Shown: in pieces, positions 1-40,712 of the stretch | How positions within the stretch are numbered: the first letter of the stretch is position 1 | Layout: every line of letters starts with the position of its first letter | Source: Candidatus Omnitrophota bacterium | Lineage (GTDB): Bacteria > Ratteibacteria > UBA8468 > MWAK01 | DNA length: 40,712 nucleotides | Reading direction: 5' to 3' | Assembly: GCA_043797665.1 (NCBI GenBank) | Contig: JAZDPL010000029.1 | Location: 1-40,712, forward strand | Position numbers and translations under genes: made by a program | The notes under the pieces: model-generated | Database searches by the model: none | What the model was told of the DNA's origin: nothing | Seen by the model: only the letters and a program-made list of their open reading frames with translations

Positions 1-859
1 TTTTGTCTTTTAGACGGGCAAGGAAATCCTGATAAGCGGCATTGAATTTAGTCCGGAAGAGTTGCTGTTTAGCCTTGAGGGCTAAGGAAGCGCGGTCAAA
101 GGTTTCGGGCAGTTTTATTTCTAAGAGTTTAAATACGGTGTAAGAATTGTCTAACATTATGATGTCGGAGATGTCGCCCGGTTTCAGTCTGACAATGGCT
201 TCCCTTACCGCGTCAGAAAGGTTGCGAAAGGGGATAATCCCCAAATCCCGCATCATACCGCTTAAGGTATTCCGGTCATCAGGTATTTCTTTTCTGGTGG
301 CAAAGTGTGCCTCCGCCAGGTGTACTTCCCCTTCTTCCAGAAGCATTTCCGGTTGATGTTGTTGTAAGTAATGGGAGAGTTCCACCGGCGTGACGGTGAC
401 CTTTGCGGTGATTTCCTCCTGGATGAGTTTCCGGACTAAAATCTGGCGTGCAATTCGCTGGCAGACAAAGGAAGGTGTTAAATCTGCCTCCGCCAATTTT
501 TGATAAAAGTCTGCCGGATTCGGGAAGCGGTTTACCGTACGTTCAAATTCTTCCTGGACTTCTTTTTCCGAAACCGACAACTTTTGTCGCTTCGCTTCCA
601 GGAAAAAAAGCCTTTCTTCGACCAGTTTTTCTAAAGCATCTTTCCGGGAGATGCCGGACTGAACGAGTTCTTTGAGGTCTATAGAGATGATTATTTCATT
701 GCCAACCTGGGCCAGGATGGAAACGTCGGCGTAACCCCGTAGCGGCGGAAAGAGGCAGAGAAGAAGGATTAACCAAGGGGTTGTACCAGAATAAAACTGC
801 CTATTTGGAGTCCCATATTTTAGGTTAGTACAAGGCGCCGACACGGGTCCCCTTGTCAT
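1..859 (-). CDS. SurA-like periplasmic chaperone/PPIase (3'-truncated by the window edge; not in ORF track)
   Basis: Manual translation of the minus strand gives ...PWLILLLCLFPPLRGYADVSILAQVGNEIIISIDL...LEKLVEERLFFLEAKRQKLSVSEKEV...FLARLKDK. This is a signal peptide plus SurA-N and parvulin-like parts. The nearest in-frame ATG (859) lies inside the MITE, so the start is uncertain. Confidence 0.75.
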   Translation of the reverse strand, partial: MTRGPVSAPCTNLKYGTPNRQFYSGTTPWLILLLCLFPPLRGYADVSILAQVGNEIIISIDLKELVQSGISRKDALEKLVEERLFFLEAKRQKLSVSEKEVQEEFERTVNRFPNPADFYQKLAEADLTPSFVCQRIARQILVRKLIQEEITAKVTVTPVELSHYLQQHQPEMLLEEGEVHLAEAHFATRKEIPDDRNTLSGMMRDLGIIPFRNLSDAVREAIVRLKPGDISDIIMLDNSYTVFKLLEIKLPETFDRASLALKAKQQLFRTKFNAAYQDFLARLKDK

Positions 860-1080
860 AGGATTGACAAGGGAGGTTCTGTGCCCACTGTGGCACATAA
901 CCGAGGAGCAACGCCGCAATAACCCAAAGATGGGGCTCCCCAAAGGGCCAGGCCGCTTTTGGGCTGCGACTGCGTCGCTCATTGCTTCCGTACCACAGGG
1001 GGTACGCAATCTTCTTCGCTCCTTGTCTCGCTCCAAAATCACCTCTGGCAAATAGGCAGTTTTATTCTGGTACAACCCCT
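776..1080. mobile_element. MITE-like non-autonomous element, 305 bp
   Basis: Perfect 32-bp terminal inverted repeats AGGGGTTGTACCAGAATAAAACTGCCTATTTG (776-807 and 1049-1080), internal hairpins, no transposase, no clear target-site duplication. Confidence 0.8.
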
Positions 1081-1081
1081 A

Positions 1082-1996
1082 CTAAAAACGAATTTTTTCA
1101 ATGGCTTCTCCCATAATCTTAACCCGTGATTTGGCGCGCAGGTTCTTCAGAAAATCTTTATAGTTTTCTTCACCGTATTTACTGGCAAGCATCTTTTTAA
1201 TCAGCGGGACCGCTTCTTTGTAGGCCAGTTGCCGGCTGAGAATTTTCTGTCCCGCTTTTAAAACGTAGAATCCCGCTTCGGTCTGAATGGGGGAACTCAC
1301 CTGGTTGGGGAAGAGTTTAAAAGCCACTTCCTCCAATTGTTTCGGTATTTTTCCTTCCCGGACAAAGCCTAAGTCTCCGCCGGAAGGAGCACTGGGAACC
1401 TGGGAATATTTTCTGGCTAAGTCTTCAAAAATTTCCCCTTCCTTGTAACGGCGGACAATATTTTCTGCTGTTGCCCGCTCGGAGACCAGTATTTCGTAAA
1501 GGTGGATGCTGGCCGGTTGCACAAATTCGCCGGTTTGATTCTGGTAATACCGACGCATCTCTTCCTCGGGGATATTGGGATTTTCCAATATTTCCTTGTG
1601 AACGTATTCCTGGACCAGAATGTCTTTCTTCAACTCCGCCATCCGCCGTTTAAATTCCGGGTCCCGGGCATACCGGCTGAGCCGCGCTTTTTGATAAATC
1701 AGTTCCCGGTCGACCATATCCTGCAAGAACTGGCTGCGGTTGGTGATTACGTAAGGTTGAAAGAATTCCGGGAGTGCGGCGGTCTTTTCCTTAAATTCCG
1801 AAACCCTGATTTTGTACCCGTTAACCACCGCCAGGACCGGGTCGGTTTTCTGGCTCAGGACGGTCGACTTTAAGATTAGACCGATGACCACCAGGATGAT
1901 AATCCCGGCCGTCACGGGGATAATTATCCGGTACTTCCCTCTCCATTGTTTCTTCAGTCTGCCACCCGAAAACCACGCTCCAAACTTTTTAAACAT
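1082..1996 (-). CDS. PrsA/PpiC-type peptidyl-prolyl isomerase (foldase) with N-terminal membrane anchor
   Basis: TM segment, VLAVVNG, parvulin motif FEDLARKYS...GGDLG. Start taken at MFKK (1996) behind an AAAGGAG RBS; the ORF track extends to 2044. Confidence 0.9.
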   Translation of the reverse strand: MFKKFGAWFSGGRLKKQWRGKYRIIIPVTAGIIILVVIGLILKSTVLSQKTDPVLAVVNGYKIRVSEFKEKTAALPEFFQPYVITNRSQFLQDMVDRELIYQKARLSRYARDPEFKRRMAELKKDILVQEYVHKEILENPNIPEEEMRRYYQNQTGEFVQPASIHLYEILVSERATAENIVRRYKEGEIFEDLARKYSQVPSAPSGGDLGFVREGKIPKQLEEVAFKLFPNQVSSPIQTEAGFYVLKAGQKILSRQLAYKEAVPLIKKMLASKYGEENYKDFLKNLRAKSRVKIMGEAIEKIRF

Positions 1997-2028
1997 GTTT
2001 TCTCCTTTACGCAGACTAAAGCCTGCGG

Positions 2029-4176
2029 CTACCGTACTTTCCACTGGACAAACTTGCGAAATTTCCTGCCCCGGTCATAAACCGCGATGACCTTCTTTTC
2101 TGCCAGTATCTCTTTCTCTTCTATTTTACCATTTCCGTCAAAATCTTCCACTACCTGTCCGGTGGAAATGATTCGGAAAAGATTACTGCGCACCGTAATA
2201 AGGTTGCTGATACGGCGGTAGGACAGTTCCTTTTCATCATCTTCGTCCACATAACCGTCCTGGTCGTCATCCTTAAAGTTGCAGCCCCACAACCGGAGTT
2301 TACTTGAGACGTTATTCAGTTTCGGTCCAGACAGACCAATTTCCGAGTAGGGACGGCCATTAATGATTGCGTTTGCTTCATCCAGGGTAAGGAAGGGAAG
2401 GTTGAGTAAGACGGAAATTGGCGCAGTATTGATGTTGATTCGGCCGTAAGCCCATTCTTTGACCGGTTCCGCCACCGTAAAAATATCCTGTGTCTTCAGG
2501 TCCGGGGCCTGCCCCTGCATGCTTGAGGCAGGGGTCTTTTCCTGCCAGAGGTTAATGGTTTGCCATTGACTCATCTGATGGATATAGCCTAATTCACCGA
2601 CCTGGCTGAACGGATTATTTTTAACTACAAAATGGCCGCCCCAGTTCAGGTGGTGTACCTCCAAGCCTGTTTCGGGCAGGAAGAGAAGGTTCTGTTTATT
2701 GGGCGAAGCCGGTCCCGGAAACCAGTCCAGGATTCCCCGCATCCTGGGGTCATTTTTTTGCCTGGTTGCTTTTCCCGGTATATCCGGTCCGTATCTGGTT
2801 GCTTCGATGACGTTGCCGTCGGCGTCAAAAAGAGTCATTTTGGATCCGGCCATAGGAAGTTCTAAAAATTTCCAGTACTGGTCACAGCCGTCCGGAACGG
2901 GTGTATAAACTGGGGTTATGATTATGGGAGGGCAACCGGCCGGGATAATCGTTACAAAAAAAGAGAGCGAATCTCCAATGGTATAGTAACCCCTGGCCGG
3001 TATGACACCGTCGGGTTTAATCGGGACCGAGACAAGGTTACCGACGCTTATCCGCCAGTTACCGATGGGAATGTCTTCTTGATAAGAATTGAAGAGTTCG
3101 ATAAATTCTCCCTTGCTCCACCAGAAAGTGGTTATGGTGCCGGACTGTTTTAGTTCCAAATCGGGTGCGGCTTCAATTTCGTTGAGATAGGGTGTTTCTT
3201 CCAAACCGTAGTAGAAGTTTCCTTTAGCGTCTATTTCTAAACTGGGTACAGTATCCTTGTCCCGAAAATCCTTAATGTTAACCGCTATCTGATAAATCTG
3301 GGCTTCATTGGTGAACCCGCTGCGGCGTAATCCCTCCTCAATTTCCCTCAGGGACGCAAGGTTAAGGTTAATCCGGGCTTCTCCCTTACCGTCAATATTC
3401 TTATCGTAAGAAAAGATGGTGCACAGGTTTTTGATTCCCTGGTAGATTTCCGATCCGATTCCGGAGACCTCTTTCAACTCTTCCAGGGAAAGGAAGGGCC
3501 GGTCATCGTCGTAAGGTTTTTCGTGCCGGAATTCGTCCGGCTCGTTAAAGTTTTCGTTGGATTCGTCAATAATGCCGTTAGCGTTGTTGTCAATACCGTC
3601 CGCGGATAAAGGGTTATCACCGTCATCGTCGTAAGGACTTCCCGGGAACCGGTTGTCTCCGTGACGCCAGAGGCAGATGTTTTCTGCTAATTCCGGACCC
3701 AAACCCGGGAGTTGATGGAGGTTGATTTCGTTCATCTTCCAGCCCTCATTGACACCCTGATGCCCGGAACAGGATATATTGCCGGCAGCGTTGAGATTTA
3801 TTTTTGATGATTCGTCTTCTACCAGAACCGCATACTTTCCGATTATTCGCTCTCCTTTTTTTACCAGAAACCACCGGCTCTCGTTAATACCGTCTTCGTC
3901 ATTATCCACCTCGTCTCCGAGGAAATTTTCGTGCCAGGGTTCTTCATAATGGTCAGACAGAAACTCATTTTTCAGGTCGTCTTTTAGTCGGAGGACCGCT
4001 TCCGCGATGCCTGTTTCTGCCATCTCTTTCGCTTTTACTTCCTGGAGGCTGAAACCGGCAATCTTGGCACCGGTACGGCCTAAAATTAAATAGGTTAAGG
4101 TGGCAACCAGAAAGAGAGCCAACAGACCGACTACCAGGACCAGCGCATCCCCGTCCTTACTTTTCCGAATAAACAT
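2029..4176 (-). CDS. Large GspK/PilX-like minor pseudopilin with helix-hairpin-helix, DxDxDG and lamin-tail-like segments
   Basis: Pilin-like N-terminus GDALVLVV, AETGI, DESSKINLN, RININTA, HhH motifs LPGLG/VSGIG, ITVRSN..RI..TG C-terminus. Confidence 0.75.
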   Translation of the reverse strand: MFIRKSKDGDALVLVVGLLALFLVATLTYLILGRTGAKIAGFSLQEVKAKEMAETGIAEAVLRLKDDLKNEFLSDHYEEPWHENFLGDEVDNDEDGINESRWFLVKKGERIIGKYAVLVEDESSKINLNAAGNISCSGHQGVNEGWKMNEINLHQLPGLGPELAENICLWRHGDNRFPGSPYDDDGDNPLSADGIDNNANGIIDESNENFNEPDEFRHEKPYDDDRPFLSLEELKEVSGIGSEIYQGIKNLCTIFSYDKNIDGKGEARINLNLASLREIEEGLRRSGFTNEAQIYQIAVNIKDFRDKDTVPSLEIDAKGNFYYGLEETPYLNEIEAAPDLELKQSGTITTFWWSKGEFIELFNSYQEDIPIGNWRISVGNLVSVPIKPDGVIPARGYYTIGDSLSFFVTIIPAGCPPIIITPVYTPVPDGCDQYWKFLELPMAGSKMTLFDADGNVIEATRYGPDIPGKATRQKNDPRMRGILDWFPGPASPNKQNLLFLPETGLEVHHLNWGGHFVVKNNPFSQVGELGYIHQMSQWQTINLWQEKTPASSMQGQAPDLKTQDIFTVAEPVKEWAYGRININTAPISVLLNLPFLTLDEANAIINGRPYSEIGLSGPKLNNVSSKLRLWGCNFKDDDQDGYVDEDDEKELSYRRISNLITVRSNLFRIISTGQVVEDFDGNGKIEEKEILAEKKVIAVYDRGRKFRKFVQWKVR

Positions 4177-4188
4177 TTCGTTTCTTTT

Positions 4189-4237
4189 CCCCTCACCTTA
4201 ATCCTCCCCCTCAAGGGGGGAGGGCAAGGGTGGGGGT
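4189..4237. repeat. G/C-run palindromic repeat (CCCCTCACC...CCTCCCCC...GGGGGAGG type)
   Basis: Hairpin CCTCCCCC-TCAAG-GGGGGAGG. A related copy lies at 14860-14918. It encodes the last residues and stop of the GspJ-like gene. Confidence 0.65.
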
Positions 4238-4866
4238 TCATCTTTTAATACGCTGTTTTTCAGTTCAATGAATGCCTCAAAGTCGTCGGCGGGTCTTTTC
4301 CCTTCTTTATTTACCGGAGAAGAGAGCTGAAAATTTACGCGGACCGCTTTGGGAAGGCGGTTCTCTTCAGATGTGTCTTTCCGGGTGTCCCAGGTAGATT
4401 GAAAATCTGTGCCGTCAAAATAAAAGAACTCCATCCGGGTGATTCCAAAAGCGAGCGGTTGGGTTCCTTTCTTGTCCGGTGGACTAAAACTCCTTTTGGT
4501 ACTGTTAATCCGTTCTTCCGAGACGTAAAGGGTTTCTTCCTCTTTGTTGAAGAATATCTCCAACCGGGCAAGGTCGGTTTCTTTTTCGCTGTCCTGAATC
4601 GGGCTGCAGAAGGAGAGGTTATCCGGAAAGCCCAAAAACTCCGGCCGGTTTTTTCCCAAGTCCGTGACCAGAATCGCACCGGAAATGAGCCGGGTCAAAA
4701 AGGCGATAAGGTTACGGGATTCCGTTTGCGAGGAGACGGTTTTTTCTCCTTCAAACCAGATGTTTTTAGCCGGTCGGAGCAAGAGGAGGCTTCCCGCAAT
4801 CAGGACAAGCAGGAGAAAAAGTCCGATAATGAATTCTGCCAGGCTGAAACCGCCCTTCCCCTTCAT
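4198..4866 (-). CDS. GspJ/PilW-like minor pseudopilin
   Basis: Prepilin site GF-SLAE; C-terminal FDG....W...LPKAVRV motif typical of GspJ. Confidence 0.8.
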   Translation of the reverse strand: MKGKGGFSLAEFIIGLFLLLVLIAGSLLLLRPAKNIWFEGEKTVSSQTESRNLIAFLTRLISGAILVTDLGKNRPEFLGFPDNLSFCSPIQDSEKETDLARLEIFFNKEEETLYVSEERINSTKRSFSPPDKKGTQPLAFGITRMEFFYFDGTDFQSTWDTRKDTSEENRLPKAVRVNFQLSSPVNKEGKRPADDFEAFIELKNSVLKDEPPPLPSPLEGED

Positions 4867-5222
4867 TTTTTTACGAATTCGGTTTTAAAATCTTCGTTTC
4901 TTTCCCTACCCTCTTTTTGCCAGAAGACGGTAAGCGTTACCGTATAAAGGTCTTTACTCCCGTTTTTACCTTCAATCTCTGCCTTCCAGCGGAATCCGTC
5001 CGGTTCTTCCCCTGAAAGCAGCGGTGGCGGTAGAGTATCGGTTTCCGAGTAACAGGTTTTGATGCGTGATAATTCCCGTTCCGCGATGGTGGCTGCCCGG
5101 CCGGAAAAATTCGTCTCTCTGACCGCCTGCTGGCCGGACGGGAGAAGAGAGATAATGGAGAGGATACCAATTGCAAAGATGGAAAGGGCGATGACGATTA
5201 TCAGAAGCGAATATCCCCGCAT
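4863..5222 (-). CDS. GspI/PilV-like minor pseudopilin
   Basis: GY-SLLI hydrophobic N-terminus, FRW...LYTVTLTVFW C-terminus, position between GspH- and GspJ-like genes. Confidence 0.75.
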   Translation of the reverse strand: MRGYSLLIIVIALSIFAIGILSIISLLPSGQQAVRETNFSGRAATIAERELSRIKTCYSETDTLPPPLLSGEEPDGFRWKAEIEGKNGSKDLYTVTLTVFWQKEGRERNEDFKTEFVKK

Positions 5223-5298
5223 ATTAATACCCCCTTCCCCATCCGAGGGGAATGGAACCCGCGTCTGCTAACGCAGACACCCCTTTACAAAAGGGGAA

Positions 5299-5751
5299 TT
5301 AAAAATCCGTAATTTTAATTCGGCCGGTAATGCTGTAGATGGTAATTTTTTTCTTCTGTGTTCCCTGCTGGTCCTGGACGACGATGGAACCGGAAACCCC
5401 GGCAAGTCCGCCGTCCGGCCGGAAGATTAAAGGGGAAAGGCTTTTGGATATCTCGCTGATTGTGGTACCCGGCGGCAGTCGTTCTTCTTTACCCCAGACT
5501 TTTTTGGTTGCTGCCTCCTGGATGTAGAGAGTATTGCGGTCCTGGTCTATTACTGTTTGAAACTCCTTCCGGTTTTTGAGCGCCATCTCCCGGGCAAGAA
5601 GGAGGGTCTGTTTAATAGTGGTGCAGGCTTGTTTAATCTCTTTTTCTTTCCGGTGCTGCAGAAATTGGGGTATGGTTCCCCAGAGGAGGCAGGCCGTAAG
5701 AAAGAGACAGATTAGGAATTCTATCAGGGTGAATCCGGTTTTATTTTTCAC
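5299..5751 (-). CDS. GspH/FimT-like minor pilin
   Basis: GF-TLIE, LLAREMAL, IFRPDG, ITGRIKI. Confidence 0.85.
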   Translation of the reverse strand: MKNKTGFTLIEFLICLFLTACLLWGTIPQFLQHRKEKEIKQACTTIKQTLLLAREMALKNRKEFQTVIDQDRNTLYIQEAATKKVWGKEERLPPGTTISEISKSLSPLIFRPDGGLAGVSGSIVVQDQQGTQKKKITIYSITGRIKITDF

Positions 5752-6197
5752 TACCAGTTTCCGATATCGTCGGGGGTAGTTTCGGTTCGGTCCGGGCCGC
5801 CGGAGTAAAGGATAAAAGGAGTGGTGGAGTGCAGGGTCTGGGGATACTGGTAGTAATAGGGTTCGTTCCAGGGGTCAACCAGTTCTCTGTCGCAGAAGTC
5901 TTTCTCTTTAAAGCGAAGGTACGGACCCTTCCACCGGGGGTCTTCATTTTTACTCATCAACATTTTGACCACCGTCCCGGCGGTACCGGAAGAGAGGGGA
6001 TAGTCGCCAAAATCGGTTTCATAGAGGGAAAGGGCCAATTCAATCGCGGCAATGGTAGCCTCTGTTTTTGTGGTCAGACCCCGGGCTCGGGCTTTCGCAG
6101 CGGCCGGCAGTACCAGGGCGGCTAAAACAACGCTGATTGCCAGCACTACCAGAATTTCCATTAAAGAGAATCCCTTACGATGCATGGTATGAGGCAT
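5751..6197 (-). CDS. gspG: GspG-like major pseudopilin
   Basis: GF-SLME, ALSLY..D.G.YP, WKGPYL, DPWNEPYYY, YSGGPD....DDIGNW. Confidence 0.85.
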   Translation of the reverse strand: MPHTMHRKGFSLMEILVVLAISVVLAALVLPAAAKARARGLTTKTEATIAAIELALSLYETDFGDYPLSSGTAGTVVKMLMSKNEDPRWKGPYLRFKEKDFCDRELVDPWNEPYYYQYPQTLHSTTPFILYSGGPDRTETTPDDIGNW

Positions 6198-7444
6198 CAG
6201 CCGGACATGCTCATCGCTAATTTAATCAGAGGCATAAAGAGGGAAACCACGATAAATCCCGTGACGCCGCCCATGCCGACGATGAGGATTGGTTCAATCA
6301 TAGAGGAGAGTGCTTCTACCGCCCGGTCAACTTCTTCTTCGTAAGCATCAGCCACTTTGTCCAGCATCGTGTCCAGCGCGCCGGTCTCTTCTCCCACCGC
6401 CACCATATTGGTGAGCATCGGCGGAAAAACTTTGACTTTAATCATCGGGTTGCTGACGCCGGCTCCTTCGCGGACGTCGTCGTGGACCTTAAGTATCGCG
6501 TCGCTGATCACCTTGTTGGCTATGGTGTCGTGAACGATTTCAAAGGAAGTCAAGATAGGGACACCGCTGGTGATCAAAGTTGCCATCGTTCGGGCAAAAC
6601 GGGCGATGATGGTTTTGTAGATGACCGGGCCAAAGACCGGCGCTCTAACCTTGAACGTATCTATAAGATACCGGGTTTTGGTAATCCGGTAGAGTATCTT
6701 GTACGTAATCACCATAGAGACGATAATGAGGATGCCTAACCAGAGCCGGGTGGTGAGAAATTTACTCAGGAATATGAGGAATCGCGTCGACCCCGGTAAA
6801 CTTCCGGCTTCGAAGTCCGCGAATATTGTGATGAAGACCGGTACTATCTTGAGCATAATAAAAGATACGATGCCGGTGGCGACCACGACGATGACCATAG
6901 GATAAGCCATGGCGGTTCTAATTTTTCCTTTCAGCCGCAGGTCTTTTTCCGCAAATTCTGCCAGGCGGTTTAAAACGGCATCTAAGGCACCGCTCTGTTC
7001 CCCGGCCCGTATCATCGCGATGTAGATTCGCGGAAAACTCTTGGGGTGTCTGCCCATTGCCTGGGAAAGCAGGGCACCCTGTTCCACGTCGTTGACCATA
7101 TTGCCTAACACCGTCGCCGGTGCTCCTTTTTGCTGTTCCCTGAGGGTACGAAGGGCGCGCAGGAGGGGAAGGCCGGCGGCTAAAAGGGTTGCCAACTGCC
7201 GGGTAATCATAGCCAGAACCTTGGTTTTAATAACCGGAGCGCCAAAGGAGAGGCCCTTCTTTTTCGCTGTCTTTTCTACTTTTTGGGTAATCCGGGACTT
7301 TTTTGCCTGAGATTCTGAAATTTCGGAAAGAAAAATGCCCCGTTCCTTCAGGGCGGCGATAGCCCCCTGGAGTCCTTCCGCATCGATGGTACCGCTGAGT
7401 GTTTTTCCCGCTCCGTCAAATCCGCTATACTTGAAAGTCGCCAT
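6197..7444 (-). CDS. pilC: Type IV pilus/T2SS inner-membrane platform protein PilC/GspF
   Basis: RQLATLLAAGLPL, AGEQSGAL, AMAYP, VGEETGALD, IEP. Confidence 0.95.
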   Translation of the reverse strand: MATFKYSGFDGAGKTLSGTIDAEGLQGAIAALKERGIFLSEISESQAKKSRITQKVEKTAKKKGLSFGAPVIKTKVLAMITRQLATLLAAGLPLLRALRTLREQQKGAPATVLGNMVNDVEQGALLSQAMGRHPKSFPRIYIAMIRAGEQSGALDAVLNRLAEFAEKDLRLKGKIRTAMAYPMVIVVVATGIVSFIMLKIVPVFITIFADFEAGSLPGSTRFLIFLSKFLTTRLWLGILIIVSMVITYKILYRITKTRYLIDTFKVRAPVFGPVIYKTIIARFARTMATLITSGVPILTSFEIVHDTIANKVISDAILKVHDDVREGAGVSNPMIKVKVFPPMLTNMVAVGEETGALDTMLDKVADAYEEEVDRAVEALSSMIEPILIVGMGGVTGFIVVSLFMPLIKLAMSMSG

Positions 7445-7454
7445 ATCTTCTTTT

Positions 7455-7518
7455 TGTCATCCTGAGTGAGCACGAAGGATCTAAGGGATTAGATTCTTCG
7501 CTATCGCTCAGAATGACA
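7455..7518. repeat. Palindromic intergenic repeat (TGTCATCCTGAG...CTCAGAATGACA)
   Basis: Imperfect inverted repeat with inner CGAAGGATCTAA/TTAGATTCTTCG arms. Confidence 0.8.
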
Positions 7519-7534
7519 TACCGCGTGTCATTTT

Positions 7535-9247
7535 TTAGGCGTAGCCGTGAATCTCCGTGCTTACTTCTTCTATGGAGGTGATACCCGCCATAATTTTTTC
7601 CTGGCCGTCAATCGCCATGGTTCTCATTCCTGATTCAACCGCTTTGTGCCGTATTTCCCCGACCGGCACTTTAGCGATTACCATCGACCAGATCTCTTCG
7701 TTAGGGATCAGAACTTCAAATATGGCTATTCTGTCCCTGTATCCCCCCTTGCAGCGCGGACAGCCTGCCGGTTTGAAGAAATTTTTATCCTTTACTTTCT
7801 CCGGGTTTAAACCAATTCCGGTCAGTTCTATTTCCGAGGGTTTGTATTCCTGTTTGCAGAAGGGACAGAGTTTACGTACCAGCCGCTGGCCGATTACACC
7901 GATTATGGTAGATGCGATCAGGAAGGGTTCTATGTTCATATCTATTAACCTGGTAACAGCGCTGGGTGCATCATTGGTGTGAAGGGTAGAGACAACTAAG
8001 TGACCGGTTAAACTCGCCTGGATGGCGATTTCTGCGGTTTCAAAGTCCCTGATTTCTCCGACAAAAATGACGTCCGGGTCCTGACGCAGAATGGAGCGGA
8101 GGCAGGAGGCAAAGGTTAAACCAATCTTTTCCTTAATCGCTACCTGGATGGCGCCGGGCAAAAGGTATTCCACCGGGTCCTCGGTAGTGATTAACTTGAT
8201 ATCCGGCGAATTAACATCTTTGAGCATGGCGTAAAGGGTAGTGGTCTTGCCGCAGCCGGTTGGACCGGTGGCCAGGATGATTCCCTGAGGAGTTTTGGCT
8301 AAATTATTGATAATATTCTGGTCTGAAGAAGCAAGGCCGATATTGCTGAGCCGGAAGTCTATCCTGGTCCGGTCCAGAACCCGGACAGCCATACACTCTC
8401 CGTGCACGGTGGGAATGGTGGACATCCGTAAGTCCACGTCTTTGCCGACCGCCCTGAATTCTAAACGGCCATCCTGGGGGAGCCGTCTTTCCGAGATATC
8501 CATTCCGGACATTATCTTGAACCGGCAGAATAATCCGAAAGCTAATTCTTTTGGAGGATGGACCAAATCATACAGTTTGCCGTCCACCCGGTATCTTACC
8601 CGGAAATCGTTTTCAAACGGTTCCAGATGAAGGTCGCTGGCGTTATCTTTGCATACCTGCAGGATGATTAGATTGTAAAGGCTGGTAACCGGCGGTTGGC
8701 TCGCCAGCTCTTCCATCGTGGTGACATCGGCAGCTTCACCGACGCCCAGAGAGGTGGATTTTGTATCTTCAATCTTGGTCTCGGAAAAATAGTTGATGAG
8801 GTCGCCGATGGACATCGTCTCTTTGCCGTAATACTTTTCGATGGCGGCGTCCAGGGCTACCGGGTCTGCCAGTACCGGTTTAACCTTCCGGCCGATGATA
8901 AAACGGGAATCCTCCTGGACAAACTGGTTTAAGATGTCACTGACCGCGATTACAATCATATCGTTGTCCATTCCCACCGGAAGGACCTGGTAGGTTTTGG
9001 CGATTGCGGCCGGGATAAGACCGATTATCTCCGGTTGGAGTTCAGTTTTGGTGAGGTCAATCGATTCCGTTCCGCTCTGGATGGAGAGGACCCGGCGCAG
9101 TGACTTCTCGTCGGTAAAATGAAGGTCAACCAGGGTTCGGCCCAGAAATTTGCCGGTACGCTGTTGTTCTTCTAACGCTACACGCAACTGGTCGTCGGTA
9201 ACCAGATTCATCTCCCGCAAGAGTTGTCCTAAAAGTTTCCGGGCCAT
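7535..9247 (-). CDS. PilB/GspE-family assembly ATPase (copy 2)
   Basis: MshEN-like N-terminus, RLPQDG, Walker A GPTGCGKTTT, LRQDPD..VGEIRD, TGHLV.STLHTN, CPFC/CPRC. Confidence 0.95.
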   Translation of the reverse strand: MARKLLGQLLREMNLVTDDQLRVALEEQQRTGKFLGRTLVDLHFTDEKSLRRVLSIQSGTESIDLTKTELQPEIIGLIPAAIAKTYQVLPVGMDNDMIVIAVSDILNQFVQEDSRFIIGRKVKPVLADPVALDAAIEKYYGKETMSIGDLINYFSETKIEDTKSTSLGVGEAADVTTMEELASQPPVTSLYNLIILQVCKDNASDLHLEPFENDFRVRYRVDGKLYDLVHPPKELAFGLFCRFKIMSGMDISERRLPQDGRLEFRAVGKDVDLRMSTIPTVHGECMAVRVLDRTRIDFRLSNIGLASSDQNIINNLAKTPQGIILATGPTGCGKTTTLYAMLKDVNSPDIKLITTEDPVEYLLPGAIQVAIKEKIGLTFASCLRSILRQDPDVIFVGEIRDFETAEIAIQASLTGHLVVSTLHTNDAPSAVTRLIDMNIEPFLIASTIIGVIGQRLVRKLCPFCKQEYKPSEIELTGIGLNPEKVKDKNFFKPAGCPRCKGGYRDRIAIFEVLIPNEEIWSMVIAKVPVGEIRHKAVESGMRTMAIDGQEKIMAGITSIEEVSTEIHGYA

Positions 9248-9259
9248 CCTGTTTTCTCC

Positions 9260-10342
9260 CTATGCAGTTGTTTCTGTTTCACCCATCTTCAGCCGTTTTT
9301 CCAATTGTTCCATGTCATAGGAACCGTCCAGCGCAGTCTTTTTATCTATTATACCCCGCTGGTAAGCCTCAAGTAAAGACTGGTCCATCGTCTTCATTCC
9401 GTATTTCATGCCGGTCTGAATTTCCGAGACGATCCGGTAGGTTTTCTTTTCCCGAATCAGGTTGGCGATGGCGGATGTAGCGACCATTATTTCGTAGACC
9501 GCTATCCGGCCTTTTTTGTCTATCCGGGGCAGTAACTGCTGGGAGACGACCGCCAGAATGGAAACGGAGAGCATCACCCGTATCTGTTCCTGTTCTTCGA
9601 TGGAGAATGATTCCACGATTCTATCGACGGTACGGGCTGCTCCGGTGGTATGGAGGGTGGCAAAGACTAAGTGTCCGGTTTCTGCTGCCGTAATAGCCGC
9701 CCGGATAGTTTCGGTGTCCCGCATTTCACCCACTAAGAAGACGTCCGGGTCCTGGCGGAGCCCCCGGCGTAATCCTTCGGAAAAGTCCGGCAGGTCCACG
9801 CCTAATTCCCGCTGGGAGACAAGCGATTTTTTGTGCTGGTGGTAATACTCAATCGGGTCCTCAATCGTGATGATGTGCCGGTCCAGGTTTTCATTGATGA
9901 AGTTGAGCATCGTTGCCATGGTGGTTGTTTTACCGCTTCCGGTGGGACCGGTTATCAGGAAAAGTCCTCTCGGACGGTCCAGGAGTTCAATTATTTTTGT
10001 TTCCAGGCCCAACTGTTCGAAGGTTAGAAATTTATAAGGAATGAGTCGCATTGAAATGGCTATTTCACCCCTCTGTCGATAAGCCGCCACCCGGAACCGC
10101 GCTAAATTTTTGAAGGCAAATCCAAAATCAGTGCTGCCGACCTTAGCCAATTCCTCCTGGTGTTCGTGAGAGGTAATCGCCTTCATATAGCCGACCGTAT
10201 CCTCCGAGGTCAGCGGCACCTTATTCATGTCTACCAGGCTTCCGTGCAGGCGCATTACCGGTGGCCGGTTCGTATGGATGTGTAAGTCGGATGCGTCTTC
10301 TTTAACGATTTTTTCTAATAATTCGTCCAGTGGTACCGCCAT
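9260..10342 (-). CDS. pilT: Type IV pilus retraction ATPase PilT
   Basis: GPTGSGKTTT, LRQDPD..LVGEMRD, AAETGHLVFATLHT, AIANLIRE (AIRNLIRE variant). Confidence 0.95.
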   Translation of the reverse strand: MAVPLDELLEKIVKEDASDLHIHTNRPPVMRLHGSLVDMNKVPLTSEDTVGYMKAITSHEHQEELAKVGSTDFGFAFKNLARFRVAAYRQRGEIAISMRLIPYKFLTFEQLGLETKIIELLDRPRGLFLITGPTGSGKTTTMATMLNFINENLDRHIITIEDPIEYYHQHKKSLVSQRELGVDLPDFSEGLRRGLRQDPDVFLVGEMRDTETIRAAITAAETGHLVFATLHTTGAARTVDRIVESFSIEEQEQIRVMLSVSILAVVSQQLLPRIDKKGRIAVYEIMVATSAIANLIREKKTYRIVSEIQTGMKYGMKTMDQSLLEAYQRGIIDKKTALDGSYDMEQLEKRLKMGETETTA

Positions 10343-10353
10343 ACTTCCTCCCT

Positions 10354-12057
10354 TTATTCTAATGTAGTTGAGGAGATTACTTCGTCATAAGTCGTAAGGC
10401 CCATTTTTACCTTACGTAGCCCGTCCTCACCCATGGTCCGCATTCCGTGTGTTCTGGCGACGGTCCGAATCTTACTGGATGATTGTTTATGGAGAATTAA
10501 CTGGCGTAATTCATCGTCCATGATGAAGATTTCAAAGATACCTTTCCGACCGCGGAATCCGGAGTTATTACATTCCGAGCAGCCGGCCGGCCGGCAGAGC
10601 TTGACCTCTTCCCCGGTTTGAATCCTCAACAATTCTTTTTCGTTTGGGTTTGGTTCGTCTTCAACCTTGCAGGCAGGGCAGAGCATACGGACCAGACGCT
10701 GGGCCATCGCCCCCTGAAGGGAAGAGGAGACCAGAAAAGGTTCTACGCCTAAATCTATCAGACGCGTCGGTGCACTGGTCGCGTCGTTGGTGTGAAGGGT
10801 GGAGAAGACCAGATGACCGGTCAGAGCCGCCCGGAGAGCAACGTCTGCGGTCTCAAAGTCGCGAATCTCTCCGACCAGAATTACGTCGGGTGCCTGACGC
10901 AGGAAACTGCGCAGGACACTGGAAAACGTCAATTTAATGTCCGGTCTGACGTGGGTTTGATTGATTCCTTCAATCTGATATTCCACCGGTTCTTCCGCGG
11001 TCATAATCTTGCGGTCCGTAGTGTTGAGAGCCGAAAGGGAGGTATAGAGGGTCGTGGTTTTTCCGCTGCCGGTGGGTCCGGTCACCAGAACGATTCCTCC
11101 GGAATACCGGAGCAGTTCCTCCCACTTTTTCTGGTCGTCCTGGAGAAATCCCAATTGGTTCATGCTGAGCAGCATGGTGGTTTTATCCAGGATTCTCATT
11201 ACCAGGCTCTCTCCGTAAATCCCGGGCAGGGTACTGACCCGGAGGTCTATCGGCCGGCCGGCCACGTTGAGCATAATCCGGCCGTCCTGAGGAAGGCGTT
11301 TTTCCGCCAGGTCCATACCCGCCATCAATTTAAGTCGGGCAATCAGAGGTCCCTGAAGGGTTTTCGGAGGATTAACCGCTTCGTGGAGGACGCCGTCAAC
11401 CCGGTACCGGACCCGAAGTTTCTCTTCCAGAGGTTCCACATGTATGTCGCTGCATCTTTTCCGGGCGGCATCGGCGATAATGGCACTGGCTAATTTGGCA
11501 ACCGGTGCCAGAAGCGCTTCCTCCCCTTCTCCTATCAGGGAGAGGATTTCGGTCGTTTCTTCGCCCAGCTCACCGGTGTAGCCTTTATCCAATTTTGAGA
11601 GCAGAGGGGTAAGGTCTTCCTTTTCTATGCTGTAAACTGTCTTCAAATAGTTTTCCAGACTCTCGGTGGTGGTGATTTCTAATCTTATTTCCTTCAGCCC
11701 CAGAAGGGTTTGAAGATTGTTGACGACCAGAAAATTTAAAGGTTCGTCCGTGGCAATGGTAACGATATCGTTCTCTAATTTGATGGGCGCGACCCGATGC
11801 TCCCGGGCAAAGTTGGCTGGTATCTTTTCCGTCAGATTAATCGGGGGATTGGAAACAGAAAGGGGCGCAGGGAGAATGCCTAACTGGGGGAGCAGGGAAG
11901 AGAGGAATTCGTCACCCGAGATAAACCCCAATTCCTGGAAAATTCGTTTGATGGAACGGGGTTTAATCAGCTGTTCGTTGACCGCCTGGTCTATCTGGGC
12001 TTTACTCAAAAAACCGATGTCTACTACCGTTTGAATGATTTTCTTAGGGGTAACCAT
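10354..12057 (-). CDS. PilB/GspE-family assembly ATPase (copy 1)
   Basis: SDIHVEP, RLPQDG, GPTGSGKTTTLY, LRQAPD..LVGEIRD, CPAC/CSEC. Confidence 0.95.
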   Translation of the reverse strand: MVTPKKIIQTVVDIGFLSKAQIDQAVNEQLIKPRSIKRIFQELGFISGDEFLSSLLPQLGILPAPLSVSNPPINLTEKIPANFAREHRVAPIKLENDIVTIATDEPLNFLVVNNLQTLLGLKEIRLEITTTESLENYLKTVYSIEKEDLTPLLSKLDKGYTGELGEETTEILSLIGEGEEALLAPVAKLASAIIADAARKRCSDIHVEPLEEKLRVRYRVDGVLHEAVNPPKTLQGPLIARLKLMAGMDLAEKRLPQDGRIMLNVAGRPIDLRVSTLPGIYGESLVMRILDKTTMLLSMNQLGFLQDDQKKWEELLRYSGGIVLVTGPTGSGKTTTLYTSLSALNTTDRKIMTAEEPVEYQIEGINQTHVRPDIKLTFSSVLRSFLRQAPDVILVGEIRDFETADVALRAALTGHLVFSTLHTNDATSAPTRLIDLGVEPFLVSSSLQGAMAQRLVRMLCPACKVEDEPNPNEKELLRIQTGEEVKLCRPAGCSECNNSGFRGRKGIFEIFIMDDELRQLILHKQSSSKIRTVARTHGMRTMGEDGLRKVKMGLTTYDEVISSTTLE

Positions 12058-12097
12058 AAGAATCTAAGCCCTTCCAAATTCAATTGGAAGGGAACCC

Positions 12098-12150
12098 GTA
12101 TTCCTGCATGTTTCCCTTCTGTCATTCCCGCATGCTTTAAGCGGGAATCT
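12098..12150. repeat. TGTCATTCCCGCATGCTTTAAGCGGGAATC-type palindromic repeat with a degenerate upstream half copy
   Basis: Near-identical to the copies at 19533-19612 and 24556-24587. Confidence 0.85.
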
Positions 12151-12219
12151 ATACCTATTTAATGGCAAATCCTGATTTTTGTCAAGGTTTAGAGTTGCCT
12201 CACGAATTGTTCTTTGAAT

Positions 12220-12792
12220 TCACTCAGAAGGTTGTAATTTCTCCGCATTTTTCAAAAGATCCTCAAGAATATCTTCCACTTTCAACTCTCGTGCCCATTT
12301 ACGTAAATACTCTTTGTCAAGGGTCTTCCATTGAACCGCCGCAACTCCCAGCGCATCACGAAACTGACGTTCTGACTCACTATTTTTTGACCACTCTAAC
12401 TTACTTAAGATAATATCCTCTGGAGAAACGACGAAAACCTGGATTCCTGCTATAGTTCCTGGCATCCGTCTCTTAAATTCTTCAAGGCTGAAAGGGAATT
12501 CCTTGCGAATAATGAAGTCTGCTTTCCAACCTGTTTGATGGTCAATCACATTAAACATAGACCGATTCTGAAGTGCTTCCCGGGCAGAATCCGAACTGAC
12601 ATAATAGCCTTCGCTTAATGATTGGAGAAAGACATTCAATTGTTCCGAAGTAGGAGCGATTACTAAGTCAATGTCATTAGTTGCCCGTGGTTCTCCATGC
12701 AGACTACTTCCCAGTGACCCTGAAATCATATGGGGAATTCCCGCATCTTCTAATTTCATTACCAGCCGCGCCAAAAAATCCCCTTGGCTCAT
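12220..12792 (-). CDS. Pol-beta-superfamily nucleotidyltransferase (AbiEii/DUF6036-like), putative TA component
   Basis: GS.....GEPRATNDIDLV motif, SPEDIILSKL, RQFRD, LDKEYLRKWA. Confidence 0.75.
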   Translation of the reverse strand: MSQGDFLARLVMKLEDAGIPHMISGSLGSSLHGEPRATNDIDLVIAPTSEQLNVFLQSLSEGYYVSSDSAREALQNRSMFNVIDHQTGWKADFIIRKEFPFSLEEFKRRMPGTIAGIQVFVVSPEDIILSKLEWSKNSESERQFRDALGVAAVQWKTLDKEYLRKWARELKVEDILEDLLKNAEKLQPSE

Positions 12793-12794
12793 CG

Positions 12795-13055
12795 TCAGAC
12801 CTTTATTTTAATGTCAGGATAAAACTTGCGGAACAATTCTTTTCCGACTGCCAGACGGAGAGCAGCTAATCGTACCATATGTTCATTGTACTCCGGGTGT
12901 CGCTGGCGGACCCCAGATTCAACGGTCGCCCTAAGGCCATCACTTAATTCGATAGCCATATTGGCGCGGCCAGCCATGCCTATCTTCCGCAGAATTGAAA
13001 AATGGACGCGGGCAGATTGTAGTGTGGTATCTTGAGGAAGTATCTTAAAATCTAT
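12795..13055 (-). CDS. Small partner of the nucleotidyltransferase (putative antitoxin/toxin); start uncertain
   Basis: PQDT...GVRQRHPE small helical protein ending 2 bp before the NTase start. An AGGAGG RBS precedes ATA at 13055; an alternative ATG is at 13103. The ORF-track extension to 13223 overlaps argS. Confidence 0.6.
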   Translation of the reverse strand: MDFKILPQDTTLQSARVHFSILRKIGMAGRANMAIELSDGLRATVESGVRQRHPEYNEHMVRLAALRLAVGKELFRKFYPDIKIKV

Positions 13056-13153
13056 GGGCCCCCTCCTTGTTACGACGGATTTTACCCCTAACAATTGTAG
13101 CATAATCTCTTGATAGTAGCCAATTCCTGAGAAGTTTCTGAAATTCCGAAGAG

Positions 13154-14845
13154 TTACATCCGTTCCGGACTGTTTACGTTGAGAAGTAAGAGACCTCTTC
13201 TTAATATCTTTTCCAGTCCGCATACCAGAACCAGCCGGGCCTGGGTTAAATCCGGGTCAGGGTTGATGATTCGGCAGCGCTGGTAATAGTGATGGAATTT
13301 CTGAACCAGAGACAGAAGGTAGGCAAGGAGGATTTGGGGTTCCATGGTTTCTGCCGCAGCCAGGACCGCGGGACCGAACTGGGTTAGGGACAACAGCATC
13401 TCCGTTTCTTCCGGTTCCTTGAGCAGGTTTAGCTTAGCTTTATCCGGTTCTAAAGAGATATCGGAAGCATGTTCGTTCTGGTACCGGAACAGGCTCGCGA
13501 TGCGGGCCGCCGCATACTGAAGATAGAAGACGGGATTTTCCGCGGTTTCCTTTTTGGCTAATTGCAGGTCAAAGTCAAGATGGCTGTTGGCTTTTCTAGA
13601 TAGGAAAAAGAATCTGACAACGTCCGGTGAAATCTCTTCCAGGACCAGAGACAGCGGAAGAAACTCTCCGTACCGGGTTGACATGCGTACCTTTTCTTTT
13701 CCGCGGTAAAGGGTGGTTAACTGTACGATGATTATCCGGACCTTTTCTTCTGCTAAGCCCAACGCGGTGATTCCTGCTTTCAGCCGGTTAATATAGCCGT
13801 GGTGGTCCGGTCCCCAGAGGTTTATCAGCAGGTCATAGCCTCTTTGGAATTTGAGCCGGTGATAAGCCAGGTCCGGTGCCAGATAAGTGTAAGAACCGTC
13901 ACTTTTACGCAGGACCCGGTTCTTGTCATCGCCCAGGAGCGAGGTTTTCAAAAATAAGGCGCCTTCGGCCTGGTAGGAAACCCCTTTTTCCGCCAGCAGA
14001 TTTAACGTTTCCGCGATTAGACCTTTTTGAGCCAGTTCCCGCTGGCTCTGGTAAGAGTCAAATTCCACGCCGAAAGACCTTAGGTCTTGTTTGATTCCGC
14101 TTAAAATTTCTTCCGTCGCCACCTTGACGAAAAACCCGTTCTCTTTTTCCTTCAGCCGGCTCCCCATTTCTGATACTAACCTTTGGGCAATCGGGACCAG
14201 ATAATCCCCCTGGTAGCCGTCTTCCGGTATGGGCATATCCTGTCCCAGTATTTGATGACAACGGGCTTGCAGGGATTTGCCCAACAGGTCAATCTGTCTT
14301 CCTTCGTCATTGAGATAATATTCTTTGGTCACCTGATATCCGCATTCCGTAAGGAGCCGGCACAAGGCTTCTCCGAAGGCAGCCTGCCGTCCGTGAGCGA
14401 TGGTCAAAGGCCCGGTCGGGTTGGCACTCACAAACTCCAACAGGACCTTCCGTCCCTTGCCCGTTTTTTCCACCGCAAGGCTTTCACTCTTGAGCAGAGA
14501 CTTCAGGAATTCGTGGAGTACTTCTGGCTGGAGGAAGAAGTTGAGGAAGACGGGTGGGACGGGCTCAATCGTTTTTATGAATGATGAGCAGACCCTATTT
14601 TTTAATACAACCTTCAATGTCTCGGCAAATTCCTCAAATAGACGGTTTAGATGCTCCCGGTCTCTCGGAGAGGTAGAGGGTATTCGACTCAAAATTGGTG
14701 TGCAGAGTTCTCCGTGGTCTTTTTCTCTGGGGATTATAATGTCGTTTTCTGTTACCGTGTAAGATTGGGTAAAAGTTCCCTTCGTACAGAAAATGTCGAT
14801 AGTTTCCTGCAATGCGTCTACCAGTTCTTTGATAATGTCGGTCAT
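13154..14845 (-). CDS. argS: Arginyl-tRNA synthetase
   Basis: EFVSANPTGPL-TIAH-GRQA, GPDHHGY, RMSTR, NPVFYLQYA, PERM C-terminus. Confidence 0.97.
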   Translation of the reverse strand: MTDIIKELVDALQETIDIFCTKGTFTQSYTVTENDIIIPREKDHGELCTPILSRIPSTSPRDREHLNRLFEEFAETLKVVLKNRVCSSFIKTIEPVPPVFLNFFLQPEVLHEFLKSLLKSESLAVEKTGKGRKVLLEFVSANPTGPLTIAHGRQAAFGEALCRLLTECGYQVTKEYYLNDEGRQIDLLGKSLQARCHQILGQDMPIPEDGYQGDYLVPIAQRLVSEMGSRLKEKENGFFVKVATEEILSGIKQDLRSFGVEFDSYQSQRELAQKGLIAETLNLLAEKGVSYQAEGALFLKTSLLGDDKNRVLRKSDGSYTYLAPDLAYHRLKFQRGYDLLINLWGPDHHGYINRLKAGITALGLAEEKVRIIIVQLTTLYRGKEKVRMSTRYGEFLPLSLVLEEISPDVVRFFFLSRKANSHLDFDLQLAKKETAENPVFYLQYAAARIASLFRYQNEHASDISLEPDKAKLNLLKEPEETEMLLSLTQFGPAVLAAAETMEPQILLAYLLSLVQKFHHYYQRCRIINPDPDLTQARLVLVCGLEKILRRGLLLLNVNSPERM

Positions 14846-14853
14846 AGAAAACC

Positions 14854-15252
14854 TTATTGCTCCCCCTTGATGGCGGGGTCCCCAATGTCAGATTGGGGGG
14901 AGGGTCTGGGTGGGGGTGAATTGAGGTCATCAAGGATTTGTTCAATCCGTTCGGCCTGGGCTAATTCTTTGTCCGGGACGAATTCCAGCTCCGGCTGGAA
15001 CCGTATCCGGAGATTTTTGGCTAAGGCTCGTTTAAGAGCCGGTTTGTTTTCCGTCAGAATATTTTCTAATTTTTCCTGTTCGGCTTCCTCTCCGATGAAG
15101 GCGAAGTAAACCTTGGCCATTCGTAAATTCGGTGTGATGAAGACCCTGGTGATGGTTATCTTCCAGGCATCCGGTTCGGTAATTTCTTTCTGGATGGCTT
15201 CGGCGATGATTCGGTGAATGGCGATTCCCACTTTCAGCGGTCGTCGTTTCAT
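14854..15252 (-). CDS. rbfA: Ribosome-binding factor A
   Basis: ITITRV..TPNLRMAKVY, LRIRFQPELEFVPD, AERIEQIL. Confidence 0.93.
   Translation of the reverse strand: MKRRPLKVGIAIHRIIAEAIQKEITEPDAWKITITRVFITPNLRMAKVYFAFIGEEAEQEKLENILTENKPALKRALAKNLRIRFQPELEFVPDKELAQAERIEQILDDLNSPPPRPSPQSDIGDPAIKGEQ
14860..14918. repeat. G/C-run palindromic repeat inside the rbfA 3' end
   Basis: CTCCCCCTTGA...GGGGGAGGGTCTGGGTGGGGGT resembles 4189-4237 and has an inner CCCCAAT/ATTGGGG hairpin. Confidence 0.6.
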
Positions 15253-15308
15253 TTTATTTTAATCCCTAAATTATAGTATAATTATAAAGAGAGTATCAAG
15301 TAAAGAAA

Positions 15309-15330
15309 GTAGCGATGCGATTTATCGCAC
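15309..15330 (+). repeat. GTAG-type REP-like palindrome
   Basis: GTAG followed by TGCGAT-TT-ATCGCA. Confidence 0.5.
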
Positions 15331-15349
15331 GTCTTATAATAAGTATCAA

Positions 15350-17359
15350 GTGGAACAGAAGAGCGGGATGAGAAGAGAGATTGCCGTGGTATTATACGCG
15401 ACCGCCGGAATCTTTTTATTTCTGACCCTCTTGTCTTATTCGCCTTTTGACCCGACCTTTTCCTTCTTTACCAATTACCCGGTTAATGCAACCCCGCAGA
15501 ACGCAGGTGGGTATGTCGGCGCTTTTTTAGCCGGTTTTCTCTTTAACCTTTTCGGCTGGCCCGCCCTTTTGTTTCCGGTGGCGGTTATCTTCTTTGCCCT
15601 GCAGAGTTATCGGGAAGGGGCTCCGACTCCGCTCAGCCAGATTCTCTTCGTGACGCTTACCGCAGTTATCGCTGGCGGAATCCTGAGCCTTTCCCTCTCT
15701 TTTGATAACGGCAGTACTTTTCCCGCCGGCGGAATTTTAGGATACCTGATTTTTCAGTATGGTCAGAAGTTTTTGGGAGCGATTGGGACTTCTCTTATCT
15801 TTACTTCCGCACTGGTCGTCTTTTTTTCCCTCACCTTCAGCCTGTCTCTTCCTAAACGAAAAGAAACACCGAAGCCGGCTTTTATTCCGGCTCCGAAAGT
15901 AGAACCGGAAATTCCCCCGGCAGAAGAACTCGCGAAGAAAGAAGAGGAGAAGCCGGTTCCGGCCGCATCCACGCCGGTGCTGACCTCTTTTGTTCTGCCT
16001 GACCTTGACCTTCTGTCCGCTCCGGTCCCGGAGGAAAAACCGCCGTTTGACCCGGAACGGTACCGGAAGGTAATTGAGGATACCATTGCCGATTTCGGTC
16101 TCCTGGTAAAAGTGGTTGAGTGTACCCAGGGACCAACGGTGACGATGTTTGAACTGGAACTTTCCCCGGGTATTATGCCCCATCGGATAGTCAGTTTGTC
16201 GGATAACCTGGCGATGGCTCTCCGGGCAACCAGTGTTCGGGTTGTGGCACCTTTGCCGGGTAAGTCTACCGTGGGCGTAGAAGTGCCCAACCCCAAGATG
16301 TCGGTGGTTTACCTCTCGGAAATCCTTGCTTCTCCGGAACTTGGCCAGTATCGTTCCAGGCTGATGCTGGCTTTTGGAAAAGATACCTTAGGCAGGCCCG
16401 TGCTGGCGGATTTGCGTAATATGCCCCACCTTCTCGTTGCGGGCGCCACCGGCAGCGGTAAAACCGTATGTCTTAACAGTCTGCTCACGTTCCTTCTTTT
16501 CCGTGACACGCCCGATGAGGTCCAGTTTTTGCTGATCGACCCCAAGATGGTGGAGATGACCACTTACAATGATATTCCCCACCTCCTGCTGCCGGTTGTT
16601 ACGGAGATGAAGAATGCCATCGAATCGTTAAAGTGGTTAGTGGGTGAGATGGAAAGACGCTACCGCCTCTTTTCCCAGAACAACGTCCGGAGCATCGACG
16701 TCTATAACAGCCGGAACGTGGAACGGATTCCTTATATCGTGGTGGTCATTGATGAATTGGCGGATTTAATCACGGTTGCCCGGACCGAAGTGGAGGGAAG
16801 CATCATCCGTCTTTCCCAGCTGGCGCGGTCGGCGGGGATTCATTTAATCATCGCCACCCAGCGGCCCTCGGTAAACGTCATTACCGGAGTAATCAAGGCG
16901 AATTTTCCGGCCCGGATTGCCTTTCAGGTTGCGTCCAAGGTTGACAGCCGCACCATCCTGGATGCCAACGGCGCGGAGAAGTTATTAGGCCGGGGGGATA
17001 TGCTCTATCTTTCGCCGGCCGCGCTTCATCCGGTTCGGGCTCAGTGCTGCTATCTTTCCGACGCGGAGATTGAAAAAGTCTGTCAGTTCTGGAAGAATCA
17101 GGGAAAAGGACCTACTTACGATCTGGAGTTTATCCGGGAGAGCGCCGCAGAGGAGAGTTCTGCCGGCGGTTCTGCGGATGACCCTCTTTTTGAAGATGCG
17201 GTCAAGTCTGTGTTAAACCACCGGATTGCTTCCATTTCGCTCTTGCAGAGACGGCTTAAAATTGGTTTCAACCGCGCCGCACGTCTGATTGAGGAGATGG
17301 AGGAGCAGGGTATCGTTGGTCCCTACCGGGAAGGCAAGCCGAGAGAAATTCTCCGGTGA
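15350..17359 (+). CDS. ftsK: DNA translocase FtsK/SpoIIIE
   Basis: N-terminal TM domain, MPHLLVAGATGSGKT, IDPKMVE, IDELADL, ATQRPS, gamma domain SISLLQRRLKIGFNRAARL. Confidence 0.97.
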   Translation: MEQKSGMRREIAVVLYATAGIFLFLTLLSYSPFDPTFSFFTNYPVNATPQNAGGYVGAFLAGFLFNLFGWPALLFPVAVIFFALQSYREGAPTPLSQILFVTLTAVIAGGILSLSLSFDNGSTFPAGGILGYLIFQYGQKFLGAIGTSLIFTSALVVFFSLTFSLSLPKRKETPKPAFIPAPKVEPEIPPAEELAKKEEEKPVPAASTPVLTSFVLPDLDLLSAPVPEEKPPFDPERYRKVIEDTIADFGLLVKVVECTQGPTVTMFELELSPGIMPHRIVSLSDNLAMALRATSVRVVAPLPGKSTVGVEVPNPKMSVVYLSEILASPELGQYRSRLMLAFGKDTLGRPVLADLRNMPHLLVAGATGSGKTVCLNSLLTFLLFRDTPDEVQFLLIDPKMVEMTTYNDIPHLLLPVVTEMKNAIESLKWLVGEMERRYRLFSQNNVRSIDVYNSRNVERIPYIVVVIDELADLITVARTEVEGSIIRLSQLARSAGIHLIIATQRPSVNVITGVIKANFPARIAFQVASKVDSRTILDANGAEKLLGRGDMLYLSPAALHPVRAQCCYLSDAEIEKVCQFWKNQGKGPTYDLEFIRESAAEESSAGGSADDPLFEDAVKSVLNHRIASISLLQRRLKIGFNRAARLIEEMEEQGIVGPYREGKPREILR

Positions 17360-17364
17360 GGGGG

Positions 17365-17527
17365 ATGTCGTAAAGTTTTTTCCCGCTTAGACATGAGCTT
17401 CGGCGGAAACAGTTGTAGAGGTTTGCTCAACAGGGTCCCTCCGAACGAGTTCAGATACCCTATTTCGCAAACCTAACAACTGTCTTTCCACCTCTCGCTA
17501 ACTCGCGGAGAAAAAACTTTACGACAT
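17365..17527. repeat. 163-bp long palindromic (MITE-like) element between convergent genes
   Basis: 18-bp perfect terminal IR ATGTCGTAAAGTTTTTTC plus nested arms ACAGTTGT..AGGTTTGC/GCAAACCT.ACAACTGT. Confidence 0.75.
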
Positions 17528-17532
17528 TTATA

Positions 17533-18150
17533 TTAGGGCATGTCAGTAAGATTGAAAGTAAATTCGATGGACTCTTTTTGAGGGCGTAATATCCGCAGGG
17601 TTATCTTTCCTTTCCCTTTTAGAATTTCCGGCGTAAAATAGTAGTCCCGGCGGCCGGCAATAGTGTATTCGCGCGCCTGGTCGTATCCCCGGCTTACGGT
17701 CTTGAGGCTGGCAAACTGTTGTTCTCCCTTAACGACCACGCCGGTATAATTCCGGTCAAATCCGAGTTCATTTCCGTAAAGGGTAACTTCAAATCGCAGC
17801 AGGCAAACTTCTTTTGCGGTTAATTTGCGTAAGGTCTCCGTATCCACTCCCAGGATTTCTGAGCCGGCGTTCCTGGTAATCAAAGCAAGGCAGTGGAAGG
17901 GCGGGTAGATGATTGCCCGGCCTCCGTTTTCACTGTAACCGCGAACGACCGCCCAGGGTTTCTGAAAATCAACCAGAAGGCTCTTCTGATATTCTCTTCC
18001 GTACCGGATGGATGCACTGAGTTCTGAGTCCGAAAGGCAGACTTCACTTTCGGGGGGAATTCCCTTCTTTGTCTGATAACAACAGAGAATTATAATCGCG
18101 GATATAACCAGCAGTCCTAAAAATACCCCCGGTATTATTTTTTTCTTCAT
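17533..18150 (-). CDS. Hypothetical exported or membrane-anchored protein
   Basis: Basic then hydrophobic N-terminus; ATGA overlap with the upstream gene. Confidence 0.75.
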   Translation of the reverse strand: MKKKIIPGVFLGLLVISAIIILCCYQTKKGIPPESEVCLSDSELSASIRYGREYQKSLLVDFQKPWAVVRGYSENGGRAIIYPPFHCLALITRNAGSEILGVDTETLRKLTAKEVCLLRFEVTLYGNELGFDRNYTGVVVKGEQQFASLKTVSRGYDQAREYTIAGRRDYYFTPEILKGKGKITLRILRPQKESIEFTFNLTDMP

Positions 18151-19619
18151 CCCTTCCTCTTTACGTCCTCCAGATATTTTCTTAAATCACGCTTGCGGTT
18201 GGGAATTTTGTTTTCCAGAACCAGGTGTTCCAGTCCGGTCTTTATCTTACCGACCGTTGGTCCGGGTTTAATCCCCATGATTTCCATTATATCATTTCCA
18301 TCAATCGCCAATTTAAAAACAGTGGAGCGCTGTGCTTTCTTCCACGTTTTAATCTTCTTTTCCAGGAGGTTAATGTCGTTAAACCCTTGGGTTACTTTGC
18401 GTTCGTTTTTGCTGGTTAAATCCGCCCGGGCAAGAATAAACAGGCTTTTCAAATCTTTCCCGGCATCGTTTACCAGATGCGCAATGGCACGGTTACTGAC
18501 GCCGTCTTCATCTACGCCCGGACCGGCTAAGTAATGCGGCCGCAGGTGGTATTCAATCAACCGGCTCACCTTATCCCGGACCGGCTTGCCGATATTAAAC
18601 CTCCGGGCAACAGAATCAAAAATTCGGCTGCCTACTAAAGGATGGTCGTGAAAAGTCCAGCCCTGACCGGGCACGTATTTTTGGGTAGTCGGTTTACCGA
18701 TGTCGTGAAAGAGCGCGGCTAACCGGGTCGCCAGGTCTTTCGTGTTCCGGCTGACTCGTTCCAGGACAATCAGGGTATGGCGGTAAACGTCTTTACAGTT
18801 CCGGTCGTCTGCGGCAACCACTGTCTTCAAACGTTCAATCTCCGGCAGGACCAGGGGCAGGAGTTGGAGCCGGTCCATCCAGACGATGCCGGGAGTCGGA
18901 TTTGCCGTCTCCATAGTGCGTAAAAATTCATCGGCGATTCGCTCCTGGCTTACAATCTTCAGCCGTTCCCGGTTCCGGATAATGGCTTCGGCGGTCCGGG
19001 GGTGAATACTGAAATTGAACCGGCTGGCAAAGCGCACCGCCCGCATCATCCTCAAGGGGTCATCAAAGAAAGTCTTTTCCGGTTCAACCGGAGTGCGCAG
19101 AATTTTCGCTTTAATGTCGTTACGGCCTCCGAAAAGGTCAACCATCCGCCTGTCTTTTAAAGAGAGCGCAAGCGTATTGATAGTGAAATCCCGACGCGCC
19201 AGATCGTCCTGGAGCGTTGAGGCGGAGACGATGGGTTTCCGTGAATGGTGAAGATAACTCTCTTTGCGCGCGGTTGCGAATTCCAGGGTGACTTTCTGGT
19301 GTTGGAGCATGGCGGTTCCGAACCGGCCGTACACAATGGGCGGCTTGAAAGAAAGGATTTGGCCGGCTAATTTTGCAAAGGCGATGGCGTCGCCTTCCAC
19401 TACAAAATCCAGGTCATGGCACACCCGGTGCAGGCTCCGGTCCCGCAGATACCCGCCCACTAAATAGACCAGCCAGTCTTTTTTCCTGGCGATTTCCGCA
19501 ATCGCCTCAATAATTTCCTTTTCCGTCATAGATGTCATTCCCGCATGCTTACCTTCTGTCATTCCCGCATGCTTACCTTCTGTCATTCCCGCATGCTTTA
19601 GGCGGGAATCCATAACCAT
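18147..19619 (-). CDS. CCA tRNA nucleotidyltransferase/poly(A) polymerase family with HD domain
   Basis: VGGYLRD, DLDF, RRDFTIN, DDPLRMMRAVRF, SQERI, HDIGKP. Start is either 19619 (leaderless) or 19529 (MTEKE). Confidence 0.93.
   Translation of the reverse strand: MVMDSRLKHAGMTEGKHAGMTEGKHAGMTSMTEKEIIEAIAEIARKKDWLVYLVGGYLRDRSLHRVCHDLDFVVEGDAIAFAKLAGQILSFKPPIVYGRFGTAMLQHQKVTLEFATARKESYLHHSRKPIVSASTLQDDLARRDFTINTLALSLKDRRMVDLFGGRNDIKAKILRTPVEPEKTFFDDPLRMMRAVRFASRFNFSIHPRTAEAIIRNRERLKIVSQERIADEFLRTMETANPTPGIVWMDRLQLLPLVLPEIERLKTVVAADDRNCKDVYRHTLIVLERVSRNTKDLATRLAALFHDIGKPTTQKYVPGQGWTFHDHPLVGSRIFDSVARRFNIGKPVRDKVSRLIEYHLRPHYLAGPGVDEDGVSNRAIAHLVNDAGKDLKSLFILARADLTSKNERKVTQGFNDINLLEKKIKTWKKAQRSTVFKLAIDGNDIMEIMGIKPGPTVGKIKTGLEHLVLENKIPNRKRDLRKYLEDVKRKG
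19533..19612. repeat. Three tandem copies of a 24-bp unit TGTCATTCCCGCATGCTTACCTTC, the last completed as a hairpin
   Basis: Units start at 19533, 19557 and 19581; they read KHAGMT(EG) three times on the minus strand. Confidence 0.9.
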
Positions 19620-19625
19620 TTTATA

Positions 19626-19655
19626 ATTATACACCCTTTGGAAAATCTTTGCCAA
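19626..19655 (-). promoter_or_regulatory. Sigma70-type promoter of the CCA gene
   Basis: TTGGCA-N18-TATAAT on the minus strand. Confidence 0.55.
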
Positions 19656-19675
19656 GGGGTTGCCGAATAATAAAA

Positions 19676-19705
19676 TTGAATTTCAACGTTTATTTGGAGT
19701 ATAAT
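19676..19705 (+). promoter_or_regulatory. Sigma70-type promoter of the leu operon
   Basis: TTGAAT-N18-TATAAT, 8 nt before the leuA ATG. Confidence 0.55.
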
Positions 19706-19713
19706 AAAATACT

Positions 19714-21213
19714 ATGCGGACAATCATAATTTTTGACACCACCCTGCGGGACGGTGAGCAATCACCCGGCGCTAGTTTAACCGTCGAGAGCAAGGTACGC
19801 ATTGCCCGACAGTTGGAACGTCTGGGCGTTGACGTAATTGAAGCCGGTTTTCCCGTCTCCTCCCCCGGTGATTTTAAGGCGGTACGGGAAGTGGCGAAAA
19901 CGGTCAAAACCTGCCGGGTGGCTGCGTTAGCCCGCGCCCTGCCTCAGGATATTGAAGCCGGTTTAAAAGCGCTGGAGCCGGCGGTTAATCCACGTCTGCA
20001 TATTTTTTTAGCCACCTCTGAAATTCACCGCAAATACAAGTTGGGTAAGGCAAAGGCTGAAATTATCCGGTTAGCGGTTTCCGCGGTGTCTTCAGCCCGT
20101 AAAAACATTTCCGACATTGAATTTTCACCGGAGGACGCCACCCGGACCGAACCGGATTTCCTCCTGGAAGTAGCCAATGCGGTGGCGGAAGCCGGTGCCA
20201 CCACCCTCAACGTTCCGGATACGGTGGGCTATACGGTTCCGGAAGAGTTCGGGAAGTTAATTGCGTTCTTAAGGGAACGCCTGGATAAAAAAATTCGGAT
20301 AAGCATCCACTGCCACAACGATTTAGGATTGGCGGTAGCCAACAGTTTGGCGGCTTTGACCGCCGGCGCGGACCAGGTGGAAGTGGCGGTCAACGGCATC
20401 GGCGAACGGGCCGGTAACGCTTCGTTGGAAGAGGTTGTCGTCGGTCTGCATATCCGGCAGGATGCCTGGAATCTCAAGAGCCGGATTAAACTTCCTGAAA
20501 TCTATCGCACCAGCCGTCTGGTAAGCACGCTGACCGGCTTGATGGTCCAGCGCAACAAGGCGGTGGTGGGTGAAAATGCCTTCCGGCACGAGGCGGGGAT
20601 TCATCAGGACGGGGTTCTTAAAGACCGCCGGACTTATGAAATTATTGAGCCTTCCCTCATCGGCGTTCCGGAGAGTGTTCTGGTACTGGGCAAGCACTCC
20701 GGCCGGCATGCCCTGACCGTCAGATTGGCGAAGTTGGGTTACCGGATTCAGGAAAACGAGGTCCAGAGGGTATTTGAGCGTTTCAAGGAACTGGCCGATA
20801 AAAAGAAAGAAGTGATGGATTCAGACCTGGTGGCTCTGGTAGAGGAGACCATCTCTCCTCTGGTCGAGACCTATGCCTTAGATTACCTTTCCACGGTTGC
20901 CGGTACCAACACCGTTCCGATGTCAACGGTTCGTTTGCGGAAGGGCAAAGAGATTTCCCAGGCTATTTCTACCGGCGATGGTCCGGTAGACGCCGCCTGC
21001 CGGGCGATTGACCAGTTGACCGGACTTTCCGCCCGGTTGACCGGATACCAGGTTACTGCGGTTACCGGCGGCAAGGATGCGCTGGGTGAAGTTAATCTTC
21101 GGATTACGATTGAGAACAAAGAGGTGCCGGGCCGGGCGATCAGTACGGATATTATTGAAGCCAGCGTCAAGGCATACCTGAACGCGGTCAACCGTTACCT
21201 CCAGAATAAATGA
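19714..21213 (+). CDS. leuA: 2-isopropylmalate synthase
   Basis: [42 protein letters not shown]-terminal GDGPVDA regulatory domain. Confidence 0.97.
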
Positions 21214-22502
21214 TGACCTTAACGGAAAAAATTCTGGCAAAGAATGCCGGTCTTTCCCGGGTGCGGCCGGGCCAGTTTATCCTGGCTGAGCCGGACCTGG
21301 GGTTTGCCAATGATTTGACCGCTCCTCCGGCCATAAAGGAATTTTCAAAGTACGGTAAGCGGGTCTTTGCACCGGAAAAGGTGGCATTAATTCCGGACCA
21401 TTTTACGCCCTGTAAAGATATTGAGAGTGCCACTCTGGTAAAGTTACTGCGTGATTTTGCCCGAGAGCAGGTTATCCCGAATTTTTACGAAATCGGCCGG
21501 ATGGGTGTGGAACACGCGCTCCTGCCCGAGGAAGGTCTGATTACCCCGGGAATGGTGGTCATCGGCGCGGACAGCCACACCTGTACCCACGGCGCCCTGG
21601 GCGCTTTTGCCACCGGTGTCGGGAGTACCGACTTCGCTTTTTTCCTTCTGACCGGCAAAGCCTGGTTTCGTGTTCCGGAGACAATCCGGGTCCGGTTTTC
21701 CGGCCGGAGACGACCCTGGGTAAGCGGTAAAGATTTGATTATCTATCTGATTACCAAAATCGGCGTGGACGGCGCCCGGTACAAATCGTTGGAGTTTGGC
21801 GGAGAGGTACTGGCCACTCTTCCGATGGATGACCGGTTTACCATCTGTAATATGGTAGTTGAAGCCGGAGCCAAAAACGGGATTATTCCTCCGGACAAAA
21901 CTACGCTGGGACACCTTTTCCGTCTGAAACCCGGCTGGGCAACCCAGAATATGGATTCTATTCTTTACCCGGATGAGAAAGCCGAGTACTCCCGGACGAT
22001 GGAGATTGACGTTTCAGAACTTGAGCCATACGTCGCCGCACCGGACCTGCCGTCCAACGGACATCCGGTTTCCGAACTGAAGGAGGTAAAACTAGACCAG
22101 GTCGTAATCGGTTCCTGTACCAACGGCCGGATTTCCGATTTGGAGATTGCCGCCGGCGTTATTAAAGGGAAGAAGGTAGCGCCGGGCGTACGTTTAATCG
22201 TAATCCCGGCGACCCAGAAGGTCTACCAGGATGCTCTGGACAAAGGGTATTTAAAGGTTTTTATTCAGGCGGGTGCGGTGGTGAGCACCCCTACCTGCGG
22301 GCCCTGTCTGGGCGGACATATGGGTGTGCTGGCTGAGGGTGAGACCTGCCTTGCCACAACCAACCGGAACTTTACCGGTCGGATGGGGCATCCCAAGAGC
22401 AAGGTCTATCTCGCTTCGCCCGCGGTGGCTGCCGCCAGTGCGGTTACCGGCTGCATCACCCATCCGGCGGAAGTCAGTGAGGGTAGTAAACAAAAAAGGT
22501 AG
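21210..22502 (+). CDS. leuC: 3-isopropylmalate dehydratase large subunit (short LeuC/HacA type)
   Basis: DSHTCTHG, IGSCTNGR, CGPCLG, NRNF.GRMG. Confidence 0.95.
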   Translation: MMTLTEKILAKNAGLSRVRPGQFILAEPDLGFANDLTAPPAIKEFSKYGKRVFAPEKVALIPDHFTPCKDIESATLVKLLRDFAREQVIPNFYEIGRMGVEHALLPEEGLITPGMVVIGADSHTCTHGALGAFATGVGSTDFAFFLLTGKAWFRVPETIRVRFSGRRRPWVSGKDLIIYLITKIGVDGARYKSLEFGGEVLATLPMDDRFTICNMVVEAGAKNGIIPPDKTTLGHLFRLKPGWATQNMDSILYPDEKAEYSRTMEIDVSELEPYVAAPDLPSNGHPVSELKEVKLDQVVIGSCTNGRISDLEIAAGVIKGKKVAPGVRLIVIPATQKVYQDALDKGYLKVFIQAGAVVSTPTCGPCLGGHMGVLAEGETCLATTNRNFTGRMGHPKSKVYLASPAVAAASAVTGCITHPAEVSEGSKQKR

Positions 22503-22521
22503 CCGCAGGCTTCAGCCTGCG
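22499..22521 (+). repeat. GTAG-type REP-like palindrome overlapping the leuC stop codon
   Basis: GTAG-C-CGCAGGCT-TC-AGCCTGCG. Confidence 0.7.
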
Positions 22522-22555
22522 TAGAACCATGAAGAATACTGGGGGTGGATAAATA

Positions 22556-22834
22556 ATGGATTTTGAAGACGAAGAAAAGGAAAAAGTCAGCAAAGGTCTC
22601 TCTCCGGATATGGAGAAGGTGAAGGTGGGCATCCTGGTGGGACCCTATCGGATTGAGGGAGTGATTCACCTTCACCGGGAGGGGCGTCTCTCCGACTTTA
22701 TCAACGCGCCCACCCGGCTTTTCATTCCGGTCGTTGACGCCAAATTTTACGAGATTCCGACTAACCGCTTGGTGGAAGAGCGTGCTTTTGTGAACATCAA
22801 CCGGACCTCAATTGTGCTCTTTTACCCTTTATAA
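22556..22834 (+). CDS. Small conserved hypothetical protein (DUF6812-like)
   Basis: RIEG.IH....RLSD.IN....FIP..DA...F..IN...I pattern; GGGGG RBS-like sequence. Confidence 0.7.
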   Translation: MDFEDEEKEKVSKGLSPDMEKVKVGILVGPYRIEGVIHLHREGRLSDFINAPTRLFIPVVDAKFYEIPTNRLVEERAFVNINRTSIVLFYPL

Positions 22835-22840
22835 TTTATT

Positions 22841-22901
22841 GTCATTGCACGGGTACCCTTTCCGTTGAATCGGAAAGGGGCCCCGAAGGGCGCGGCAATC
22901 T
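22841..22901. repeat. GTCATTGC...GGCAATCT palindromic repeat
   Basis: Shares its first 19 nt (GTCATTGCACGGGTACCCT) and its end with 24458-24547; the inner hairpin differs. Confidence 0.75.
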
Positions 22902-22911
22902 CGGAATAACT

Positions 22912-23406
22912 ATGGAAATTAAAGGAAGATGCTGGAAGTTCGGGGACAACGTCAATACCGACCTCATCATTCCGGCCCGTTATCTTACAGCGTACGAACC
23001 CGCGGAATTGGCGAAGCACTGCATGGAAGATGCTGACCCGGAATTCCCGACCAAAGTCCGGCCCGGCGATATTATCGTGGCCGGCGAAAACTTCGGGTGC
23101 GGCAGCAGCCGGGAACACGCGGTTCTGGCGCTGAAGGGAGCCGGTATTTCGGCCGTGGTTGCCAGATCATTTGCGCGTATCTTCTTTCGCAACGCCGTCA
23201 ATACCGGTCTTCCGATTATTGAGAGCAAACCGGCGGCCGCTGAGATTGAAGAAGGGGATGAGATTATGCTGGACCTTTCTTCGGGTAGGTTGGAAAACAT
23301 AACCACCGGCGAAGAGTTCTCCATAGAAAAATTCCCCCAATTTTTGACCGAGATAGTGATTCAGGGAGGTCTGTTACCATGGGCAAAAGCCAGTCTTATA
23401 AGATAG
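22912..23406 (+). CDS. leuD: 3-isopropylmalate dehydratase small subunit
   Basis: DNVNTDLIIPA, NFGCGSSREHA, SFARIFFRN. Confidence 0.96.
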   Translation: MEIKGRCWKFGDNVNTDLIIPARYLTAYEPAELAKHCMEDADPEFPTKVRPGDIIVAGENFGCGSSREHAVLALKGAGISAVVARSFARIFFRNAVNTGLPIIESKPAAAEIEEGDEIMLDLSSGRLENITTGEEFSIEKFPQFLTEIVIQGGLLPWAKASLIR

Positions 23407-24458
23407 GGGTCATTCCCGGCGACGGCGTTGGTCCGGAGATTATCCGGGAAGGTTTGAAGGTTCTGGAAGCGGCCAAGAACAGATTCCACCTCAAGTACGA
23501 ACTGGTCCACTACGATTTCGGCGGCGAACGCTATCTTAAGACCGGAGAAATATTGCCGGACAGCGCCCTGGACGAGTTCCGGAAATTAGACGCCATCTAT
23601 TTAGGAGCGGTGGGTCATCCGGACGTCAAACCCGGCATACTGGAGCACGGGCTCCTTCTTAAAATCCGGTTTGCCCTGGACCAGTACATCAATCTGCGGC
23701 CGGTCAAACTCTACCCCGGAGTTTGGACGCCCCTCAAAGACAAAGGACCGGACGAGATAGATTACGTTGTGGTCCGGGAAAACACCGAAGGCGCTTACTG
23801 CGGAATCGGCGGCGCCTTCAAAAAAGGGACCCCGGATGAGGTTGCGGTTCAGGAAGAAATCAATACCCGTAAAGGTGTGGAGAGGTGCATCCGCTACGCC
23901 TATTGTCTGTGTCAACAGCGGAACAAAAGAAAAAAACTGACTCTTTGCGACAAAGCCAACGTGCTGACCTATGCCGGAGACCTCTGGCGTCGAACCATGG
24001 CGGAGGTCGGTGCGGAATTTCCGGATATCCGGAAAGACTATGCCTTTGTTGACGCAACCGCGATGTGGATGGTAAAAAATCCCGAATGGTTTGACGTCAT
24101 CGTGACCAACAACATGTTCGGCGACATCATCACTGATTTAGCTGCGGTTACCCAGGGTGGTCTGGGGATTGCTGCGGGCGGAAACATCAACCCGGAAGGC
24201 GTCTCAATGTTTGAGCCCATTCACGGTTCCGCGCCCAAGTACACCGGCAAAAACGTCATTTGTCCCTTGGCCACGATTTCCGCCGGTGGAATGATGCTGG
24301 ATACCTTAGGCGAAAAAGAAGCCGCGGCCGCCATTGACTCTGCAATCGCCAGGGCAACCGGTGAAGGACACATTAAGAGCTTAGAAGCCGGGAAGATGGG
24401 TCTTTCCACCTCCGAATCCGGCGACCTCATCGCCCGCTTCCTCTCCGATACGAAATAG
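23379..24458 (+). CDS. leuB: 3-isopropylmalate dehydrogenase
   Basis: GDGVGPE, RENTEG, DKANV, NMFGDIITD, EPIHGSAP; position in the leu operon. Confidence 0.95.
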   Translation: MGKSQSYKIGVIPGDGVGPEIIREGLKVLEAAKNRFHLKYELVHYDFGGERYLKTGEILPDSALDEFRKLDAIYLGAVGHPDVKPGILEHGLLLKIRFALDQYINLRPVKLYPGVWTPLKDKGPDEIDYVVVRENTEGAYCGIGGAFKKGTPDEVAVQEEINTRKGVERCIRYAYCLCQQRNKRKKLTLCDKANVLTYAGDLWRRTMAEVGAEFPDIRKDYAFVDATAMWMVKNPEWFDVIVTNNMFGDIITDLAAVTQGGLGIAAGGNINPEGVSMFEPIHGSAPKYTGKNVICPLATISAGGMMLDTLGEKEAAAAIDSAIARATGEGHIKSLEAGKMGLSTSESGDLIARFLSDTK

Positions 24459-24547
24459 TCATTGCACGGGTACCCTTACAGTTACGGGTCCCCTACCAGT
24501 TGTAATCTGGTAGGGATCGGTAAGGGGCATAGTATGCGTGGCAATCT
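24458..24547. repeat. GTCATTGC...GGCAATCT palindromic repeat with nested hairpin
   Basis: Inner TCCCTACCAG/CTGGTAGGGA stem; paralog of 22841-22901. Confidence 0.75.
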
Positions 24548-24555
24548 TGTACCTC

Positions 24556-24587
24556 TGTCATCCCTGCATGTTTTAAGCAGGAATCCA
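24556..24587. repeat. TGTCAT(T/C)CC-GCATG-type palindromic repeat
   Basis: TGTCATCCCTGCATGTTTTAAGCAGGAATCCA, with compensatory changes relative to the 12120 and 19581 copies. Confidence 0.8.
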
Positions 24588-24598
24588 TACAAAATTTT

Positions 24599-24672
24599 TG
24601 GGAGATCGTCTAACGGTAGGACTTCAGACTCTGGATCTGAGTATGGTGGTTCGAATCCACCTCTCCCAGCCA
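24599..24672 (+). tRNA. tRNA-Gln (anticodon CTG), CCA encoded
   Basis: Acceptor TGGGAGA/TCTCCCA, anticodon arm TCAGA-CTCTGGA-TCTGA, T arm GGTGG-TTCGAAT-CCACC, 3' GCCA. Confidence 0.96.
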
Positions 24673-26262
24673 GGTTGTACGAATTGCCTCGAGAGCCTCA
24701 TTTTGCCCTTGTCCTGCCTGCGTTTCCGGTGGTTCGAACCTTAGAAATTCTTTCTCGAGGGGAGGATATACATTTGCAATAGGTTGTAGCCATTCATTGG
24801 CTTCTATGCTTAGTTTTCCGTCTTTTATTGTCTGGTTCGAACCTAACGCCATCAGTATTTCTCTCTTGGTTTGGGTGTCACCCTCAATAAATGCCTTCCG
24901 GGCATAGGTTGCAAAGTTAAAAGCCCTCTCTGCCAAATCCACCCAGTTGTCTGTCTTTGCCTCGGTTTCTCGTAACCTCTCTTTCAATTGGGTTATCTCA
25001 TTCTGAAGATTGTTGCGCCGTGCGTTATATTCTTCATCAGTAATTAATTCCTTGCACCGCATGTCAATTAGATTATCCAGGTGTTTCTGGGCATCAATCA
25101 GAACCTTGTGATGTGTTTCATAAGCCATATTCCTGCCTTCACTCTCTTTATCGTCTGCCGCACGTAAAGCTTCCAGTGCCCAATTCCTGAACTCCGGAAG
25201 GATAGTATATTTTTTTAATTCGTTTTCTATCTGCAATTCCAGAGCCTCTGCTCTTATTACTTTTGTCTGAGAACACCGAAAATCCTTTTTCCTCCGGGTA
25301 CAAAAATAGTAGGTATAATGTCTTGTTTCGCCTGTGCTTTTTATCAATTTGGTTTTGGTGTCAGCTGTAAAAAGACAGCCGCATTCTTCACAACGTATTA
25401 ATCCTGTAAATGCAAAGTTATGTTTTTGAAATCTCGGTTTTCCTTTTCTGCCAAGAAGTAGCTGGACCCGGTCATATTCTTCCAAGGTGGTCATTGCTTC
25501 ATGACTACCTTTATGCTGAACACCCTGGGAATCAGTGATAATTCCTGCATAGAACAGATTGGTGAATATATTGTAAATACTGCTTCTCGGCAGTTTGTTA
25601 CCTCCCATTTTCCTGAATTTCCTTGTTCTGAAACCCCATTTTTCATTGGCTATCTCAAGAATCTTGGGTGGAGTATAACTACCGGCAAGCATTAAATCCC
25701 ACATTTTCCTGAGAAGGGGAAAACGTTCAGGGTCTTTGACAATTGTCTTTTCTATCTTGTCGTTTAAATATCCCAGGGGAGCCAGATTAGGCAGCCAGCC
25801 TTTTTGAACTCTTTTTTCCAGCCCTCGTTTTACATTTCGGCTTAGATCCCGTATATACTGGTTGGCCATGCCACTTTCAATTGCATACAACAGGACATTG
25901 TCTTCGGGTAAATATTCCCGGGTTATTGTCTGGATTGACTTGATTACACCTTTTTGCAACATCCAGCTGACCCTGGCGCTGTCAACAGGATTTCTTGCCA
26001 GACGGTTTATTTCCCAGCACAGAATACCCTCGACTTCGCCATCTTCTATCTTTTGAATTAAGGCATTAAATACAGGTCTTTTTCCTGGCTCTTTGGCAGA
26101 TTTGGCTTCTGTGAAAATTTCTTTAATCAGGAGATTCTTATCCTTGGCCAGTTGTTTCATCCGGTCAACTTGGGCCTCAATCGACTGAACCTGGCGGTCT
26201 TCGGATTCCGAGGACTTTCTAGCATAGAGGAAATACCTTATTCTTTCTGGAATCTTTTCCAT
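24610..26262 (-). CDS. Large serine recombinase (resolvase, recombinase, Zn-ribbon and coiled-coil domains)
   Basis: YARKSS catalytic motif, NRLARN, APLGY, N.FYAG, CEEC...YYFC...C. Start MEKI at 26262 behind GGAGG. Confidence 0.95.
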   Translation of the reverse strand: MEKIPERIRYFLYARKSSESEDRQVQSIEAQVDRMKQLAKDKNLLIKEIFTEAKSAKEPGKRPVFNALIQKIEDGEVEGILCWEINRLARNPVDSARVSWMLQKGVIKSIQTITREYLPEDNVLLYAIESGMANQYIRDLSRNVKRGLEKRVQKGWLPNLAPLGYLNDKIEKTIVKDPERFPLLRKMWDLMLAGSYTPPKILEIANEKWGFRTRKFRKMGGNKLPRSSIYNIFTNLFYAGIITDSQGVQHKGSHEAMTTLEEYDRVQLLLGRKGKPRFQKHNFAFTGLIRCEECGCLFTADTKTKLIKSTGETRHYTYYFCTRRKKDFRCSQTKVIRAEALELQIENELKKYTILPEFRNWALEALRAADDKESEGRNMAYETHHKVLIDAQKHLDNLIDMRCKELITDEEYNARRNNLQNEITQLKERLRETEAKTDNWVDLAERAFNFATYARKAFIEGDTQTKREILMALGSNQTIKDGKLSIEANEWLQPIANVYPPLEKEFLRFEPPETQAGQGQNEALEAIRTTWLGEVDSNHHTQIQSLKSYR

Positions 26263-26274
26263 AATAGCCTCCAA

Positions 26275-26346
26275 CAAAAAGGACGGCTCTGGTTAACCCA
26301 GCTCTACCCCTTACAGAAGGAGTAACATTCTGGCAGAACCGCCCTT
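26275..26346 (-). terminator. Stem-loop plus U-tract in the recombinase 5' leader (putative attenuator)
   Basis: Minus strand AAGGGCGGTTCTG...CAGAGCCGTCCTT followed by a T-run immediately before the RBS. Confidence 0.55.
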
Positions 26347-26396
26347 AAAAGACAAAAACCTTCTGCAACTTCTGAATAGAGAGGGTCAACAAATAT

Positions 26397-26425
26397 ATTA
26401 TACCAGGTTTTGTAAATGGTGTAAA
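26397..26425 (-). promoter_or_regulatory. Sigma70 promoter for the recombinase
   Basis: TTTACA-N17-TATAAT with extended -10 TG. Confidence 0.65.
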
Positions 26426-26435
26426 GTCACCAATT

Positions 26436-26627
26436 TTAAATATCAACGTCATCTTTTTTTTCTTTCTGGAAACTAACAGAATCGTTTTCTGTTTTAGGTT
26501 TGGCAAGTATTTTAATAAGTCGGATAAGTGAGACCCCTTTTTCATAAGCTTCTTCCCGACTGATATCCCTGCCGAACCTTTGCTTGTAAAGGTTCTGGAA
26601 CTCCTTGACCTGCGTTTCGGATAACAT
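26436..26627 (-). CDS. Small helical protein preceding the serine recombinase
   Basis: GAGGAG RBS; MLS...KEFQ.LYK..FG..ISREEA pattern, which I recall upstream of such recombinases. Confidence 0.75.
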   Translation of the reverse strand: MLSETQVKEFQNLYKQRFGRDISREEAYEKGVSLIRLIKILAKPKTENDSVSFQKEKKDDVDI

Positions 26628-26668
26628 GACTCCTCGTCCTGATAAAATCTGTATAAATCATTCCTTGC

Positions 26669-28069
26669 CTACTTTGCCAACATTTTTGTTAATTCTGGTT
26701 GAAAATCACAGAGTGCCAAAATACTGTTTTCACCCAAGCCACAACACGAACATTCTGGATTTTTTGTAGGAGCGAATTTGCGAATGTCGTTTTTTATCCC
26801 GTCATAATAAATCCACTTTTCTATCGGTTTTATTCCTGCAATCCAACACGCGATTTCCCAACTCGCAATTCCTGCTGCAATTGTATTCAATGGGATGACT
26901 TGCGGAGTAGGAGAAAGTGAAGTGTGGGCAATATATCCGGCCTTTTTTCTCATCTCTTTAAGATGCTCATCCATTAATTCTTGTTGTATCTCGTCCTGGT
27001 TGAGACCTCCACAACACTCAAAGCATGGATAACCTTCTTCTCTGGGTAGAAAAGTTTGTATCTGACAGCCTGCTGCCGCTATTTTTTCACCTTTTTCATC
27101 CATATAAATTCCTGTTGCTACATTTACCAATGGTTTTGCATACTGCGCACATATTCTATTTACTGAAACTCTGGTCCTGTCGTTATCAACCGCTAGCAGA
27201 ACTATATCTGCTCGTTTGACAGCATCAGAGATTTTTCTATCTTCATCTCTGAACTCTTTGTAGTGGGTTTTAACCCTTGCTTTTCTGTTGAATCTTTTTA
27301 TTGCCTGCGCAATAAATCCAACTTTCCTGTTCCCAATAGCTTTTTCTGGGTCATCTACAAAATAAAGCCTGTTGCAATTGCTCTTTTCAATTACATCATT
27401 GTCAACAATCTCAATTATAGAGAAGCCTATTCTGATAAGCTGATAAAGCAGGGCACTTCCCAGACCGCCGGCTCCTATCACCAGGACTTTTGCTCTTGTA
27501 ATTTTTTCCATGCCTTTCTCCGAGAAAGCAAGTGTGTTTTTTTCAAAAACCCCGCTTAAATTGGGTTCTACCTTTTTTTCCTTCCCAACCGAATAAATAC
27601 CATTCTTGCCAACTACTTCCATTTCTTTAAAATAATGAAAACTGCCGAAACCAAACGGAAATCTCGGTTTGTAGAGTCTTGCTGCAAAATCTCTCGAACT
27701 GGTGAAGACAATCTGGACTATTTGGGGTTTTTCAATAAATTTTCTGGTATTTTTGTAGAGTTTTTCTGCACCCTTATCATCAATACCTGAAAACCATGCC
27801 CTGTCAGTAAATTTGTGCCAATGCGCTTGTACTACAAGAGGTGTCCTTTCTTTGATTAAAAGATTATACAGTTTACAATCAAAGTTAATGTCTGTTTTTA
27901 CATAAGCCTCATTTCTTAACATTTCCTTCTGTTCCGGTTTCAACACAAACTTTATAATTCCCTTTCGATCGGAAAAATAACCCAGGCAGTAACATATTTC
28001 CTCTTTGCCATCTGGAATGGTTTGCTGTATCCTCTGAAGTTGCGAACCAGAAAGAGATAATTTAAACAT
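26669..28069 (-). CDS. JAB metallopeptidase - ThiF/E1 adenylating enzyme fusion
   Basis: N-terminal E...HWH-x8-SGID (JAMM). C-terminal GAGGLG, DND..EKSNCNR, VDN, CFEC and CSCC Zn pairs. Start MFKL at 28069 behind AAAGGAG. Confidence 0.88.
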   Translation of the reverse strand: MFKLSLSGSQLQRIQQTIPDGKEEICYCLGYFSDRKGIIKFVLKPEQKEMLRNEAYVKTDINFDCKLYNLLIKERTPLVVQAHWHKFTDRAWFSGIDDKGAEKLYKNTRKFIEKPQIVQIVFTSSRDFAARLYKPRFPFGFGSFHYFKEMEVVGKNGIYSVGKEKKVEPNLSGVFEKNTLAFSEKGMEKITRAKVLVIGAGGLGSALLYQLIRIGFSIIEIVDNDVIEKSNCNRLYFVDDPEKAIGNRKVGFIAQAIKRFNRKARVKTHYKEFRDEDRKISDAVKRADIVLLAVDNDRTRVSVNRICAQYAKPLVNVATGIYMDEKGEKIAAAGCQIQTFLPREEGYPCFECCGGLNQDEIQQELMDEHLKEMRKKAGYIAHTSLSPTPQVIPLNTIAAGIASWEIACWIAGIKPIEKWIYYDGIKNDIRKFAPTKNPECSCCGLGENSILALCDFQPELTKMLAK

Positions 28070-28070
28070 C

Positions 28071-28490
28071 TCAGACTCCTTTCTTGTATAAAAAGGGATT
28101 TGTAAAATAGACCCGTAATGTATTAAGAAAATCAAGCAGACTTACAAAATGTCTTCCGGGATGAAAACAAATCCACATATAATTTTCTGTATTGCTGAAG
28201 AGATTACTGTGTTTCCCTATGGATGCGTCATGCCAGTTTTCCAATTGTTTAAAACTTCCCTTAATTATTATTCTCAGATTACTTGGCGTATAGACCTCTG
28301 TTACGCTTGTAGTATCATATTGCTCCGGAATTATTATTACTATCGGGCACATCCTCAGATTGTATTGTGGTGGTAAGGAATAGTTTCGTATTCTTACCCA
28401 TGTTCCATCACTCGGGAAATCAACATTATCTGCTCCATATCTTGCCTGGAGTATTTTCATCTCTAAGGCAAGCCGTTTTAGATTTCTCAT
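28071..28490 (-). CDS. Prokaryotic E2-like (UBC-fold) protein
   Basis: WV.I.NY.LP..YN......I.IP..Y pattern of Prok-E2 (family E-like), W-I-C-F-H motif, SLLDFL helix; lies between the Ubl and E1 genes. Confidence 0.75.
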   Translation of the reverse strand: MRNLKRLALEMKILQARYGADNVDFPSDGTWVRIRNYSLPPQYNLRMCPIVIIIPEQYDTTSVTEVYTPSNLRIIIKGSFKQLENWHDASIGKHSNLFSNTENYMWICFHPGRHFVSLLDFLNTLRVYFTNPFLYKKGV

Positions 28491-28503
28491 GGTTCCCTTT
28501 CTG

Positions 28504-28529
28504 GAGAAGGGGGCGTGTGCCCCCTTCTC
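28504..28529. promoter_or_regulatory. Perfect 11-bp GC-rich hairpin between the Ubl and E2 genes
   Basis: GAGAAGGGGGC-GTGT-GCCCCCTTCTC. Confidence 0.7.
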
Positions 28530-28531
28530 GA

Positions 28532-28741
28532 TCAACCTTCATCCAGGTGGAAAAAACTGTCGAGTTCGGTTCCGTCTGCAATTTGGTATCTTTGATCAGG
28601 AGAGACAGGAACCATCTGTCCTTCTGGCGTTCTAAGACAGAGGTGTGTATCTTTAGGTGGGTTTACCATCGCCCTGAGATCCATACCATCTAATACCTCA
28701 GGAACCACGAACTCGCGTCCTTGGTACCTTATCCGCGCCAC
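28532..28741 (-). CDS. Ubiquitin-like (beta-grasp) protein with free C-terminal Gly
   Basis: About 70 aa, strand-strand-helix-strand pattern, ends ...FHLDEG-stop, first of Ubl-E2-E1. GTG start at 28741 behind GAGGAGGTG (alternative 28750). Confidence 0.72.
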   Translation of the reverse strand: MARIRYQGREFVVPEVLDGMDLRAMVNPPKDTHLCLRTPEGQMVPVSPDQRYQIADGTELDSFFHLDEG

Positions 28742-28754
28742 GTTTATCACCTCC

Positions 28755-29003
28755 TCAGATTCTTCCCTTCGGATTTAAACCATAATCTTCAAGGGTTTCT
28801 TTGTTTGTTCGGTCACTATGTCCTCTTGTCTGTTGCCCTGGTTCAAGATGTACTCTTGGAGTTCTTCTTTCCCTCTCTGTGTCTCTGCTTTCATCATCTA
28901 TGCTGTTTCTTTTCTGGCTTTCAGTTATGTGGGAATTCCCCCTTAATATTTTTGGAACCATGAAAATACTGAAGATTAAGCCGAACAGAGTGAAAGGGTC
29001 CAT
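28755..29003 (-). CDS. Small single-pass membrane protein with charged, probably disordered tail
   Basis: AGGAGG RBS; N-terminal FTLFGLIFSIFMVPKIL. Confidence 0.75.
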   Translation of the reverse strand: MDPFTLFGLIFSIFMVPKILRGNSHITESQKRNSIDDESRDTERERRTPRVHLEPGQQTRGHSDRTNKETLEDYGLNPKGRI

Positions 29004-29044
29004 TATGGCCTCCTAATGTTTTTTACCCCCTTTATTTAGAGCTT

Positions 29045-29302
29045 TCATCTAATTTTTTTAAAGCCAACAGACATAACAAATTTTTTGCCCAGAGGTCTCT
29101 TTGCCGAGAACAGCATCGTGGGCCTCATAATTTTCGTACAGGACAGAGACTTATACTTCTTAAATTTGAGGGAACTCTGTTTTACATAGGGCATTGGTTT
29201 CCTCTGTCCTAACGATGCCCAAAATGGACTATCTTTTATCTGAGGCAACGATTTAACTGGCAAAGGTTTCTGCATCAAGAAAATGTCATTCCATGAAAGC
29301 AT
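29045..29302 (-). CDS. Highly basic 85-aa hypothetical protein
   Basis: AAGGAGGTG RBS before ATG at 29302; 15 Lys, 2 Asp, no Glu. Confidence 0.6.
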   Translation of the reverse strand: MLSWNDIFLMQKPLPVKSLPQIKDSPFWASLGQRKPMPYVKQSSLKFKKYKSLSCTKIMRPTMLFSAKRPLGKKFVMSVGFKKIR

Positions 29303-29317
29303 TTCGATCACCTCCTT

Positions 29318-29401
29318 TTAACCGTACTTTAGTTCGTGTTTCAATATCTTCGGAACCATGAAAATGCTGAGAAGTAAGCTGAACAGTTCAAAAAAGCCCA
29401 T
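29318..29401 (-). CDS. 27-aa membrane micropeptide MGFFELFSLLLSIFMVPKILKHELKYG (not in ORF track)
   Basis: Manual translation. Overlaps the ATPase stop, has an AGGGG RBS-like sequence, and shares SIFMVPKIL with 28755-29003. Confidence 0.65.
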   Translation of the reverse strand: MGFFELFSLLLSIFMVPKILKHELKYG

Positions 29402-31415
29402 GGTCGCCCCTGATTAATTCTTCAATATTTCCTGCTTTCAGTAATTCGTGGACAAGACAGATGTGTATTTTTTCACTTTTTAGGTTATTCAATTTTTCCA
29501 TCACTGTTTTATCTTTGCAGGCAATTATCACTCCAATGCAGCCAGCAGCGAGGTCCTTGTCGACGTTAATTATTTCGTGGTCAGGGCACATGGCAATCGA
29601 AATGGCAATAATTCCTTTGTCTGTTTCAATGCCAAGGTCAAGAAATTTTCCATTAAGATTTTTTTCTATCTCGATTTTGTAACCCTTTCCCTTGAGGTGT
29701 TCTGAAATTTTGACTTGCCAGTATTCATGTTGAAAACCAGTTCCTCTACCAATATGCGGTTTGGGTTGCATACCTATTGCTGCATAGCCTTTTTCAGTCA
29801 GCACCGGGAACTTGGTCAAGCCACCTCTGCCGCCAAGATTAATCTCTTCTTCAATACACAGGCCTTTGCTTACAAGCGATTTGAAAATTGCTGTGCCATT
29901 TCCTGCTGACAGTCCCACATTCTTATAGTGTTGGGTTTTAAAATCATACGGACGAAAGTAGATATCCACGAGGATGTCTTTTTCTTTGGATCTTGCTCCG
30001 GTAGTGTCCTTTTTGACTTCTTCTTTTTTCCCCGGCAGAGGGATAGGTATGAAATTGGCATGCTGTTCCTTACGTTCTTGCGGTATGCCAAGTTCAGATG
30101 CGAAATTCTGCATATGCCTGGTCAATTCGTTAGCACTTACATTTTTTTCAATGGGAAAATCAGGAAAAACAACAAGAAAAGGATTTGGGTAGCGTGCAAA
30201 TCTCCCTATTGCCTGGCCTGGCTGCAACTGCCAGACAGTTTCTTTCTGTTCCGGCGTTAATCCTAGAGACTGCGAGAAGGATCGTATATTTTCTCCTTCC
30301 GAGAGGCTCATCATGATTCTCGTGTAGCAGTTTTTTACGCTATTGCAAAGAGATTCAGGTAGTTGGCAAGAAGATATGATTCCAATGCGAAATTCTCGGG
30401 CTTCCCTTGCCAATTGCGAAATTGTCAGGTCACCTCGCTGTCTTTCTATCTCGCGATTGAAGATTTCATTGGCTTCGTCGATGATGACAAGAATTGGAAA
30501 CGGTTCATTTCTGTTTAGAATTCCGGTTTGAAAAACATGGGCAAGCACCAGGGGGGTGAAATAGCTTCTTGCTCCTGTTCCCAAGCCATCCAATTCCAAA
30601 ACAACATTGTATTTTTTAAGCAATTTTTCAATGTTATAACCATGACTGCAATTCAGAGTGTTATATGCCCTTATTACCAGGGGGTTAATTCTGTTCAAAG
30701 ATGTTTCCTTAAATCTTGCGTCTCTTTTTATCAAGGGTTGCCTGTCTTCCTCTATTTTCTTTTTTAATTGAATCAAAGTTGGTGGAAATGGCTTTGTTTC
30801 TTCATAAAGATCATAAGTAAGTTTTGCTATGTAATTATCCGTACCTTGATAAAAGCCATACGCCTCAGCTGTTATGTTGGAAACAATCGGAATCCAGTCT
30901 TCAGGTGGCCCGGGAAAATCATATGGATTCCACCTCAGTAAATAGGGGGCGTCTTCTTTACAGCACCTAAACACCATAGTGTCTGGCAAAATCCTGATGA
31001 GGTGCCGGTAATCCTGTTTTAAATCAAAAATCAGACAATGTATGCCGAGTTTGTTGACTGCTGTTATTAACCTGTAGCAAAAAGTGGTCTTTCCTGCTCC
31101 CGGTCTTCCTGCTATTACACTTCCTTGATTTAATTCGTCTGGGTATAAGCCAAAAATGGCTGAAGTTTCGTTACATATGCCCAACCGAATTGGACCATCA
31201 ATTTCATTGGTTGGATAAGGTCTAAACGGATCTGGTTTTAGCGCATCTCTTACAAGGTAGGGGTTTATAAATTTAAATAACCGACTGTATTTTTCTGGTG
31301 TAGGGTCTGCGGTATAAGAACGCAATAGAGCCGCCACCGCTGGGATATTCTGGAGACCCAGTTTCTTTACAATGACAGCAGGTTCCAAAGGACTCGGTAT
31401 TTTTACCTGTTCCAT
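29388..31415 (-). CDS. HerA/FtsK/VirB4-superfamily (DUF87-like) ATPase with C-terminal winged-helix and restriction-endonuclease-like domains
   Basis: IAGRPGAGKT, IFDLKQDY, WNP, IIDEA, REAREFRIG...Q.P; tail SLVSKGL...GRGG...LTEKG and HEYW...IEK...LDL...AISI. Confidence 0.8.
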   Translation of the reverse strand: MEQVKIPSPLEPAVIVKKLGLQNIPAVAALLRSYTADPTPEKYSRLFKFINPYLVRDALKPDPFRPYPTNEIDGPIRLGICNETSAIFGLYPDELNQGSVIAGRPGAGKTTFCYRLITAVNKLGIHCLIFDLKQDYRHLIRILPDTMVFRCCKEDAPYLLRWNPYDFPGPPEDWIPIVSNITAEAYGFYQGTDNYIAKLTYDLYEETKPFPPTLIQLKKKIEEDRQPLIKRDARFKETSLNRINPLVIRAYNTLNCSHGYNIEKLLKKYNVVLELDGLGTGARSYFTPLVLAHVFQTGILNRNEPFPILVIIDEANEIFNREIERQRGDLTISQLAREAREFRIGIISSCQLPESLCNSVKNCYTRIMMSLSEGENIRSFSQSLGLTPEQKETVWQLQPGQAIGRFARYPNPFLVVFPDFPIEKNVSANELTRHMQNFASELGIPQERKEQHANFIPIPLPGKKEEVKKDTTGARSKEKDILVDIYFRPYDFKTQHYKNVGLSAGNGTAIFKSLVSKGLCIEEEINLGGRGGLTKFPVLTEKGYAAIGMQPKPHIGRGTGFQHEYWQVKISEHLKGKGYKIEIEKNLNGKFLDLGIETDKGIIAISIAMCPDHEIINVDKDLAAGCIGVIIACKDKTVMEKLNNLKSEKIHICLVHELLKAGNIEELIRGDHGLF

Positions 31416-31903
31416 GGCCTTATCCTTTCAGGAGGATTTTTCATAATAAACACGGGTTTCTCGTCGCGATGAACTGTGATATATTTTTTCTGGAGAAACG
31501 GCAAAAAAGTCACCGTTTTCCAGCAGTGCAGGCAGAAGAACTCAGTCCCTTTTTGTCTAACGTGTTGCCGGCAATGGAATAGACCGCATCTCTTGCAAGA
31601 AAAGTAATTCAAACCAGAAAAAATGTGTTTGCACTTTCGATTTTGACATCTTACTGCAACGACCGTCCCGTCTTGATTGATAATCAATCCGTCATGAAAT
31701 TCCTTGAATTTCGTAACCCCCTCGGTTTTAATCGAGCCCTCTGGTGTGAGAACAGAAGATTTTTCCTCGAAAGAAAGGATTGATTCATCTGGAGGGATGA
31801 TTTTGGTCTCCTTCCGTTCACTTTCCAGGTTTGAACCTCTCGCATTCAGAATTCTAAGGATGTCGTCCATCGGATCATTAGGTTGTGCAGGGTGTTGTGC
31901 CAT
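31403..31903 (-). CDS. Binuclear Zn-finger protein (AN1/B-box-like)
   Basis: C-x4-C-x11-C-x2-C-x4-C-x2-H-x9-C-x2-C; GGAGG RBS. Confidence 0.75.
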   Translation of the reverse strand: MAQHPAQPNDPMDDILRILNARGSNLESERKETKIIPPDESILSFEEKSSVLTPEGSIKTEGVTKFKEFHDGLIINQDGTVVAVRCQNRKCKHIFSGLNYFSCKRCGLFHCRQHVRQKGTEFFCLHCWKTVTFLPFLQKKYITVHRDEKPVFIMKNPPERIRPWNR

Positions 31904-31919
31904 TTTCTACCTCCGTTGG

Positions 31920-32240
31920 CTATACTGTCTGCATTTTTGAAAGCAGAGGTTTTTGTTCATTCACTTTCTTTTTTTCACCATACTTCAAAATAGCCTCAAC
32001 GAGCAAAAAGCAATACCAACAAAGGAAAAAGACGATTTTTTCTTTCTCATCAAGTGTGTAAGTTAAAGTAATAAAATCTATCGGTGGCAAGTGCTCCATT
32101 TTATTAAAGGAGTTGAGAGTTATAATTTTCTCTCCCTGTTTCCTGTGGCAGAGATAGCAAGAAGGTCCCGCTTTTTCATTTGCAAAATCTTCTTCTGGCG
32201 TCCCAGTCATATAGATTTTTTTGACTGTTTTCTTTTCCAT
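31920..32240 (-). CDS. C4 Zn-finger protein (ClpX-like treble clef), paralog 2
   Basis: CYLC...LCWYC followed by a helix; AAGGAG RBS before MEKK. Confidence 0.7.
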   Translation of the reverse strand: MEKKTVKKIYMTGTPEEDFANEKAGPSCYLCHRKQGEKIITLNSFNKMEHLPPIDFITLTYTLDEKEKIVFFLCWYCFLLVEAILKYGEKKKVNEQKPLLSKMQTV

Positions 32241-32271
32241 CTTCAACTCCTTTTTCAGTTTTTTTGGCTTC

Positions 32272-32592
32272 TTAGTTTGTTCTACCGACGGCAATATGCT
32301 CAGGGATAATCTCGTTGTCTTTTCCCACAACCATTTGGAGAATACCTTTTATTAGTAACCCGCACTCCTGGCAGATTATAAAGTTAAAACCATATTCTCC
32401 ATTTTGGACACTAAATCTGCTAAGCAATATGGGCGCCTTTCCGTGATAGCCTTTGGGAGTAAGAAAAAAACTTTCCTCTGAGCTGGTCCTTTTGCACAAA
32501 AAACAACACGGCTCGAAATCATCGTCCTGTACATCCTTTTGTGCAACTTTACCGGTCAGCAAAACTTCTTTTTCCTTATTCTCAGTTTTCAT
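32272..32592 (-). CDS. C4 Zn-finger protein (ClpX-like treble clef), paralog 1
   Basis: CFLC...ICQEC followed by a helix; AGGGAGGTG RBS before MKTE. Confidence 0.7.
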   Translation of the reverse strand: MKTENKEKEVLLTGKVAQKDVQDDDFEPCCFLCKRTSSEESFFLTPKGYHGKAPILLSRFSVQNGEYGFNFIICQECGLLIKGILQMVVGKDNEIIPEHIAVGRTN

Positions 32593-32649
32593 TTTTCTCA
32601 CCTCCCTTTTCCGGTTTTTGTAGATTACTCTCGTCTTCGATGGCATATT

Positions 32650-32711
32650 ACCATACTGCATAGTGTGGTGGTCTTAAGCGCCACTTAAATCCTGCTTAAA
32701 AACCAGTTAAA
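32650..32711 (-). promoter_or_regulatory. Putative activator-dependent promoter with four 11-bp-phased TTAA boxes
   Basis: CTTAAG, CTTAAA, CTTAAA and GTTAAA at 32673, 32684, 32695 and 32706; -10-like TATGGT at 32655-32650. Confidence 0.55.
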
Positions 32712-32746
32712 TTTATAAAGATCGCTGCCTATGCAGTAAAATTAAA

Positions 32747-33379
32747 ATGGTTTTTGTAGTAAAGAACGGAGAAGATGAATGGAAAGGGTATTTAATAGAT
32801 GGCTATCTCCCAAGTTTAAAGAATTTAAGAAGTATTTACAGGGAAGCATATGATCTCAAACCCATTCAGCTAACGCCAAATATGAAGAAATTGACAAGGG
32901 ATAATCTATTTACATCTTCTATGTTTAATATTATGATGGAGTATTGTAAAAAAGTTTCCCGGGAAAATCCAGAACTTTTAATAGAAGAACATGGCAGGTT
33001 ACAACATAAAAACTATTGCGACTCTTATTTATTGAAATTCCACAAAAATAGACCGATTGAAGTAAATAAGAAGCCTGAAATAATTAAAGATGCTTGTCTG
33101 CATTTACAAAAGGAATCCGATCTCGATAACAATAAAAAAGATTACCGCCAGATTCTGCTTTTTTCCCACTATTGCCCTAATTCAGAAAACTGTATAAATA
33201 ATGCTATTAAAAAAACAGGCTTCCGAATTAAACAACCAGAACAATATACGGATATTAGGAAATTTGAAAATGCTTGCGGCTGGTTATTAAAAGAGGAAGG
33301 TTTTAGTGTATTTATTTATCCTTGTAACGTTCTTGAAGAAAGATTAAAGGGACTAAATTTTGAATGTACAAGACCTTAA
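32747..33379 (+). CDS. Hypothetical protein
   Basis: 210-aa ORF in AT-rich DNA; no motif recognised. Confidence 0.65.
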   Translation: MVFVVKNGEDEWKGYLIDGYLPSLKNLRSIYREAYDLKPIQLTPNMKKLTRDNLFTSSMFNIMMEYCKKVSRENPELLIEEHGRLQHKNYCDSYLLKFHKNRPIEVNKKPEIIKDACLHLQKESDLDNNKKDYRQILLFSHYCPNSENCINNAIKKTGFRIKQPEQYTDIRKFENACGWLLKEEGFSVFIYPCNVLEERLKGLNFECTRP

Positions 33380-34338
33380 TCTTTGGGTATTATTAAACAA
33401 TATTTAAATTTATGTCCTTCGAAGTTTTCCTTTCTGATATAATAAACATCTAAATCTCTAATTGTTTCTTTAATCCCCCGGGCAGGCGTCTTTTCCATGT
33501 CTATTATTCCGCGCGTCCCGTGTTCTACAAACAAGTCAATCACTCCTTCTGTTAATTTAGAAACTCTATGCCTTGTTTGATGTATTAAATTTGAATTTGT
33601 TCCATCATCATTCCAAACTTCTTTACCTATATTCATGAATGTACAGGAACCACCAACATTTTTTAATACCAGAACCAAGAAATTCATAGGAATATCCTTT
33701 TCTGTGATTTTTTTGGGGACTCCTTTTGCGAAAAGTTGACAATTTTCGATGTCGAGGAATATATCAAACTGTTCCTCTTTCTCTTTTAAAGATAAATTTC
33801 GTAACTTTGTAACTTCTTCCTTTGTGATATCCTTGGGGTTTTCGTTATTAACATGTGAGTAAAATAAATAATCATATTTTTCTGTTTGTTCTGGTTTTAT
33901 GCTGGGTTCAAGAATTAATTTTTCTGGTTGGGTTTCTTTTGCTGTCATTATTTCTGTAATGTGTTTTGTACGAAGAAGTTCCAATACATGCTTTTGGTTT
34001 TCAGTAACACTCTTCAGTATCTCGTTTTGAAGCGTGATATCTGCCTGCATTTGAGTGCACGTCTTCTGGAGAAGACCGATCAAATCAGGATTTTTCTGAG
34101 AAACATCGATTTCCTTAAAACCCTTGGCAAATATCACTATCGCCTTCCATGCTTGTTCGCTGGTTTCTCCAATAAATTGCATTGGAAATTCCTCTTTGAT
34201 TCTAGATGGAGAAGAAGCAGCGCTTGAATCGATTGTTGTGAGATTGGCATTGACAAAGTCCCATGCCACGTTGAAAAAGTCATCTGTCACGTCAAAATGA
34301 CTTAGGACAAACTGTTTTACTATTCCTTTTAAATCCAT
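33376..34338 (-). CDS. Putative transcriptional regulator with C-terminal OmpR/PhoB-like winged helix
   Basis: IFLD......G..K.IT.....FL..VLKN.G.....I..EVW.......IHQ...RV pattern. No receiver domain recognised. Start taken at MDLK. Confidence 0.6.
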   Translation of the reverse strand: MDLKGIVKQFVLSHFDVTDDFFNVAWDFVNANLTTIDSSAASSPSRIKEEFPMQFIGETSEQAWKAIVIFAKGFKEIDVSQKNPDLIGLLQKTCTQMQADITLQNEILKSVTENQKHVLELLRTKHITEIMTAKETQPEKLILEPSIKPEQTEKYDYLFYSHVNNENPKDITKEEVTKLRNLSLKEKEEQFDIFLDIENCQLFAKGVPKKITEKDIPMNFLVLVLKNVGGSCTFMNIGKEVWNDDGTNSNLIHQTRHRVSKLTEGVIDLFVEHGTRGIIDMEKTPARGIKETIRDLDVYYIRKENFEGHKFKYCLIIPKD

Positions 34339-34360
34339 GACAATTAAAGAACTTTTGTGT

Positions 34361-35992
34361 TCACTGTTCCCTTCGTGTTTTGTTTGTGTTATTTGCAACC
34401 GAGGAAAAAATGAGGAATAGTACCATTGAAAAAATTATTCCTGATATAACTGAAGATATCGAGTGAGAAATTTGCGTCCTCAGATACATTCTGCCCTCCC
34501 AGTCTACATTTCTTCCCAGATTGTTGGTTATGAATACCCATCGGTTTATCAAGGGTACTATGTTGCTCATTATCCCCACAGTCACGCTGTATATGGTCAG
34601 AAGCTTGATGCCCTTTTTGTCATATTTGAACTCGTTTTTTGTGTATCTCAAAGGAAAGCACGCAAGAAAAACAAGCAAAAAGTACATTGTGAATGAAAAT
34701 GCAACAACAGAAAGGTCCTGTTGAGCAACACTCTTAAGGAGATTACCTGTCAGTCCCATAAGTATTCCTGCTGTTCCTGCGGTGAATACACCGACAAATC
34801 CAAATATTTCAAAATTTAGAAGACCTGTTTGTTGTTCTTCGATATCGGAACTGGAAGAGTCAAGAATTTTTAAGCGGCGTGAAAGTGCCGGGTGATAGGG
34901 AAGCCTACCCCGCGCACTGAAAATATTGAACGGCCGAAAAACTTCTAGAATGTGATGTCTTTTTACGTCAGTGAAACTCGATTCAGATGCAAACGAAAAA
35001 GAGGAATTTGAGCTTTTTTCTGCCAAGATAGACATTTTCAATATGGCATTTTTCAAAATATGGGCAGGGATATACCTGACAGCCACTAAATCTGCAAAAA
35101 CTTCGCATCGTTGCAAGCAAAGCGAAGCATACCGCCACCCCATACCGACAGCCACAAGAGAAGCAAATGATGTTATCAACAGCGTAAGGGGATATGGTAG
35201 AAAGTTCAATCGTTTCCCGACAGGTAGAAGCACATATCTTCCTTCCTGAAGAAAAAGGGTGAGTGCAATGAAGAGTGTAATCAAGAACCATCTATTCAAA
35301 ATCACTCTTGTAGCAAACGGAATGAAGTCATCTTTATTTGATACATGGCCGAATTCATGACATATGACAGCTTTCAGCTCATCAATTGAGATGACTCGTT
35401 TTGAAATGGCTTCTGGCATTCTGGCACCAAAAACAAGCAGAATAGTGCTCTTCATTCTTAAGACTGTACAATTGAAAGAAGAAAGCTGCGTGTTTCTTTT
35501 GTGAAAGAATCTAATTTCAACTTTTTCTTTCAGGGGCATGGCGGTTTTCACGCTGGTGACAGCATTTTCTATTTCTGCAATTCCACTCTTGAAATTTTCA
35601 TCTACATTAGATATAGAGGAAAGCGCAATATTGAGAAAACGGTTTTTGGTTGTGACATACAGGATAAGAGCAAGGAAAGGGAGAAATCCAAGAACATGAA
35701 TGCTTGCAATGTACAGAAAAAAATGCAAAAATCCAGCTTTTGTCTGTGTGTAGAGTTTGAAAGCAGAGGTGAATAACAAGGAGTAGAAACCTATTAATCC
35801 TTGTTCATTTCGAAGAACGCTGGTGGCATATGTCGCGAAAGGAACGAGGAGAAAGAATGAAAGAAGAATTTGAAAACCCAGCACATTTTCTGAAGTTCTG
35901 CTACCTTTTGAACTCCGAAGATACGCAGTGACGAAGAAGCTAATGATTAGAATGGGCGACGTATATATGATGAAAAATAGTAATGCAGCCAA
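34361..35992 (-). CDS. Multi-pass membrane zinc metallopeptidase, M48 (HtpX/Ste24)/M56-like
   Basis: ELKAVICHEFGH, E.FAD, HP....RL, many TM segments; TTG start behind AAGGAG. Confidence 0.85.
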   Translation of the reverse strand: MAALLFFIIYTSPILIISFFVTAYLRSSKGSRTSENVLGFQILLSFFLLVPFATYATSVLRNEQGLIGFYSLLFTSAFKLYTQTKAGFLHFFLYIASIHVLGFLPFLALILYVTTKNRFLNIALSSISNVDENFKSGIAEIENAVTSVKTAMPLKEKVEIRFFHKRNTQLSSFNCTVLRMKSTILLVFGARMPEAISKRVISIDELKAVICHEFGHVSNKDDFIPFATRVILNRWFLITLFIALTLFLQEGRYVLLPVGKRLNFLPYPLTLLITSFASLVAVGMGWRYASLCLQRCEVFADLVAVRYIPAHILKNAILKMSILAEKSSNSSFSFASESSFTDVKRHHILEVFRPFNIFSARGRLPYHPALSRRLKILDSSSSDIEEQQTGLLNFEIFGFVGVFTAGTAGILMGLTGNLLKSVAQQDLSVVAFSFTMYFLLVFLACFPLRYTKNEFKYDKKGIKLLTIYSVTVGIMSNIVPLINRWVFITNNLGRNVDWEGRMYLRTQISHSISSVISGIIFSMVLFLIFSSVANNTNKTRREQ

Positions 35993-36034
35993 TGTTTACT
36001 CCTTTTTAATAATATTTATCTCACGTTTTTCTAT

Positions 36035-37873
36035 CTAACTCGGAACGTTAAATATCATGACCGTCAATACCAATTCACGTTTCGGATCCCCAGGCTGGCG
36101 GAATATATAACGAAATTGAGTTGTATGGATGTTGGGTCCGATGTCAGCTTCTCTTTTATAACAAGCATGTTTTTTCACTACTTGGGGTATCATCGACTGT
36201 ATTCTACTCAAATCTCTGTCCTTATAAAATAATAAAATGGCTGTTTTGGTATCTCGCCAACTAACATAATTAAGAAGCTGGTCAATAGTTACTAAAAATT
36301 TCTTTTCTCCTCTCCAAAATTTACATTCCGCAATAAACACATTTTTCCCTTTCCAACGAATCAAAATATCAGTCTTTCCCTGATAATTGAAAGTTTCACC
36401 CGTAGCCTGTCCTTCATACTGTCCGTTTAGTTGAACCAAAAAGTGTTGCCGTAGATCCTCTTCCTTCATGTTTTTAAACGCACTTGGACTGCGTTCAATC
36501 ACCAATGCCATATTCTGAATAATTTCAAGTATGTTTTCGTATTCAGGTTCAAATTTTCCTGTTTTAACCTTCTTATTTTCCTCAAATTCTGAAAGAATTT
36601 TTTGGGTTGCAGAGCGTGATTCTTCGCGATTTCGTATATATGCAGGTTTGAGGGACTCCAGTATCTTCGCTTCCTCTCTTTTTGGAATATCTTCAAGTCG
36701 TTTATACTGTAAACTTGCATTTTTTAGATATAAAACGAAATTTTCTATAGCATCAAAAGCTTGTTTTCCCTGAATAAAGCCCATGTCTATTAAGGCTTTT
36801 TTTGTCTCTTCTATTTTTTTTGCTTGTTTTTCTATCTCTGCGAAATTAAATGTCATGGCGGCAACTATCTCTAAAAAACTAATTATTTTCTGCTTTCTCA
36901 ACGAAAGTATTTGGGGGAAAAGAAAATCTCTGGGTGTAAGTCCTAAGTCTGTGTTAATCTTTTCTGATTGTACCGCAACACTATGAGATACATTTAAGAT
37001 TTTTATAATCTCAGAAAAAGAATTTGCTTCAAATATCTCTTGAAGATAACTATCTAAATATAATATATGTCTCAAAACCCTCATTTCTGTTGCTATATTA
37101 CCCAGAAATGACGAAGGTCCTGCTTTTGGAAATGAAACAAAAGGTTTTTTAGTCTCACAAAACCTCTCATATAAATCTATGCTTTCATCCATGAGATGTT
37201 TTGCTTCTGTTACTTTATTCTCTCGCCAAAGGTATAACGAGTATATATATCGGCAAGTAAAAGTTTGGATGTCGAATGTCTTCATATAAATACTCGGGTT
37301 TTTTCGAATAAAGAATTTAAAGCATTCCAACGCTTTTTCAAAATTACACGTCAGCATGAAATATGTACCAAAATGACAGAGAAGGAATTGATTTCCGGGC
37401 ATGAGTTTTCTGGCCATTTGCAGATACTTGAACATTTCTTCGGATTGTCTTAATCTGCATGCTATAGAGCCGTTGATAACATTAGAAGCAAAATCATTAA
37501 ATCTATCCAGATACTTTTCAGCTTCCAAGAAAAATTTGATAGTTTCGGGTCCATCCTTTTCTTGTTTTTGAAAATATAATGAACCTTCAACGCTCATTAG
37601 TTCTGATAAAAACTCATGAATCATGCTACTATTGGGGTCGTATCGAAGTACATTATAAAGGATTTCGAATCCCTCCATTTCGAATAATTCGATTTGAGAA
37701 CGAACAAGTAAAATACGTGCATAATTTTTATCATTTTTAGTCATTACTCTTATAGATTTATCTTCTTCTTGTCCCAAAAACTTCTTAAGATAGTGTTTTG
37801 CCTGAGCATATTGATTGTTAAGAGTACATCCAATAGCTTTATTCAACAAGTCTAAATCTAATTTGTTTTTCAT
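36035..37873 (-). CDS. TPR-like protein with C-terminal PD-(D/E)XK nuclease-like domain
   Basis: Helical repeats (FEKALECF) at the N-terminus; C-terminal EEDLR...GETFN..GKTDILI.....FIAECKFW...QLL.Y..WRD. Confidence 0.7.
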   Translation of the reverse strand: MKNKLDLDLLNKAIGCTLNNQYAQAKHYLKKFLGQEEDKSIRVMTKNDKNYARILLVRSQIELFEMEGFEILYNVLRYDPNSSMIHEFLSELMSVEGSLYFQKQEKDGPETIKFFLEAEKYLDRFNDFASNVINGSIACRLRQSEEMFKYLQMARKLMPGNQFLLCHFGTYFMLTCNFEKALECFKFFIRKNPSIYMKTFDIQTFTCRYIYSLYLWRENKVTEAKHLMDESIDLYERFCETKKPFVSFPKAGPSSFLGNIATEMRVLRHILYLDSYLQEIFEANSFSEIIKILNVSHSVAVQSEKINTDLGLTPRDFLFPQILSLRKQKIISFLEIVAAMTFNFAEIEKQAKKIEETKKALIDMGFIQGKQAFDAIENFVLYLKNASLQYKRLEDIPKREEAKILESLKPAYIRNREESRSATQKILSEFEENKKVKTGKFEPEYENILEIIQNMALVIERSPSAFKNMKEEDLRQHFLVQLNGQYEGQATGETFNYQGKTDILIRWKGKNVFIAECKFWRGEKKFLVTIDQLLNYVSWRDTKTAILLFYKDRDLSRIQSMIPQVVKKHACYKREADIGPNIHTTQFRYIFRQPGDPKRELVLTVMIFNVPS

Positions 37874-38031
37874 ATCGCTTTATTTTATCACAAAAACAAA
37901 ACATTAGAACAATAAAAGCGCTCGCTTGGTTGATACCCATCTACCTCTGCCTGTGCTGTGTTGACTTTAATTCCGGATACTGCTAAAATAACTCCGGGAG
38001 TTAAACAGCAGAAATTGTCCAGGAGACCAAA

Positions 38032-39219
38032 ATGGCAAAAAAGAATAGTCTTGGGGAAAATTTATTCCTTGGGGTGCCAATTGCTATATTGAAAAACAAG
38101 ATTTTAGGAGTTCTTTTAGGGCTGATGTTAATAAGCAGTTTATCTTATGCTGTTGATATTAGCATTACTACTTTTCCTGAAGGTGCGTCGGTGTGGGGTA
38201 AGAAAAATGGGTTATCTGATAAGCTTATTGGCAATACACCTTTTACAACGTCAATATTAACTACAGTAAAAGTAACTGGAACTTATTCCACTTATTCGTG
38301 TGGGTTTTGGACGGGTGCGGACTTTAAACGGCATACCTTTTCTTCCCTCGTTCAAGATAACTTCCCTAATGGAATAATATTACAAATTGGAGGGAAAAAG
38401 TATATTAAAGATGAAATAACGAGAGGCAACCTCCAAAAACTTTATGGCTTGGCTGATTTTATTAAAGCAATGCGGGAATGTCCAAATTCCGGTGTTTGTT
38501 TAGGTACGGATGGACATAGTTCTTGGGATGAATCCGGTTTTTGTGATGCAGTGGAAATAAAAAGTGTAGAAATTACCAAAAGTTTTGATTACAATTTTAT
38601 TGTTATTAAAAAAGAAGGATATGAAAATTTATCAATTGAAATAGCAGAATTTGGAATCATGCATGATGTATCTATTTCTAAGAACCTAATAATGACCCCA
38701 AAATATTTCAGCGAAACAATGCTAACCTTAATTGCCAACAAAAAATATGAAGAAGCTGGAAGTCTTAGACAATATCAGACGGATGCCCTAAAAGCAGATC
38801 CTACTGAAGAACATAAAAGGCAACTTGCAAAACTCGAAAAACTGGTTGGTTTAGATAATTATAGCTTAATGATGTTAAGAGAAAAGTACGTGGCGGCAAT
38901 TGATAAAGAGGAATATGACAAAGCGCTAAAAATCAAGGAACTTATAGAAAAAGAAGAGGCTCAGTATAAACCAGAACTCGCACCAGCTCAGCCACAGACA
39001 ATTATAGTAACAGGAGGAGGACAAGGAGCTTCAGGCAGTACAACTTCAAGCGGTACGAGCAATGTTGTGGTCCAGCAAAAACCCTATTATGAATTGCATA
39101 ACATTGCAGAGGCTCTTGAAACAGCGAGAATAGTGGGAAAAAATCCGGATGCTTCTGTTTTAGAAAGGGCAGGAGCAGGTCTGCAGATTTTCGATGTATT
39201 GAAGAATCTTGGGAAATAG
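38032..39219 (+). CDS. Exported protein with an interrupted PEGA-like domain
   Basis: Signal peptide ending LSYA; I.T.PEGA.V...IG.TP, then IKKEGY more than 100 aa later; helical C-terminus. Confidence 0.65.
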   Translation: MAKKNSLGENLFLGVPIAILKNKILGVLLGLMLISSLSYAVDISITTFPEGASVWGKKNGLSDKLIGNTPFTTSILTTVKVTGTYSTYSCGFWTGADFKRHTFSSLVQDNFPNGIILQIGGKKYIKDEITRGNLQKLYGLADFIKAMRECPNSGVCLGTDGHSSWDESGFCDAVEIKSVEITKSFDYNFIVIKKEGYENLSIEIAEFGIMHDVSISKNLIMTPKYFSETMLTLIANKKYEEAGSLRQYQTDALKADPTEEHKRQLAKLEKLVGLDNYSLMMLREKYVAAIDKEEYDKALKIKELIEKEEAQYKPELAPAQPQTIIVTGGGQGASGSTTSSGTSNVVVQQKPYYELHNIAEALETARIVGKNPDASVLERAGAGLQIFDVLKNLGK

Positions 39220-39756
39220 CTTTATGTAATTCTAACTTCTTTTTTTTGATGTTCTTGAAAATCTCGGGAAATAGTACACAGAATAATATTCCTGGCGCAA
39301 CGTTATCCAGCCTAAAAGCATAAAAAATCATTTCAAGACAAGATTACCTTCCATTTTGGAATTTTTGCCCTCCTTTCAAATTGTATAGTTTTTTCTGTTT
39401 TGATTCAAGGATTTCCATGATTTACTGCAAAAGCTTTTCTCCGGTTAGAATTTAAGTTTGCTCGCAACTCCTCTTTTTGTAAGCAATTCTTCTATTTTTT
39501 TTCTCTTCATTGCCCAAGGGGTTGATTCGGGCTCTATTTAAACCATTCGTTCTGTGACTTAATTACTCGGGATATATATTGTTCCACACAAAAAACATAA
39601 AAGCCAATGTTGGGGTGGTTTTGAACATTTAAGTTTTTCGGTCTCACCTTCTTTTTTTCTGAAATAAGATAGCTCATAATTAACCTTTTTTGGAAGTTCC
39701 GTTCTCAAAAAAGGCGAAAGGCATAAATGAGCAATCCGAATCAATGCAGGAGCACA

Positions 39757-39915
39757 ATGAATCAAAAAAAATTATACGAAGAATTGAAAGTTATAGAGAA
39801 GTTACTCGGAATAGTAAATTCTGAGGAAGAATACAAGTTTCTTTTGCAGAGGAAGGGGGAAATCCTTTCTCTTTTATCTTTTTCATTTAATAACTTGAAA
39901 GGAGGTATACGATAA
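39757..39915 (+). CDS. Small hypothetical protein
   Basis: AGGAG RBS before MNQKK; translationally coupled to the next gene. Confidence 0.55.
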   Translation: MNQKKLYEELKVIEKLLGIVNSEEEYKFLLQRKGEILSLLSFSFNNLKGGIR

Positions 39916-39916
39916 A

Positions 39917-40204
39917 ATGGACGCGCAATATTATATCAATATGTATAAAGCATTGGTCAATAAATTGCAGGAGTCTGGTTTTAGTGGTACATCAGCATTT
40001 TTAGTTGCACCTGCGCTTTTACAGGAATTGAGCAAAGACAGAAGAGTTGAAGAGATGAAAGCAGACAGAGAAAAGGCAAAAGAAGAGCCTGCAACAGCAA
40101 AGCAGATTGCATATTTAAGGATATTAGGCAGAGATGTAGGGAATGGAACAACAAAGCAGCAAGCAGCAAGAATGATTGAAAAGGCGCTGCAATACAACAG
40201 ATAA
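39917..40204 (+). CDS. Hypothetical mobile-element protein with PATxKQxxYL helical motif
   Basis: AAGGAGGT RBS; PATAKQIAYL...TKQQAARMI. Confidence 0.75.
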   Translation: MDAQYYINMYKALVNKLQESGFSGTSAFLVAPALLQELSKDRRVEEMKADREKAKEEPATAKQIAYLRILGRDVGNGTTKQQAARMIEKALQYNR

Positions 40205-40205
40205 G

Positions 40206-40544
40206 ATGACAAATGACAATTTTTGGGATGATGCAGAAGTGATTTTCAGTTATACAGATGAACAAGCAGTTGAAGATGGTGTAGTCATTCCGGTAAAGTT
40301 CGGCAAGATAAACAGAGTTACGAGAACTATCCTTGATGATTTTATACCAGCAGGAACAGAGTCAACAGAGGTAGTAGAGTGTAAAGAGTTTTTTGCCTTG
40401 GCTGAAAAGATTACCAGGGAATTCCAGAGACAACACCAGGAAAAGGATGACTGGTTTTATAGTGTTAAGATTGACGGCAGTGAATACTTTGTAGTCTTGA
40501 ATGAAACTTACGGTTTTACAATGATGAAACCACAGGATTACTGA
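40206..40544 (+). CDS. DUF6573-like mobile-element protein
   Basis: VIFSYT..QAVEDG...V N-terminus and TMM.P.DY C-terminus. Confidence 0.7.
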   Translation: MTNDNFWDDAEVIFSYTDEQAVEDGVVIPVKFGKINRVTRTILDDFIPAGTESTEVVECKEFFALAEKITREFQRQHQEKDDWFYSVKIDGSEYFVVLNETYGFTMMKPQDY

Positions 40545-40601
40545 ATCCTTTTTTATTTTTTTATATTCAGAAAATTAAATTAAAGGGAGGTTTTAAGGAA
40601 G

Positions 40602-40712
40602 ATGGAAGACGATATAATGCAATGTGAAAATTGCGGTGAAAGCGGTAATGAGAATTTTGAAGGCGATGGTGAAGTTATTTGGTGCAAGAACTGTAAAGAG
40701 ATATGGCAGCAA
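40602..40712 (+). CDS. Zn-ribbon protein (truncated by the window edge)
   Basis: MEDDIMQCENCG...WCKNCKEIWQQ; GGAGG/AAGGAA upstream. Confidence 0.6.
   Translation, partial: MEDDIMQCENCGESGNENFEGDGEVIWCKNCKEIWQQ

What the first reader, a model, noticed from the sequence alone, without database searches (positions are those of the whole stretch)
26669..32592. Extended bacterial ubiquitin-like conjugation operon coupled to a HerA-like ATPase, three Zn-finger proteins and membrane micropeptides
Seen: ten co-oriented genes with overlaps or gaps of about 40 bp or less. The order is C4-ZnF, C4-ZnF, AN1-like ZnF, ATPase-wHTH-nuclease-like, 27-aa TM peptide, Lys-rich protein, 82-aa TM protein, Ubl(...EG), E2, JAB-E1. 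Established: bacterial E1/E2/JAB/Ubl modules (CBASS Cap2/Cap3, Bil, Bub) conjugate proteins, often in antiphage defence. Inference: no CD-NTase is present, and I do not recognise this accessory set from those systems. It may be an undescribed pathway in which the Zn fingers act as E3 or adaptor and the ATPase or membrane peptides are substrate or effector, serving defence or element transfer.
Basis: partly seen in the sequence, partly recalled or inferred. Interest (0 to 1): 0.92.

Follow-up and report, generated by a model that had tools for sequence, protein, structure and literature searches.

The report
Ubiquitin-like tagging cassette joined to DNA-pump ATPase
A mobile DNA island in an uncultured bacterium carries a variant of a recently described bacterial ubiquitin-like protein-tagging kit placed directly beside a DNA-motor ATPase with a nuclease-like tail, a pairing that recurs in rearranged form in some archaea and that I did not find described in print.

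Summary
Ten co-oriented minus-strand genes run from 32592 to 26669, with gaps or overlaps of at most 41 nt. They lie on a low-GC island beside a large serine recombinase at tRNA-Gln.

The last three genes are a real Ubl, E2 and JAB-E1 module. Its closest relative is Type I Bub (6E.1), with three differences: Ubl and E2 are separate genes, the E2 has C-x-H where BubB has S-x-H, and no BubE/DUF6527 is present.

The 675-aa protein is a HerA/VirB4-class ATPase followed by a winged helix and a nuclease-like domain. Its Cys-rich neighbour ZnF3 travels with it in three other loci that show no Ubl genes, so ZnF3 is unlikely to be a dedicated E3.

The ATPase family mostly occurs without Ubl genes: 0 of 16 other loci or genomes, often next to integrases or T4SS genes. 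One Thermoplasmatota branch is the exception. All 4 of its 4 loci are preceded by JAB, E1 and small membrane proteins, and the three whose upstream end I could read also carry a Ub(-E2) fusion gene.

I therefore favour a coupled Ubl and ATPase-nuclease conflict system (about 0.5) over chance juxtaposition of island backbone and cargo (about 0.3). Targets and phenotype are unknown.

The parts
32272..32592 (-). ZnF1, 106 aa, CxxC...x40...CxxC, with a hydrophobic stretch after the second CxxC
   Evidence: ORF. SD-backed ATG at 32592. Paralogue of ZnF2. No hit in Pfam, NCBIfam or PHROGs. Unrelated to DUF6527 (hhalign probability 0.2%).
31920..32240 (-). ZnF2, 106 aa, paralogue of ZnF1
31403..31903 (-). 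ZnF3, 166 aa, Cys/His-rich (eight ligands), conserved partner of the ATPase
   Evidence: Homologues lie directly upstream of the ATPase in G029, L018 and L011. C86, C91, C103, C106 and C111 are invariant. ESM Atlas lead to Prok-RING_2 scores 0.88, below that tool's bar.
29388..31415 (-). HerA/VirB4-class P-loop ATPase (76-442), disordered linker, winged helix (476-546) and PD-(D/E)xK-like alpha/beta domain (561-658)
   Evidence: Model. Foldseek finds HerA 4d2i at 4e-15, SIR2/HerA complexes, DndH-C and VirB4. PADLOC mad8 at 2.2e-17. NCBIfam CedD at 1.7e-9. Walker A GKT, Walker B DE, and H563, E584 and D593 are invariant in 18 sequences. The C-terminal module resembles the tails of T4CP/DUF87 clusters.
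29318..29401 (-). pep27, a 27-aa hydrophobic ORF ending in Gly; partial duplicate of the TM82 N-terminus; coding status uncertain
29045..29302 (-). Lys/Arg-rich protein (85 aa from the SD-backed ATG; K+R = 19 and D+E = 3 in the 88-aa ORF)
   Evidence: No family hit.
28755..29003 (-). TM82: hydrophobic 20-aa N-terminus followed by a charged tail
28532..28741 (-). Ubl, 69 aa, beta-grasp of the Bub 'multi-ubiquitin' type, with C-terminal Gly as the last residue
   Evidence: Model pLDDT 86.2. Foldseek top hits are the Citrobacter and E. coli multi-ubiquitin proteins (TMq 0.70-0.77) and BubA (0.65). The profile hits 9d59 at 1.4e-8. The terminal Gly aligns with that of relatives.
28071..28490 (-). 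E2 of Pfam Prok-E2_E, a BubB relative, with C-x-H (WICFH) where BubB has S-x-H
   Evidence: Pfam at 2.2e-5, 24.7 bits against a cut-off of 25, and 25.0 bits from the shorter start. Profile against BubB gives 6e-9. Cys is present in 33 of 37 aligned clade members.
26669..28069 (-). JAB-E1 fusion, a BubCD relative: JAMM motif (E23, H83, H85, S94, D97), ThiF domain, invariant Tyr379 aligned with BubCD Y370, and an extra CxxC...CxxC zinc site
   Evidence: ThiF at 7.7e-41. Family alignment. Profile against BubCD gives 8.9e-23, colinear over 24-403.
26436..26627 (-). 63-aa ORF between the operon and the recombinase, function unknown
   Evidence: No family hit. A strong promoter-like site at 26425..26397 follows it.
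24610..26277 (-). Large serine recombinase (island integrase); its 3' end overlaps tRNA-Gln in antisense
   Evidence: Resolvase at 4.4e-19 and Zn_ribbon_recom. PHROG integrase at 6.7e-77.
24599..24672 (+). tRNA-Gln(CTG), the island's insertion site; GC falls from 0.54 to about 0.40 here

Best explanation
**What it is.** An island integrated at tRNA-Gln carries one co-directional array. The array joins a BubE-less, cysteine-type variant of the Type I Bub ubiquitin-like conjugation module to a HerA-class ATPase that has its own winged-helix and nuclease-like tail. It also includes that ATPase's Cys-rich partner ZnF3 and small hydrophobic or Lys-rich proteins.

**Steps inferred from homology**
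- The E1 half adenylates the Ubl's terminal Gly and takes it onto Tyr379, as BubCD does with Y370.
- The Ubl then passes to the E2 Cys in C-x-H, a thioester where Bub uses a serine oxyester.
- The Ubl is joined to lysines of targets.
- The JAB half trims or removes it.

**Steps inferred from context only**
- The ATPase forms a ring on DNA, held near the membrane by the small proteins.
- Ubl conjugation either switches this ATPase-nuclease on or off, or marks what it acts on.
- The whole serves conflict with invading DNA or phage, or competition between mobile elements.
For: **Module identity**
- The best solved relatives are BubCD (8.9e-23) and BubB (6e-9).
- The Ubl is a beta-grasp of the Bub multi-ubiquitin type.
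- The JAMM and adenylation motifs and Tyr379 are invariant in 11 family members.
- Cys is present at the window's position in 33 of 37 aligned E2 clade members.

**Coupling**
- The genes are packed with junctions of at most 41 nt.
- A homologous ATPase with the same ATPase, wHTH and nuclease-like layout (hhalign E 4.5e-37 over 523 columns) is immediately preceded by JAB, E1 and one or two small TM proteins in 4 of 4 loci of a Thermoplasmatota branch: G042:C121, G1284:C42, G885:C20 and G885:C2.
- Those loci have a different gene order and, in G885, a different E2 family (canonical UQ_con, 5e-22). The ATPase is thus found with two kinds of Ubl cassette.

**Conflict role**
- The fold is closest to HerA of SIR2-HerA and DUF4297-HerA defence complexes.
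- A SIR2_2 gene lies directly upstream of the Ub genes in L087.
- Ye et al. 2024 report that Bub operons sit in mobile elements at tRNA genes and defence loci (sections read).
Against: **The pairing is the exception in what I could examine**
- 0 of 6 other annotated ATPase loci carry ThiF, E2 or a conjugation-type JAB.
- 0 of 10 Halobacteriota genomes with the ATPase have an E1-like hit within 100 kb of it or on the same contig. Three further positive genomes were not tested.
- 0 of 7 Prok-E2_E/JAB-E1 loci carry this ATPase (G164, G268, G326, Halorubrum L045, plasmids H8, H20, H26).
- In G029 the slot between the ATPase and the integrase holds other genes (DUF2997, an IetA-like AAA, DUF1257).
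- In L021 and L022 the ATPase sits with a T4SS pilin and a VirB4-like ATPase.

**Limits of the evidence**
- The closest ATPase relatives (35-75% identity) lie on short contigs that end inside the gene, so their downstream genes are unseen.
- No contig length is shared between the close ATPase hit list and the close JAB-E1 hit list.
- The four Thermoplasmatota loci come from three genomes. Two of the loci are paralogues at 70% identity and two are 78% alike, so they amount to about two independent lineages.
- No target, phenotype or expression datum exists.
Confidence: 0.5

Rival explanations
1. Juxtaposition without coupling. ZnF3 and the ATPase are backbone genes of the integrative element, serving DNA transfer, partition or replication. 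The Ubl, E2 and JAB-E1 cassette is an independent Bub-like cargo module dropped into the variable slot between the ATPase and the recombinase.
For: - 16 other ATPase loci or genomes lack Ubl genes and often carry integrases, a T4SS pilin or VirB4-like genes nearby.
- Bub-like cassettes stand alone in 7 of 7 other loci.
- In G029 the same slot holds different genes.
- The ATPase tail resembles the tails of T4CP clusters and Replic_Relax proteins (L088 Replic_Relax at 0.0049).
- NCBIfam reports similarity to CedD.
Against: - The Thermoplasmatota branch has 4 of 4 loci with JAB, E1 and small TM genes abutting a homologous ATPase. This is hard to explain by chance cargo insertion.
- In the window there is no gap wider than 41 nt between the two parts, and no terminator-like signal above the shuffled expectation.
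- No relaxase, pilin or VirB4 was found in the visible part of the island, although the island runs off the contig.
Confidence: 0.3
2. Transfer control. The ATPase is a TraB- or T4CP-like double-stranded DNA exporter of the island. The Ubl module tags it, or the small membrane proteins, to license or limit element transfer.
For: - Weak TrwB_AAD_bind and TraG P-loop hits.
- T4SS neighbours in L021 and L022.
- The Halorubrum Ubl, E2 and JAB-E1 module lies 3-5 kb from a T4SS pilin and a VirB4-like ATPase.
- The wHTH tail could read a site on the element.
Against: - No mating-pore genes are visible in the window.
- The Thermoplasmatota cassettes sit with SIR2, HEPN-like and methylase genes rather than transfer genes.
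- The fold is nearer to HerA than to VirD4/TrwB.
Confidence: 0.12
3. Decaying remnant. The array is an inactive leftover and the tight spacing has no functional meaning.
For: - pep27 looks like a partial duplicate.
- ZnF1 and ZnF2 have no detected relatives.
- The G029 ATPase is split in two ORFs.
Against: - All ten window frames are open.
- Nine have Shine-Dalgarno-like motifs upstream.
- All catalytic motifs of JAB, E1, E2 and the ATPase are intact.
Confidence: 0.05

Closest known systems
Type I Bub operons (6E.1: BubAB, BubCD, BubE). Source: Ye, Gong, Chambers and Corbett, bioRxiv 10.1101/2024.11.21.623953; I read sections 3, 5, 7, 9 and 12.
   Same: - A JAB-E1 fusion colinear with BubCD.
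- A crossover-loop Tyr, with no conserved Cys in that loop.
- An E2 of the BubB/Prok-E2_E kind.
- A beta-grasp Ubl of the multi-ubiquitin type ending in Gly.
- Location on a mobile element at a tRNA gene.
   Different: - Ubl and E2 are separate genes.
- The E2 has C-x-H instead of S-x-H.
- No BubE/DUF6527 is present.
- The E1 has an added CxxC...CxxC site.
- An adjacent HerA-class ATPase, ZnF proteins and small hydrophobic proteins are not mentioned in that paper (0 occurrences of 'ATPase' or 'HerA').
Operon type 6e of Iyer, Burroughs and Aravind 2006 (PMC1779556; passages read)
   Same: - A JAB+E1 fusion.
- An E2-like gene, sometimes separate, between the Ubl and JAB+E1.
- An accompanying Zn-finger protein.
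- High mobility.
   Different: - The 6e E2-like proteins lack Cys.
- The 6e Zn finger is C-x3-C...H-x2-C (later DUF6527), which is unrelated to ZnF1-3 here.
- No ATPase is described.
SIR2-HerA and DUF4297-HerA antiphage complexes (PDB 8wld, 8xau, 8zir and others)
   Same: The ATPase core fold is similar (Foldseek E 1e-12 to 1e-10). Both are carried on defence or mobile islands.
   Different: - No SIR2 or DUF4297 partner is present in the window.
- The nuclease-like domain and wHTH are fused to the ATPase.
- The ATPase is paired with Ubl enzymes.
Bil systems (BilA-D), as summarised in Ye et al. 2024, section 5
   Same: A Ubl, an E2 with a catalytic Cys, a JAB and an E1 on a mobile or defence locus. 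No E3 is present.
   Different: BilD has tandem adenylation domains plus a Cys domain, and BilC is a separate gene. Here there is a single-domain E1 fused to JAB, with Tyr rather than Cys. PADLOC BilD did not match.
YukD with the FtsK-like ATPase EccC in ESX/type VII secretion (as noted in Iyer et al. 2006)
   Same: A beta-grasp Ubl encoded next to an FtsK/HerA-superfamily ATPase and membrane proteins.
   Different: That system has no E1, E2 or JAB and is a protein secretion system. No homology to it was shown here.

Membership tests
Type I Bub (6E.1) | JAB/JAMM peptidase fused N-terminally to a single-domain E1 (BubCD) | tested here: met
   The family profile hits BubCD at 8.9e-23 over positions 24-403 of the profile and 27-392 of the chain. 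The JAMM residues are invariant.
Type I Bub (6E.1) | E1 crossover loop without a conserved Cys but with an invariant Tyr (Y370) | tested here: met
   Y379 is invariant in 11 sequences. It aligns with the Tyr of BubCD 'RGYITG'. Equating that Tyr with Y370 assumes a 2-residue offset between chain and protein numbering, which is my inference.
Type I Bub (6E.1) | E2 homologous to BubB | tested here: met
   BubB is the best solved hit: 6e-9 with the mixed profile and 1.1e-3 with the Cys-clade profile. Pfam Prok-E2_E matches 24 of 37 clade members.
Type I Bub (6E.1) | E2 catalytic Ser-x-His, with no Cys (oxyester chemistry) | tested here: not met
   The window has W-I-C-F-H. Cys is present in 33 of 37 aligned clade members. 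The equivalence of this Cys with BubB S333 rests on motif position, not on a structural superposition.
Type I Bub (6E.1) | Ubl fused to E2 (BubAB) | tested here: not met
   These are separate genes with a 41-nt gap. Some clade members of 200-300 aa carry the E2 at the C-terminus, and one has a Multi_ubiq domain.
Type I Bub (6E.1) | BubE (DUF6527 serine protease) | tested here: not met
   No Pfam hit at E up to 0.1. The best six-frame hit in the whole genome has E 0.39 and lies on another contig. hhalign of ZnF1/2 and of ZnF3 against a DUF6527 protein gives probability 0.2%.
Bil (types I/II) | [quoted passage not shown] | tested here: not met
   There is one ThiF domain at 201-464 of a JAB-fused protein. 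No PADLOC BilD match was found.
Type II CBASS | CD-NTase plus an E2-E1 fusion (Cap2) and Cap3 | tested here: not met
   No CD-NTase model matched any of 14 island proteins in Pfam or PADLOC. The PADLOC E1-E2 hits cover only the adenylation domain.
HerA-partner defence systems (SIR2-HerA, DUF4297-HerA) | HerA-fold ATPase | tested here: met
   Foldseek finds 4d2i at 4.3e-15 and 8wld at 9.8e-13.
HerA-partner defence systems (SIR2-HerA, DUF4297-HerA) | Adjacent SIR2 or DUF4297 effector | tested here: not met
   A custom SIR2_2 HMM and phmmer found nothing in the six-frame ORFs of the window.
Conjugative coupling protein (T4CP) of an ICE | VirB4, pilin or relaxase genes in the same element | tested here: inconclusive
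   None were found in the 16 kb of island on the contig. The island runs off the contig end at 40712.

The most novel reading that the evidence does not exclude
This would be a previously undescribed class of conflict system shared by bacteria and archaea. In it, a ubiquitin-like conjugation cascade is wired to a membrane-associated HerA-class DNA translocase that carries its own nuclease-like domain.

Tagging would license the motor-nuclease or direct it. The ATPase has been combined with at least two different Ubl cassettes: Bub-like with a Cys E2 here, and a eukaryote-like Ub-UBC fusion in Thermoplasmatota.

The window's module would also be a chemical intermediate between the oxyester Bub pathways and the thioester pathways, with E1 Tyr followed by E2 Cys.
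Probability: 0.4. Interest if true: 0.85.

Novelty: new variant of a known kind. Interest (0 to 1): 0.72.

Why it matters
- **An effector for Bub.** Ye et al. 2024 found no phage protection and no targets for Bub pathways, so they currently have no known biological role. A natural variant tied to an ATPase-nuclease suggests an effector arm and gives concrete candidate substrates: the ATPase, the Lys-rich protein and the small membrane proteins.
- **Chemistry.** The Cys-type E2 paired with a Tyr-type E1 allows a direct test of how oxyester and thioester chemistries interconvert.
- **Evolution.** The archaeal cassettes, with a canonical Ub-UBC fusion next to the same ATPase family, bear on how ubiquitin machinery was used before eukaryotes.

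Tried and rejected
- **Complex prediction.** Complex prediction of ZnF3 with ATPase residues 1-440 gave no answer (score 0.00). This is evidence neither way.
- **Sequencing runs.** The look-up of sequencing runs listed none, and no RNA holder was listed.
- **Contexts of close relatives.**
  - The genome contigs, metagenome contigs and viral-contig scans with the ATPase profile returned only short contigs or distant relatives.
  - A first attempt failed because the alignment was too diverse.
  - The viral-contig scan with the JAB-E1 profile found nothing.
  - Only 3 proteins came back for the E2 in the word-indexed search. The idea of cross-matching contig lengths therefore had no positive control.
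- **Searches of related genomes.**
  - JAB-E1 was found in 1 of 65 genomes of the window's own phylum, and that one is the window's genome.
  - In 401 Omnitrophota genomes, 1 had a JAB-E1 fusion and 3 had Prok-E2_E. None of those 3 had the ATPase.
- **BubE hypothesis.** I rejected ZnF1, ZnF2 and ZnF3 as divergent BubE.
- **SIR2.** None was found in the window.
- **Domain-level fold search.** The ESM Atlas leads used in their place are weak for ZnF3 (0.88).
- **Earlier scan notes.** Look-ups by place and by sequence found nothing.
- **PADLOC 2023.** It holds no Bub models, so its silence on the Ubl and E2 says little.
- **Supplements.** Table S1 of the two bioRxiv preprints lists the Bub operons. 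It could not be read, and it may bear on whether BubE-less or Cys-type operons were catalogued.

Full report
**Setting.** The window is a whole 40.7-kb contig of a 2.7-Mb, 86%-complete genome.
- Its left 24 kb encodes bacterial housekeeping genes: FtsK with its 4TM domain, RbfA, ArgS, the Leu pathway, and type II secretion or type IV pilus genes.
- GC is about 0.50-0.54 there and falls to 0.32-0.42 from about 24.5 kb to the contig end.
- At the junction lie tRNA-Gln(CTG) at 24599-24672 and a 555-aa large serine recombinase on the minus strand (Resolvase 4.4e-19; PHROG integrase 6.7e-77).
- The finding therefore lies on an integrated island whose far end is not on the contig.

**The observation.** The ten minus-strand ORFs exist.
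- Nine have a Shine-Dalgarno-like motif before a start codon.
- The junctions are +31, +16, -13, -14, +15, +41, +13, +41 and +1 nt.
- Promoter-like and terminator-like matches in the region are no more frequent than in shuffles. The one strong promoter-like site (11 of 12, at 26425..26397) lies after the array and before the recombinase.
- This fits a single transcription unit from ZnF1 to JAB-E1, but no expression data could be obtained.

**The conjugation module**

*JAB-E1*
- The 466-aa protein has a ThiF domain (7.7e-41).
- It has about a dozen close relatives (40-57% identity) among 5.8 billion clusters.
- In an alignment of 11 of them, the JAMM residues (E23, H83, H85, S94, D97), the nucleotide-binding glycines, a CxxC...CxxC pair and Tyr379 are invariant or nearly so. 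No Cys is conserved in the crossover loop.
- A profile of this family finds Citrobacter BubCD as its best solved relative (8.9e-23), colinear over both domains.
- Tyr379 aligns with the Tyr of 'RGYITG'. Allowing a two-residue offset between chain and protein numbering, that is BubCD Y370, the oxyester-forming residue (paper sections read).

*E2*
- The E2 is borderline for Pfam Prok-E2_E (24.7-25.0 bits against a cut-off of 25).
- A profile with relatives hits Citrobacter BubB at 6e-9.
- An exhaustive HMMER search of 1.84 billion representatives found 50 relatives.
- Of the 37 I aligned, 33 have Cys at the window's position in W-x-C-x-H, and 24 match Prok-E2_E.
- BubB uses S333 and H335.
- Three Omnitrophota relatives have F-S-(F/W)-H.
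- The window thus belongs to a Cys-bearing sister group of the Bub E2.

*Ubl*
- The Ubl folds confidently as a beta-grasp (pLDDT 86.2).
- Its nearest solved structures are the Bub multi-ubiquitin proteins (TMq 0.70-0.77) and BubA (0.65). The Foldseek E-values are weak (7e-3 and above), as expected for 69 residues.
- The four-sequence profile hits 9d59 at 1.4e-8.
- The final Gly aligns with the terminal Gly of relatives.

*BubE*
- DUF6527 is absent: Pfam, whole-genome six-frame search and hhalign of the three Zn-finger proteins all found nothing.

**The ATPase and its partner**
- The ATPase family is rare, with 36 hits at E of 1e-3 or better.
- The model (pLDDT 83.9) has a helical N-domain, a P-loop core, a disordered linker, a winged helix and an alpha/beta domain. 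The residues H563, E584 and D593 of that last domain are invariant across 18 sequences.
- Foldseek ranks HerA, SIR2-HerA and DUF4297-HerA complexes, the DndH C-domain and VirB4 highest.
- The ESM Atlas finds the C-terminal 200 residues structurally similar (TM 0.51-0.83) to the tails of DUF87, TrwB_AAD_bind, TraG and VirD4 clusters and to small proteins partly annotated Replic_Relax. These are leads only.
- ZnF3 homologues lie directly upstream of the ATPase in G029, L018 and L011. No Ubl genes are visible in those loci.
- A complex prediction for ZnF3 with the ATPase gave no answer.

**Do the two halves co-occur elsewhere? Mostly they do not.**
- Six annotated loci of ATPase relatives at 26-31% identity (G029, L012, L013, L021, L022, L023) have tyrosine or serine recombinases nearby. 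Two of them have a T4SS pilin plus a VirB4-like ATPase. None has ThiF or an E2.
- Of 401 Halobacteriota genomes, 14 carry the ATPase. In 10 of the other 13 that I tested, the only E1-like hits were at least 100 kb away or on other contigs.
- From the other side, seven Prok-E2_E/JAB-E1 loci lack this ATPase: three Omnitrophota genomes, one Halorubrum locus and three plasmids, including a canonical BubAB-BubCD-DUF6527 operon.
- The Halorubrum module does lie 3-5 kb from a T4SS pilin and a VirB4-like ATPase.
- The closest ATPase relatives (35-75% identity) are on contigs that end inside the gene. The most relevant comparison could therefore not be made.

**There is one clear exception.**
- A re-scan of fetched loci showed an E1-like gene about 1 kb from a P-loop gene in a Methanomassiliicoccales genome.
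- The full contig has a co-directional cassette: a 224-aa protein, a 230-aa JAB-like protein (hhalign E 2.6e-4 on the E...HxH region), a 263-aa ThiF, two small TM proteins and an 804-aa ATPase.
- That ATPase aligns to the window's family over 523 columns, including the winged helix and the nuclease-like domain (probability 99.94%, E 4.5e-37).
- Searching 401 Thermoplasmatota genomes and two orders found three more full-length members.
- All four loci have JAB, E1 and small TM genes abutting the ATPase.
- In G885 the cassette encodes a ubiquitin-family protein, a Ub-UQ_con fusion (5e-22), a Prok-JAB and a ThiF, with a SIR2_2 gene just upstream.
- These four loci represent about two independent lineages: two G885 paralogues at 70% identity, and G042 and G1284 at 78%.
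- Even so, the same ATPase family is joined, in a different gene order, to a different kind of Ubl cassette, again with small membrane proteins between them.
- Overall, 5 of 21 ATPase loci or genomes examined carry Ubl enzymes.

**Reading.**
- The ATPase-wHTH-nuclease looks like a portable module of integrative elements and defence islands that takes different partners.
- In two branches, the partner is a Ubl cascade.
- I weigh a functional coupling in the window at about 0.5, plain juxtaposition at about 0.3, a transfer-control role at about 0.12 and decay at about 0.05.
- The chemistry of the cascade is inferred from homology to Bub.
- What is tagged, and what the ATPase does, is inferred from context only.
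- The ZnF-as-E3 idea is weakened for ZnF3 and untested for ZnF1 and ZnF2.

**Literature**
- Ye et al. 2024 does not mention an ATPase or HerA.
- Iyer et al. 2006 describes 6e with a Zn-finger protein, later named DUF6527, but no ATPase. It notes YukD next to an FtsK-like ATPase in ESX loci.
- Kaur et al. 2020 links Ubl systems to vWA-MoxR/FtsH systems, not to HerA (passages read).
- Full-text searches found no description of a HerA-class ATPase joined to a Ubl cassette.
- The supplementary operon tables of the two preprints could not be read.
- Two earlier notes of this scan, which are unchecked AI notes, report similar pairings in other genomes. My Thermoplasmatota result agrees with them in kind, but I could not compare sequences.

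Noticed in passing
window 24599-24672 and 24610-26277: The last 21 codons of the serine recombinase ORF run antisense through 63 of the 74 bases of tRNA-Gln. The recombinase C-terminus may therefore differ between the integrated and excised forms of the island.
   Followed up: no
L087 (G885:C20) 4447-11064; L088; L056 (G042:C121) 5188-10049; L091: Thermoplasmatota cassette of SIR2_2, ubiquitin-family protein, Ub-UQ_con fusion with a canonical HPN...C motif, Prok-JAB, minimal ThiF, one or two small TM proteins, and a HerA-class ATPase with wHTH and a nuclease-like tail. I found no description of it in the searches I ran.
   Followed up: partly
L056 7565-7750; L087 8490-8717; L088 7616-7834; window 29318-29401: The small TM proteins next to the archaeal ATPases end in ...GGT(D/E), and the window's pep27 ends in Gly. 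This could hint at adenylatable C-termini. However, these ends overlap the ATPase reading frame, which may by itself explain the conservation.
   Followed up: no
L009 17509-19982 and L010 168-4256 (G029:C69): In a genome of the same class, a ZnF3 homologue and the ATPase (split into 577-aa and 112-aa ORFs) are followed by DUF2997, an IetA-like AAA ATPase, DUF1257 and a tyrosine integrase. A second HerA paralogue with a CoiA-like nuclease tail sits next to a SIR2_2 gene at L009 6114-10557.
   Followed up: partly
L011 and L017 (contig ends): Two independent contigs of close ATPase relatives both end at residues 424-438, just before the disordered linker. This suggests a recurrent assembly break or a hypervariable stretch there.
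   Followed up: no
L045 (Halorubrum G043:C1) 2181-11632: A Ubl-like gene, Prok-E2_E and a JAB-E1 fusion lie 3-5 kb from a T4SS pilin and a VirB4-like AAA_10 ATPase. A Bub-like module thus sits inside an apparently conjugative archaeal element.
   Followed up: partly
L048/L050 (G326:C1): An S-x-H type Ubl, E2, JAB and E1 operon without DUF6527 is preceded by an HTH_3 gene and a 235-aa protein with an HEAGH motif. This looks like the CapH/CapP regulator pair reported for Bub operons.
   Followed up: no
window 34361-35992: The island also encodes a 543-aa protein with about nine hydrophobic segments and a weak Peptidase_M48 match (5.6e-6). Four further ORFs of 210-612 aa have no family match.
   Followed up: no
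window 28945-29010 and 29343-29408: A 66-nt direct repeat at 74% identity underlies the shared N-termini of TM82 and pep27.
   Followed up: yes

Follow-up and report, generated by a model that had tools for sequence, protein, structure and literature searches.

The window, by which we mean the whole 40,712-nucleotide stretch analyzed here, encodes on its minus strand a 27-aa hydrophobic peptide, pep27, whose start codon lies inside the 3' end of the gene for a large ATPase and whose first 21 codons duplicate the beginning of a second small open reading frame (ORF), p82. We tentatively propose, at a probability of roughly 0.4, that pep27 and p82 are short anchors of N-out/C-in topology that serve this otherwise anchorless ATPase. 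pep27 is probably a real, translated micro-ORF, seen in one genome, that would occupy a membrane slot of variable content in an element that has been little described. The features that bear on the argument are as follows, with coordinates in the window.

29318..29401, minus strand: pep27, 27-aa ORF; residues 3-20 hydrophobic, basic tail, LxxG end; start codon (ATG) 14 nt within the 3' end of the ATPase gene and preceded by Shine-Dalgarno (SD) pairing
28755..29003, minus strand: p82, 82-aa ORF; N-terminal helix as in pep27 plus a charged, probably disordered tail; singleton; Atlas model pLDDT 0.41
29343..29408, no strand assigned: direct-repeat copy 1 (66 nt), pep27 start region plus codons 1-20
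28945..29010, no strand assigned: direct-repeat copy 2 (66 nt), p82 start region plus codons 1-20
29045..29302, minus strand: 85-aa basic ORF between the repeat copies, in frame with pep27, with a single TAA between them; homology of its 5' end to the ORF directly behind the ATPase of locus G029
29388..31415, minus strand: 675-aa HerA/VirB4/T4CP-like ATPase whose C-terminal part is winged-helix-like and nuclease-like (labels based on the model and on motifs rather than on a family match)
31403..31903, minus strand: 166-aa Cys-rich (Zn-finger-like) protein, which usually accompanies the ATPase on its upstream side
28532..28741, minus strand: 69-aa ubiquitin-like protein (Ubl) with LDEG end; model pLDDT 89; top fold matches Citrobacter BubA, TM 0.71, E 0.016
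28071..28490, minus strand: E2-like protein (Prok-E2_E match slightly short of the Pfam cut-off)
26669..28069, minus strand: JAB-like domain fused to ThiF/E1, BubCD-like
24610..26277, minus strand: large serine recombinase at the element end
24599..24672, plus strand: tRNA-Gln(CTG), the integration site

A local duplication links pep27 and p82

Over codons 1 to 21, pep27 and p82 share 14 of 21 residues while 17 of the 63 bases differ, and five codons (4, 12, 17, 18, and 20) show synonymous differences only. The sequence-only reading had given the ORF coordinates (29401-29318 and 29003 onward) and translations exactly, and it had rightly seen that pep27 repeats the N terminus of p82, although over 21 codons only, and that the block SIFMVPKIL is identical despite synonymous changes; the three codon pairs it named (AGC/AGT, CCG/CCA, and AAG/AAA) are present. 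The two 66-nt copies are 74% identical at the DNA level, lie 398 nt apart, and form the longest direct repeat within positions 24000-40712. When pep27 was compared with the 108,846 open 21-codon frames of the genome that begin at a start codon, p82 was its best start-anchored match (14 identities; runner-up, 9), and a tblastn search over the genome gave E 1.3e-4 for the pair. Similarity beyond the repeat was not significant: p was 0.25-0.41 on the upstream side, and 0.90 and 0.18 on the downstream side. The duplication is thus real and local, covering the start region and 21 codons only. A duplicated unit that includes the ATPase 3' end, or a 398-nt tandem repeat, was rejected (p 0.18-0.90), and so was derivation of the pep27 tail from that of the ATPase (p 0.11). 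Elsewhere in the window, a 32-nt direct repeat (78%) at 39188-39274 duplicates the 3' end of a 395-aa gene.

The substitutions are unevenly distributed. For codons 2-21, dN/dS is 0.19 (pS 0.61, pN 0.20), with a Fisher p of 0.007 that is optimistic, since similarity guided the choice of where the comparison ended. Codons 2-11 have a dN/dS of 1.0, most replacements there still being hydrophobic or small, and codons 12-20 have a dN/dS of 0, with four synonymous and no replacement differences. When all 17 differences were placed on a neutral copy in simulations, 0.13-0.18% of runs kept it open and hydrophobic with at least 14/21 identities; the probability rises to 5.6% if 12 differences are taken as neutral and 5 are assigned to a selected p82. 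Both copies were therefore probably under protein-level constraint during much of their divergence. This bears out the protein-level selection that had been suggested, as far as the shared block is concerned, but does not prove present selection on the 27-aa form, because the changes could have accumulated at a time when both copies were parts of longer genes.

pep27 as a probable gene and as a candidate membrane helix

The predicted SD pairing of pep27 (-7.1 kcal/mol, or -5.7 with a narrower window) is stronger than that of the ATPase (-6.1) and the E2 (-5.5) and weaker than that of p82 (-10.2) and the 85-aa ORF (-18.1). The pep27 stop directly adjoins the SD of the next ORF, a configuration to be read against the 60 of 308 SD sites that have a TAA at that position. 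Stop-overlapping ATG frames of 22-35 aa accompany 32 of the 1,612 long ORFs in the genome, and pep27 alone among them is this hydrophobic, by a threshold that was set by the finding itself.

The hydrophobic core is short. By a membrane-insertion scale, 11-13 residues are strongly favorable and 19-residue windows are unfavorable, and the predicted pep27 helix would be marginal for a full membrane span. Both pep27 and p82 have an acidic N-terminal end and Lys/Arg residues behind the helix. According to the positive-inside rule, Lys/Arg following a hydrophobic run mark the cytoplasmic side; because of this charge pattern, the sequences point to an N-out/C-in topology. A lipoprotein is excluded, because neither ORF has a Cys and hence neither has a signal peptide with a lipobox Cys, and the earlier suggestion of lipid-anchored conjugation substrates accordingly has no basis.

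The integrated element and its ATPase

The genes sit in a low-GC mobile element that is integrated at tRNA-Gln and has the serine recombinase at its end, the GC content dropping from ~0.51 to ~0.39 beyond the tRNA. On the minus strand, the order is Cys-rich protein, 675-aa ATPase, pep27, 85-aa ORF, p82, Ubl, E2, and JAB-E1. The recombinase reading frame passes antisense through the tRNA (24610-24672), and a 20-25-nt sequence upstream of the tRNA (24560-24590) has dozens of copies in the genome, in the manner of REP or MITE families. The other element end may be marked by 17 nt near the beginning of contig C15 (G000 C15:230-246) that repeat the 3' end of the tRNA; a second tRNA-Gln region, on contig C44, showed no related element.

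The fold matches of the ATPase model are HerA, DndH, VirB4, and TrwB, and its best profile matches are weak, among them CedD at E 1.7e-9, which fell below the cut-off. The protein has no clear transmembrane segment. Neither VirB6, VirB8, a relaxase, nor CedA was seen in the part of the element that lies within the contig. Upstream of the Cys-rich gene, two adjacent ORFs of 136 and 129 aa (31920-32661, minus strand), each with a C-x-L-C-x-R motif and a further pair of Cys residues, are probable tandem paralogues. Further along, a 612-aa TPR-like protein (36035-37873, minus strand) matches PADLOC PDC-S54 over its C-terminal 170 residues (E 2e-81) and is followed by an M48 peptidase membrane protein and a 340-aa ORF.

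The slot behind related ATPases

A core of Cys-rich protein and HerA-like ATPase-nuclease with exchangeable downstream modules recurs at L045:4509-9530, L014:7545-14728, and L011:7548-15794; the modules are a Bub-like cassette, another E2/JAB/E1 set, or DUF2997-AAA-DUF1257, and the recombinases are of the serine or tyrosine type. We asked what lies directly behind related ATPases, using 16 whose sequence includes the stop. Duplicates and loci without the C-terminal part were not counted, and two loci reached the end of their contig. Five of the 16, an uncontrolled raw count, have a hydrophobic ORF with an SD that starts at most 250 nt from the ATPase stop. It overlaps the stop in L011, L014, and L053 and begins further on in L016 and L017. 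The other 11 have no hydrophobic ORF right downstream, some of these contigs ending early, and in L013 and L024 hydrophobic ORFs are located upstream of the ATPase instead. Conservation in related elements, which the sequence-only reading had made a test of its proposal, is thus positional in 5 of the 16 loci and lacking in 11, and it was not detected at the sequence level, with no homologue of either ORF found. Inspection by eye showed no Ubl/E2/E1 gene in L016, L017, and L053, and for this reason the membrane slot appears to track the ATPase more than the Ubl cassette.

The L011 locus, with an ATPase 40% identical to ours, has the same gene order as the window, with N-terminally hydrophobic, Gly-rich ORFs of 190 and 103 aa in the pep27 and p82 slots. 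The L014 counterpart in the pep27 slot has 164 aa and, like the 190-aa protein, consists of a helix plus tail; the counterparts of both loci contain Gly-rich hydrophobic hairpin-like segments. Where tested, positional counterparts had no detectable sequence similarity to p82. The two L011 membrane ORFs do not align with each other and were rejected as demonstrable duplicates. The closest ATPase, P0003 (75% identical), ends in an identical GLF tail that, at the protein level only, is compatible with the same overlapping start. The related ATPases P0003-P0006 cover a range of 53-75% identity and lie on contigs of 3-13 kb. In G029, the ATPase C-terminal part and the next ORF resemble those of the window with no peptide between them, and a DUF2997-AAA-DUF1257 module takes the place of the Ubl cassette.

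These comparisons bear on the strongest alternative, which we consider possible, if on the unlikely side, namely, that the element is a mosaic and pep27 the 5' end of a longer membrane gene, left behind the ATPase when the 85-aa cassette recombined in, or split off by a stop codon. By the same reasoning, and at the same strength, the codon bias would have been gathered while both copies were full genes, and the peptide may be translated and yet functionless. Several observations fit such a remnant. pep27 and the 85-aa ORF share a frame and are separated by one TAA plus five codons (a 1-in-3 coincidence as far as frame goes), homology to p82 ends abruptly at codon 21, the searches found no conserved short ORF, and L011 and L014 have long counterparts. 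Moreover, the slot is a swap site, holding Ubl/E2/JAB-E1 in the window and L011, a different E2/JAB/E1 set in L014, and the DUF2997-AAA-DUF1257 module in G029. However, a strong SD precedes the 85-aa ORF itself, whose 5' end matches the G029 ORF after the ATPase (9/19 identical, E 8e-5) with the same Met and the same SD, the DNA similarity holding at p 0.005 when SD and ATG are excluded. It is, then, not simply a cut-off tail, and it was also rejected as the tail of the L011 or L014 membrane proteins, which it does not resemble. The abutment of the pep27 stop on the next SD likewise looks like that of an ordinary operon gene, even if the frequency of TAA at such sites tempers this point.

pep27 and p82 as possible anchors for the ATPase

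Of the paired membrane subunits that had been suggested (pore, toxin/inhibitor, or ATPase anchor), an ATPase anchor fits best. It is supported because membrane ORFs also follow related ATPases at loci where no Ubl genes were seen, and it is weakened because 11 of the 16 relatives as well as G029 lack such an ORF and no homologue was found. We envisage pep27 as a real small gene, translationally coupled to the ATPase, that would be a tail-less paralogue of p82. Each protein may insert one short N-out/C-in helix into the membrane, with SIFMVPKIL as the surface by which the two might pack together or dock on a shared partner. That partner would most likely be the HerA/VirB4-like ATPase-nuclease, and the two proteins together may hold this motor, whether it acts in DNA transfer or in defense, at the membrane much as VirB3 does for VirB4. 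The lysine of the VPK motif would then be a positive-inside residue.

Small single-helix subunits of comparable design exist. KdpF is an accessory subunit of about 30 residues with a single helix, and TatA is an N-out anchor consisting of a helix and a charged tail. pep27 and p82 resemble them in size (~30 residues) or in design (helix plus charged tail), in predicted N-out/C-in topology, and in belonging to the operon of a large ATPase. They differ in that neither matches a profile and neither has the FG hinge or amphipathic helix of TatA.

A closer functional analogy is offered by VirB3, whose genes, according to PMC12857230, are small membrane genes adjacent to or overlapping virB4 and encode proteins of 10-15 kDa with two transmembrane helices, and by CedA1/CedA2 with CedB/CedD of the Ced system (PMC11868833). 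VirB3 is also characterized by binding to the N-terminal domain of its ATPase. Here, too, a small membrane gene adjoins the gene of a HerA/VirB4-family ATPase without its own anchor. The differences are nonetheless considerable. pep27 and p82 have 27 and 82 aa with one short helix each instead of two, their genes lie downstream rather than upstream of the ATPase, there is no sequence similarity, and the window ATPase carries the additional winged-helix/nuclease-like part. On our favored reading, pep27 and p82 would be a tail-less and a tailed form of one anchor that assemble with each other through the conserved half of the helix and work like VirB3 without being VirB3.

The ubiquitin-like cassette and its possible connection to the peptides

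The genes downstream of p82 form a cassette that resembles Bub operons without being a Type I Bub operon (6E.1). The JAB-E1 fusion resembles BubCD (E 3.5e-20), the E2 is of the Prok-E2_E type, and BubA is the top fold match of the Ubl, taking the Bub proteins as presented in PMC11601596. The assignment to Type I fails because Ubl and E2 are separate ORFs, as opposed to the BubAB fusion described there, and because BubE (DUF6527) was not found, with no Pfam match among 19 element proteins; the element runs off the contig, and a distant copy is possible. The window E2 apparently has a Cys where BubB has a Ser, and the excerpted text of PMC11601596 mentions neither a membrane peptide nor a HerA-like ATPase in Type I Bub operons.

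At the probable position of the catalytic Ser-x-His of Bub E2s, the window E2 reads C-F-H versus S-W-H in a BubB-like E2, the register of the direct alignment to BubB being tentative, and W-x-C occurs in the window E2 and most close relatives where a BubB-like E2 has Ser. All three E1s have a Tyr near residue 379, offset in L024, in what looks like a Bub-like loop; it is a candidate counterpart of the crossover-loop Tyr (Y370). The Cys of the E2 and the Tyr of the E1 would possibly allow a mixed oxyester/thioester relay. In the JAB part, HxH and an Asp are visible by eye, and a Prok-JAB match came only from the L024 relative and was weak. Variants of the cassette include a Ubl-like ORF in L024 (L024:5084-5302) without a terminal Gly, whose Phe-Lys-Tyr-containing tail overlaps the E2 start, and a stand-alone Ubl, E2, JAB-like, and E1 operon in L056 (L056:7339-9325) of four separate genes among housekeeping genes, the E2 of which is the BubB-like Ser type.

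As had been pointed out, pep27 ends in Gly, and its LKYG terminus is, in this one sequence, an LxxG end like those of the cognate Ubl (LDEG) and the L011 Ubl (LRNG). The peptide might therefore be a second substrate of the JAB-E1/E2 enzymes, adenylated at its C-terminal Gly and passed to targets, which it would tether to the membrane as a membrane-bound tag. pep27 has the C-terminal Gly with a hydrophobic residue at -4, its tail would face the cytoplasm, and LxxG ends are found in 6 of 1,587 long ORFs of the genome (Gly ends in 109 of 1,587). The Ubl has a beta-grasp fold in its model, which pep27, at 27 aa with one hydrophobic helix, lacks; type II CBASS offers a precedent, its E1-E2 enzymes acting on a conjugated protein that lacks the Ubl fold. 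We nevertheless consider this role improbable. The operon already encodes a good Ubl, the LxxG pattern was noticed after the fact, only ~7 residues separate helix and terminus, p82 and the membrane ORFs of L011, L014, L016, and L053 all lack a terminal Gly, and BubCD binds the beta-grasp body of the Ubl as well as its tail (PMC11601596). A combination of roles, to which we give a low probability, is that pep27 is a copy of the anchor helix that gained an LxxG end, so that E1/E2 could attach either the soluble Ubl or a membrane anchor, for instance to tether the ATPase or a phage protein on demand. Were pep27 conjugated via its terminal Gly, this would constitute a new protein modification, membrane anchoring by peptide-helix ligation.

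A defense function may be considered from another side, since Bub-type operons have been proposed to be antiphage (PMC11601596). p82 and pep27 might then form an effector with its truncated modulator, that is, a pore or depolarizing protein and an inhibitor or the reverse, as the output under the Ubl cassette. The Gly-rich hairpin-like counterparts in L011 and L014 and the presence of another PADLOC-type gene in the element agree with this, and the identical C-terminal halves of the helices would suit coassembly. Type I toxins and holin/antiholin pairs share features with pep27 and p82, namely, a hydrophobic peptide that is very short and has a basic tail, or long and short forms with a common helix. 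Here, however, there are two separate genes instead of two starts. No toxin, holin, or defense profile matched in Pfam, PADLOC, or NCBIfam (one unnamed PHROGs family gave E 0.037), the only Rfam match is the tRNA, with no antisense RNA family, and promoter-like sites number 15 against 14.6 expected from shuffles, with no own promoter found. The apparent coupling of pep27 to the ATPase stop is, moreover, atypical of type I toxins. We regard such a pair as doubtful.

Least probable of all, in our estimate, is that the VPK lysine is a Ubl conjugation acceptor in both proteins, as the sequence-only reading had offered. K18 is kept through a synonymous change, it would sit at the cytoplasmic membrane face, and the genes neighbor the Ubl. 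Against this, the entire nine-residue block is kept, not the Lys alone, no positional counterpart retains the motif, including those of L011 and L014 with their Ubl-type enzymes, and a Lys at this place is what the positive-inside rule predicts. Neither the acceptor idea nor the effector/inhibitor pair found specific support.

Searches for homologues

pep27 and p82 stand alone in the collections searched. p82 retrieved only itself among 5.8 billion proteins of 45-144 aa and a single chance match (E 0.094) in 60 related genomes; pep27 is absent from a collection of 15 billion proteins, and the 85-aa ORF had no homologue among proteins of 46-149 aa. In the Atlas, p82 had no match at or above 0.9 and the 85-aa ORF no usable one. 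The back-translated motif occurred neither in viral contigs nor in the 64 other genomes of the phylum, and an alignment of the two peptides gave a best E of 0.66 in five genomes with related ATPases. The scans of genome and metagenome contigs used the ATPase as query, and the large protein search was limited to sequences longer than pep27. The larger proteins are also sparsely distributed. Viral contigs contained no relative of the E2, ATPase, or E1, and plasmids contained no E1 match at 1e-25. Among the 64 other genomes of the phylum, the E1 profile matched none and the ATPase profile 3, the latter also matching 2/401 and 1/14 (the center genome only) in other samples; the E2 profile matched 1/401 genomes, at a locus whose examined stretch contains no such ATPase. 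A literature search that did not extend to supplements found no description of pep27 or of this element; related operons may be listed in Table S1 of PMC11601596.

Implications

The significance of these findings is useful but modest, based as they are on one genome. If pep27 and p82 do anchor the ATPase, a small unannotated gene would be added to this element, and with it a membrane-anchor slot that evolves fast, in a family of integrating elements that has been little described. The core of these elements pairs a Zn-finger protein with a HerA-like ATPase-nuclease, and the modules downstream of it are exchangeable.
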